From NCBI GenBank assembly GCA_030390025.1, contig CM059431.1, positions 111,850,001-111,914,000 of the forward strand: DNA of 64,000 nucleotides, read 5' to 3'. Numbering within the stretch: position 1 is the stretch's first letter; each line of letters begins with the position of its first letter. The notes under the pieces were generated by a model that saw only the letters and a program-made list of their open reading frames with translations, was not told where the DNA came from and did no database searches. A program made the position numbers and the translations under genes. Source of the DNA: Squalus acanthias. Taxonomy: Eukaryota. Positions 1 through 64,000 of the stretch are shown piece after piece.

Positions 1-579
1 AAAAACCACAGATTCACTTTTCCGCAAATATCCAATTCGATTATCTACTGCACCCAGATTTCACAATTTACCATTGCTAGGACAGTACCATAACCACTAG
101 GCTAGCATACCCGGTTCACTGATCACTGACAACTGGTGAACCACAATTTAAGCTGGGAGATTCAATTGAGTCGTGTAATCCTGGGACTCAGGTGACTGCC
201 GGATAGCATGACTCAAGTCACTGCTCAGTTTGAATTTGTAGGTGAGACATGGATGTGGCGTAGAGGTGCGAGAAAACTAGTGCTGAATTTTGCACTGTCG
301 TTGCCTCCACTGTGCAGGCAGAGACTGATCTGTATGAATACTAAAGTACATGGCTGTAAGTGTGAAATTAAGTCGGCAAAAGACTGAAAATAAAAAACAC
401 ATAGCACATAATGTAACAGATAGTTATAAACAGAAGTTTTCTGAAACTAGAACACAAAACAATGCAATATTCTCTTCAAACAAAAACAAGAATCCTCCAA
501 AGTAATTGTAACGTAGGATTTAAATCAAAACGTTGCAAAAGTGCAATGGATGATACAGGTACAACAAAAAGGATTATAC

Positions 580-743
580 AAAAGCAAAATGCTGCGGATG
601 CTGGAATCGGAAACAAAAACAGAAAATGCTGGAAACACTCAGCAGGTCAGGCAGCATCCGTGGAGAGAGAAACAGAGTCAACGTTTCAGGTCTGTGATGA
701 AGCTGCTGCCTGGCCTGCTGAGTGTTTCCAGCATTTGCTGTTG
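580..743 (-). mobile_element. Short Penelope-like terminal-repeat insertion with internal inversion
   Basis: Same sequence family as 42511-42613; 14-bp TSD aaaaaggattatac at 566-579 and 744-757. Confidence 0.8.
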
Positions 744-2612
744 AAAAAGGATTATACCACTGTCGAAGACAGGCATCGTGATTGAAACGAACCTTGTGTG
801 CCAGATGGACACCTAGCTCAGGAGACGTGGCAATTTTAGCAGTTGCCAAGTACATAGAAGGGAGTAGTAATACTGGCAGTAGCGCCTCATTTGACATCAC
901 AGCTAAGGGAAGACAAAGTCCTGGGTGCCCCACATAACCAAACATTTCAGAACATAAAGGAGAACCAGAATAGCAGAATAGCTTGTAACTTTTAAGTTTA
1001 ATAGTCAGCAATGGATAGAAAGAAGCACAGGCCAGGGGACGGAGATTATAATTGGGCAATCTGAATACAGCAGATCTGATCTTTCCACTGCTTCAAAAGC
1101 ATATACACGTTTGAGAAACTGGTGACTTTGCAACAACCCTATTAAGAGGCAGGATTATATGGGCCGCTGAAATGCCGTAACAATAACCAAGGCAGTCCAA
1201 AAGGGGGAGGTGGCGTACAACTCAAGCTCAAAGCTAAGCAGACAGGTTTATTTTCAACTATATTTTATAACAGAAGACTAAATCCCTCGGATTTCATCAT
1301 CACAGGTACAACACCAACATTTACTTTGTCTGCAGCAGTTTCAAAAAATATGATTTTTCCGCCCAGTGCAAGGCAGAGGCCACCTTCCGGAATTAAACAG
1401 GACCATGTGACATCCCCAGCAAGCACAACCTTTTTATGCTCAGCATTTTGGAGTCACTTGCTTCAACCTCCTGTGAACATCAATGAGCACTGAGGTGCAG
1501 CATTGACAGATTCCTGCACTAGTGGCGGGTATTTCCCCACCGCAGACAACTTTCAGCAGCAAACCCAGTGAAATACGGCCATAGAGATTGAATATCTGAA
1601 TGTGGCAACAGTATCCTGAAATCTGAAACCGCATTCAATTTGCATGAAACTGGCCCGCTTTGGTTATCACAGCAACAACTATTTGTCACTTTTTCTTTTT
1701 CCAAGGTTGAAGCGTCACTCAAAGATCAAAAAATTCCCCCCCCCCCCGATTTTATAGGTGCAAACTGTGTTATAATAAACCCAACACAAATGTATATGAG
1801 CCATCAATTAAATCCTTGCATCACCTGCCACCTGTTCATTTTGTCCTCAAGTAAGAGATACGAGGAATTGGAGCTTTGCATTACCAACTCAATCCAACCT
1901 CAACCAGTATGACTTATGAAACATGGGCCGATGAACTGCAGAGAAAAGCTCCTCCTTATGTCAACTTACTTACTTTCAACTTAAGAGCACGTGCATGATA
2001 TTATCATAGGAGTCGTCCTTGTGACTGATCCCTGAATAAAGCTGACAATTTAGTGCCAGTTAGTGATGGTTTTTATTGTGTGGACCAGCGCCCATCCAGA
2101 CTCATTTCACAAGACCCTGACAGCTGGCGTACTGAGGCGTTCATCCAAGGCGAGACCGATTCAAATTCACATCGGAGGTGAAACGAGGCTTCGAGCCCAT
2201 TGCACGAACCAGTGCCTCTTCTGTAACATTTCTACAAATGCGCTTCTTACTTTGCTCATTTTTAATGAGCTCCTCTATTTAATGCAGGTTCCAGCATTGC
2301 TTTTTCATAAACCTAGCTCCCGCCCTATTTGTCGTTCGAATTGCAAATGAGGGCGCCACTGAATTTCCTCAGGCAATGCATGCTAATGCTGCCTGCTCCT
2401 CCCAGAGTGCCTTCATTTTACAACAAAAGTACATTTACTATACAACAATTGGAAAATAATAGGTGGTGAAGGAGAAAATATGCGATCCAAATATATATAT
2501 CAAAACTGAGTGCAGTCATTTTCTTTTCTCTTGTGGAACGATCTCCTCCTTCTCTTCTGTGTAATGGAAGTAGAACCAGGGCTTGGAGAGGGGTTCAGAA
2601 CAGAAGCAAGCT

Positions 2613-2663
2613 TCACACCATTTCAAGGACAGCAGCCACTTCCCGGAACTGTTTGGAGAAATT
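2613..2663 (-). CDS. COMMD6: COMMD6 last coding exon (NFSKQFREVAAVLEMV*)
   Basis: Matches recalled human C-terminus NFYRQFKEIAAVIETV; acceptor tatctttacAG; TGA at 2615-2613. Confidence 0.96.
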   Translation of the reverse strand, partial: NFSKQFREVAAVLEMV

Positions 2664-3389
2664 CTGTAAAGATACAGAAATAAATTATTTTAAGGACAAT
2701 CCTACACAGGATCAGGTAAAGGATCTCGACTAACAAGTTCAGTTTGTCTAGTTTCAACTTGTTCGGTCAGTTTGTTTGCAGTGTTTAGTCATTCAGGGAG
2801 ACATCCACCACTTTAAGTGCTGACAAACTCTTATACAGAATTTACAGCACAGAAAGAGGCCATTCGGCCCAACTGGTCAATGCTGGTGTTTATGCTCCAC
2901 ACAAGCCTCCTCCCACCCTACTTCATCTAACTCTATGAACCAGATTCCTAACTTTATCTAACTTCCCCTTAACCTTTCCTCCAACACTTCTTCAATGCAC
3001 ACTGCTAGAACTCTGGGTAAAACCTCTCACATTTCACTAGCTCCACTCATTCAGTTTACTCTTTATGTTTGGAGGCTTGACATTAAGGAACAAAATGTGC
3101 AAAACTTCTGAATCCCTCGAACTTCGATTTCTAGGGTGACTGAGCTCCTCTTTTCTGCTTGCCGGAACAGTAAAGACATGCAGGGGTCTCAGTGAGTACA
3201 ACCTGCCATTAGTCTTTTATATTGTCTTTTTATTAAAGTTTTACAAGAGATGACTTCTTTGCCAGCAATACTGAATCCACATTCGCAACACTGCACCAAT
3301 ACCAGATTTGATTTCCCTTTCAAAAGAATAAAGAAGATCTTCATGCAATTTGCCTCTTTCTTTTACAAAATAAAAGTTGAGCTACTGAC

Positions 3390-3542
3390 CTGAAACTGAG
3401 GGATGGTCATTTCGAACGATCTGCTGATTATTTCTCCTGAGGGGTCGGCTACTTTCAGCATCATGGTTACATAGGGGTAGTTTAGAGACCTGCAGCTGTC
3501 GGAACTGACCGCCATTCCCAGCTTCCACTGCAAATCCACGAG
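3390..3542 (-). CDS. COMMD6: COMMD6 coding exon 6, COMM domain (LVDLQWKLGMAVSSDSCRSLNYPYVTMMLKVADPSGEIISRSFEMTIPQFQ)
   Basis: Closely matches recalled human COMMD6 LVDFQWKLGMAVSSDTCRSLKYPYV...FEMTIPQFQ; acceptor ctctttcctcaaAG and donor GTCAGT; 153 nt. Confidence 0.97.
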
Positions 3543-3809
3543 CTTTGAGGAAAGAGAGAAAATTAGGAAGCGTTACATATATGGAAGAGCTACAAATAGC
3601 CTTTTGCAAACACCGTGGAGTCTTAAATGTATTGGACTTCGATATATTGAAGATCTCGATATAACACAATTTAGGCTCCTCGTATTAAACCTGACTAACA
3701 CATAGAAGAAATTTTGTGGCTCAGTTCAACCATCTGCTCCTGCCCTCAGTCTCCCGCTGATACACCTGTACGGTACTTAAAACTAGCCAGACTCAGGAGT
3801 AACTGCCAT

Positions 3810-3900
3810 AACAACAGAAAACACTGGAAACACTCAGCAGGTCAGAGTTAACGTTTCAGGTCGATGACCTGCCATCGGAACTGGAAGAAGTTAGAGATTT
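3810..3900 (-). mobile_element. Penelope-like terminal-repeat fragment with degenerate hammerhead motif
   Basis: aacagaaaacactggaaacactcagcaggtcag...gttaacgtttcaggtcgatgacc, shared with the 42.5 kb and 61.3 kb copies. Confidence 0.75.
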
Positions 3901-3924
3901 AAACAGTAATTTTGATGCTGTCCC

Positions 3925-4265
3925 CCCAAACTCGCCAAGGCTTCTTCGGCAGCACCTCCCAAACCCGCGACCTGTTCCGCCTAGAAGGACAAGGGCAGCA
4001 GGTGCATGGGAGCACCACCACCTCCAAGTTCCCCTCCAAGTCACACACCATCCTGACTTGGAATTTTATCGCCATTCCTTCATCATCGCTGGGTCAAAAT
4101 CCTGGAACTCCCTCCCTAACAGCACTGTGGGAGCACCATCACCACACGGACTGCAGCGGTTCAAGAAGGCGGCTCACCACCACCTTCTCAAGGGCAATTA
4201 GGGATGGGCAATAAATGCTGGCCTTGCCAGAGATGCCCACATCCCATGAACGAATAAATAAAAAG
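3925..4265 (+). mobile_element. Non-LTR retrotransposon 3' end (family ending gggcaataaatgctggccttgccag...atgaataaa); further copies at ~19240-19550 (+), ~38090-38230 (-), ~40175-40620 (+)
   Basis: Near-identical dispersed copies encoding a LINE C-terminal ..WNSLP..F motif. Confidence 0.8.
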
Positions 4266-4482
4266 CAATGAAATGCCTTGCCCTCTCCTTCTGGGTGTAA
4301 CATAGTGGCGGCTGCTCTAACCTCCATGAAATGCAAAAACAAAGTATGGTGCGATACACATTTGAAGTAGCAAAATCAAGCCAAATATGACAAGACAATG
4401 GATGCAGACTTATCCAAGACACCGACTCACACTTAAGCTTCATAAGGGTTGCACATACTGGGTAAAATAACGACCATCTCAC

Positions 4483-4651
4483 CTGTCCTACTGTTAGCAT
4501 GTGCTTGGCGTCTTCTGGTGACACAATTAGCTTGCCCTGTTCATTCCACACATGACGAACAACTTGGAGCGCTTGCTTGGACCACTTACTGCTGCTATCG
4601 GTCAGCTTCCCAATGAGTTCTTCAGCTGACATATTACTCTGTGCAGCTGAC
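4483..4651 (-). CDS. COMMD6: COMMD6 coding exon 5 (SAAQSNMSAEELIGKLTDSSSKWSKQALQVVRHVWNEQGKLIVSPEDAKHMLTVGQ)
   Basis: Within ORF 4198..4719; acceptor ttctcttggcAG and donor GTGAG; 169 nt; contains the Trp typical of the end of the COMMD helical domain. Confidence 0.9.
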
Positions 4652-4834
4652 CTGCCAAGAGAAGGAAGCAGGAAAATTGGCAGGTGCTGCATATGTCCCC
4701 CTCCGAGCTCAATAGGCATTGTAAAAAAAAAAATTAAACACGGAGGTCAAAAAAGGCTATGGCCACTGACTTAAAAGTGTTCACACTAGATAATGCACAT
4801 ACATGTTAATGGTGAACAGCATTTTTCCCTAGTT

Positions 4835-5110
4835 TTATAAGATAGTCACTAATAAATCCAAAAGGGAATTCAGGGAAAAACCTCTTTACCCAGAGAGTGG
4901 TTAGAATGTGGAACTTGCTATCACAGGGAGTAGTTGAGGTGAATCGCATAGATGCATTTAAAGGGAACTATCGATAAGCATATAAGGGAGAAAGGAATCG
5001 AAGGATATGTTGATGGGGTGAGATGAAGAGGGGTGGGCGGAGGCTCGTGTGGAGCATAATCACCAGCATGGACCAGTTGGGCCAAAGAGCCTGTTTCTGT
5101 GCTGTAAACA
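4835..5110 (+). mobile_element. Old CR1 LINE 3' fragment
   Basis: tttacccagagagtggttagaatgtggaac (F-TQRVVRMWN) plus CR1-type 3' hairpin tail. Confidence 0.8.
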
Positions 5111-5314
5111 CTTTGTAGTACTTTTAAGAAAGAGGCATCAAAGCAGCCTGTAAAGTCACTTATTGCCACAATAAAAATCAATCACTTTTCACAGGTTTTT
5201 CCTACATAAAGAATCACCTTCTCACTGCTGGTGAATTCCCAGCCACAGTCTTCTGCAGTAGGAAGTAGGAGCTGGAACTGGCACCAGAGCTGGCGGTGGG
5301 AAGGGACAACACTT

Positions 5315-5890
5315 ATACAGGGCCTTGGTGAGACCACACCTGGAGTAGTGTGTGCAGTTTTGGTCTCCTTACCCAAGAAAGGATATACTTGCCATAGAGG
5401 GAGTGCAGCGAAGGTTCACCAGACTGATTCCTGGGATGGCAGGGCTGTCGTATGAGGAGAGATTGGGTCGACTAGGCCTGTATTCACTAGAGTTTAGAAG
5501 AATGAGAGGGGATCTCATTGAAACGTATAAAATTCTGACAGGGCTAGACAGACTGGATGCAGGGAGGATGTTTCCCCTGGCTGGGGGGGGTCTAGAACGA
5601 GGGGTCACAGTCTCAGGATACGGGGTAGGACATTTAGGACTGAGATGAGGAGAAATTTCTTCACTCAGAGGGTGGTGAACCTGTGGAATTCTCTACCTCA
5701 GAAGGCTGTGGAGGCCAAGTCACTGAATATATTTAGAAGGAGATAGATTTCTAGACGCAAAAGGCATCAAGGGGTATGGGGAGAGAGCGGGAATATGGTA
5801 TTGAGATAGAGATCAGCCATGATATTGAATGGCGGAGCAGGCTCGAAGGGCCAAATGGCCTACTCCTGCTCCTATTTTTCTATGTTTCTA
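5315..5890 (+). mobile_element. CR1 LINE 3' fragment; near-identical copy at ~30230-30765
   Basis: [28 protein letters not shown]...RGDLIETYKIL; (ttctatgt) tail. Confidence 0.95.
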
Positions 5891-7550
5891 AAAGGGAGAA
5901 CAACATGCAGCTGCACTAAAGGAGGAGGCACCTAAGGAGGGTGGAAAGAGCCAGTAGTGATGTTGCGTGCAAGCAGAGTGGACCGCAACAGGTGGAGGGC
6001 TGTAAATCGATCTAACATTACAGCTATTTTCTGCCCAGCTCATAGCCAATATATCCCAATCTCAAGTTAATATTTAGAACTGGGACCTTCTAGTCTACAT
6101 AGCTCAATTGCACACTTTACGTTTCCCAACTGATCTAGCGATTTTGTTGCGTTCCTTACTCCGACTCTTTGCTCAAAAGAACGAGAGACTTGAGGCCAGA
6201 TTTTGCTGGCGTGGGACATCTCGTGGTGTGCCCCGTTAGTTAGACTTGCTCGTGCACGTTTCAGGTTTTTAAATTGTTTTGGCCACAAAGTTGCTGAAAG
6301 TGCAAGCTGAAAGTGATGCAGCGAGGGCAACAGGGCATCTGGGACCTTGGTGAACAACGGGACAAACCAATGGCTTTAAAATGAGGGAATCCAGCAGAAT
6401 GGAGCTGCACCATTCTAACTGCTCCCCTGCTCCTTTCCCACCGATCGGGGAAGAGTTAACATTCCCCCCAATGTGTTGTACATTAACTATACTACATCTG
6501 TCCAGTTGCATCTATAAGTGCACGTTCATTCAACAGATACTTTCTAACAAATGTGTCCAGGCAGTCATAATCCAGTAACTCTCATCACTTCTCTGGCAGT
6601 TGGACTTCAAAACAGAATTCGACTTGTCTAATAAAATGCCTTTAAATAAAAAGAGCTGCCCTTTTCCATGGTCTAGATTAACTTCATTTGTCTCTAACCA
6701 AGTTTACAGACCAACCCCTTACACATCTTTGTTTTCATAATATTACATTTTATGTTTGACGCTTTCAATCAAATAACATTGATTCTAACACCATTTTTAC
6801 TTTCACATCTCTAAAACCAAAATTAAAAGCTCTCACAATACTGAATGATGATGATAGTAGAAAACTGAATGAATGTTCAAAATAACACTTGCTGCTGATC
6901 AACACACATTACTGTCTGGGCAATATTAAATGGAACCGTTCGGCAGGATATTTTGATTTGATCGGATTCAGACTGCAAAATAATTCTCAGCAGCAAAGCA
7001 AAACAAATTGCAAAGAAATGCCACTTCACAAATTAAAATGGCACAGCTGCAGTACTGCATTTTCAAAAGGTATAACTAACTGGGAGGATCTCAGTTTTAA
7101 TTTAAACACTGCAGCTTAGATAGGCCAGAAATTTTTTTCTGCTACTTTCCGAGGGAAGCAGATAATTTGTTTGCTCAGAATCTAAAAGTGATGGAGAACA
7201 GAATCAAATAGACGAGCCTAGGTTTGATCTGGAATCTGGGGGGAGTCAGAGTGATCTCAAGCCAGAGAGGCAGGTTCAATATAAATGATCTAGAATTTTT
7301 TTTTTTTAATATTAAACCATCAGTTTCTTGTGAACATTTTTTCAAGAATTGCAATAGCAACTTCTGATCATTCAACTAAATGAATAAGATACTCTGCGCA
7401 CTATTTTGAAAAGGTATGAAGCTAAAAGGTAGTTTAATGATAAAGTTTATAATCTGAACTTTTAAATGTGTCAAAGATTAATTTGAAAATTTGCATTATA
7501 TAAAAAAACACAGGATTTTGAAACTGCAGACATATTGCAATGCTTGCTAC

Positions 7551-7627
7551 CTGAAAAACAAGGAGATAACATGGACCAGCTCCTTCGTAGCTTCCAAATC
7601 CAGTTCAGCACCAGCAGTTTGAAGTCT
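7551..7627 (-). CDS. COMMD6: COMMD6 coding exon 4 (RLQTAGAELDLEATKELVHVISLFF+R)
   Basis: Acceptor taacAG and donor GTAGC; 77 nt, ends in phase 2, matching the 1-nt overhang of exon 5; amphipathic helical pattern. Confidence 0.85.
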
Positions 7628-7759
7628 CTGTTACATAAGGTTCAAACAAAACAATGAAGATAGTTGAACAGGTGCAAAGATCCAGTATCAAAATAAAACA
7701 AAGCAAGTAAAGGCTCAAAGCTGACATTTAAATTAAATTTCATGAATTCAACAACTTAC

Positions 7760-7825
7760 TTCAGCCAATTCAAGTGCATTCACACCAGGGGTTTTGCATT
7801 GCAGGTGTAACATGATTTGCTGGCA
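7760..7825 (-). CDS. COMMD6: COMMD6 coding exon 3 (CQQIMLHLQCKTPGVNALELAE)
   Basis: Acceptor ttcacaacAG and donor GTAAGT; 66 nt, phase 0/0, no stops. Confidence 0.85.
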
Positions 7826-8534
7826 CTGTTGTGAATTTAACAAACATATTACATACACCAAAAAAAAAATCAAGAATACACAAACTTACACAGATGAATA
7901 CAAAATTATTTGTTGTTGTCCATACTGCACTGAATATAGTCAATTGATCAATAGGTCCAAAAGTTAAATCCATTATAATTACTGCTGATTAAAAAAAGTT
8001 CATAGCTATTATTCATTTCTAAAATTTACATCTAATTTGTTTTCTCTTTCATTTAAATTCCTTTCATGACTACAATACTATTTTTAAAAAGTAACTCTTT
8101 AGCTGTTAGATCTGCAACCTCTTCCTAAAAATGTTTTCACCAAAAATGGATCAAATTCAGTTGAGGGATTTCCCTGTTGTGGAATTAACTTTGTTTCCAC
8201 CTTTGACACTTGAACTTAACTCAGCACTTTATTTACATACATCTGCATGCTTCCATACATCTGCATGCTTCCATTGGAAGAAATATCATTTTCTTAGTTA
8301 ATAGTGCATTATGGATTCAGTGGCGAAACTTTGGACAAGTTTACCACGAATACGTTCTGAAAGTCATGCACACATTTTGTTGATACAGGTAGATTTAACT
8401 AGCTATCAGCATCAGTATCCTCTACTTACAAAGTAAAGGATGGTCTTACAAGGCATTTCACCAGCACAACAAAACTCGCAACACCTCCTTCGTGACATCA
8501 AATTGTCATTTTAGCTCACAAATTAATACATAAC

Positions 8535-8677
8535 ATAACATAAGAAATAGAAGCAGGAGTAGGCCATTTGGCCCTTTGAGCCTGCTCCACCATTCAATAA
8601 GATCATGGCTGATCTTCTACCTCATCTCCACTTTCCTGCACTATCCCCATATCCCTTGGTTCCCTTAATATTCAAAA
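8535..8677 (-). mobile_element. CR1 3' tail fragment abutting the COMMD6 exon 2 donor
   Basis: cataagaaatagaagcaggagtaggccatttggccc...gatcatggctgatc is the reverse CR1 3'UTR. Confidence 0.85.
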
Positions 8678-8684
8678 TACTTAC

Positions 8685-8743
8685 CACCTCTGCAAACAAA
8701 TCTTGGGGTAATTTGCTAATGCTTTCAACAGAGTTGTCAAAAC
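8685..8743 (-). CDS. COMMD6: COMMD6 coding exon 2 ((G)FDNSVESISKLPQDLFAEV)
   Basis: Acceptor tttttcattacAG and donor GTAAGT; 59 nt; phases 1/0 keep the frame open. Confidence 0.85.
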
Positions 8744-8931
8744 CTGTAATGAAAAAGGATAAACTTTTTGAGCATTGCACTCCAGCAAAAATTGACCTGG
8801 CATTAATAGTACTGTCTGATATAAAGCTCTACTAGACTACACCTGGCATACCAAAGCAAGAGTGTAGCTGCAATAAATAGTCAACGAAAACGACTTCCTT
8901 TCGAATTTAAATTCGCTTTACAGTAATAACC

Positions 8932-9490
8932 ACTTGGCCTGGAGGGTGCTGTACAGAGCAGTCCTGTGCAATAAGGTTTTAAGTAGGTTCACGGACTCCC
9001 AAGCCGCCTGCCTTTTTTGCGGCCTGGAGGAGTCCGTGTTCCATGTTTATATGGAATGAGAGGTTGCAACCTCTCTTCCATTGCTTGAATGGGCTGCTCC
9101 TCGATTTTTGGCTGCACTTCAGTCCCACGCTCCTGATCTTTGGTCACCCGTTGCAGAGGGGAGCGGGCAGATCGGCAGACCTCCTCGTAGGACTGCTCCT
9201 GGCCAAAGTGGCCATCAACTGGTCCAGGCAGCGGGCGGTCGAGGGGATCGTTTGTCCTGAATGCCTGCCTCTCTTCCGCGGCCACGTTCACACCCGGGTG
9301 GCCCTGGAGATGGAGCACGCGGTGTCCGCCGGCACGCTCAAGGCCTTCTTCGATCGCTGCGCACCACAGCAACTGCAGTGCATCATCACCCACCAGGCCA
9401 ACCAAATTTCAATTTAATTTGTTAAGTTTCCTTTAATGTTTTAAGTTTAGTTACTGTTCATTTGTTTATGGGTTGCTCAAAAGAGCACAC
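8932..9490 (+). mobile_element. L1/Tx1-clade LINE, 3' fragment of ORF2
   Basis: Degenerate LAWRVL..A, CCHC-like C..C...ESVFHVYME, then LLLAKVAINWSRQ (ORF 9043..9417). Confidence 0.75.
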
Positions 9491-9618
9491 AATAACAACC
9501 AAGTTGCAGATCAAGAGGGTCGACAGCGTCAAACCAAAAAGCAGCAGAGGCACTGAGTGCATCGCTCTGCAGCAGTATCTGAAACGTATGCACTGCATTG
9601 CCCACAATTGACACTCAC

Positions 9619-9658
9619 CAGCCCAGCCCGCAGCCAGCTGCACCTCACAACCTGCCAT
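9619..9658 (-). CDS. COMMD6: COMM domain-containing protein 6, coding exon 1 (MAGCEVQLAAGWA+G)
   Basis: ATG at 9658-9656 next to a GC-rich promoter; donor GTGAGT follows; 40 nt, phase 1 matches the next exon. Confidence 0.8.
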
Positions 9659-10229
9659 AGCCAACGCAGCACTTCCGCCTGAGCCTGAGCCCCGCCCCTC
9701 TCATTGTCTCCGCCTTCCACTAGGAAAGTCACAAGGTTCCAATGGGCGGCGCGCGCCCCCTGCCGCCGGGAATCCCCGGGCTGGCGGCTCCCACTGATTG
9801 GCTGCTCGGACTTGGTGAAAGTCGCAAAATTCCATTGGGCGGCGCGCGCCGCCGGGATTCCCCGGGCTGGCGGCTCCCACTGATTGGCTGCTCGGACTTT
9901 CAACCCTGCCCTCTGACCGCACGCACCATCGCCTCTTCCAAGGGAGCTGCACATTTTTATGCCAAGTTTTGGATTCTTCCCAACGAGAAAACAAACCCCG
10001 CTATTTGCTTGTTTCTGATATCTTGTTGCTAGATTCTTGCCTGTGTCGTTGAAACGCTGAATCAAATGGTGCACTGCGTTTAATTTCCTGCTAGGTGTTT
10101 GCTTCCCCCCCCCTTTCCTCGCTGCAAGGATTGTATTCCAAAAGGTCAATTTTTGCAAGGCGGAAGAGTGGTTTGTGGGAAGAGGAGAAGCAGAAGCAGA
10201 GCAAAGGCCCTATCGAACTACACTAAGCA
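9659..10229. promoter_or_regulatory. Bidirectional CpG-rich promoter and 5'UTR region shared by COMMD6 and UCHL3
   Basis: Lies between divergent ATGs; ETS-like ACTTCCGCC at 9671, GC box near 9690, CCAAT boxes CTGATTGGCT at 9794 and 9880, kB-like GGGAATCCCC at 9768 and GGGATTCCCC at 9854. Confidence 0.85.
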
Positions 10230-10271
10230 ATGGACTGCCAGCGCTGGTTACCACTGGAAGCCAATCCCGAT
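10230..10271 (+). CDS. UCHL3: Ubiquitin C-terminal hydrolase L3, coding exon 1 (MDCQRWLPLEANPD)
   Basis: Matches recalled human MEGQRWLPLEANPE; 42 nt; donor GTATGC. Confidence 0.96.
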
Positions 10272-10386
10272 GTATGCATTTTGTTTTAAAAACTGAAGCT
10301 GTTGCATCTTTTAAATTAAACGCTGTAGATTGCATGTGCCAGTTCTCTTTCATGTTGATTGATGGATTCTTCTTTTATTTTTCTAG

Positions 10387-10398
10387 GTCATGAACCAG
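10387..10398 (+). CDS. UCHL3: UCHL3 exon 2, 12-nt microexon (VMNQ)
   Basis: Strong acceptor ttttattttttctAG and donor GTGAGT; corresponds to human VTNQ. Confidence 0.93.
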
Positions 10399-11017
10399 GT
10401 GAGTTACTGGGGCTGCAGAGGCTGCAAAGTGAGACCGTGGTGCTGCTCGACTCCTGGCAATCAGTTCTGGAGGACTTGCACTGCAGGCTTTTGTGTATTT
10501 GGTTTATTTCCCCTTCAATGCGTGATGGTGGGATTGTTGTTGTTGAATTCAATATCTAGCAAAATGGGCGTCATTTATTTAAAAAAAAGAACAGATTTTT
10601 GGTGTCTGGTTTACATTGCAGAAATTTCCACAAGCCCAGGTTTTGAGTGGGACTTTCTAGTCGATAAGTGGCATTTCTATTACAGGAAAACATTACCATT
10701 GTGGAAAATGCTGATACGTTCATTTCCCTTTTGCTCTGCTGTAGTAACAATGTTGCTTAGAAAGGGAGAATGTTGGTGTTTTCCACTTAGCAAATCTGTA
10801 CCGTAATTCAATGGAATGTTTACTGTTCAGTTAAGCCACTTATGATATTTGGTCAGATGTCAGATTATAGGGAACTGTCCTTCAGGAAAAAGTAACAAAC
10901 ATTAGCAGAGAGAGAAGCGCTGTATGTCATTTTTGTCACATGTAATATATTCTAATGTGACATTGTGCCTGGTAATGCAATTGAGAAAAGATTTGCCAAG
11001 TCTTTCATAAAGATGGT

Positions 11018-11720
11018 GGCCCAAAATTTGCAATCGGAGGCTTCTGACCTGTAAAAAAAAAAATGTATGTATTTACCTGGTGGCCCGGGAGGTATGGAGG
11101 CTTGCGATCCTGGGCCTCTCCGGGTCCGCGCGGGCAGAGGCCCACAGGCGGTTCGCAAGCGCCCCTGGGATCACGTGGGCCGGCCCAACCAATAAAAGAA
11201 GAGAATCCCCATTCATACTTATGGGGTTTCTGTACATAAGGAACTTCCATAAGTATGAATGGGGATCACTTAAAAAATACACCAACACATGAAATCATTT
11301 TTTTTAAATTGCATGTTTAAAATGAATTAAAATGCCATTTAATTAAATATTTTAAATGAAAACTTAATATTTTGAAAAAAAAGTATATGTTTTAACGGGG
11401 CTAAAAATAAACTTACCTTATTGGACAGGGTTTTTAATGTATAAACGTGATAACATTTTATTTTTCTATTTTTTAAAAACTCTTATGTTGGTAAAAGAAT
11501 TTCACTGGCATTCAGCGGGCGGAAGTTGGGTAAATAGCGCAACTCTCCACCCGCAGAGGCCCATCTCCCGGGGATGAGGAAGATCTGTCAAGAAGATTCT
11601 TGACATCGCAACTTCCGGGTTTCAGCGTATGCACTTCGCATGCCTAAACCCAGAACCTGCGCGGCCCCTACGGGCACATACACACCTTGTACGCACCCGT
11701 TGGGGTCGGCAAATACAGCC
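11018..11720. mobile_element. Putative non-autonomous TIR DNA element
   Basis: Imperfect termini ggcccaaaatttgc / gcaaatacagcc; GC-rich ends and AT-rich core. Confidence 0.55.
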
Positions 11721-13854
11721 TGGTGTGTTTTAACATTTCTGCGCGCACATTTTAGGTTGCGTAATGATTTCCCTGCATTGACCTCACCCATTACCTTGGG
11801 AGATAGGTAACATTGACCAATGGTGACTCCTAGTGTTGCTCTTAAACTGCAAGTATAATGTACCAGGATTGTACTTGGTGGACATTCAAACTAGAAGGGT
11901 GACTGTCTTCCTGAATCAGGGGTTTGTGAAACAATAATGATGTATTACTGATTTGACCCAAAGGACGGTTTTGTATCCTTGTCATTAAGAAAGTGAAAAA
12001 TTGATGATTCATCCTCTCCATTCATAGGAGGGTATGGGTGAACCTGCTGATTTTTTTTTTTAAGCCTCACCAGTATCTACTTGCCTTCTCTAAGACCACA
12101 TAGGGATGTGAACAAGTGTTCTATTGCTCGTCTCTCACTTTAGAATGTTCCTTCTTCTCCTCCACATCACACTATTATAGTGCTGTGTTGTAGGTATATT
12201 TGAGAATTGGAATGCCATGTTAATAAGGAGCAAGTTTTAATTTTGGCTAATGGGTTGCAGGACAAATATAATTTAAGAAAGTAGATTAAAAATCGCTTAC
12301 AGTTTTTGACTTCACATGGGACATCATGGATTAAACTCTTTTTCTTGCATTCTCCCTCTAAAGTGAACAATCCTGGAGGGGGATCAGTAAGAATGTCTGC
12401 AGTTTGCCTATTGTGCGTATTGCACTAAGCGCTTTGCTTACGAGTTAATTTAAGGAGATTCAATCTGGAACACAACTTGAAATGATTGGCAGTTTTTTGT
12501 AGACATCATTTTGAAATGTATTTTCTTCTTTTGCCAATTTTCTCCTCTCCTGACGGCATTGACTTCTTCCTGAGTTGTGGTACCTCGGGTACTTCATTCA
12601 AATGGTCATTAGTCGCATGTGAGCCTTGACGGTGATTGTTGGCAGACTGTTTGCCACAGGAGGAGTAATTACAACTTGTCCTCTGATCTCAGACGCACTT
12701 CTAGCAGGCGTTCCTGGATAGTGATCAGGAGTGGGAATTTTTAGGTCCCTCACCCAGGAAGCCAATTGTAGTAATCCTATTGCCTCCACTTGGCGAGATC
12801 AGCTAACCCAGTGCAGGCCATCGTTCAAACCTGGGACTGTGTGGCTCAACTACTGGCTGGATGAACTTACTGAGACATTGGGGGAAGCCATAGACCGTTT
12901 CTGAGCAACTTTGTCTTTGGAGAAAGCCCACTTTAGTCTGCAGTCACATACTTTCTGTTTTCAATGTTTCTGTGCTTAAAAACTTTTTTTTTAAATCCCC
13001 CCCCCCCCCAAAATTTATAATTTGACTATAACGTTATGAAAGTTTTAACATTTGATAATTATTCATCCCACAATGAGAATGTCGACATGCACCAACTATA
13101 TTGAGTACCCTGGCTATCAGCACTCATTAAAACTCCTATCATCAGGTTGGAAGAGCGGAGAAGGGGAATCAAAATGGAATTAATCTGCCCCAGTATAGAA
13201 AATAATGCATAAGAGTCATTTTTAAAGTTGAATTTTCATCTTGCGGTTCAGATGACTTGAGCTTTTCTTCTGGTTTTATGATGGTGTCTAAATCCTGTTC
13301 TTAGTTAATCAATATTTTGAATGTATTTTATTTTCTACCTCCCCAGAAATCTCCTTGCGAGGAATCATAATTGCCAGTACCCTACTTTTCTTATTTTCAT
13401 GTACAAATCGCTATCTACATTCGTACCTTGTCCTGAGAGTTTCGAACACACCCTATCGTGCAAATTTGAGCCCGATTATGTCATTTTATGTTCTACCCCT
13501 GGATCAGTTGACCTTCCCTCACTGCCAAGTTATCCCAGCCCTGTCAAGTCACCCTCTTCGCCTTATTTGTTATTGGCATCTTGACCATCTGTATCCTCTA
13601 ATATTGAATTTGCTCTCGTTTTCTGCGATGAGCTATGTTTCAATGATCTCTGTCGTGACTTCCTGCCACTAAGTATGCTCCCGACTCTCAATGTCTTCTG
13701 TGAATGTTTTAGCGTTCCAGTACAGGCACCTTACTGTATTTTTTACATTTACCCTTATTGTTCAGCTTTATATTTATTTATTTATTTACTATACTAGTAA
13801 ATCTACTGTGGCAATTGCACACAGGGAGTCGAGTCCAAATGTAGTCCAAAGTCC

Positions 13855-15250
13855 ATGAATGTGGTGTTGCCTCCCAAATCCGTGCCCATCTTTCCCAGAA
13901 CTCCATGTTTGAATCCCTCCAATCATTTCTGCCCCGCCACAAGACCGAAATGGCACTTATAAAAGTCACAAGTGACATCCTATGTGACTGTGACAAAGGT
14001 AATCTATCCCTCCTCATCCTTCTCGACTTGTCTGCAGCCTTTGACATGGTTCACCACTCCATCCTTCTCCAACGCCTCTCCACCATCATCCAGCTGGGTG
14101 GGACTGCACTCGCCTGGTTCCATTCTTACCTATCCAATCGTAGCCAGAGAATCACCTGCAATGGCTTCTCTTCCCGTTCCCGCACCATTACCTCTGGTGT
14201 CCCCCAAGGATCTATCCTTGGCCCCCTCCTATTTCTCATCTGCATGTTGCCCCCCCTGCGACATCATCTGAAAACACAGCGTCAGTTTCCACATGTACAC
14301 TGAGGACACCCAGCTCTACCTCGCCACCACCTCTCTCGACCCCTCCACTATCTCTAAATTGTTAGACTGCTTGTCCGACATCCAGTACTGGATGAGCAGA
14401 AATTTCCTCCAACTAAATATTGGGAAGACCGAAGCCATTGCCTTCGGTCCCCGCCACAGACTCTGTTCCCTAGCTACCAACTCCATCCCTCTCTCTGGCA
14501 ACTGTCTGAGAATGAACCAGACTGTTTGCAACCTTGGTGTCATATTTGACCTTGAAATTAGCTTCTGACCACATATCCGCGCCATCACTAAGACCGACTA
14601 TTTCCACCTCCGTAACATCGCCCGTCTCCGCCCCTGCCTCAGCTCATCTGCAGATACCCTCGTCCATGCCTTTGTTACCTCTAGACTTGACTATTCCAAT
14701 GCACTCCTGGCTGGCCTCCCACGTTCTACCCTACGTAAACTTGAAGTCATCCAAAACTCGGCTGTCTGTGTCCTAACTCGCACCAAGTCCCATTCACCCA
14801 TCACCCCTGTGCTCGCTGACCTACATTGGCTCCCAGTTAAGCAATGCCTCGATTTTAAAATTCTCATCCTTGTTTTCAAATCCCTCCATGGCCTCGTCCC
14901 TCCCTATCTCTGTAACCTCCTCCAGCCCAAAAACCCTCCGAGATATCTACACTCCTCTAATTCTGCCCTCTTAAGCATCTCCGATTTTAATCGCTCAACC
15001 ATTGGTGGCCATGCCTTCAGCTACCAAGGCCCTAAGCTCTGGAATTCCCTCCCTAAACCTCTCCACCTCTCTACCTCTTTCCTCCTTTAAGATGCTCCTT
15101 AAAACCTACCTCTTTGACCAAGCTTTTGGTCATCTGCCCTAATTTCTCCTTATGTGGCTCGGTGTCAAATTTTGTTTTACAACGCTCCTGTGATGCGCTT
15201 GGGACGTTTTACTACGTTAAAGGCGCTATATAAATACAAGTTGTTGTTGT
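13855..15250 (+). mobile_element. L2 LINE, 5'-truncated, RT region with frameshifts
   Basis: LLILLDLSAAFDMV, GVPQGSILGPLLF, YTEDTQLY, LHWLPV, LWNSLP; tail ggcgctatataaatacaag(ttg)n. Confidence 0.96.
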
Positions 15251-15439
15251 TTTAGTCTTCATGTGAAACAGGTGGGAATAATTCGACCAGGGCATGCAGA
15301 TGTAATTAGCCCCATTTTAAAGTTTTTCTTTCGGTCCTTATTTTTATATTTCTATTCTAAATTCCTGTGTCCACATTTATAATGGGAACTGCCTATGTAA
15401 ACTTATAACAATGTAATTACAGCCTCCTGCTAGTGATGG

Positions 15440-16130
15440 CACTGCAGCCAGTATATCTTCTACCAGTCACGTTTGGCATATCCCAAAGGCCCATGCTTGG
15501 ATCCCTCCTATTCCTTTATCGACATGCTGCCCCATGCCAATCTCAGAAACGTAAGGTTCAGCTTCTACAAATATATGCTGAAGACCTCTCTCTGCTACAT
15601 AGTCTTAATTCTAATTTTCTCATCATGGTATCCAGCTGTCTATCTGACATCCAAATCCTGAAAGAGCCAGAATTTCTTGCCCTGAATATTGGCAAGACCA
15701 AAGAGGCTGCTCTCTCAGACTGAACCTGATGTTGTGCAGTGTTGGTGTCATCCTTGACCCGTGGATGTGCTTCAAGCCCCACATTCAACCCATAACCAAG
15801 ATAGCTTGCTTCCGACTGTGTAACATCATTTGCTTCCCACCACTGAAATCCTCATCCATGGTTTGCTACTTCAAGGCTTGATGTTTTCTTTGATTTTGTC
15901 TCTAGTTCTACCCAGCACAAACTCCAATTCATTTGCAACTTTGCAGTCCATATCCTACCATACACAAACTGCACGCCCATCATCCCTGGCCTTGCAGACT
16001 CCACCAACTGCCTATCCTAAAACACCTGGATATCTATAACTCACCTTCAAATCCTTCCATAGCCTTGCTTCATCTTAATTATTTAATCTCCCGTCCTAAA
16101 CCCCAGTGTCTAGCCTCTGCTCTTTTGACT
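15440..16130 (+). mobile_element. Older decayed L2 fragment
   Basis: GISQRPMLGSLLFL, QIYAED and LNIGKTKE remnants. Confidence 0.75.
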
Positions 16131-16455
16131 CTTTCGGATGAGTCATTAAACCGAGGCCCTGTCTGCTCTCTCAGGTGGACGTAAAAGATCCCATGGCACT
16201 ATTTTGAAGAAGATCAGGGGAGTTCTCCCTGGTGTCCTGACCAATATTTATCCCTCAACTAACATAATAAAAACAGATTATCTGGTCATTATCACATTGC
16301 TGTTTGTGGGACCTTGCTGTGCACAAATTGGCTGCCGTGTTGCCCACATTACAACAGTGACTCCATTTCAAAAGTACTTCATTGGCTGTAAAGTGCTTTG
16401 AGACGTCCGGTGGTCGTGAAAGGCGCTATATAAATGCAAGTCTTCCTTTCTTTCT
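16130..16455 (+). mobile_element. DeuSINE (SacSINE1-like), 5'-truncated; other copies at ~20545-20950, ~36765-37320, ~38395-38670, ~59925-60075 (-)
   Basis: Deu-domain gatgag..taaaccgaggcc..aaagatcccatggcac..ggtgtcctg plus L2-like tail. Confidence 0.85.
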
Positions 16456-17121
16456 CTGATTTGTTGCATGTTACTATGACCGCTACCCCTCACTCTCTAC
16501 CATGGGTGGCAGAGCCTTCAGTCGCCATGCCCTTGCATTCTGAGACTCTTCCTGTCTCCTGTCCTTCGAAAGGGTCCACAGGTCTCGCAGGCACTTCTCC
16601 AATCCATCTGAAGGCAGACTGAGAAACATTTGTGAGACAAGGCCAGATATGAATTGCTCCCTGCTTTATTTTACAGCCAGCAACTGAACCTGCAGAGTAA
16701 CTGTTCTAGCAAAATGGAATTATTTCACTCAATCTCCAAAAATGGGAAGATTATAAGCCATGCGTACGTAGGTTATCTTAATTGTTTTAGGCGTTGTCTT
16801 TCTGTCTAGACTTCTAACTGCAAAAATTGATGTATTGCGTCTTGGCTTCTTGCTCTGGGCCCCCTTTGTAAAAACCTGATCAAATCTTGGAACACGGACT
16901 TTTCACCTTTTTGTTGATTCTGACCCCAGGAAGCAGTGGGGTGGTGTCTCTGCCTCCTTCCCCTTATAGGGATTCGCCAGAAGGCCTTTCAACCAAACTG
17001 ACCCCCCCCACCCCCCCCCTCTTCCGTGAGAGTATTCTCAGGAGACGCTTCATGCTGTGCCTGTGTGAAGAGGATCGTCCTCGTCACAATGGGTGAAGAT
17101 TTGTTGGCTATCTGAGATCAG

Positions 17122-17865
17122 GGCCTGGAGTTTCCGCTCGCTGGCACTGCTTTTTTCGGCGCAATTCCCCCGCTATCGGTGTAACCGGCGCACAAGATTG
17201 CGAATTTTAAGAGCAAACTGCATTCGGCGCAACTCGAGTTTCCGCCATCTTTTGCGCTAGTTTTAAAGTCATCGTGCTAGAAGCAGGCCCCACCCACAAA
17301 ACCGGCCACGTCCACAGGGTGAATTAATCACCATGGCGAGTTTCCGCTAATTGCGCTCGTTTGCGGGCCTTCGAGGAGGCTCCAAAAGTTAAGCTGGAAC
17401 TTTTGGACGCAAGCACACTAATGGGTACATTTTGAAAGGATTTGAATGATTTTTTTTTTAACTTACTAAGGAACTGACTACTGCACCCCAATCTAACCAG
17501 AAAATAGTTCTGTATATTTTTTTTAAGTCATTTTCAGTCATTTAAAATGGGGTTACTCACAGGTGGTGGATTGACGCTGTGATTTAAAATGCTTATCTTT
17601 TGTGATAAACCCATTTTCAGCTGTATTAATCAAACTTTACCAATTTACCACCCTTAAATTTATCGAGGAATATTTTTTATAGCAATTTTAAAAATTACGT
17701 TTTAAAACGCTGCCCGGTTGCGCTGGATCATGACAGATTTTGTGTCGGTGATATGCAAATGAGTTTGATGGGAAACTCGTGGGTGGGGGGGGGGCGAAAC
17801 ACTTTCAAAACGGGCGCAGTTTGCTTCGGAATCGGCGATTGTGCCCAAAATGGAAACTCTACACC
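17122..17865. mobile_element. Putative non-autonomous TIR element with Harbinger-like termini
   Basis: Termini ggcctggagtttcc / ggaaactctacacc, flanked by CAG on both sides. Confidence 0.6.
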
Positions 17866-18677
17866 CAGATTATTAACGTCCGGGTAGAGACCACTCCAGC
17901 TACTGGCTCGCTACCATCTGACGCTCCCTTCTGTCGCCGTGCTGCAGCCTGCTGCTTTTTAAACCGGTGTTCTTTTTAAAAACACAATTCCTAAGCCGTA
18001 ACTCAATCCTAAATACATTAAAAAAAAAAGCCCTGAAACGTGAAAATCATACTAAGAGCACAATGATTTCCCGGCTGATAGCGGTAAGGAATGGGAATCG
18101 TAACTTGTGATGAATTCTCCTGAGTCCCAGGCCTTCTGCATGGACTGTTATATCAGCACATTCCTGTGGAAGTAGCACATTGGGTCAAGAGATGAAAATG
18201 CCCTGTATATGGAGAAGCGTCGCCTCAGATGTGTTCTGCTCAGCAAATTCCTCACTCATGATGTGGTCTAGAAAAACAAATACAGGAGATGATTTATTAA
18301 TCGTTACGCACGCAATGAATCCCACTGTATGTAAAATACTGTTGAGTTCCAGTTTGATTTTTGGCTGTGGTTCTTGGTTAAAGTGAGCTGATGATGAGAA
18401 TCCCATTTAACCTGTTGGAGCCCATTGATTTACTTAAAACATCTTCTAGATTTCTTCCGATTTTTACATTTTTCTTTTATTCATTGAAAGAGATTTTTTT
18501 TAATTTAAATACTCTGAACCTCACTGGGGACAGAGGAAACTGTTCCGGACTGACTCTGCGTGAACATCTGCCGACTTCGACTTGGAGTTTCCCCCTGATT
18601 GTTTCACTAAACCTCCGCGTTAAACTCTTATTCAGGAGAAATCATTTGAAAAAGACATGTACCTAGATAAGTCTTGA

Positions 18678-18954
18678 TGCGGAGATGCCGGTGTCGGACT
18701 GGGGTGGACAAAAGTGAGAAGTCGCACAACACCAGGTTATAGTCCAACAGTTTTATTTGAAATCACAAGCTTTCGGAGCTGCTGCCCCTTCGTCAGGTGA
18801 AGTGAAGGAATACAAATCGGCAAAGCATATATAGACAGAGAACAATGCCTGTGCAGCGTACAATGTCAGACGACTACAGTTAATCTTTCTGACTGTTTCT
18901 CTGCCGAGGTGTGATAAAAGGCAATCAGGTCAGGAAGGCATTATATCAAAGACA
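18678..18954 (-). mobile_element. Short Penelope-type insertion carrying a hammerhead motif (family A)
   Basis: 14-bp TSD tagataagtcttga at 18664-18677 and 18955-18968; homologous to 51153-51472. Confidence 0.8.
18763..18800 (-). ncRNA. Minimal type I hammerhead ribozyme motif
   Basis: Minus strand: ucac CUGACGA a ggggc-agca-gcucc GAAA gcuu guga, giving stem I, core boxes, 5-bp stem II and palindromic AAGCUU. Confidence 0.75.
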
Positions 18955-21116
18955 TAGATAAGTCTTGACAGTTTTGACAGTGCATTGGGATTGGTGATAC
19001 GGTTGTACACATGATGGGGAACTCTACACTTTGGTGGGGGAGCATGGGGGAAGGTAGCTTTGTGATAAGTCGGGTCAGTGGGACACCGTAGTTCCTTCCT
19101 AAGTAAGTCGTGATCTTGTAGAGTTAGTTCATTGGCTTTTGAAAATTGTTGCTCCTTTCTACATTGAACTCTTGCCTTTTTGGAAAGAAGGAAAGACTTG
19201 CATTTATATAGCGTCTTTCACGACCTCCGGACGTCCCAGGGAGAAGGACAAGGGCAGCAGGCGCATGGGAACACCACCACCTCCAGGTTCCCCTCCAAGT
19301 CACACACCATCCTGACTTGGAAATATATTGTCGCTCCTTCATTGTCGCTGGGTCAAAATCTTGGAGCTCTCTACCTAACAGTACCGTGGAAGCACTTTCA
19401 CCAGACGGACTGCAGCGGATCAAGAAGGCGGCTGGTGCTTCCACAGTACTATTAGGTAGACAGTTCCAAGACTTTCTCGAGGGCAATTAGGGATGGGCGA
19501 TAAATGCTGGCCTTACCAGCAATGGCCACATCCCATGAATGAATTAAAAATAAAGTACCTTTTTGTGGTGGTCTGAGTTTAGAGAGGGGGGAGCAGTGAA
19601 GACAGTTGACTAGTTTTTTGACTGACCTGGGTTTATTTATTATCTATTAAGAATTGTGTTTTTGAGCTACATATCCTGTATTGAATAAGATTATATTTGG
19701 AGAGCTTAGAATGAGTTCTGAGATTTAAAAATAATTGCAGTCCTATGAAAACTTCATCAAATTGGTTGCAAATTGATTGAGACTGTAGACCCAAAACGGT
19801 TATGCATTCTTTTTAAAGTACTGGCTTCCAGTTCTGGATGTTCTTACTAATTGGCCATTCCATGCATTGGCGGGCTTGAGGATTTCCTGACTCTCCTTTA
19901 TCCATTGTCCACCAGTGATTGTGATCTAAACAATTTTGAAAAACCAACAGGGGAGAAAAAATAGTGTGTACATCACTTTTAAAGGGATACTAATGACATT
20001 TTTTTGCAAATTAAAAAAATTTGCGAAATGGAAGTCTTGACAGTAATGCCGTCACCAGCACAATGTTTTATCGTTCCAGAGGGAATCAAACCGCTCTCCT
20101 TTCACACTAGGTGGCGATGTTAATCTGTGATAACGAGATGGCTTCACAAGCTGGCTGGGTGGAGTACAGTCCCATCCTCTTGGAATAACAGTGCAAAAGG
20201 GGTCTTTGCCATAAGGCACTGAAACAGATGAGAACATTTTGCTAAGAACAAGGCAGAGTTGCTTAAAGAAATACTCCTTATCCTCGAACATTAATCTCAA
20301 AAGATAGTGCCGGGGTAATTTCTTTAAACAATTTTGTTTAAAGCTTAAAAGAAAATGAAGGGATGCTGGAAGCCAAAGATAGATTGGGAGCCAATGATTT
20401 GCATTATTTGTTAACTTAGTCTCAGAAACTAGGCTGAAAATGGCCGCTTAGGTAGGAGACTGATGGTGACTTTTTAGAAAGGAAACATCATTACTTACTT
20501 GTATGGCTGCATTTTCAGGTCAGTGACCCAAGAATAAAAAGCTCTCTCGCCTCTGAGTCAGCAGGTTGTGAGTTCAAGCCCCACTCCAGGGACTTGAGCA
20601 CAAAAGCTAGGCTGACACTCCAGTGTAGTACTGAGGGAGTGCTGCACTGTCGGAGGTGCTGTCCTTCCGATGAGACGTTAAACCGAGGCCCCTGTCTGCC
20701 CCCTCGGGTGGATGTAAAAGATCTCATGTCTCTATTTGCAGAAAAGCAGGGGAGTTTTCCCCAGTGTCCTGGCCAACATTTATCCCTCGTCCAACGTCAC
20801 TAAGTCAGATTGTCTGGTCATTATCACGTTGCGGTGTGTGGGAGCTTGCTGTGCGAAAATTGGCTGCCGCGTTTCCTACATTACAACAGTGACTCCACTT
20901 TAAAACACCCGAGGTCGTGAAAGACTCTATATAAATGCAAGTCTTTGTTTTCTAAAGCAATTATGAGGTGTTTTGACATCTTCTAATCCATGTGGGTTTC
21001 ATTCCATTCAGTGAATTTAATTGTATGCATGATGAATATGTAATTTAATTGTATACATGATGAATATGTAAAGATGAGTTTACCTGTTGAATTGACTTGA
21101 GGCATTTTCCCACCAG

Positions 21117-21245
21117 TTCATGCAGCAACTGGGATTGCTGCCCAGCTGGCAATTTGGCGATGTCTTTGGAATGGATCCTGAACTCCTCAATTTGGTGCCA
21201 AGACCTGTCTGCTCAATTCTTCTACTCTTCCCAGTTACAGAAAAG
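21117..21245 (+). CDS. UCHL3: UCHL3 exon 3 ([43 protein letters not shown])
   Basis: 129 nt; AG/GT bounded; peptidase C12 motifs DVFG and VPRPV..LLLFP. Confidence 0.97.
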
Positions 21246-21501
21246 GTACTTGTTTTTCTTTTAATATGACTGGTAACTTCTCTAACTAAAAGGTGGTAAA
21301 TATGGGACTCTGAAGATGAGGCATATCCTGAATTATATATTCCTTCAAAAGTGCAGACCTGCATTTTTCCCACTTATGCTCCTGATTACTGTTTTTCTTG
21401 TGTTTTGTAATTACGGTACATTTTCTATTGAAATAATCATTCCAGGGAAGCCTCCCAAAATTGTGTTTGTGAATATTAAACTGGCATTTGGTAGTTTCTA
21501 A

Positions 21502-22207
21502 AGCCCAGAATTTGCAGTTCGCCATCATTACTATGTAAAACTGACAGCAACTTCTGGCGTCAGCACATGCTGGAGTTGCTGTCAGTGATACCCTGCTCTC
21601 CACAGGGTGCGCCGTTGCAGTCCTCTCAGATTAAAATCAATTAAAATCATTGAATTGACGTGAACTTCCACTTTCTACGCACTATTCTCGCTGTAAAAAC
21701 CCTTGGAAAAAGTTAAGCCTTGTTGAATGAAGTGTAACTGATTTTTTAACGGCGTACTAAGTCATAATTACTGCTGAACAACCTCTCTGGCCTTGGAAAA
21801 ACTAATTTTATATTTATGGAATGTCAAATTTCTCCCTTATAAAAATTCCTAGATTTTTTAAAAAAAAATTTAAGTTTTGTTATTTCAGCTTCTACCTTAA
21901 TCCCATGTGTATGTCCCAATCTTTATTTTGCTATCTGTAAAATGATTAAAAAGTGAAAGATAATCAGTGCTTTTTACTTCCTGGTTTGCTGTCTGTGAGA
22001 ATTCTTCAATGTGATTGGTTGCTTAGCCAGCTTGATGGCATCACTGTTGCCAGACGCTGGTGATCCCTTATAGGTGACGCCAGAATTAAATTAATGTCGG
22101 GAGAGGTGAAATCCATACCACAGAGGTCGCTAGATCTTTGTGGGTAGCTTTCTTCGAGGTCAGCGGCTAGCGTCGCCACTTCGCCGATGACCGCAAATTC
22201 CGGGCCC
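21502..22207. mobile_element. Putative non-autonomous TIR element; related copy at ~62803-63527 and fragment at ~6193-6370
   Basis: Termini gcccagaatttgc / gcaaattccgggc; shared internal segments (aacctctctg..ctgaaaa; acttcctggtt; gcaagtctaactaac). Confidence 0.6.
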
Positions 22208-24949
22208 ATGTTTTCTGGGTGGTAATTGTACACTGGATAGCAATCTAGTGTCGGATTTCTGGGTGACTCATCCCCTCCTATTATAGCTGATTGTAGAGTC
22301 CCATCACTGCCCTGGCTAAGATCAGCTAACTTAACACACACCAAGGATCAAACTGGGACCTCCTTGGTCTGCATGAATCTAGCACCCACTGAACCATTTG
22401 GGAAGCGTGTGTCTTATTTCCTCCATCTCTAGCAGACATGCTGTGTAGCTAGATGAATGCGACTATCACATTTTTCTGGTGCTTGTTTTGAGCGTATTCC
22501 AGTGCTCCAAATCATAGCGCTGGGCGTTGAGCCTGTGCTATCCCAGCTTCAGTGCTGAGCTAAGCATTGAGTAAAAGCAATATTATATTGATTGACTGCC
22601 CGCTCAGTGGGCAGCAGTTTCTGCACTTTAACCTGAGACCTCGCTGGCTCTGAATGTTTGACCTTGAGTCTTGAGATCAGCTTTCAGGAGCAGGAAGGAT
22701 GCTGATCCTTCCTTGCTGGCTGGTTACAGCAGAGTCTCCTGGCTAGAAAAGACCGAACTGGGCGGATGGCCTGACCTCCTCCTCCTGTGCGATTGCTTGT
22801 TATCTCTCATAGTGGCTCCTTTGACTGAAATGTAGTTCACTTTTTTAAAAAAAAAGACAGTACTGCACGAGGGATAGTTTTTTTTTGAGGGTACTTCCTC
22901 CACTCTTTCCCCTCCTACCCACTGGTGACATTTCCCTTTTTAATAAAACTGCTAGAGCTTTTGCGGTCTGTTCATAGAGTCATCTTGATCTTTTTTTTTC
23001 GATGTGTCACTGCTTTGTAACGCTCCTGTTGGCACTCACTGTTCAGGCCGACACATAAAGAACACTCACTTGGCTGAGGTACTAGAGGACCAACACCACC
23101 TAATGAGACTGTACCTCATCAAGTGTCACCACATTCAGAAGAGAAGGGGGTAGAAAGAGGAGGGAAAGAAATAAGATCACACAGGTAAATGCTAGATATA
23201 GTGTTATTTTATACACAGCCAAGTGTGTTTTATAGTGAAGACCCTAAAAAAAAATCACCGGTCCACAGCAATTCTTGTAGATCTTTAAATATTTTTCGTT
23301 TGTAATTCTGACATTTTCCACAAAAAAAGTTACACCGAATGCCAGTTACTGGGGATTCTCAGATAAAAGGAATGTTCACGTCAAGGCTGTATTTTGTCAC
23401 GATCATTCTATTAACCTGTCTTCCGCTGAAAAGTGTTTGACAGGAATGAATGACTGTGCTGCACTGCACACTCTGCCTTTCCCCTCTGAGACCTGGGCTT
23501 GACTCCATCACAGACTGATGGGACCATGTCTGCTGGCTGTAAGGCGTCTGTGTGAAAGAAGTCGGGTGAAGTCTCGACCTAGTTGGGTGTAGGCTCATAG
23601 CACAAAACTCCCCCGAATTGTCACTAAATTTGAAATTTCGCCCAAGCCAAAGAATAGCTTTTGTGAGAAAAATGGCATCTAGTCGAGTCTTCACTTTATG
23701 GCTGAGGCATGGGCTCAGAATTTCCTGGTAAGTGTGGCGTTGCGCCGTTCCCCCCCCCCCCCCCCGAGGAAATTTGCGCGTAACTGATTAACGTTGGTTT
23801 TACGCCGAAACTTTGGTGCGCGTGAATTTCCTTGATCATTTGCGCCACTTCTGAGATCCGTCCACCCAAACCCTCTGTCACTCATTTGCATTACTCCGAT
23901 GCAGAAGACCAGCTCGTGCGAGTTTTCTGGATTTACGGGAACAATGTGCTGGTGTAGATCTACAACCCAAAGATTTAGATGCAGCACTGCCGGAAATCAT
24001 AAGAACATAAGAAAGAGGATCTGATCTTGGCCTCAAGTCCACTTTCCCGCCCGCTCCCCATACCCCTCGACTCCCCTGTAGCTCAAAATGTATGTCTATC
24101 TCCGCCTTGAATATATTCAAGTCACCTGATATCCGGAGATTTCTTCGAAGATTTGTTTTGAATCTTTCTTGCTGAGACTTGCACTATACTTGCACCTGAT
24201 ATTTTTCGGAGCTCTGTCGCATTCAGAAGGACTATGTCAATGGAATGGCCTTCCCAATGGACAGATCTCTGTTCTGCATAATAATGGACGACAGAAAGGA
24301 GCAGCAGAGGTAACGGGCTCAGAGAGTGAGGCGTCATGGCAGAAGTACGCCCCGTGAAATCATAAGCTCAGCGACACCATGCCGGGAAGTTCCTTGAAAC
24401 TGCTCCCGCTCTGGCGAGGTTACTTCACCGGAAGTATAGCCGGCTCCCTGCTGGTGAAGTAACGCCGGCGGAGTGGGAGAAGTTCCGAGGAATGTCCCTG
24501 ACCGCGTCACTCAAAAAAATGAAACCACATCTGGTAGAGATGTTAACCTCCGAAGGTAATTCTGACTAAGGAGAGGTGAAACTACAGATCAGTTCCTCTC
24601 CAGTAGGTCTGCTGGTAACATGTCAGGATTCTCAGCTGGACAACTGAGAGTTCAAACTCAGGTTCACACTTCCTTCCCCCCCCCCCCCCCCCCCCGATAT
24701 GCAGGTTTTGGTGCTGCTAAATGATGCAGCACTACTGCTGTGAAGCATCAGAGTTAAGGTTGACAACCCTGCTTGGACGTATTCCTGGAGATTTGATCGC
24801 GTGCCGTGTGATCATGTGACGGTTGCCCATTGCATTTACCTTAGTTACGTGTCTCCGTACTCCAGCATTCCTAAGATGATAATGTCATAGTCCACAAGAA
24901 TTTTAAAAAAAAAACTAGAAGCGGAATTTGGACAGAATCTTTTTGTGGT

Positions 24950-25990
24950 GGTGGTGGTGCTACCGAACCAGTCTTGGTGATGGACATTGAAGTCCCCCAC
25001 CCAGAGTGCATTCTGTGCCCTTGCTACCCTCAGTGAGTCCTCCAAGTAGTGTTCAACATGGAGTACTGATCCATCAGCTGAGGGAGGGCGGTAGGTGGTA
25101 ATCAGCAGCTTTCCTCGCCCATGTTTGACATGAAGCCATGAGATTTCTTGGGGTCTGAAGTCAATATTGAGGACTCCCGGGGCCACTCCCACCCGGCTGT
25201 ATGCCACTGTGTCCCCACCTCTGGTGGGTCTGGCCTGCTGGTGGGACAGGACATACCCAGGGATGGTGATGGAGGAGTCTGGGACATTGGTTGATGGAGG
25301 AGTCTGGGACATTGGTTGATGGAGGAGTCTGGGACATTGGTTGATGGAGGAGTCTGGGACATTGGTTGATGGAGGAGTCTGGGACATTGGTTGATGGAGG
25401 AGTCTGGGACATTGGTTGATGGAGGAGTCTGGGACATTGGTTGATGGAGGAGTCTGGGACATTGGTTGATGGAGGAGTCTGGGACATTGGTTGATGGAGG
25501 AGTCTGGGACATTGGTTGATGGAGGAGTCTGGGACATTGGTTGATGGAGGAGTCTGGGACATTGGTTGATGGAGGAGTCTGGGACATTGGTTGATGGAGG
25601 AGTCTGGGACATTGGTTGATGGAGGAGTCTGGGACATTGGTTGATGGATATGAGTCTGGTCGATGGCTATGAGTCCATGAGTATGACTGTCAGGCTGTTG
25701 CTCGACCAGACTGGGACATCTCTCCTAACTTTGGCACTAGTCCCCAGAAGTTAGTGAGGAAGACTTTGTAGGGTCGATTGAGTTGGGTGTGCAATCGCCA
25801 TGTCCAAATTAGATGCCTAGGTCGTGGACGAGTGGTCTGTCCGGTTTTATTATTCTTATTCTTTGTAGTGGTTTGATACAACTGTGTGGCTTGCTATAGG
25901 CCACTTCAGAAAGTAGTTAAGAGTCAACCATGTTGGTTTGGGATTGAAGTCACATGACCAGGTAAGGATGCCAGTTTTCCTTCCATAGAG
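24950..25990 (-). mobile_element. Non-LTR retrotransposon 5' region with APE endonuclease fragment
   Basis: ITIPGYVLSH..RPTRGG, TYRPPS and WVGDFNVHH in ORF 24845..25612. Confidence 0.9.
25268..25648 (+). repeat. Minisatellite: 15 perfect copies of 25-bp gatggaggagtctgggacattggtt plus a partial copy
   Basis: Direct count; units start every 25 nt from 25268 to 25618. Confidence 0.98.
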
Positions 25991-27619
25991 TGCAGTTGTG
26001 TGTCATGTTGTCATGTCTAAAATGATACACAGCCCCTTCCAACAGTAAATAGTTTGACAAACACTTGTTCTTGAAACACAGCACTCTCTAATGCAAACAG
26101 TTAACTCAAGGGTATTTTACTTAAACCATTGAGGAGGAAGGCCCATTAAAGGGACCTCGCTGTCGGAGTTAACAATGGGTGTCTGCAATATTTGTGATTT
26201 CACGATTTTTTTTTTTTTTTAAACTTGTCCAATGGCATTTTTACAATATAAAAGTGCAACTGACAGTAGACACACTTTTCCAACTCATGGCTGTATCCCG
26301 AAAAACAAACTGCCACGACACCTTGTTCCAGCAGCAGGATCGTGGATCTGGGTGAACGGGCAGATTCCCCCCCCCCCCCGCCGCCCCACTTCTGAAGATC
26401 TCTGATAGGACAGTGGTGCGGTTGGAAATGTAAACCAGAGAGATCGATGCCAGGAGGCCAGTTTAGCACTGCTCTCCTGAAACTGGCACAGCATTGTGAA
26501 AGCACCTCCATGCTCTCGAGCTGTCTGCTACCTTTTTCGTTCATTGATGTCACGGGTGATCCTCCACATAAAGTTGGTCACCAGATACTTCTATTTTGCA
26601 TGTAATATTGTCTAGACTGGTATAATTACAGCTATTGTATGTATTTTTTTACAAAAAAGTTGAATATCATTTAGAAAAAAAGTCATTTGAATCCCTTGAG
26701 CGTCGCTTGTTCTCTCATTCCCTGGGTCACTAACGTCATCATTTTTCTCTCTGCTTTGTCAGGCCCATTAATTAACTACATGTTCGAATGAAGCTCCTTA
26801 TTGTTGTAACGTTTTTTAATCACGCTAAATGGAATTTGAAATACATGTGTACTAAGAAGTGCCATTAATTATAAATGATGGAAGAAAGCAGCTTCAATGG
26901 GTTTCAAAATATCTGTTTGCATGAACCCATTTCTTTGAACACAATGAAATGTAATGTTAAGTCACAGAGTTGATGCCATGCTCTGTCTTCAGTTGTTTAA
27001 AATTGTAGGTTTAAGCCAGAAATTAACCTATAATTTTTAAAATCTTTTATCTGTTGTGTCATGTGCAGAATGTTTTCTGAGCCTCAGGGTTGCCTTGCAG
27101 ATGTTTATAAAGGTGTAGGAAAATGATAGTTTGGGGAGGTCTCTATTTTGCGCAATTGAGCATTTAAGTCTTGTTGATGTCCCTGGGCCTTGGGCTAGAT
27201 GTGTATCTGTTTTGGGTATGTCTGGCTCTACACTCCTTACATCTACATGAAAAGATGGCACTTGGACACGTCTGGAACTTGTTGTCAACCCAGACTGTTT
27301 AAATGCTGTGCATTTTTGTAATTGTCTACACATTTTAATGAGGCTTGTTTTTTTTTCAACCCTCCGTTTCAGGTAATCTATAGACTGATAATGTAGGACA
27401 TATATACTTATGATGTGAACAAACTTTCTTGGCAAGTTTGACATCATTTTCTTTTCCTTAAAAGCCTCTTTCCTGACTTGCTTCTATTAAGTATTACTGA
27501 TTTCTCAGTATCTACGTTTTTTAATTTTATACTTGACCGATTTGAAGTTCTGAACCTTGGCTAGGCCTGATGATAAAACTGGTCCAAACCATTTAACCTC
27601 TTCTAATCAATCGGACTTC

Positions 27620-28430
27620 CTGGCTGGAATTTTCTGAAAGGAGGCGAGTTGGGGGTGGGGGGGGGCCTCCGAGGTGGGCGGGTTTCCCGCAGGCCGTGCC
27701 GACTTTAATGGCAGGGCCTGATTTGAATGCGAGGCCTCGGATTCCCGCCCACAGCCAGATTGAGAGGCTTGGCTGGCTGTGGGCGAGTAGGCCTCAGAAG
27801 CGAGGGCCCGATCCGGGGGAGGGATCGCAGGAGGAGGATCGGCGATCGGGGGGGAGAGAGCATCAGCAGGGGTCGGGGATCGGAGTGGAGAGGGCGGGGG
27901 GAAGAGAGCAGCCGGGGATCGTGGGGTGGGGGAGAGGGGAAGAGAGAATCGTGGCCAGCCTCATCATCATTGTTTGGGGTGGTGGAGGCGGGGTGGGGGG
28001 TTGGAGGGGAAGGCCTGGGAAGGTGATCGGAGGCCTCGTGGGGGCAGGGGGGGGACTCCGATTGCTGGGGGTGGGTATGTTCGGAACCCTGGATCCAGGA
28101 GGTAGGTATAAAGCCACTTAGCTCCTGGATGCAGCAGTCCCCGCCTCGCTTTAACTGCCAGGTTTCACGAATTGTGTGAAACCCGTCCACAGGCAGTTAA
28201 ACACACAACGGACGGGGGAAGAAGAGGCTTCCAGCCTCATTACAATATTTAAATTAAAGTAACGCCCCCTGGAAGAGGGTTGGTCGCTCGCCCCCGTCCC
28301 GCCTCTGGTAAAACCGGAAGTGGGTGGGTTGGAGGCAGGATCAGCTCGGGAATCCCATTTTTAACACTTTAACTGTCCCCAGGCTCCCAACCCACCGTTT
28401 ATTTAGAGGTAGGAGCCGGAATTTTCCCCT
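27620..28430. mobile_element. GC/G-rich repeat, probably of the same TIR element class
   Basis: Starts ggctggaattttc like the other elements; strongly G-skewed interior; no credible protein. Confidence 0.45.
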
Positions 28431-28835
28431 AATTGTGGCAATCACAACAAAGTATGTACCATTTACGTAGATAACCTATACCCTTTGCTCAACAACACAC
28501 ACACAGTAACCTAAATGTTCTGAGTCTGTGCTGATGGTGTAGCACCTTGCCTGTTGCCAGTGTGTATCATAAAATTGCAGGCACATTAATGCCCACGATT
28601 TTCCACCCATTGAATTTCCATGGATGGAATATCGTGAGGAGCATGTCTGCAATTTTCCAGTACGCACTGATGGTAGCTGGAGTACCTTGTTGTCGGTGCG
28701 GATTCCGAAGATGTGCAATCCTCTCCAGAACTCAGTACTTACAGATCTACATTACCTGAGGTTTCCCTGGTGGTTATGTGGGACTTTGGTACCAGATGAT
28801 TCCAGACTTTTACATACGGAAAAAATGATGAAAGT

Positions 28836-29780
28836 TTCACTAGATTGATCCCTGGGATGACCGGGTTGTCCTACGATGAGAGATTGAGCAGATTGGGCTT
28901 ATACTCTCTGGAGTTTAGAAGAATGAGAGGTGATCTCATTGAAACATATAAGATTCTGAGGGGGATTGACAGGGTAGATGCTGAGAGATTGTTTCCCCTG
29001 GTTGGAGAGTCTAGAACTAGGGGGCATAGTGTCAGGATAAGGGGTCGGCCATTTAAGACCGAGATGAGGAGGAATTTCTTCACTCCGAGGGATGTGAATC
29101 TTTGGAATTCTCTACCCTAAAGGGCTGTGGATGCTCAGTCATTGAGTATATTCAACAACAACAACAACAACTTGTATTTATATAGCGCCTTTAATGTAGT
29201 AAAACGTTCCAAGGCGCTGCACAGGAGTATTGAAAGACAAATAAATTTGACACCGATCCACATAAGGATAAATTAGGGCAGATGACCAAAAGCTTGGTCA
29301 AAGAGGTAGGTTTTAAGGAGCGTCTTAAAGGGGGAAAGAGAGGTAGCGAGGCGGAGAGGTTTAGGCAGAGAATTCCAGAGCTTAGGGCCAAGGCAACAGA
29401 AGTCATGGCCACCAATGGTTGAGCGATTATAATCAGGGATGCTCAAGAGGGCAGAATTAGAGGAGCGCAGATATCTCGGGGTGGGAGAGGGTTGTGGGCC
29501 TGAAGGAGATTACAGAGATAGGGAGGGGCGAGGCCATGGAGGGATTTGAAAACAAGGATGAGAATTTTGAAAGCGAGGCGCTGCTTAACCAGGAGCCAAT
29601 GTAGATCAGCGAGCACAGGAGATGGGCGAACGGGACTGAGGTATTCAAGGCTGAGATAGATAGATTTTTGGATTCTAGGGGAATCAAGGGATATGGTGAT
29701 CGGGCAGGCAAGTGGAGTTGAGGTCGAAGATCAGCCGTATGGCCTACTCCTGCTCCTAATTCTTACATTCTTATGTTTGG
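28836..29780 (+). mobile_element. CR1 3' fragment interrupted by an antisense L2 3' fragment (29156-29641)
   Basis: CR1 text resumes exactly after the L2; TSD tattcaa at 29149-29155 and 29642-29648. Confidence 0.92.
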
Positions 29781-30914
29781 AATTTGTGGACATGATTTGT
29801 TGTGAGTTTCAGATTTTCTTTTCTTCTCTTGTGCTGGGACATTTTTCTGCATTAAGGACACTTGGACGAATGCAAGTTGTTTTTACTTTGATATGCTGGT
29901 TGCGTTTCACAACAGGGGTTGTCACTTTCTTACTTGCGTTTTAGTGAAGTCAACACCGTTAACGCCATTGTTAATTCAGAAGCTCTACACAAAGCTGCGT
30001 TGGCTGCATTTATACCAGTGTGTGGAAATGAGGTGCAGAGAAATCTTACTGTATCAGAGGAGACCTGAAAATAATGGAATACTCTGTTATGATTTGGGTT
30101 TCTACGCAATACTTTTTATTCATATTTATTGCAAATGGCTGCTTCCAGAGGCAAGCCTGCACTTCTTATGAACTGAGACTTTGCCTTGTGTGAATTATCT
30201 GAAATAGAACCGCCACAGTTCTGTGCACTCTGTGCAGTTTTGGTCTCCTGACCTAAGAAAGGATATACTCGCCATAGAGGGAGTGCAGCATAGGTTCACC
30301 AGACTGATTCCTGGGATGGCAGGACTGTCGTATGAGGAGAGATTGGGTCGACTAGGCCTGTATTCACTAGAGTTTAGAAGAATGAGAGGGGATCTCATTG
30401 AAACGTATAAAATTCTGACAGGGCTAGACAGACTGGATGCAGGGAGGATGTTTCCCCTGGCTGGGGGGGTCTAGAACGAGGGGTCACAGTCTGAGGATAC
30501 GGGGTAGGACATTTAGGACTGAGATGAGGAGAAATTTCTTCACGCAGAGGGTGGTGAACCTGTGGAATTCTCTACCACAGAAGGCTGTGGAGGCCAAGTC
30601 ACTGAATATATTTAAGAAGGAGATAGATAGATTTCCAGACACAAAAGGCATCAAGGGATATGAGGAAAGAGCGGGAGTATGGTATTGAGATAGAGGATCA
30701 GCCATGATATTGAATGGCGGAGCAGGCTCGAATGGCCTACTCCTGCCCCTATTTTTCTATGTTTCACAGGACAAACAATAAATTCTTCTGCTATTGGTTT
30801 ATGTGCCTGCAATATTTTGGCCTACCCATCATCTGCTTCAGATCTCTCTCAATTAGTGGAACACAGAACACTGAAAGCCTATGCAGCTCAGACTAAAAAT
30901 ATTCATTAATTCAT

Positions 30915-31385
30915 TACAGCAACAGCTTGTATTTATATAGCACCTTTAACGTAGTAAAATGTCCCAAGACCCTTCACAGGAGCGCTATCAGACAAAAGTT
31001 GACACCGATCCACATAGCGATATTAGAACGGGTAGGTTTTAAGAAGCGTCTTCAAGGAGGATGGAGAGGTTGAGGGAGGGAATTCCAGAGCTTAAGGCCA
31101 AGGCAGGTGAAGGCACAGCCGCCAATGGTGGAGCGATGATAATCGGGGATGCGCAAGAGGCCAGAATTGGAGGAATGCAGAGATTTCAGAGGGTTGTCAG
31201 GCTGTAGGAAGTTACAAATATAGGGAGGGGTGAGGCCACAGAGGGATTTGACCACAAAGGTGAGAATTTTAAAATCGAGGTGTTGCCGGACCAGAGCCAA
31301 TGTAGGTCAGTGAGCACGGGGGAGATGGGTGAACGGGACTTGGTGCGAATTAGGCTACGGGCAGCAGAATTTTGGAGGAGCTCAA
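30915..31385 (-). mobile_element. L2 3' fragment; further L2 3' ends at ~32485-32925 (-), ~33515-34012 (+), ~45240-45560 (+), ~48460-49085 (+)
   Basis: FKIL..V.KSL.GL.PPY..LWNSLP motifs and ggcgctatataaatacaag-type tail. Confidence 0.9.
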
Positions 31386-31879
31386 TAAGAAATGTTATTT
31401 TACAGAAGTAAGATTAAATTAGCAGATTTAAAACTTATTTTTCTCAAACTCGTACCTCTAGTAAGAGCATGCTCCTTTCCAAATAGACAGTCGATGCTGA
31501 CAAGAGATTTGAGGCGTATTTCTATTTAAAACAAAAGCAGAAACCATTCGGAGGAAGGGTTTATAGCTGAAATGTCAACTGACTCATGTTTTCTCGACAG
31601 ATGCTGCCAGACCTGAGCGCCTCGAGCATTTTCTGTTTTGCTTTCAGATTAACAGCATCTTCCATTTTGTTCATCTTTAACCTTTATGGAACAATTCTGG
31701 AGCAACTGCAGGCGCAGTAGACTAAGTAGAGGCAATTAACAGCCTGGCAAACCCTGTTAACTGTATTTATCACGTGGGTGGGTTTTTACACCTTTTATTA
31801 TTGATTGAGCCGTACTGTTAGCGCGTGAATACATATGCGTCTGATAGGAAACTACAAAATAACCCATCTCTCTCTTAGG

Positions 31880-32262
31880 CATTCTTAGGCAGTCCCTCGG
31901 AACCGAGGATGACTTGCTTCCACATTAAAAATGAGTTCTCAGCTGACTGATGAGTCCAATGCGGGACCTACAGTCTCTGTCACAGGTGGGGCAGACGGTG
32001 GTTGAAGGGGCGGGTGGGTGGGGTGCTTGGGTTGACGTGCGCTCCTTGTGCTGCTTGCACTTGGCTTCCACTTGCTCCCAGCGAAGAGACTCGAGGTGTT
32101 CGGCGCCTTCCCGGATGCTTCTCCTCCACTTTGTGCGATCTTGGGCCAGGGATTCCCAGGTGTCAGTGGGGATGTTGCACTTTTTCAAGGAGACTTTGAG
32201 GGTGTCCTTGAAGCGTTTCCTCTGCCCACCTGGGGCTCTCTTGCTGTGCCGGAGCTCCGAGT
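31880..32262 (-). mobile_element. RTE-clade LINE 3' fragment
   Basis: KRFKDTLK..WESLAQDRTKWR..CPTCDRDCRSRIGL.S..RTH, a C-terminus typical of RTE ORF2. Confidence 0.88.
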
Positions 32263-34529
32263 AGATCTATTGTTCTGTAAAGGATCTATAATTTGATTAG
32301 CTATAGTTCAAAGAGCACTCTGACAATCCAAAGTTTTCACAGCCATGTGAGAATTCCTGATGTCATTTAACATTGTGTTGGGTTTTAGGCCGAGTGGTAT
32401 GTTGTTCAAACGCATTCAGAAAGACGGTACCAAACCCTTTCAGCTGACCACTTGCAGAAACCAAGTTAGATTGCCTGTTTTGGACACAACAACAACAACT
32501 TGTATTTATATAGCGCCTTTTAACATAGTAAAACGGCTCAAGGCACTGCACAGGAGTATTTTAAGACAAAATTTGACACTGATCCACATAAGGATAAATT
32601 AGGGCAGATGACCGAAAGCTTGGTCAGAGGTAGGTTTTAAGGTGCGTCTTAAAGGAGGAAAGAGAGGTAGCGAGGCGGAGAGGTTTAGGCAGGGAATTCC
32701 AGAGCTTAGGGCCTCAGCAACAGAAGGCACGGCCACCAAAGGTTGAGCGATTATAATCACTGATGCTCAAGAGGGCAGAATTAGAGGAGCGCAGATATCT
32801 CGGGGTTGTGGGATTGGAGGAGATTACAGAGATAGGGAGGGGGGAGGCCATGGAGGGATTTGAAAACGAGGATCAGAGTTTTGAAATCGAGGCGCTGCTT
32901 AACCGGGAGCCAATGGAGGTCAGAGTATGTTTGTCGTGTACTGTAAAAGCTGAGTCTCTGAAATGATTGATAATCAACTGCGACTGTTTTGCACGGCACA
33001 CTATACGTACTCAAATATAATCCCCTCCCGCCCTCCGGTTTTCAGGCAAAAGAATTTACATAAGATAAAATGTAGAATTTCTTATTCATTGAAATGGATT
33101 GTGGTTCTGAGCCGTGCACATGTCATGTGATACTTGGGATATGCAGTGGGAAAGTGAGGGGGCATGGCATATTTTTGGGTTGAGGTAACCCTCATAAGTA
33201 ACGAATAAATGAACAGAATTGCTGAATGTGATCCCCAGAGCGTTAATCACAAGTCCTGTGATTGCATGCTCTAAAACTTAATTCAATTTATTCAGTCATC
33301 ACAAACCACTGGTCCTGCTCGGAAGATACAAGGGTAAGTGGCTGATTGGAATCTTGCGCCTGAATGGATAAACTCAGTGACTGCGCAGTTACTATCAACT
33401 GTGTTAGCAAAATAATCTGCTCCTGTCCAAAAATGGCGTTTTCTCTTGCTCCCCTGAATTTAAAAAAAAATGTCACTGCTGTGATGTCTCAGACATTTAC
33501 ATGTTGATCATCTTTCCCGTGTCCTAACTCGCACCAAGTTCCGTTCGCCCATCACCCCTGTGCTCGCTGACCGACATTGGCTCCCGGTTAAGCAGCGCCT
33601 CGCTTTCAAAATTCTCATCCTTGTTTTCAAATCCCTCCATGGCCTCCCCCCTCCCTATCTCTGTAATCTCCTTTAGCCCACAACCCCCCGCCCACCCGAG
33701 ATATCTGCGCTCCTCTAATTCTGCCCTCTTGAGCATCCCTGATTATAATCGCTCACCATTGGTGGCCGAGCCTTCTGTTGCCTAGGCCCGAAGCTCTGGA
33801 ATTCTCTGCCTAAACCTCTCCGCCTCGCTACCTCTCTTTCCTCCTTTAAGACGCTCCTTAAAACCTACCTCTTTGACCAAGCTTTTGGTCATCTGCCCTA
33901 ATTTATCCTTATGTGGATCGGTGTCAAATCTTTTGTCTTATCAATACTCCTGTGCAGCGCCTTGGGACGTTTTACTACATTAAAGGCGCTATATAAATAC
34001 AAGTTGTTGTTGTGTGCTGCTGGTCTGGTGGGCTCTCTTGGTAAATATTCTTCAGTCAGTAGAGGCGGGGGTGGGGGTTTGAAGAATTGATTTCTGGATG
34101 TCCCAACTATTTTCTGCAAAGCCGAGCTGGAGCTTTGACTCATGAGGGATGGTGTAGTCATTACTGCTGGCAGAGCACCGTGACCTGGTTAGACCAGCCA
34201 AATCTGGCACCAATGGGCGAAAGGAGGTAGGGAAATTGGTAGCTCTGCCGTGCTTGTAGACCAACCGAGGCACACTAGGTCCTCCCAGTACTAAGAGGAC
34301 AGGGAGGAGGTGAGGGGAAAATACATGGTAGTTTTAAAGGAAAGTTGAATTTGAGTTGGAGATGATAGCCATCCTGTCACCTAGGCCATTGCAGAACTGA
34401 GAATTTGATCAGAAGGCATTTTGACAGCTTCCACTAAAGAGGACACTTCAGAGTAGTTACAACTTTAACGGTAAATTTCAGAGTCATAATTAGTGTCCTG
34501 TAACAGGACCTACTATGTTAAAAGATAAG

Positions 34530-35343
34530 GGGCACGATCTTGCCAGCCCTGGGGAGGCGGGTATGGAGGCGGGACTGCCGGGAAAATGGCAGAATCTGGG
34601 GGCGGGTGCCCATCCCGCCCCCAACCCGCCTCCGTGCCATCTTGCCAGGAGGCGGGTAGCCGACCTGCGCCGGGTCCCGTCTCCTTGGAGGCGAGAAGGG
34701 GATTACAGCCACTTATCTGCCTGTTAACAGGTAGTTAACAGGCAGGTAAGAGGATTATCCTCATTTTGCCCACACAAGTGCGGGCTTCCCAAAGGCTCCG
34801 AACCCCGCCAGGGTCACCGAGGCGAGCAGTGGGTCTGCGGGGGTCAGAGGGGTGCAAAAGTGCGCTGTGAAGGTGAGTATGTGAGGTAAGTGGAAAGTGT
34901 TAGTAAAAGATTACTTACCTTTGTTTCTTCCTGCAGGCTTCAATCGGTGGGGATGCGGAGAGTCTCGCACCTCCGCGGCAGAGATGACAGATGGCCGTTG
35001 CATTCTCCGATGCAGCAACCATCTAATTTCTGCAAAATAAAGAGGTTTGATGAGGTCTTGAATTCAAGAACTCATCAAACTACAGAGAATGTCAGTGTTT
35101 GACAGATTCACAGAGCTGTCAAACGATGACAATTCATCTGTCAAAAATGTTTGACAGATGAAACGTCATACGTTGACATTCTCTGTAACCGGCTTCCCCT
35201 TAATTGGCCCGCTAAGCCTGCTGGGCAGGCTTAACAAGGTCAATCAAGGGAAAATAGCGTGGGTTGGCCAGAAGTTGATGGAGGCGGGACTGAAACCCGA
35301 CAAGTGGGAGTCCCGCCTCCAAAGCATTGGCAAAATCCAGCCC
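34530..35343. mobile_element. Putative non-autonomous TIR element; sister copy at 38857-39697
   Basis: Termini gggcacgatcttgcca / tggcaaaatccagccc with subterminal ggaggcggg / cccgcctcc; both copies share ccctaattggcc..gggc..ttaacaagg..caatc. Confidence 0.65.
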
Positions 35344-38300
35344 ATGGTGTTCAACTAAAGTAATTAAGGGTTATTTGATCATATTCCTGAGGGAACCCTC
35401 ATCTTTCAGGGTTTCTAGATGTTTAGTATGAGAAAATAAACATGGTATTTTTTTAGTGAGTCATTTTCATTCAGTCTCTTTGTGTAACCTGCACTTACAA
35501 AGGTCCTATTTGCGCATACGCTCGACACATAATGATGTCACTACTGACATAGCCAAGACAGCAAGAGACAGATTATATCTACTGTGACTTTCATGTGGTA
35601 TATCAAGGCAGCCTGCATTAGGATCTTCTTCTAAGATCTGAACTGTCAGCATCTTTGTCCACGTGATTTTGTGGAAGGAAAGTTCTGACTTGCCTCTTTT
35701 TGCATTTTGAGTGAAATAGATAATTTGATTGTAGTCAGCCGTAGCCAAATAGAAAATGTGACTGGTGGAAAACTGCTGGATGGGATGAGACAAAGTATTG
35801 TTTGTTTTGTGTGGATGAGAAGCGAAGCAATAATTTGGACGAGATGTGCTGTAAAAACTGCAGCTGGGTTTCTGCTGAAATGACTCATAACCACCTGCTG
35901 TGACCCTTGTACAGTATACTCTGTGTACTCGGGTACACAGCGATCCACATATAAAACCGCTTATTTGCAACCTCCCTCGCCCCCAACCTTTCAGCCAATG
36001 CCAGAAAACTCTTTCATAGAATGATACAGCACAGAAGGAGGAGGCTGTTAGGCCCATTGTGCCTGTGCTGGCTCTTTGGTAGAGCTATCCAATTAATCCC
36101 AGTCCCCCTTGACCCATAAGTGAGATGAGTATCACTGGCTGGCCAAGTTTACCTGCAATTCCCTTGTAGTTTGCAATTCTGGGAGGTTAGCTGCAAGATC
36201 AGCTGTACCATTACCATGGGGACTGTTCCATTGACAATCACAGCTCTATCACACTTCTGCCTGATGGTGGGGCCTGGGCAGATTGGATTCTACCTGACTA
36301 TGGAGTGGTGGGATGGGTGGGTGGGTGGGTGGGGGTTGGGTCAGGTACTGTTTGATGGCAAATTCTGCTTAATGGTGTGGTCAAGTCAAATTCTGGTTGA
36401 CTATGGGGGTCAGGTTGGGCCCTGCATGTCACTGGGTTAGCTGAAAGAGTCAGGTCTGTGTACCGGTACAGCAACATCTACCACATTGACTTGTGGGGGA
36501 TTCCTCTCCCCTACTTTCAGCCCCAAACAGAAATTACTAGACTCATTTGCGAGTATATGTAGTATATTTAAATTACCAACTTGCCCTGTCTGCTGTGCTG
36601 GCAAGAACTGTGATCAAAACTGCAAAAGTTACCCTTCAAACTGGTGCAAGGACCTCCGGTCTCTGGTGCTGCAGATAAACATTGATTTACCTTTGCTGCA
36701 AAGTGAGTGTGAGGTGGAGATATTGTTGAAGATGATCGGCCCCAAGCGCTGGAAAATCTATGGCTGACATTCCAGTGCAGTGCTGAGGGAGTGCTGCACT
36801 GTCGGAGGTGCCGTCTTTCAGATGAGACGTTAAATATGTAGGGTTATGGGGATAGGATGGGATATGTTAGGGGGAATTAAATACGTGTGTACTGTGGGGA
36901 TTAAAGCAGGGACAGGGTACTGGATTTGGATGATCAGCCATGATCATATTGAATGGTGGAGCAGGCTCGACGGGCCGACTGGCCTACTCCTGCTCCTAGA
37001 TTCTATGTTTCTATGTTTCTAAACCGAGGCCCCGCCTGCTCTCTCAGGTGAACGTAAAAGATCCCATGGCACTATTTTGAAGAAGATTAGGGGAGTTATC
37101 CCTGGTGTCCTGGCCAATATTTGTCCCTCAACCGACATCACTAAAAAACAGATTATCTGGTCATTATTACATTGCTGTTTGTGGGACCTTGCTGTGCACA
37201 AATTGGCTGCCGCGTTTCCCACATTACAACAGTGGCTACACTTCAAAAAGTACTTCATTGGCTGTAAAGCACTTTGGGACGTCCTGAGGTTGTGAAAGGC
37301 GCTATAGAAATGTAAGTCTTTCTCTCTCTCTCCCTTTAAGACACTCCTTTAAAACCTACCTCTTTATCCAAGCTTCTGGTCATCTGTCCTAATATCTCCT
37401 CCTGTGGCAAGGTGTCGGATTTTATCTGATAACGCTCATGTGAAGCGCCTTGGGACGTTTTACTCCGTGCTATATAAAATCCAAGTTGTTCTTGTGTTGC
37501 AGGAGCTTTCTTGGTAGTCACTCTTTTTACATCCAGCTCCTGTTTTTATTTGCAGTCCTCAGGGGATTGAGAAGAATATCAAGCATAAGACTATCCGCCA
37601 AGGCTGATTGCCCTTGGCAGATGAATGAAACATTTGTCAGAAGATGAAGCTGACGAAGTGGGGTATGCACAGTAGCAGAGGGTACAGGAAACCCCTCTAC
37701 CGAGCTTGCAATGGATCGGAGGGACTTTCTGAGAGGTGACCGGATACAGGAGCCTAGAGTGAGGATCTTGGATCCTTGCATCAGTAAACTAGACTTTGTA
37801 ATTTGGGATTAGATCTGATTAGAATCCACTCAGTCTGCAGACCCATCTTGAGGGTGCCTTCAGGAGAAAAGGAGAGAGGGGCAAAAAAAATGTGAAAATT
37901 GTTGTCCTGTTAATTTTGCAAATATTAATGCCAGTAAAATGACCAGAATGTTGAGAGTAAATATGCCTCTGGTTTTAATTAGTATACATGTATGAACGTG
38001 AACGATGCAAAGATGTCCCTTTTTAATTCAGCCTTGTGTTTGTACTTAAGGCAATAGAAGGAATTTGATCTTCTGAATATTCTTTTAAATTTGTTTATGG
38101 GATGTGGGCGTCGCTGGCAAGGCCGGCATTTATTGTCCATCCCTAGTTGCCCTTGAGAAGGTGGTGGTGAGCCGCCGCCTGGAACCGCTGCAGTCCGTGT
38201 GGTGAAGGTACTCCCACAGTGCTGTTTGGGAATTGTGGGAACTAGTTGTGTGAAATTAATTAACTGTGACTGAAGAAGTGCAAGGGAGTTATAAAGTGGA

Positions 38301-39730
38301 AGACTGTTAAATGTGGAGGGAGGGGAGGAGTTTACAAATCAAAGTAGCTTTCTTTTTTAACTCCTAACCCAACACCGTCCTTCATCTAAAACTGTCCTTC
38401 GGATGAGACGTAAATAATCTCAGGGCACTATTTTGAAGAACAGCAGGGGAGTTATCCCCAGTGTCCTGGCCAATATTTATCCCTCGATCAACATCACTAA
38501 AACTGATTATCTGGTCATTATCACAATGCTGTTTGTGGGAGCTTGCTGTGCGCAAATTGGCTGCCACGTTTCACACATTACAACATTGACTACACTTCAA
38601 AAGTACTTCATTGGCTGTAAAGCGCTTAGGGATGCCCTGAGGTCATGAAAGGGGCTACATAAATGTAAGTCATTACTTTTTTTTAACACTTGTGAAACCT
38701 TTAGAGGATCTGACATATTTAGGTCAGTGCAGTGCCTCAGACTCCTTCAGCTTATGTCAGCCATGAGACTCCATTGGCTGAGTATCTGCCCCGAGTGTGA
38801 ATCAGTCTCTCTCTTTTCCTGGCTATTGATCCAGAGCAGCCTTTTTAAACACACTAGGCTGGATTTTACCAGCCCACGGAGGCGGGACTGCTGGGAAAAT
38901 CCCAAAAAAATGGGAGCGAGTCCCAAACCCGCTCCCAACCCACCTCCAACCAATCTTCCCGGGAGTCAGGTCCCCGATTTGCACAGGGACCCCGACTCCT
39001 AGCGGCGGGAAGAGGATTATAGCCACTTAACTGCTTGTTAACAGGCAGTTAAGAGACTTTTTTCCAGTTTTTCAACTGCTGCTGCGGGCTTCCCGACATC
39101 TGGGAACTGCGCCAGGGTAAGTGAGGCATGCTGTGGGTCTGTTGTTATGTTGGTGTTTGGCTGACAGCTGCAGAAGTGGTTTGAAGGATGCAATGGGACA
39201 CTGGTGAGTATCAGAGGTAAGGAAATGTTGTGAAAGTAATTTTTAATGTGGTTAGATGTTTCTGCAGGTGACAAGCTGTGAAGTGTTTGTGTAGCCTCAT
39301 CTCATCGGGAGAAGTGACAGATGGCTTCTGCAATCTCAGCTGCAGCTGCCATCTGTTTTATCCTAAGGAGAGAGTAATTGGAGAGTCTGGGTGCAAGGGC
39401 TCAACTTTGGACAGTGATTCAGTGTTTGATAGCACCTCAATGCTGTCAAATACTGTCTGATCATCTATCAAACAGGTGTGGTGCATATGCCTTTAAGAAA
39501 ACCGGCAGATGAAGCGTCATCAACTGACGTCATCTGACACCGGCTTTCCCTTAATTGGCCGGCAAGCCCGCAGGGCGGGCTTAACAAGGCCAATCGGGAA
39601 AATAGCGTCTGTTCGTCAGACGTCACTGGGGGCGGGACTGAAACCCGAAAACCAGCAGTCCCGCCTCGAACTCGACCTGGAAGGTAAGATTCCACCCAAT
39701 GAGTAGAAACTGTTTACTAGAGGCTGCAAT

Positions 39731-40165
39731 CATAGAAACATAGAATCTAGGAGCAGGAGTAGGCCATTCGGCCCGTCGAGCCTGCTCCACCATTCAATAC
39801 GATCATGGCTGATCATCCAAATCCAGTACCCTGTCCCTGCTTTAATTCCCACAGTACACACATCCCACCCTACCCCCGTAACCCCACGTATTTAATTCCC
39901 CCTAACATATCCCATCCTATCCCCATAACCCCACATATTTAATCCCCCCCTAACACTAAGGGTCAATTTTTTTTATCATAGCCAAATCAACCTAACCCGC
40001 ACATTTTTGGACTGTGGGAGGAAACCGGAGCACCCGGAGGAAACCCACGCAGACACGGGGAGAATGTCTGTGTGGAGTTTGCACAGTCACCCAAGGTCAG
40101 ATTCGAACCCGGGTCCCTGGCGCTGTGAGGCACCAGTGCTAACCACTATGCCACCGTGTTGCCCT
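39731..40165 (-). mobile_element. V-SINE (HE1-like), near full length
   Basis: tRNA-like head (A box tggcatagtgg, B box gggttcgaatc), V-domain ctccccgtgtctgcgtgggtttcctccgggtgctccggtttcctcccacagtcc, CR1-type tail. Confidence 0.9.
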
Positions 40166-40674
40166 TCTCTGGTTATCCAGGACAAAGCAGCCCGCTTGAT
40201 TGGCACCCCATCCACCACCTTAAACATTCACTCCCTCCACCGCGTACCGTGGCTGCAGTGTGTACCATCTACAAGATGCACTGCAGCAACTCGCCAAGGC
40301 TTCTTCGGCAGCACCTCCCAAACCCGTGACCTCTGCTGCCTAGAGGGACAAGGGCAGCAGGCGCATGGCAACACCACCACCTCCAAGTTCCCCGCCAAGT
40401 CACACACCATCCTGACTTGGACATATATCGCCGTTCCTTCATCGTTGCTGGGTCAAAATTCTGGAACTCCCTCCCCAACAGCACTGTGGGAGTAGCTTCA
40501 CCACACGGACTGCAGCGGTTCAAGGCGGCGGCTCACCACCACCTTCTCGAGGGCAATTAGAGATGGGCAATAAATGCTGGCCTTGCCAGCGACGCCCACA
40601 TCCCATGAATGAAGAAAAAAAAGGTTCCAAAAATCTGAGTGCAATGACAGTGGATCCAAAACTCTCAGGTTCAA

Positions 40675-40676
<2 letters not shown>

Positions 40677-40707
<31 letters not shown>
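40677..40707. repeat. (TA)n microsatellite
   Basis: Direct reading. Confidence 0.97.
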
Positions 40708-40716
<9 letters not shown>

Positions 40717-40878
40717 TATCCGGACTACTAAAGACCCAAGAAAAATATGCGACAACCTTGTTTTTTGTCAGTAAAGGCAAGAGGCTAACAGAACTAGACA
40801 ATATTTTCATTTGATCTGCAAATGGTAAAGAGCATATTTGGAAGCAAGTAGTTATTGTAACTCTTTTTTTTCCTTCAG

Positions 40879-41035
40879 TATGAAGCCTTCAAGCAAGAAC
40901 AGGAAGCAAAAATAAAATCTGAGGGACAAAAAGTCAATCCGCAAGTTTATTTCATGAAACAGACCATCAGTAATGCCTGTGGGACTATTGGCCTTATACA
41001 TGCACTGGCTAACAATCGAGATAAACTAGAATTTG
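40879..41035 (+). CDS. UCHL3: UCHL3 exon 4 ([52 protein letters not shown]), contains catalytic Cys
   Basis: 157 nt; [15 protein letters not shown] active-site motif with Cys codon at 40978-40980; acceptor tccttcAG and donor GTGAGT. Confidence 0.98.
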
Positions 41036-42510
41036 GTGAGTATTTGGTTTATGTGAAATCTTCCACAATCAAAAGCTAAATTGTTTTGAAACCAGTGTAA
41101 GCCTTGCGTATTGTACGTGCCTGTCTCTGTCGCACTTTGCTCTTGCACCTTTCCACATTGTTTTCAGTGTCACAGAAAATCAGCAATAAGTAGAACTGAA
41201 CAGATTGGGAACATATCCATCAAACACAAAGAAAGCTGCTAAAAAGCTATCGGTGAGGGACTAAGAACACAAACGATCAGTCAACAGAACTATCAAGAAA
41301 GAAGAAAGTGAACCAATAAAATACATCCACATTTATAAAACAAATTCTTTTAGCTGCTGCCTTGGTATTTCTGTGAAGCTGAGGATTTACAACGGAAATA
41401 GGTTCATAACATAATCAAATTACAAAATTTACAAGAAAATGATTCGACTTGAATATTCAATGGCATTTAGTGTAACCACATACATGCTAAACTAGAAAAA
41501 GCTGATCATCAGCTTCAAAATAGCTGACCACTTAGAATATACAGCAATGACCTGCGAAGACAAAGACTTACACTGAGTGTGCAGCGGGACATGGTGTTGT
41601 CATAAACTAAGCTGCAGGTATATGCAACGTTCCATTACTTTTGTTGTATTACAGAGAAGCACCGTTAACAGCGGTCGGTGGTGATTTAGAAAGGGATTGT
41701 GAACAACGTTCCCGCTAAGCTGCGCGGCCGTGCAGCGGTCTGGAGGTCCCGCGCAGGCCGCTCGCCGTCTTTTACATTGAAGAAGCCGCGCATGCGCGAA
41801 AATGTGAATGGGTCACGCAGCCAGTTAAAGGGACCGCGCACGAAAACACATTGGTTGTAAATGCTGAAGACATGAGAATTATCTTCTGTGTTTTTTCCAC
41901 ACCTGATTTGGTGACATTTTCGGAGCCTGCTATAATTGAGTGAAGCTCAGGTTTTTCTTATATTAAGTAAAATGGGTCATCCACTTCAACCCCACTTATT
42001 TACAAACCTTGACTATTCCACAAGTGAGATGATGGGGGTTGGCTGTTAAAGCCAGTCCAGTTAATGCATTCATACCAGGGAATATCCAGCTCATCTCAAA
42101 AGAGCAGCTGCAACGGTATTGCAGAAAATAAACCTTCACATTGAACAATAGCAGGACATGCACCAGAAAGTTCCTTGGAGGAAACGTTTCTAGAAGCTGC
42201 TTATTTTTTTTGAGGATAAACCCTAAATAAACACTCCTAGTTTGTTTCTGAGAATCCCAGTTACAGGTTATTCTTAAATTCTTCACCCTCAAGTTTGTGG
42301 GCAGCGAACAACAGGAAAAGGTAACATCTGATTGGTTGCAGTCCTGCCCTCCAACTTATCTGGTTCTGACCGCCTTCAGTCCCACTTTCCAAATGATCTG
42401 ATAGGTTGATACTGACATACTGATTTTTATCCTTGTGTTTAAATCTCTTCATGGCTTCGCCCCCCCTCTCTATCTCTGGAACCACCGCCCCCCAACACTC
42501 CGTTTCTCTT

Positions 42511-44731
42511 ATAATGAAAACAGAAAATGCTGGAGATACTCAGCAGGTCAGGCAGCATCTGTAGAGAGAGAAACAAAGTTAACGTTTCAAGTTGATGGCC
42601 CTTCGTCAGAACTGGAAAAAGCTGGCGATGGAACCGGTTTTGAAGCAAGTGTAGGGGCACGGAAAGGGGTGAGGGGAGGAAAGAATAAAAGGGAAGGACA
42701 TTGGTAGGATAGAAGGCAGGAGAGATTAAGAGACAAAAGGGATGATGGTGCAAGGCAAAAGGAGATGGTAATGGGACAAGTGAAGAAACAAAAGATGACT
42801 CTAGATGAAGTGTAAATGGCACTGGCAGAATGATCAGCAGCTGCCATGTGAGAGAGAGAAAAAGAATGATAGGGGCAGAGGTTATGGTGTGAAATTGTTG
42901 AACTCGATGTTGAGTCCAGAAGGCTGTAAAGTGCCTAATCGAAAGATGAGGTGCTGTTCCTCGAGCTTACGTTGAGCTTCATTGGAACAGTTTAAGAGGC
43001 CGAGGACTGAGAAGTCAGAGTAGGAGTGGAGCGGAGAATTAAAGTGACAAGCGACCGGAAGCTCGGGGTCACCCTTACGGACTGAATGGAGGTGTTCCGC
43101 AAAGCGGTCAGCCAATCTGCGTTTGGTTTCCTCAATGTAGAGGAGACCGCATCGTGAGCAGCGAATACAGTATACTAAATTGCAAGAAGTACAGGTAAAT
43201 CGCTGTTTCACCTGGAAGGGGTGTTTGGGGCCCTGGACAGTGGGAAGGGAGGAGGTAAAAGGGCATGTGTTGCATCTCCTGCGCTTGCACGGGAAGGTGC
43301 CGTAGGAAGGGTGTTGGGGGTGATAGAGGAGTGGACCAGGGTGTCGCGGAGGGAGCGGTCCCTTCGGAATGTTGAAAGGGGAGGTGAGGGGAAGATGTGT
43401 TTGGTGGTGGGATCACGCTGGAAGTGGCAGAGGATGATCCGTTGAATGTGGAGGCTGGTGGGGTGAAAGGTGAGGACAAGGGGAACCCTATCATGGTTCC
43501 GGGAGGGAGGAGATGGGGTGAGAGCAGAAGTGTGGGAAATAGAACGGACACGGTCAAGGGCCGTGTCAACCACGGTAGAGGGGAATCCTCGGTTGAGGAA
43601 AAAGGAAGACATGTCGGAAGCACTAGTATGGAAGGTGGCATCGTCAGAGCAGATGCGGTGGAGACAGAGAAACTGGGAGAATGGAATAGAGTCCTTTACA
43701 GGAAGCTGGGTGGGAGGAAGTGTAGTCCAGGTAGCTGTGGGAGTCAGTGGGCTTATTGTGAATGTTTGTTAAAAGCCTATCCCCAGAGATGGAGACAGAG
43801 AAGTAGAGGAATGGAGGGGAAGAGTCGGAGATGGACCATGTGAAGGTGAGGGAAGGGTGGAAATTGGAAGCAAAGTGAATGAAATTTTCTAGTTCAGGGC
43901 AAGATCAGGAAACGGCACCAATACAGTCATCAGTGTACCGGAAAAAGAGCTGAGGGAGGGAACCCGAGTAGGACTGGAACAAAGAATGTTCCACATATCC
44001 CACGAAAAGGCAGGCATAGCTAGGACCCATGTGGGTTCCCATAGCAACACCTTTAATTTGAAGGAAGTGAGTGGAGTCAAAGGAGAAGTTGTTCAATGTG
44101 AGAACAAGTTCAGCCAGGCGGAGGAGGGTGGTGGTGGATGGGGACTGGTTGGGCCTCTGTTCAAGGAAGAAGCGGAGCGCCCTCAGGCCATCCTGGTGGG
44201 GGGTGGAGGTGTAGAGGGATTGTACGTCCATAGTGAAAAGGAGACGGTTGGGGTCAGGAAACTGTTAAAGTGGCGGAAGGCATCGAAAGAGTCGCGGATG
44301 TAGGTGGGAAGAGACTGGACAAGGGGAGAAAAATGAGTCAAGATAGGAAGAAATCAGTTCCGTGAGGCAAGAACAGGCTGAAAGGATGGGTCTACCAGGG
44401 CAGTCCTGTTTGTGGGGTTGGGGAACTATGAGGTTGGTGGCCGTGGAGGGAAGATCTCCAGAGGAAATGAGGTCCGTGACAGTCTTGGAAACGATGGCTT
44501 GATGTTCAGTAGTGGGGTCATGGTCCAGGGGGAGGTAGGAGGAGGTGTCAGAGAGTTGCCGTTCAGCCTTCGCTAGGTAGAGGTCGGTTCGCCAAACAAC
44601 AACAGCGCCACCCTTGTCAGCAGGTTTAATGACAATATTGGGGTTGGATCTGAGAGAATGGAGTGCTGCAAGTTCAGAGGGAGGTAGGTTGGAGTGGGTA
44701 AGGGGAACAGAGAAATTGAGATGGCCAAAGT
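42511..44731 (-). mobile_element. Penelope-like element, 5'-truncated: RT plus GIY-YIG endonuclease plus terminal repeat, inserted into an L2 fragment
   Basis: KPADKGGAVVVW, MDVQSLYTS, GVAMGTHMGPSYA, FFRYTDD; GIY-YIG-type NLVYCIRCSRCGLLYIEET..RFAEH..GLN; 15-bp TSD cactccgtttctctt at 42496-42510 and 44732-44746. Confidence 0.95.
42577..42613 (-). ncRNA. Hammerhead motif in the Penelope terminal repeat, stem II partly decayed
   Basis: aguu CUGACGA agggccaucaacuu GAAA cguu aacu. Confidence 0.6.
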
Positions 44732-47700
44732 CACTCCGTTTCTCTTCCTCTGGCCTTTTTTGCTTTCCTCCCTTTGCCCCACTATTGGCAGCTGTGCCTT
44801 TAGCCATCTAGGCCCCACACTCTAGAATTCCTTACCTAAAATCCCTTCGCCTCTCCTCCTCCCTCTGCTCCCTTAATATCCTCCTTAAAAGTCACCTCTT
44901 CGACCAAGCTTTTGGTCACCTCCTCCTAATATCTCCTCCTTTGGCTCAGTGTCTATCTATTTTTCTGATTACACCTGTGTGAGGTGCTTTGGGACAGTTC
45001 TTTCTGTTAAAAGTGCTATATAAATAGGAGTTGTTACCGTTTTGAAGGGAACACTTTATTTATTTATCAACCTGTAGTTGGCAAGGAAAACTTTAAGTAG
45101 TCAAAAAATGCCTCACTGTCTCTGAACGCCTGAACCTCTTTCCAAGTTCTTTTAATGGATTTGTGCATCCCTTTCCCACCCCCTTGCAACAGTATAACCT
45201 TTGACCCACTGTGAACAACACAGAAGAGATCTGCTCCTGTAATATAATCTCCTCCAGCCCCATAACCCTCAGATATCTGAACTCCTCCAATTCTGGCCTC
45301 TTGAGCATCCCTGATTTATATTCGCTCCACTATTGGTGGCCGTGCCTTCAGCTGCCAAGGCCCTAAGCTCTGGAATTCCCTCCCTAAACCCCTCCATCTC
45401 TCTACCTCTCTCCTAATACGCTCCTTAAAACCTACCTCTTTGACCAAGCCCTAATATCTCCTTATGTGACTCGGTGTCAAATTTTGCTTTATAACGCTCC
45501 GGTGAAGCGCCTTAGGGTGTTTTACTATGTTAAGGCCCTATATAAATACAGTTGTTGTTATAAAGCAGCTGCGAATAAGTAATTTTGTTAATGATGGGAC
45601 CGAAATCCTCTGGACAGTTTAAATGTTCTGAGATTTAATCCCAGATCGGTGATAATTTAGCCGATTTCAGTTGTGGCTGCATTAAGAGCAAAACAATTAG
45701 TCCCGATGCTCCCTGGACGAGGTAGAGGAAAACTGGTCGGGGGTCCTGTTCACCATCCAGTGACTGTGCTGGATAAGGACCAAATCCAGCTCCACTGTAG
45801 TGCCTGCCAGCCATTCCTGTCGAGGCTCACGTGTATGTAATGGCTGCTTCCAAAAGGTACTGGAGGACAATTGGTGTCCTGGGACACTCGACCCCAGCAA
45901 GGAGTCAATACCGTCTGCAGTGCGAGAGGGAAAAAAGGCATTTCTGAAGTTTATATTGGAACTCTTTGTTCCCATGAGAGACATACCCACATATAAGCTT
46001 GGTGTACATAGGACAGTTTGGATCATGGGCAACTTGTAAATCATTCCATGTAATAAAGCTGATAACATTGTGGGAATTGTTGGGCGGAATCAACTGTGAC
46101 AGTCCAATAGAACTGAATCATCCAAGGTGGAGTAGGTCTTAACTGCATCTTAAAGAAATCCTGTATAAGACTGAATGAATAATGACAAAATTCTGAGAAC
46201 ATCCTAGCAGACCCTATTTCATGTTCAGTTGCTCGAATGTGGGGTGGGGGCGGAGAACTTAAAAAAAATAAAATAACCACAGAAGCTTACAGCATGACAG
46301 GAGTCCGTTCAGTTCATCATGGCTGTGCCAGCTCTTGCCTAGAGCAGCCCAAAACAATCCTGCTGCCCTGCTCTCACCTCAGCCCTGTATCATCATTTGC
46401 TTAAAATGCTTATCCACTTATCCTTTTAAAAGGTACAGCGGTCTCTGCCTCAGTCACTCCCTTTAACAACTGTCGCCTCACTCTCTCTTAGTAAAGATTT
46501 TAAATTGATAACCTCTTGTCACTGACTCCCAACTAGAAGAATTGGTCTTTCCCCATATACTTCATCAAAACCCTTCATCTTTTTAAAATCCCTTATTAAA
46601 TCCCCATATAGCCTCCTCTGCTCCAGTGGAAATAGTCCCAGTATCTCGAACCTGCCCTCCGAGCTATAGTTTCTGACCCCTCTGTTGCTTTGATGTCCAA
46701 AACTCTACACAGTACTCCAACTGTGGCCAGGCCATTGCCTTGTACAAATTTATCATTACCTTTTTACTCTATGCCCCTATTTATCAAACTGAAAATGCTA
46801 TTGGCCTTTATATGTACCTGCACTCGCACTTTCAAGCAATAATTTATTTGAACCTCAAGATCGTTATGTTCATCCACACCCTTCAGCATCTTTCCATTGG
46901 AGTGTTTACTCCCAATCCTTGTTTCCTCACAAAGTTGTGAGCAGCTGAGAAGTACTGCACTGGAAGCATTGGACCAGGCCCTCAACAACCACCATCAGTC
47001 TTCAGTCATCAATGGTAGGGTGGGCCAGCTGTGAGCAAGTGCACCTACCTATTTTCTATTTTTCTGGGAAAAGTGATTTGTTCTTACGAAGAGCACTCTG
47101 GGATAAGGCCACATTAATGAATGCGGCTTTCTGTTTATATAGCCAGTAACAAAAGCTTGCTAGATTTATAAAAATCACAAATGAAATACAGTTCCTCTCG
47201 CAGCAACACAAGCAATCCATGCTGACTGATGACTAAAGCATCTTAAGTCTGAGGATATTTGAGGGGTCAGATTAGGACCTTTGGCAATGTTCCGATTGCT
47301 GATGAAACAAATCTAGCATTTGGTCCCAACTCTGAATTTGTGACCCAGTTTCTAAGTATGGTCAATAATTCTTCACTCAATAGTGTTGTATCTCTCTTTC
47401 CCACACTAATTGTATGACCCATCATTTGTACCATTGGCACTAAGATCGGAAACTCCTGTCAGAGTTAACATTTTTTTGTACCTAAAATAGGCCATATGCA
47501 GAGAACCAAATGTTAAAGATTAAGTATTTTAATTCACCTTTAACTCTTCAATGTCAAAGTAATTGGCACTCGTCATCTCCATTTTGCTGTTTTGTTTAAA
47601 ATGTGTGACTGATCAAAACTGCCAGTAGCTCTTTTGGTTTCTTACCATGATCTGTTCCATTAATTTATTTTTACTCCTGTGATATTTATTTTTTTCTTCT

Positions 47701-48281
47701 CCCTTCCCTTTCTCAGTGTATGTGGAGGTGCATTTCCATGGGTGGTCACAGTCCTCCAGAACCTGAACTCCCTGACCCCCATCACCCCAAATGCCCATTG
47801 TGGGCAAGCGTTGATAGTGAGTGTCAGAAGAGCATTCAGTTGTAGGAACTGTTGCAACTGAGTGCAATCCTTGGCAGAGAAGGGCACTTCCAGCAGCGGA
47901 TGTGCTGTGATCAGGAGTAGAAACCCTGACCATTGCTTTAGTTCCTTTCTTTAGCGGGGTGGTTGGTGGGTTAATCCCAAATGTAAACCCATCTGAGGTT
48001 AGCAAACTTCTGGTAGGCTGTTGGTTGAACCTTCCGCGCCAGTGTGGCTCACCAGTATCACCATGCAGTACATTTACCCACAGAGACATCTCAAAAAATG
48101 GGGTTGGTCTTGTTGATGTCAATTATTTATGCAAAATTTTTCTTATCTTAACTTATTTTTAATGAAGAAAGATACTTCAGGATGTTGGTGTTGCCTCCAT
48201 GCAAAATATACTGTCGTTCATTCGTACAGTTACGCAGTTATTAATGTAGTCATTTATTTTTTGGCACTATATTTTTGGCAG

Positions 48282-48367
48282 AAAGCGATTCAGTTATGAA
48301 AAAGTTTTTGGAGGATTCGGCCAACTTAACTCCCGAAGAAAAAGCAAAGTACCTAGAAAAAGATGAG
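48282..48367 (+). CDS. UCHL3: UCHL3 exon 5 (ESDSVMKKFLEDSANLTPEEKAKYLEKDE)
   Basis: 86 nt; phase 1/0; AG/GT bounded; similar to recalled human [26 protein letters not shown]. Confidence 0.95.
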
Positions 48368-49283
48368 GTGACCTTTTTTTTATATATATATTATAAACAA
48401 GTGTATTTCTTTTAAGACATTGCTTTGCAGCATGTGATTTTTTTTTAATGCTTATTTTAGTGAAATGAGCTTCCGACCACACATCCGCACCGTAACTTAA
48501 ACCGCCTATTTCCACCTCCGTAACATCGCCCGTCTGTGCCCTTTGTCTCCGCTCATCCGCTGCTGAAACCCTCATCCATGCCTTTGTTACCTCCAGACTT
48601 AACTATTCCAACGCACTCCTGGCTGGCCTCCCGTTCACCCATCACCCCTGTGCTCGCTGACCTACATTGGCTCCCGGTTAAGCAAAGCCTTGGTTTTAAA
48701 ATTCTCATCCTTGTTTTCAAATCCCTCCATGACCTCGCCCCTCCCCATCTCTGTAATCTCCTTCAGCCCCACAACTTTCCGAGATATCTGCACTCCTCTA
48801 ATTCTGCCCTCTTGAGCATCCCTGATTATAATCGCTCAACCATTGGTGGCTGTGCCTTCAGCTGCCTAGGCCCCAAGCTCTGGAATTCCCTGCCTAAACC
48901 TCTCTGTCTCTACCTCTCTTTCCTCTTTTAAGACGCTCCTTAAAACCTACCTCTGACCAAGCTTTTGGTCACCTGCCCTAATTTCTCCTTATGTGGCTTG
49001 GTGTTTTATAACGCCCCTCTGAAGTGCCTTGGGACGTTTCACTACGTTAAAGGTGCTATATAAATTCAAGTTGTTGTTGTTGTTGAAGTAATATTAAATC
49101 TTTTTAAGATTCTTGAAATAAATCTAGTTGCTAACAAACTAGCTACAGGCTCTTGCTATAAATAATATGAACAGATATACTGGCTCGTCAATAAATTTGA
49201 AATTGAGATTAAAATGCCTTTTTTGTGTGGGGGGGGGGGAAGGGACAAAGAAAAGTGCTTAGTAGTGTTTGTGTTTTTTTCAG

Positions 49284-49331
49284 AGTATTCGTGTTACACA
49301 CGAGTTCAGTGCACAGGAAGGGCAAACTGAG
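49284..49331 (+). CDS. UCHL3: UCHL3 exon 6 (SIRVTHEFSAQEGQTE); later exons not found in the window
   Basis: 48 nt; acceptor tttttttcAG and donor GTAGGT; matches recalled human AIRVTHETSAHEGQTE. Confidence 0.96.
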
Positions 49332-49529
49332 GTAGGTGTATTTATTTCACCTTTGATCTATCCTTGTGCGTATTAACAAATCTGTTTAAAATCCCTAATG
49401 TGTCATTTCACACATGGATGAGAATTGAGGGAAGGTGGTGCCAGTATTTTTGAGAATGCTGTTTAGGTGGGTGGGCTCAGGGCCGGGAACGACGGCGATC
49501 AAGAGGATCGTTTAATGTGACCTTTGATG

Positions 49530-49935
49530 TAGATTGGGCCTATACCCTCCGAAGCTTAGAAGAATGAGAGGTGATCTCATTGAAACATACATAATTCATA
49601 GAGGGCTTGACAGGGTAGCTGCTGAGAAGTTGTTTCCCCTGGCTGGAGAGTCGAGAGCTCGGGGGCATAGTCTCAGGATAAGGGGTCAGCCATTTAGGAC
49701 TGAGATGAGGAGAAATTTCTTCACTCAGAGGGTGGTGAATCTTTGGAATTCTCTACCACAGAGAGCTGTGGATGCTCAGTCATTGAGTATATTCAAGGCT
49801 GAGATTGAAGGATTTTTGGACTCTAGGGGAATCAAGCGATATGGGGATCGGGCGGGAAAGTGGAGTTGAGGTCGAAGATCAGCCATGATCTTATTGAATG
49901 GCGGAGCAGGCTCGAGAGGCACTCCTGCTCCTCCC
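49530..49935 (+). mobile_element. CR1 3' fragment; older minus-strand CR1 remnants at ~46290-46760, ~52330-53050, ~53415-53705, ~63530-63810
   Basis: RRMRGDLIETY..RGHSLRIRG..FFTQRVVNLWNSLP. Confidence 0.9.
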
Positions 49936-51152
49936 GACTCCACGTTCAGGTAACTTACTTGCCTTCTTTGTTGCAGGTGTAGGGCTGGTTTCCCCCGAGT
50001 GCTGCCCACGCTGGCCCTGGCTGCCTCAGGACAAACCAATGTTGGAGTGGGGACCTCAAGCAGGTGTTGGGTCCTTTGCATATGCAACTAAGGGGCCTAA
50101 CGCTTGCATCAGGCATGGGTAAAGGACGCCTCTTGTTTGTCCTTACCCAGTATGGCGGCTGGCTCACTTCCTGCCTGCCATTTTGGGGCCTTAGTAAGCC
50201 ACTATGCTGCCTGTTTTCTCGGCCAGCGACTTTGAATTTGCCTGAGATTGAGAGCTGCCCAATCCAGTGAACCATGCTATCACCTAAGCTTGCTCCATCC
50301 CCAGCTGAGAGTATGAATTACTATGGATAGGTGTCTAAGGATTTGCTCCCAAACAAGGATTTGTGGCCTCCAGTGCCGCTGCTGTGTACCTCTGCTCATT
50401 GGTGACACCACAAAAAAGTGGAGCTGAGAGAGGGAGACAACCTGAAGGGTTTCCATGCAGGTCAGAAAATTGGCATTTATATAGAATAAAGTCTAAGAAT
50501 TTTTTTAATTATATATATTTTCATTAATATGGGGGGAGTGCTTTGAACTATAAGTTCTTGCCCTTTAATTTAGCAGTAACTGGAAAATTACAAACTCTGA
50601 TCTTAATAACCCTTTTTTCATGTTCACTTGTATAAATATAAAATTACACGAGTGATGTGCAAAACAGAAGTACATACAGATGTGCACTTTCTTTGTTGAG
50701 CATTGTTACCGTTTGTTTTTTATTGTAAGTAAAACATATGTTAAAAAATTTGTTCAGCTTTTATTAGATGTTTTTGATTTACAACAATTCATTCCTTTCT
50801 TTTTGCACCTGCGACCTGTTTAAGGAAACCATATCATTGAAGTCCTGTTCTGTGCTTTGGGCTCCACCAGTTCAGTTTTATATGTAGGAATGAATCCATT
50901 ATTGTGCCCTACCTTCTTGTACTCAACACAAAAAGGCAGTTCAGCCCATCCAGATCTTGTTTCAGAATCCATTTGTCTTTTCCAATACCGAACCCATAGC
51001 ATTCCCCCCCCACCCCCCCCCCCACCACACCGCTGCCTCTTGAACTGGGATTCATTCCATTCCCTTTTGAATGCTTTACCTGAATCAGTTTCCGCTGTAC
51101 TCTTGATATAGGATAGAGCACCCTGACCAGGTGCTATGACGTTCATTATGTT

Positions 51153-51472
51153 CATGATGCGGAGATGCCGGTGTTGGACTGGGGTGGACAAAAATGAGAA
51201 GTCGCACAACACCAGGTTATAGTCCAACAGTTTTATTTAAAATTACGGGCTTTCGGAGCTGCTGCCCCTTCGTCAGGTAAAGGTACAGTGAGGGAATCTA
51301 TTACACAGTATATATACACAGAGAGCAATTTGTCTGCAGAGATACAATCTTTTAGGGAGGCATTACATCAAAGACACATCAGAGTACAGCTAAGACAATG
51401 AGGTGGGTCACAGGGTCCAACGTGTCAAATGCTGCCGTCTGCAGTTGAGCTTTTAACTTTTTTTTTGTTTAT
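51153..51472 (-). mobile_element. Short Penelope-type insertion with hammerhead motif (family A, second copy)
   Basis: 12-bp TSD gttcattatgtt at 51141-51152 and 51473-51484; first ~125 bp nearly identical to 18678-18800. Confidence 0.8.
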
Positions 51473-53704
51473 GTTCATTATGTTGGCAGCTGATGCGCAT
51501 TATGAACCAATTTTAGAAGTCCTCACTCTCACTCTGTTCCTACTCACTCTGAGTGCTCTTGGCTCGAGATAGCACAGTGGATCTTGTGCCTGTACTACCA
51601 GTATTGCAAGTGGAAAGAAAGTTAAACTTCAATTATTTCCCGCTTTGGCTGCTGCTTGCTTTTTCTCCCCTGACTACTTGCTCGGTTACAGCTTCACAGC
51701 TGCTGTTTTCCCTCTGGTAGTTCATCCAACAGAGCGTTACTCGTCTTTGAACAGTGAGTATCGAGCTGTGGTGACGCCAGAATCGGGCCTGATCGCGATC
51801 TCGTCCTTATCTGATGTCCACGCAGGCGCCATCCCACAGGGGGTCACTGCATAGCTATCGGGAGCAAGAATACTGTTCCCTCCCTCCCGCTCCTTAACCC
51901 CTGCGGCCAGCTCTAATGTTCTCCCCACTACCCGAGTTGAAAGTCACTAACTCGGCACAGACTGCAGATCGAACCCGAAACTCTCCTTGTCCGTTTTGGA
52001 TAGTTACTGACTTGACAAGCTTGCTGAGCCATTAGAAGCTACCTACTTCTTGCTATTGTAACTGACAGAAATGCTCTAGGGATTTATCTCCATGCCTAAT
52101 TGAAACATTTTAGTCAAATATTTTTTCATACACATAGCAGAAATGGGATCATTATTCCAACATCCCTTAAACCCAAACTCGGGAGAGCACTGCTCGTGAT
52201 ACCAGTGTGAATCTGTTCTTGTGCGATCTCCAAATCAATTTGGTACTGTATTGTGAGCAATTTTGTGAATCGAGGCCAATAGTACCCAATTTAACAAGGT
52301 GGCTATGAATGAAGAAGACTGTTTGTTCCATTCTAGCTCATCCAGAAAGAAATAACCTGAGTCTTCTCCCACTTCCCCCAACCTTCTACCTTCTCTTATC
52401 TCCGAATCACAGCATCCAGGTGTTTCTTAAATGAGTTCAGGATGTTTTCCTCTACAACCATACCCAGAGGTCCAGACCACTCTGTGCACCAAGAACTAAC
52501 CCTACATCAGTCCTAAATTTTCCTTTTGCTAGTTTGAACCTATGTGCCTTTGTCCTACTTGTCATGGTTTCATTTCAAATGGTGTTCCAAATTTACATTT
52601 TCAATATCATTTGCTATCTTGAATACCTGTTCTAAGTCAATCTCTTGCAAGGCTGAAAAGCCTAAGTTCAGTCTTCTGTCTTTTTTTTTAAATAGTAGCC
52701 TTGTTCTCTGGTGCTAAGGACTCAAACAGTGCCTCTTCTCTGTACTGCACCCAGACCTTGAATACCTGCCTTGTGTCTTGATGACCAGAACTGGACATAG
52801 TCTTCAATGCCTGGTCTGACCAGAGCACTGTATAATCTAAGTGTGACTTCCTCTGATTTGCACTCCATTCTAGGTGTTGTGGGCCTGCGTTCTATTTGGT
52901 TTGGTTGCTGTTGTGCAGTAATTGGAATTATTGAGCACCGAGCCTGCTAATACTCCGAGATCTTTCAGCGTCACCCGTACTATTTCAGCACCTTCACGTA
53001 CTTTTCTTTGTATGTGTAATACTTTGCACTTGTCCACAATTAATTTCATTTGCCACTTTCTTGCCAGCCAGTTAACATACTCAGTTTGCTGTACACATGG
53101 TGTGTTTTTTTTTTTGTCCTCCTCTGCTTCCCATCCTTTCCCAACATCACTGTGAGATGTTTGACCGTTCCTTGCCAGGAGTAACTGCAATCCTACAGCC
53201 ATCTTGCTGCCAGGGAGCGTGGTGCAGAGAGTTAGAAAGGAGATGTCTTGACGTAGAACTGTCAGGAAGGGAATTGTAGGTCAGTGACTAAATTGTGGAG
53301 TAGCTGGTTTTTTTTCTTCTTTCTAGCACATCATTATATCACCAAATGTAGTCTGTAACAAAAATTATTCCATATTTGTAATCTTGACATTTTGTCAATG
53401 GCTCCATTGGTATAGGAACAATAGACCATTTAACCCCTCGAGCCTGTTACGCCATTCAGTGAGATCATGGCTGATCTGTGACCTAACACCATATCCCTTA
53501 ATACCTTTGGTTAACAAAAATCTAACAATTTCAGATTTAAAATAAACAATTGATCTAGCATCAACTTACATTTGTGGAGAGAGTCCCAAAATTCTACCAC
53601 CCTTTGTGTGTAGAAGTGTTTCCGAACTTCACTCCTGAAAGATCTGGCTCTAATTTTTAGGCTATGTCCCCTAGTCCTAGACTCCCCAACCAGCGGAAAT
53701 AGTT

Positions 53705-53731
<27 letters not shown>
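53705..53731. repeat. (CT)n microsatellite
   Basis: Direct reading. Confidence 0.95.
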
Positions 53732-53735
<4 letters not shown>

Positions 53736-53749
53736 GCAGTGTATAATTG

Positions 53750-54020
53750 AGCCATAAAGTTCAGCAAGTTCCAGATTTGATTTTCTGGCCTACACTAAGT
53801 TAGTTGTTGACCCACAGTGTCGGGCACTGCAGTTGGTTTCAATGTCCGAGTCAGGAAGGAGGAAATCAGCCAAGGTCGCTGCTTCTGATCGTTATCCATT
53901 GTCCTCTGCTGGAAAATGTGGATATTTGGAGAGGACACAATCTGACTCAAGTGTGCTGCCCCCCACAGTCAAATAGGCTGTCTAGACTCATGATGAAGAA
54001 TAGCCCCGAACGTGAAGTAC
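53750..54020 (+). mobile_element. Old SINE-like repeat; related copies at ~12560-12890 (-), ~22260-22410 (-), ~45620-45900 (+), ~51740-52030 (-)
   Basis: Shared blocks ggaaatcagcca.gg....gct.ctgatcg.tatcca and cccccacagtcaaatag.ctg; family not identified. Confidence 0.55.
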
Positions 54021-54029
54021 TGGAGAACA

Positions 54030-57000
54030 GCGGCAAATGGAATTTAACCCTGAAAAGTGTGAGGTGATGCATTTTGGGAGGACTAACAAGGCAAGGGAAT
54101 ACACAATGAATGGTAGGACCCTAGGAAGGACAGAGGATCAGAGGGACCTTGGTGTGCATGTACATAGATCCCTGAAGGCAGCAGGACAGGTAGATAAGGT
54201 GGTTAAGAAGGCATATGGGATACTTGCCTTAATTAGCCGAGGCATAGAATATAAGAGCAGGGAGGTCATGATGGAGCTGTACAAAACTTTAGTTAGGCCA
54301 CAGCTGGAATACTGTGTGTAGTTCTGGTCGCCGCACTATAGGAAGGATGTGATTGCATTGGAGAGGGTGCAGAGGAGATTAACCAGGATGTTACCTGGGC
54401 TGGAGCGCTTCAGCTATGAAGAGAGACTGGACAGGCTGGGGTTGTTTTCCTTAGAGCAGAGAAGGCTGAGGGGGGACCTGATTGAGGTGTACAAAATTAT
54501 GAGGGGCATAGATAGGGTAGATAGAAAGGAACTTTCCCCCTTAGTAGAGGGGTCAATAACCAGGGGGCATAGTTTCAAGGTAAGGGGCAGGAGGTTTAGA
54601 GGGGATTTGAGGGAAAACTTTTTCACCCAGAGGGTGGTTGGAATCTGGAACTCACTGCCTGAAAGGGTGGTAGAGGCAGGAACCCTCAACATATCCAGGG
54701 GTATTCAACATTTAGAAAGGATAGAATAAAAGGAAAAGGGGGTGGGGTAGCATTGCTGGTTAAAGAGGAGATTAATGCAATAGCTAGGAAGGACATCAGC
54801 TTGGAGGATGTGGAATCAATATGGGTTGAGCTGCAGAACACCAAAGGGCAGAAAACGTTAGTGGGAGTTGTGTACAGACCTCCAAACAGCAGTAGTGAGG
54901 TGGGGGAGGGTATGAAACAGGAAATCAGAGGTGCGTGCAAAAAAGGCACGGCAGTTATCATGGGTGACTTTAATATGCATATAGATTGGGCTACTCAAAC
55001 TGGAAGCAATACGGTGGAGGAGGATTTCCTGGAGTGTTTAAGGGATGGTTTCCTAAACCAATATGTTGAGGAACCAACTCGAGGGGAGGCCATCCTGGAC
55101 TGGGTGTTGTGTAATGAGGAAGGACTAATCAGCAATCTTGTGGTACGAGGCCCCCTGGGGAAGAGTGACCATAGTATGGTGGAGTTCTACATTAGGATGG
55201 AGAAGGAAACAGTTAAGTCAGAGACCATGGTCCAGAACTTAAATAAGGGCAACTTTGAGGGTATGAGGCGTGAATTGGTGAGGTTAAATTGGCAAGCGAT
55301 ATTTAAGGGGCTATCAGTGGAAGGGCAATGGCAGACATTTAGAGATCGCATGGATGAACTACAACAATTGTACATCCCGGTCTGGCGTAAAAATAAAAAA
55401 GGGAAGGTGGCTCAACCATGGCTAACAAGGGAAATCAGGGATAGTATTAAAACCAAGGAAGTTGCCTACAAATTGGCCAGAAGTAGCAGCAAACCCGGGG
55501 ACTGGGAGAACTTCAAAACTCAGCAGAGGAGGACGAAGGGTTTGATTAGGGCAGGGAAAATAAAATATGAAAGGAAGCTTGCAGAGAACATTAAAATGGA
55601 CTGCAAAAGCTTCTATAAATATGTAAAAAGAAAGAGGTTAGTAAAAACAAACGTAGGTCCCCTGCAGTCGGAAACAGGGGAAGTCGTAATGGGGCACAAG
55701 GAAATGGCAGATCAATTGAACAAGTACTTTGGTTCAGTGTTTACTGTGGAGGACACACACAACCTGCCGGAAATAAAAGGGGTCAGAGGATCTGGTAAGA
55801 GGGAGGAGCTGAGGGAAATCCTTATTAGACGGGAAAAGGTATTGGGGAAATTGATGGGACTGAAGGCTGAAAAATCCCCGGGGCCTGATGGTCTGCATCC
55901 CAGAGTACTTAAGGAGGTGGCCTTGGAAATAGTGGATGCATTGACGATCATTTTCCAACATTCCTTAGACTCTGGATTAGTTCCGATGGAGTGGAGGGTG
56001 GCCAATGTAACCCCTCTTTTAAAAAAGGAGGGAGGGAGAAAGCAGGGAATTATAGACCGGTCAGCCTGACATCGGTCGTGGGTAAAATGATGGAAGCAAT
56101 TATTAAAGATGTCATAACAGACCATTTGGAAAGTGGCGACATGATAGGTCCAAGTCAGCATGGATTTGTGAAAGGGAAATCATGCTTGACAAATCTTCTG
56201 GAATTTTTTGAGGATGTTTCCAATAGGGTGGACAGGGGGGAACCAGTAGATGTGGTGTATTTGGACTTTCAGAAGGCCTTCGACAAGGTCCCACACAAGA
56301 GATTGGTGAGCAAAGTTAAAGCACATGCGATTGGGGGTAATGTGTTGACGTGGATTCAGAACTGGTTGGCACACAGGAAACAAAGAGTAGGAGTAAATGG
56401 GTACTTTTCAGAATGGCAGGCCGTGACCAGCGGGGTACCGCAGGGTTCGGTGCTGGGACCCCAGCTGTTTACATTATATATTAATGATTTGGACGAAGGG
56501 ATTAAATGTAATATCTCCAAATTTGCGGATGACACTAAATTGGGAGGCAGTGTGAACAATGAGGAGGATGCTGGGAGGCTACAGAGTGACTTGGACAGGT
56601 TGGGTGAATGGGCAAATGTATGGCAGATGAAGTACAATGTGGATAAATGTGAGGTTATCCACTTTTGTGGTAAAAATAGAGAGGCGGACTATTACCTGAA
56701 TGGTGGCAGATTAGGGAAAGGGGAGGTGCAACGAGACCTGGGCGTCATGGTACATCAGTCACTGAAGGTGGGAATGCAAGTGCAGCAGGCAGTCAAGAAA
56801 GCAAACGGAATGATGGCCTTCATAGTAAGGGGATTTGAGTACAGGAGTAGGGAGGTGATGCTGCAGTTGTACAGGGCCTTGGTGAGGCCACACCTGGAGT
56901 ATTGTGCGCAGTTTTGGTCTCCTAACTTAAGGAAGGACATTCTTGCTATTGAGGGAGTGCAGCGAAGGTTCACTAGATTGATTCCTGGGATGGCCGGTCT

Positions 57001-57610
57001 GACATATCAAGAAAGATTGGGTCAACTGAACTTGTATCCTCTGGAGTTCAGAAGAATGAGGGGGGATCTTATAGAGACATTTAAAATCCTGACTGGTTTA
57101 GACAAATTAGATGCGGGCAGAATGTTCCCAATGTTAGGGAAAACTAGAACCAGGGGTCACAGTCTAAGGATTAAGGAGAAGCCATTTAAGACTGAGCTGA
57201 GGAGGAACTTCTTCACCCAGAGAGTGGTGAATCTATGGAATTCTCTTCCACAGAAGGTTGTTGAGGCCAGTTCGCTAAATATATTCAAAAGGGAGTTAGA
57301 TATAACACTCACAACTAGGGGGATCAAGGGGTATGGCGAGAAAGCAGGAATGGGGTACTGAGGTAGCATGTTCAGCCATGAACGCATTGAATGGCGGTGC
57401 AGGCTCGAAGGACCGAATGGTCTACTCCTGTACCTATTTTCTATGTTTCTATTCAAGAAGCATTTAGATGAGCACTTGAAACGCCATAGCATACAAGGCT
57501 ATGGACCAAGTGCTGGAAAATGGGATTAGAATAGATAGGGCCTGATGGCTGGCGCGGACACGATGGGCCGAAGGGCCTCTTTCTGTGCTGTATAACTCTG
57601 TGACTCTATG
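54030..57610 (+). mobile_element. Host CR1 3' fragment split by the nested CR1 (parts 54030-54692 and 57451-57610)
   Basis: FNPEKCEVMHFG..LVRPQLEYCV..IWNSLPERVVEAGTL continues after the insert as ttcaagaagcatttagatgagcacttgaa. Confidence 0.93.
54693..57450 (+). mobile_element. Young CR1 LINE, ~2.76 kb, truncated in the endonuclease; ORF2 open except one frameshift near 56020
   Basis: EN motifs VYRPP, GDFN, SDH; RT motifs PGPDG, NYRPVSLTS, YLDFQKAFDKV, GVPQGSVLGP, FADD; (ttctatgt) tail. Confidence 0.98.
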
Positions 57611-57854
57611 GAGGGCAGCCATTGAGTATGGAACTGCATCCACCATGCGTGGAGAGGATGAGGAAAATGGTTGGGATGGGACCTTTCTACACCATAACTT
57701 TTTGCATTGTAAAAAAAAAAAATGGGGCTAAAGCAGAGGCACGTGCAAAAATTTACAAAAACCTTTGTAGTTCTTGCATCTAATCTGGACTTGCATTTAA
57801 AACATCTGGCTTCCAGATCAGTAAGTTTAAAAAAATGGACATTGGACCATAGAA

Positions 57855-59140
57855 GGCGATATTAGGCGTAGGGACCAAAAATGTGGTCAGAGGTGGATTT
57901 TAAGGACCATTTTAAAAGGGATAGGTTTTAAAGAGCGTCTTAAAGGAGGAGAGGTAGGTGGAAGTAGTTTACAGAAGGAATTCCCGAGCCTGGGGCCCAT
58001 GGCAGGATGAAGGGAGGGGGATGTGCAAGAAGCCTGAGTCAGGGGAATGGAGAACTTGGTGGAGGGGATTGTAGTGCTTCAAGAGGTTACAGAGATGTGG
58101 AGAGGCAAGACCATGGTGAAATTTAAACACAAGGATGAGAATTTTAAATTTGAGATGTTGGGGGGCTGTAAGCCAATATAGGTCCGCGAGGAATAGGGTG
58201 AGTGGGACTTGAGGTGGGACAGAATACAGGCAGCAGAGCTTTGGATGCGCTGAAGCTGTTCGCAACCTTGGTGTCATATTTGACCCTGAAATGAGCTTCT
58301 GACCACATATCCACAGCATAACTAAGACCGCCTATTTCCACCTCCATAACATCGCCCGTCTCCGCCCCTGCCTCAACTCATCCGCTGCTGAAACCCTCAT
58401 CCATGCCTTTGTTACCTCTAGACTTGACAAATTCCAACGCACTCCTGGCTGGCCTCCCACATTCTACCCTTAGTAAACTTGAGGTCATCCAAAACTCGGC
58501 TGCCCGTGTCCTAACTCGCACCAACTCCCGTTCGCCCATCACCCCTGTGCTCGCTGACCTACATTGGCTCCCGGTTAAGCAGCGCCTCGATTTCAGAGTT
58601 CTCATTCTTGTTTTCAAATGACTCCATGGCCTCGCCCTCTCCCTATCTCTGTAATCTCCTTCAGCCCCACAACCACCCACCCCCCCACCGAGATATCTGC
58701 GCTCCTCTAATTCTGGCCTCTTGAGCATCCCTGATTATAATTGCTCAACCATCGGTGGTCGTGCCTTCTGTTGCTGAGGCCCTAAGCTCTGGAATTCCCT
58801 GCCTAAACCTCTCCGCCTCTCGTTCCTCCTTTAAGACGCTCCTTAAAACCTACCTCTTTGACCAAGCTTTAGGTCATCTGCCCTAATTTCTCCTTATGTG
58901 GCTCAATGTCATTTTTTTGTCCTATAATACTCCTGTGAAGCGCCTTGGGACGTTTTACTACGTTAAAGGCGCTATATAAATACTTGTTGCTGTGGTTGAG
59001 GTTTGCGGAGAGTGGAGGATGGGAGGCCAGCCAGGAGAGCATTGGGATAGTCGAGTCTAGAGATGACCGAGGGGGCGGATAAGGGTTTCAGCAGCAGATG
59101 GGCTGAGGTAGGAGCAGAGGCGTGCAATTAGGTAATCTTG
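57855..59140. mobile_element. Older L2 (-) interrupted by a younger L2 (+) at ~58255-58990
   Basis: Minus-strand L2 text (..gcagagctttggatg | gtggaggatgggaggccagccagg..) resumes after the plus-strand copy. Confidence 0.85.
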
Positions 59141-60754
59141 GTGAGAGAGAGGGTCTTGGGTGTGTCTGTCTGCAAATGCCGGTGAGACTACCCAAAGTAA
59201 CCACTTAAATGTTGAAAGAATGTTGTGGTCTAGCCCAGGTCTCAGACATGACGACAGTGATCTAACTCACCAGGCATCCCAGGACCTACTGAAATGTTTC
59301 CTTTCAATACTTCAATTAAGAAGCTCTTTCTTTAAATTCTTTGCACTTGTCGATGCAAGTACAATAAAAAGAAACTAAAATATTAGTGCACAAGGAAAGC
59401 GATCTGTATGTAAGTGCTGTGGGTTTCTAAATTAAGAGTTAAGAGCACTGTCCTGGTGATTCATTGCTTAAAGCCACCACTGGTGTTGTTTTACTGAGCA
59501 AATTCGACCTGTCTATGCTGAATTGCCCAGGGCCGCACGAGGCGCATTCCAGTGGGTCTCCGCATTCCTCGGCTGGAATTTCCGCAGAGCTTAGACACGT
59601 AAAGGGGGGGTTTCCACCCGACTTGCAGCAGAACGGGAGCAGCTCCGTGGAAATTCCCGGCCCAGGTCTAGGGAACGGAAGAATCCGTATTCTGACTGCT
59701 ATCTCGGGGACTCTCCTACTGGAGAAATCCACGCGCGGACATCTGATGAGAAGAGGAATGGGTTCTTCTGTGATGTGCCTGCCCTGGGGTTGAATAGCCC
59801 ATGGGGCGATAAAAGGCGCAAGTGGATTTTGAAACAATTTCTCAAAGTGTCGCATGGTACACCGCAGGATTTTTGAAGCGATCTGTATCCTCCCAATAAG
59901 AGGTTAAACCAGTGAGGGAAAAGAAAGACTTGCATTTATATAGCGCCTTTCACGACCTCAGGACGTCCCAAAGCGCTCCACAGCCACTGAAGCACTTTTG
60001 AAGTGTAGTCACTGTTGTAACGTAGGAACCGCGGCAGCCAATTTGCGCACAGCAAGATCCCACAAACAGCAATGTTGCCCTTTCTCTCCCCCCACCCGCA
60101 TTCACTTACTTTTTCAGGTATCCTATTTACCTCCTTGAAAACTTAATTTTTGGGGGCGTGTTGATGAGCAATGTTCATATCCCAAAACGTCTTAAGTGGC
60201 AGAGCAGGTGCACTCTCCCCCCGCCACCCCCCCTTGCGTACAGTCTAGTCCGCCTTTAGCTGCGAATAGCAAGCAGCTTTCATCCGATAGCTAATACGGT
60301 GACATTGCCAGTCATGGTTTTTTTTGGCTGAATACGCATTTCTTTCTCTGATTACATTAAAAGGCTAGCGGGCATGTATGTTTTTGGAATGTTCCAAGTT
60401 GTTGCTTTTAATCCACTGATTTGCCAATAAAGGCCTCCAAGCAAAAAGGTGTGCTTGCAATAATTGCACGCTCTCTGCCAAATCCGAAATGTTGCTTAAT
60501 ATGTTTAACACGTTGCTTTCGAAAAGTTAACGAGTTTGTTTGAAGAAAAAAAAATAGACTGCATTGATAAGATACAAATACTATATTCCTGTAACGATAC
60601 TGCAAATTGCATGACTTTTTCCATGAAAATAACATTTCTAAGCACATCTGAATAATGGTATGCTTGCATTGCAAAAGCTGCTTTTAAAAAAAATAAGAGC
60701 TCCCTTGTAATCAGTTTTTGTTTGAAGTACAGTCCCCACAATCACATAGAATTA

Positions 60755-61179
60755 CAGGAAACTTTCGTTTATCCGGCACCCAAATATCCGGAATTCTCGC
60801 TTAACCGGCAAAAATCATCCTCCGAAAACTCCTCTCAAATAACCGGCAATGTTGCCGAGTCGCAGTCGAGTCTTCGCGAACGCCGAGTGCTCCGAAAAAT
60901 CCTCTCAAATAACCGGCAATGTTGCCGATCCCGAGTCCGAGTCAGAGTCCGAGAACGCCGATTTAGTCAGTAGGGGTACTTTTCAAAAGTGCCACTACTC
61001 GGCCTCCTGGCGCTGTCGCAAGTCCGAAACATTGCAGTAGCAGGAGTAGATTCTCCTGTGCTGCTTGGAGTCTCTTTGTTAAAAATAGCCTCGGTAGATA
61101 TAACTCTCTGTTATCCGGTACTTTCGATAAACCGGCACCACGCCGGTCCCGTCGATGCCGGATAAACGAAAGTTTCCTG
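60755..61179. mobile_element. Tc1/mariner-superfamily (pogo/Tigger-like) MITE, 425 bp
   Basis: Perfect 24-bp TIRs caggaaactttcgtttatccggca (60755-60778, 61156-61179) and TA duplication on both sides. Confidence 0.93.
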
Positions 61180-61398
61180 TACATAGACTTTTACAGCACA
61201 GAAACAGGCCATTTTCCCAGCAGGTCTGTGCCGGTGTTTATGCTCCACGTGAGCCTCCTCCCACCTTGCTTCATCTCACCCTATCAACATATCCTTTTAA
61301 TCCTTAATGCGAAATACTGCGGATGTTGGCAATCTGAAATAAAAACAGAAAATGCTGGAAATACTCAGCAGGTCAGGCAGCATCTGTGGGGAGAGAAA

Positions 61399-61437
61399 CA
61401 GTTAACGTTTCAGGTCGATGACCCTTCATCAGAACTG
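61399..61437 (-). ncRNA. Minimal type I hammerhead ribozyme motif (family B) inside a Penelope terminal-repeat fragment (~61306-61450)
   Basis: caguu CUGAUGA a ggguc-auc-gaccu GAAA cguu aacug; 5-bp stem I, 5-bp stem II, palindromic AACGUU. Confidence 0.78.
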
Positions 61438-62094
61438 GACAAAGTTAGCGATTCCTTTCTTCCCTCGTGCTTATCTAGCTTCCCCTGAAGTTGCATCTAT
61501 GCTATTTGCCTCAACTACTCCTTGTGGTAGCGAATTCCACTCTTTGAGTCTTTTTAAACATTTCTTCCACCATTTTATTTCCTTGCTGCAGCAGTTTGGG
61601 ACTTTTTCCACAGCTGCTGTAAGCAGTGCTCTTTGACTAGCCCGCGAGGTGTGCGCTACTGTAGGACAGGCCCTGCTCTCTGAAAGAGCACCGTACTACT
61701 GCATTGATATTTGGCATCATTGAGAACCGTCAAAACTGGTCAGTCGGAGCTGGTCGTGGTGGGATTGACATTCCAGGCTAATGCTTGTTCACTCAGGTGT
61801 GAAGGGTTCTGCATTTGGACTGGGGCACTTTGCTTATACAGTCAGAGACTCTTTTGATTCGAGCCAAGTTTTCTAACCCTTTGCTCCATTGGTTTGGCAA
61901 TGTCCTGTTTATGCAGTGGAGCATCTTGGTTCCCGAGTGCGGTGCAACATGTGGTGATTTGCTAATCTCAAGAATGCTGACAGGCGGAGGCACAGTTCTT
62001 TTCCCACAGAGGGGTGTGGCGGGGGGAAATCTAAAGTGAATCAATCCACGCTGCTCTCATGCACCTCCCATGTATCTGGTTGTATAATGGCAGA

Positions 62095-62565
62095 GTCAGC
62101 TGTGGCTCAGTTGGTAGCACGCTCGCCTCGGAGTCAGAAGGTTGTGGGTTCAAGTCCCACTCCAGAGACTTGAGCGCGTAAAGCTAGGCTGACGCTCCAG
62201 TGCAGTACTGAGAGAGTGCTGAACTGTCGGAGGTGCCGTCTTTCAGATGAGACGTTAAACAGAGGCCCTGTCTGCCCTCTCAGGTGGATGTAAAAGATCC
62301 CATGGCACTATTTTGAAGAAGAGCAGGGGAGTTATCCCCGGTGTCCTGGCCAATATTTCTCCCTCAACCAACATAACAAAAATAAACACATGATCTGGTC
62401 ATTATCACATTGCTGTTTGTGGGACCTTGCTGTGCACAAATTGGCTGCCGCGTTTCCCACATTACAACAGTGACTGCACTCCAAAAGTACTTAATTGGCT
62501 GTAAAGCGCTTTGAGACGTCCGGTGTTCGAGAAAGGCGCTATATAAATGCAAGTCTTTCTTTCTT
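62095..62565 (+). mobile_element. Full-length tRNA-derived DeuSINE (SacSINE1-like)
   Basis: A box tggctcagttgg, B box gggttcaagtccc, Deu-domain and L2-derived tail. Confidence 0.9.
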
Positions 62566-64000
62566 CAGCAGAGGCCTGGGTGCAATATGTGTCTTCCCCC
62601 ATGTTCTAGATTTGCAAATGTTATTTGCATAATGCGAAAACCTAAAAAGAAAGGTGGGTGGGAACTTTCTAAAAAGGGGTGAAGGTGAAAGGATAGTCTT
62701 CCCAAATCCAGACAGAATAATGTCCTCGGGTATGAATTTATATAGGTTAAGCATAAGAACTGAAAATTGATATTTGCATTTCAAGTCTTTCCTGAACAAA
62801 TTGGCCCAGAATTTGCTGTAAAAATAACAGTGAGTCTAACTGCATTCACCATGACTTATGCACAAATTGGACAGCGACTTCGGGCGCGCGCTGATGCGTG
62901 TTTAAACGCAAAAATTCTGGACGTTGCTGTCCGAGATGCAGCGTTCCGCCATTAGCTTCCCGAAAACAGCATCTCACCGTCTTGCTCCCCATTAAAATAC
63001 ATTGACTGTCATGAAGTTCCTGTACTGGCATCGTAGCTTCGACTAAACTCACCACAGAATGTTAGCGGTGTCCATTTAAGTTTAACTACCCTTTTAACGA
63101 TGTGGTAAGTCTTAATTACGGCCGGACAACCTCTCTGACACTGAAAATTAACTTTTACAAGTGTGGAGTCTCATTACTACAGCTTTTAATTGTTGGAGAT
63201 TTTTTTTTACTGTAATTTTTTTATTTTTTATTTTTCTTTGTCTCTCTCTCTCTTAATCCAATCTTTCTTCCCCTCTCTATTTTGCTCTCTGTACCTGATT
63301 TGACATTGAATTCACGATGCTAACTTACACTTCCTGGTTCAGATCCTGTGTTGCTCATTAACGATTCTTCAATCTTATTGGTTAAGAAGATACTCAGTTG
63401 CTTGTCCTGCTCACACAGATCCCAGGTGCCCTGTAGAGAGCGCCGCGCCGTTTTGCTCTCCCACTTGCAGCAACTTGGCGTGCAAAAGCTTACGGAAATT
63501 AAACGGGCAAGGGCAAGTCTAACTAACAGACCCCTAGTTCTAGAACCTCCAGCTGGGGGCAACAGCCTCTCAGCATCTACCCTGTCAAGCCCTCTAAGTT
63601 TCAATGAGATCTCCTCTCATTCTTCTAAACTCTAGAGAACCCATTCTACTCTCTCTCTCCTCATAGGACAACTCTCTCATCCCAGGAATCAATCTAGTGA
63701 ACCTCCTCTAAATCCTTCCTTGGGTAACGAGACCAAAACTGTACACAGTACTCCAGGTGTGGTCTCACCAAAGCCGTATATAATTGCAGCAAGACTTCCT
63801 TACACTTATACCCTTGTAAGGAAACTTAGCAGATGCCTTCTGAAAATCCATGTGTATGACGTCCATTGATCCGCATCTATTCATTAACTCTTGTCAAAGA
63901 AATCTGTTGGGACACTTTAACCTTTCTTTCTCTTTAAGCTGCAGACCAACCTTCTGTGCTTTTTCTGCTTTCATTTCTTATTTTTGTCATACTTCTGATG

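What the first reader, a model, noticed from the sequence alone, without database searches (positions are those of the whole stretch)
18664..18968. 277-bp non-coding insertion with a 14-bp TSD and an intact minimal hammerhead motif
Seen: exact TSD tagataagtcttga, no ORF, and minus-strand ucac-CUGACGA-a-ggggc/agca/gcucc-GAAA-gcuu-guga. Known: Penelope-like elements carry minimal type I hammerheads whose helix III is a short palindrome, proposed to cleave as dimers. Inference: either a non-autonomous retrozyme-like family or a heavily 5'-truncated terminal repeat. It is a second family, since no coding partner for it lies in this window.
Basis: partly seen in the sequence, partly recalled or inferred. 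Interest (0 to 1): 0.7.

Follow-up and report, generated by a model that had tools for sequence, protein, structure and literature searches.

The report
Truncated Penelope retroelement end with hammerhead
This is a real, fairly recent insertion of the short end piece of a very common jumping gene (a Penelope-like retroelement) that carries the small hammerhead ribozyme motif typical of such elements, so it is a clean example of a known kind and not a new system.

Summary
An exact 14-bp duplication (18664-18677, 18955-18968) flanks 277 non-coding bases carrying a complete minimal type I hammerhead motif on the minus strand (18763-18800). All three runs from other organisms show the empty site, a contig skipping exactly 291 bases. 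Family copies end at two places about 35-42 bases apart beside AT-rich flanks, and coverage fades toward the 5' end. That is the described Penelope-like element (PLE) pseudo-LTR with optional 'tail' and 5' truncation. The hammerhead cut site is internal and no head-to-tail unit joint was listed, which argues against a retrozyme. Best reading: a 5'-truncated PLE 3' end in UCHL3 intron 2, antisense, probably inert as a lone copy. Not shown: linkage to an RT/GIY-YIG ORF (no genome held), self-cleavage, or whether the family is a dedicated non-autonomous element. Earlier scan notes report PLE hammerhead ends elsewhere in this and two other genomes (unchecked; none matched by sequence). New member of a known kind.

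The parts
18664..18677 (+). Left copy of the 14-bp target-site duplication; its last 3 bases (18675-18677) are also the element family's 3' end (microhomology)
   Evidence: one copy only at the empty site in runs X7, X8, X11; family sequence reaches 18675 in copy B and in loose-end tables
18678..18954 (-). 277-bp insertion: 3' end (pseudo-LTR part) of a high-copy Penelope-like family, 3' end on the left, truncated 5' end on the right; non-coding
   Evidence: skip of 291 bases in 3 of 3 other-organism runs; longest stop-free frame 58 codons
18675..18717 (-). Optional 3' extension ('tail'): present in this copy; many family copies stop at 18708-18717 instead
   Evidence: loose ends with unique AT-rich flanks before 18675/18681 and before 18708-18717 in all 4 runs; tail as described in PMC11167929, PMC8557442, PMC3846280
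18718..18762 (-). Conserved spacer between hammerhead and first 3' end; the most deeply covered part of the family in all runs
   Evidence: depth peak in bin 18731-18760 in 4 of 4 runs; 1 difference from copy B in this stretch, at 18759
18763..18800 (-). Minimal type I hammerhead motif: 4-bp helix I, CUGACGA, extra A, 5-bp helix II, GAAA, palindromic helix III half-site, U17
   Evidence: matches the min-HHR features listed in PMC4209133 (extra nucleotide between 9 and 10.1, G10.1-C11.1, palindromic 15.2/16.2)
18775..18788 (-). Helix II; family variation seen is a G.U to A-U change at 18786 and a 1-nt loop deletion at 18780
   Evidence: tables 3, 4, 7
18766..18767 (-). Predicted scissile bond (after U17); not tested
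   Evidence: standard hammerhead numbering applied to the sequence
18801..18954 (-). Variable 5' part, well covered only in the same-species run; subfamily-specific
   Evidence: summed depth at 18851-18880: 709,627 in X1 against 195, 124 and 0 in X7, X8, X11; gapped and diverged against copy B
18955..18968 (+). Right copy of the 14-bp target-site duplication
51153..51472 (-). Second family copy (copy B), 320 bp, same 3' end with tail, about 100 bases longer at the 5' end, candidate 12-bp duplication at 51141-51152 and 51473-51484; hammerhead damaged at U16.1 and U17, compensatory pair in helix I
   Evidence: its empty site was not tested
10399..21116 (+). Host context: intron 2 of a UCHL3 gene; the insertion is antisense to it
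   Evidence: exons at 10230-10271, 10387-10398, 21117-21245, 40879-41035 read from the sequence; fourth exon matches UCH-L3 at E 7e-21 and Peptidase_C12

Best explanation
A 5'-truncated insertion of the 3' end (pseudo-LTR plus 'tail') of an endonuclease-bearing Penelope-like retroelement. Steps: (1) shown: DNA was inserted here after the split from three related organisms, duplicating 14 target bases; (2) shown: the insert is one of many thousands of family pieces sharing a conserved 3' module of about 125 bases with a hammerhead motif and two alternative 3' ends; (3) inferred from PLE biochemistry (PMC11167929): the PLE RT/GIY-YIG protein nicked AT-rich DNA, began reverse transcription at the distal of two internal start sites of its RNA (giving the tail), and stopped after about 280 bases; staggered second-strand cleavage gave the duplication; (4) inferred: the hammerhead is inherited cargo of the terminal repeat. 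It was not cut in the template used, since sequence on both sides of the cut site was copied in one piece. A lone copy antisense to its host gene has no partner for dimer cleavage and is most likely inert.
For: Empty site, skip of exactly 291 bases, in 3 of 3 other-organism runs. 15,851, 2,516, 2,240 and 19,533 contig records laid in the four runs, depth concentrated on the insert against single-copy flanks. Two 3' end positions: loose ends before 18675 (138 records in X1, 250 in X11) or 18681 (21 in X7, 31 in X8) and before 18708-18717 (65 in X1 at 18710, 336 in X11 at 18717, smaller counts in X7, X8), with low-agreement AT-rich consensus; a 30-40-bp optional tail and frequent 5' truncation are described PLE hallmarks (PMC8557442 passages; PMC11167929). 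Summed depth in X1 falls from 6.4 million (18731-18760) to 1.9 million, 0.7 million and 0.28 million toward the 5' end. Copy B shares the 3' end (119 of 126 bases identical) and runs about 100 bases further 5' to a 12-bp direct repeat. In-window control: the other PLE family, whose 42.5-44.7-kb copy has RT (Pfam RVT_1 E 2e-4, below cut-off) and a weak GIY-YIG hit (E 0.1), shows the same anatomy: hammerhead near the 3' end, copies with and without a roughly 30-base extension, 14-15-bp duplications. Hammerhead-consistent variation: G.U to A-U at 18786 in 54% of depth in X1 and 99% in X7 and X8 (11% in X11), loop-only indel, N7 C to U in the X11 loose-end consensus, one compensatory pair in helix I between copies A and B.
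Against: No sequence link to an RT/GIY-YIG ORF was obtained (no genome held; 0 hits in three microbial or viral collections). No loose-end row at 18954 was among the 24 shown of 536, so a fixed 5' end there is neither shown nor excluded. Copy B's longer 5' end rests on a 12-bp repeat without an empty-site test. Only 40 of 75 variant rows were displayed, and the spacer 18725-18762 is as invariant as the hammerhead core in those rows, so conservation specific to the ribozyme is not shown; the two-copy covariation count has no power (244 of 500 shuffles reach it). Rfam has no match.
Confidence: 0.7

Rival explanations
1. A dedicated non-autonomous mini-element: a short pseudo-LTR-derived RNA with its own start, copied in trans by a PLE protein (a SINE-like partner of PLEs). 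Same enzymes and same 3' end, but the template never held an ORF.
For: Very high abundance of the short module; a 5' part that is well covered only in this species; copies A and B share a 23-base block at A's 5' end; pLTR sequence alone can mobilise unrelated DNA in trans, and solo pLTR units with TSDs are described (PMC3846280 passages); non-autonomous PLE partners are described in Chlamydomonas (PMC8557442 passages).
Against: Depth declines steadily without a plateau up to 18954; copy B continues about 100 bases beyond A's 5' end; most insertions of autonomous PLEs are reported to be 5'-truncated single terminal repeats (bioRxiv 10.64898/2026.07.22.740005).
Confidence: 0.18
2. A solo pseudo-LTR left by recombination between the two direct terminal repeats of a longer PLE insertion, which keeps the original duplication.
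For: A TSD-bounded single terminal repeat is the expected product; recombination is suggested for some solo pLTRs in PMC3846280.
Against: Needs two events; short truncated insertions are the common direct product; nothing here points to a lost ORF.
Confidence: 0.07
3. A monomer of a non-LTR retrozyme: tandem 150-450-base units, transcribed as multimers, self-cleaved and circularised, then reinserted.
For: Length (277) and G+C below 50% are in the described range; TSDs longer than 4 bp are described (PMC7229834 passages); retrozymes derive from pLTRs and were found in the one cartilaginous fish sampled (bioRxiv 10.64898/2026.07.22.740005).
Against: Single copy, nearest relative 32 kb away with a damaged core; the motif is minimal, without the canonical helix sizes of retrozyme hammerheads; ends are fixed at the tail positions, not at the cut site or permuted; no joint from the unit's 5' end back to its 3' end listed in 4 of 4 runs, though short-read contigs can hide arrays and a few low-depth local duplications of 30-110 bases were listed.
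Confidence: 0.05

Closest known systems
Minimal hammerheads (min-HHR) in pLTRs of metazoan Penelope-like elements (Cervera and De la Pena 2014, PMC4209133; results and discussion read)
   Same: [quoted passage not shown]
   Different: Helix II is 5 bp (7-8 bp in the Schistosoma families). No cartilaginous fish is named in the parts read or in the 2 supplementary files searched (a third file could not be searched). ORF linkage of this family not shown here.
PAc, Poseidon-type PLE of Anolis carolinensis (Frangieh et al. 2024, PMC11167929; main text read)
   Same: Two 3' ends defining a tail; AT-rich targets; distal end about 113 bases from the start of helix II here against RT starts 111-118 bases from it in PAc; template not cut by its hammerhead.
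   Different: In PAc the ORF starts at helix II; here no frame is open through the 3' module, and an acceptor-like signal and a possible start codon lie at the very end of the tail. A 3-nt primer-template microhomology is present at this one junction, whereas PAc primes without homology in vitro.
Animal non-LTR retrozymes (Cervera and De la Pena 2020, PMC7229834, passages; Li et al. 2026, bioRxiv 10.64898/2026.07.22.740005, parts 1-3 of 5)
   Same: Size, low G+C, type I hammerhead, descent from PLE terminal repeats.
   Different: Not tandem; ends unrelated to the cut site; minimal rather than canonical motif; no evidence of circular RNA.
The other PLE family in this window (42511-44731, minus; Neptune-like by its CxxC linker, per the clade description in PMC8557442)
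   Same: Hammerhead near the 3' end with a 6-base palindrome and U17, optional tail, 14-15-bp duplication, 5' truncation, antisense to UCHL3.
   Different: No significant sequence similarity outside the core boxes (996 and 898 of 1000 shuffles score as well); it retains decayed RT and endonuclease sequence.

Membership tests
Minimal type I hammerhead (min-HHR) | Core boxes C3-U4-G5-A6-N7-G8-A9 and G12-A13-A14-A15.1, U16.1-H17 | tested here: met
   18796-18790, 18774-18771, 18768-18767
Minimal type I hammerhead (min-HHR) | Helix I and helix II can form; extra nucleotide before G10.1-C11.1 | tested here: met
   Both helices in the minimum-energy fold of the 38-base motif and of the 129-base 3' module; but pair probabilities only about 0.04-0.05 in the whole insert
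Minimal type I hammerhead (min-HHR) | Palindromic helix III half-site allowing a dimer | tested here: met
   18772-18767 is a 6-base palindrome; double-hammerhead fold -19.9 kcal/mol against -22.4 for two monomers and -28.1 for the best co-fold, so possible but not favoured
Minimal type I hammerhead (min-HHR) | Structure-preserving variation across copies | tested here: inconclusive
   Wobble-to-Watson-Crick change, loop indel, N7 change, one compensatory pair; no core position among 40 of 75 rows shown, but the neighbouring spacer is equally invariant; copy B has lost U16.1 and U17
Minimal type I hammerhead (min-HHR) | Self-cleavage (as dimer or protein-assisted) | not testable with these tools
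   needs an in vitro assay
Penelope-like element pseudo-LTR (EN+) | Hammerhead near the 3' end of the terminal repeat | tested here: met
   C3 lies 79-86 and 121 bases from the two 3' ends
Penelope-like element pseudo-LTR (EN+) | Optional 30-40-bp tail | tested here: met
   Two loose-end clusters, 18675/18681 and 18708-18717, in 4 of 4 runs
Penelope-like element pseudo-LTR (EN+) | Frequent 5' truncation with fixed 3' ends | tested here: inconclusive
   Depth gradient and unequal 5' ends of copies A and B fit, but divergence could contribute and 5' ends were not enumerated
Penelope-like element pseudo-LTR (EN+) | Target-site duplication of variable length at AT-rich sites | tested here: met
   14 bp with empty sites; candidate 12 bp at copy B; AT-rich loose-end consensus; 8-10 bp reported in a rotifer (PMC3846280)
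Penelope-like element pseudo-LTR (EN+) | Linkage to an RT plus GIY-YIG ORF | not testable with these tools
   No genome held; none beside either copy in the window; collections searched hold no copy
Non-LTR retrozyme | Head-to-tail tandem units, each with a hammerhead | tested here: not met
   Single unit at this site and at copy B; no whole-unit head-to-tail joint listed in 4 of 4 runs (short-read contigs, so arrays elsewhere are not excluded)
Non-LTR retrozyme | Canonical type I hammerhead with helix III and loop 1-loop 2 contacts | tested here: not met
   Helix I 4 bp, no helix III loop; no Rfam hammerhead match
Non-LTR retrozyme | Abundant linear and circular monomer RNA | not testable with these tools
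   No RNA run on record among holders; no evidence either way

The most novel reading that the evidence does not exclude
The family is a dedicated non-autonomous, SINE-like partner of Penelope elements: a roughly 300-base pseudo-LTR RNA with a swappable 5' part and a 125-base hammerhead-plus-tail module kept across at least four related organisms, amplified to perhaps 10^4-10^5 copies in trans, and primed on targets through a few bases of pairing at the tail. It would give thousands of dated insertions to test whether the hammerhead is under selection when no ORF is present and whether PLE priming in vivo uses microhomology.
Probability: 0.18. Interest if true: 0.45.

Novelty: new member of a known kind. 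Interest (0 to 1): 0.2.

Why it matters
By itself this is one of many thousands of similar retroelement stubs. Its value is as a clean specimen: a proven empty site, an exact duplication, an intact motif and the long 3' end. The role of PLE hammerheads is still open (dimer cleavage, protein-assisted cleavage, or passenger), and a family this large with a conserved 3' module and two 3' ends is good material for testing in genomes what was shown in vitro for one lizard element. It is also a usable presence/absence marker between this species and its relatives.

Tried and rejected
Whole-genome search: no genome is held, so copy number, 5'-end distribution and ORF linkage could not be counted. A 20-base window pattern found 0 matches in viral, metagenome and prokaryote genome collections: these hold no such DNA, which says nothing about the family. 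Rfam: 5 weak matches in the window, none in the insert, no hammerhead. No RNA holder listed among 24 runs: no evidence on expression. Whole-insert folding is unremarkable (z -0.96, 33 of 200 shuffles as good), and the 66-base motif region z 0.00: no support for a stable retrozyme-like fold. An extended helix I (a 5-bp outer stem can be drawn by eye) was rejected because its 5' strand is variable among copies and weak in copy B. A longer, 27-bp duplication suggested by the 8-mer at 18651 and 18948 was rejected because the 8-mer's right copy is family sequence, shared with copy B. Membership in the RT-bearing family at 42.5-44.7 kb was rejected. A suspected exon at 18100-18270 has stops in all six frames of the stretch examined and was dropped. 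Summed depth was not used as a copy number, as the tool warns against it. Look-ups of earlier scan findings by sequence, near place and relatives returned nothing. Paper searches (listings only) showed no title or abstract describing this family; Repbase and Dfam could not be searched, so it may already be catalogued there.
Full report
Observation. The 14-mer TAGATAAGTCTTGA occurs exactly twice in the window, at 18664 and 18955, enclosing 277 bases. The longest stop-free frame in the insert is 58 codons. On the minus strand the hammerhead motif is as described, from 18800 to 18763, with the predicted cut after U17 (18767). A random 14-mer of the window recurs 100-500 bases downstream in 0.4% of 20,000 trials. 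A strict minimal-hammerhead descriptor, written after seeing the motif, hits twice in the window (18796, 61432) and never in 60 Mb of dinucleotide-matched random sequence. Rfam has no hammerhead match at E up to 5; the motif lacks helix III, which may be why (inference).

It is a true insertion. No assembly is held, so I laid public contigs on 18281-19180: one run of the same organism (X1) and three runs of three other organisms (X7, X8, X11), 4 of the 24 runs listed. In 3 of 3 other organisms one contig covers both flanks and skips exactly 291 bases, the insert plus one copy of the duplication. Flank contigs differ from the window by a few per cent (X7: 17 other letters in 388 bases on the left, 5 in about 195 on the right), so the insertion is younger than that split. 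In X7 and X8 the joint is placed one base to the right, so the boundary may be off by one.

It belongs to a very large family. 15,851, 2,516, 2,240 and 19,533 contig records were laid in X1, X7, X8 and X11, with depth piled on the insert while the flanks stay at single-copy depth. These are fragments and summed depths, not copy numbers. A second copy lies in the window at 51153-51472: 119 of 126 bases identical over the 3' module, gapped and diverged further 5', about 100 bases longer, and bounded by a 12-bp direct repeat (51141, 51473) whose chance level is about 0.3%; its empty site was not tested. Two copies in 64 kb would mean on the order of 10^5 in a multi-gigabase genome, a rough inference from n = 2.

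The family has the anatomy of a Penelope-like pseudo-LTR. Family contigs leave the stretch into unrelated, AT-rich sequence at two places: before 18675 or 18681 (138 records in X1, 250 in X11, 21 in X7, 31 in X8) and before 18708-18717 (65 at 18710 in X1, 336 at 18717 in X11, 7 plus 19 in X7, 8 plus 23 in X8); 24 of 536 loose-end rows were shown. An optional 30-40-bp tail, frequent 5' truncation and hammerheads in the pseudo-LTR are the described marks of these elements (PMC8557442, passages; PMC3846280, passages). For the anole element PAc the tail was shown to be the interval between two internal reverse-transcription starts, on AT-rich targets, with uncut RNA as the main template and a hammerhead that cleaves only with the protein (PMC11167929, main text). 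Here the distal end is 113 bases from the start of helix II, close to the 111-118 reported there. Depth in X1 falls from 6.4 million at 18731-18760 to 1.9, 1.6, 0.7, 0.5 and 0.28 million in successive 5' bins; in the other organisms the 5' part is almost uncovered. This fits truncation plus a lineage-specific 5' part, and the data cannot separate the two.

The window supplies an internal control. A different family has a decayed, 5'-truncated copy at 42511-44731 (minus) with RT (Pfam RVT_1, E 2e-4, below the cut-off; 1 of 8 frames scanned had a hit), a CxxC linker and a weak GIY-YIG hit (E 0.1). It is bounded by a 15-bp duplication, has a hammerhead near its 3' end and lacks the tail, while its relatives near 580-743 (14-bp duplication) and 61306-61452 extend about 30 bases further.

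The hammerhead. It has each feature listed for PLE minimal hammerheads in PMC4209133 (results and discussion read), which also reports thousands of single motifs per genome ascribed to truncated elements, no cleavage as a monomer and low cleavage as a dimer. Variation among family copies respects the fold: at 18786 the G.U pair becomes A-U in 54% of depth in X1, 99% in X7 and X8 and 11% in X11; a one-base deletion falls in loop 2; the X11 consensus changes only N7 in the first box; copies A and B differ by a compensatory pair in helix I. Against over-reading: only 40 of 75 variant rows were shown, the neighbouring spacer is just as invariant, two sequences give no statistical power (244 of 500 shuffles), and copy B has lost U16.1 and U17. 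Energy models fold helices I and II in the isolated motif and in the 3' module, but give them probabilities of only 0.04-0.05 in the whole insert; the double-hammerhead dimer (-19.9 kcal/mol) is less stable than two monomers (-22.4) or the best co-fold (-28.1), and pairing of A14 with U17 across the 6-base palindrome (-22.5) would tie up the scissile base. These are nearest-neighbour estimates without tertiary contacts. The copy lies in intron 2 of UCHL3, antisense, alone within 32 kb, so it is unlikely to cut the host pre-mRNA (inference).

Mechanism and rivals. Most likely a PLE protein nicked the site, primed at the distal start of its RNA, copied about 280 bases through the uncut hammerhead and stopped, leaving a 14-bp duplication (0.70). 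The insertion, duplication, family size and two 3' ends are shown; the enzyme and template are inferred. A dedicated non-autonomous mini-element using the same enzymes remains possible (0.18), as does a recombination-derived solo repeat (0.07). A retrozyme monomer is unlikely (0.05): retrozymes are defined as tandem units with a hammerhead in each (PMC7229834, passages; bioRxiv 10.64898/2026.07.22.740005, parts 1-3 of 5; its supplements not seen), whereas this is single, its cut site is internal, and no whole-unit head-to-tail joint was listed in any of the four runs, although short-read contigs can hide arrays. That preprint also states that most PLE insertions are 5'-truncated single terminal repeats, and found retrozymes in the one cartilaginous fish it sampled.

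Novelty. Minimal hammerheads in PLE terminal repeats, tails, truncated solo ends and their duplications are all described. Five paper searches (listings only) and two supplementary files of PMC4209133 showed no description of this family, but Repbase and Dfam were not available. The host is a vertebrate by its UCHL3 gene; the label 'shark' comes from my recall of such repeats and from earlier scan notes, not from a test. Earlier notes describe intact young PLEs with paired hammerheads and many hammerhead-bearing ends in this genome and fold-back ends in two others; they are unchecked, and I could not tell whether they concern this family. Verdict: real, well supported, a new member of a known kind; interest 0.2.

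Noticed in passing
window 51141-51484 (minus): Second copy of the family, 320 bp with a candidate 12-bp duplication; hammerhead damaged at U16.1 and U17 but with a compensatory pair in helix I.
   Followed up: yes
window 42496-44746 (minus): Decayed 5'-truncated Penelope-like element of another family (RT, CxxC linker, weak GIY-YIG) with a 15-bp duplication and no tail; relatives near 580-743 (fold-back, 14-bp duplication, the source of a spurious microRNA hit) and 61306-61452 carry the tail.
   Followed up: partly
window 18699-18718 and 18672-18677 (minus): A branch-point-like pentamer, pyrimidine run and AG lie at the start of the tail, and the family's long end falls on an AUG (in a strong start context in the X7, X8 and X11 loose-end consensus). 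This would fit a 5'-UTR intron ending just before the ORF start, as in Drosophila Penelope; untested.
   Followed up: no
window 18675-18677: The target's last 3 bases equal the family's 3' end (5 of 6 if the X1 consensus is used): possible primer-template microhomology, from one event only.
   Followed up: partly
window 18651-18658 and 18948-18955: An 8-base match between the left flank, 5 bases outside the duplication, and the element's 5' junction; chance or a trace of microhomology-guided 5' joining.
   Followed up: partly
window 18796, 42609, 51276, 61432: All four hammerhead motifs found lie on the minus strand, antisense to UCHL3 (the first three between or beyond its located exons); too few to call a bias.
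   Followed up: no
window 10230-41035 (plus) and 4483-4651 (minus): Four UCHL3 exons were located; an exon-like frame on the opposite strand upstream resembles COMMD6 by recall (no Pfam hit).
   Followed up: partly
   Followed up: no
table 5c, runs X1, X8, X11 (18674-18807): Low-depth joints that step back 30-110 bases within the 3' module suggest rare short tandem duplications of the tail or spacer in some family copies.
   Followed up: no
window 54663-57361 (plus): Two long overlapping frames (468 and 482 codons) of an endonuclease/RT LINE, CR1-like by recall, broken by a frameshift.
   Followed up: no
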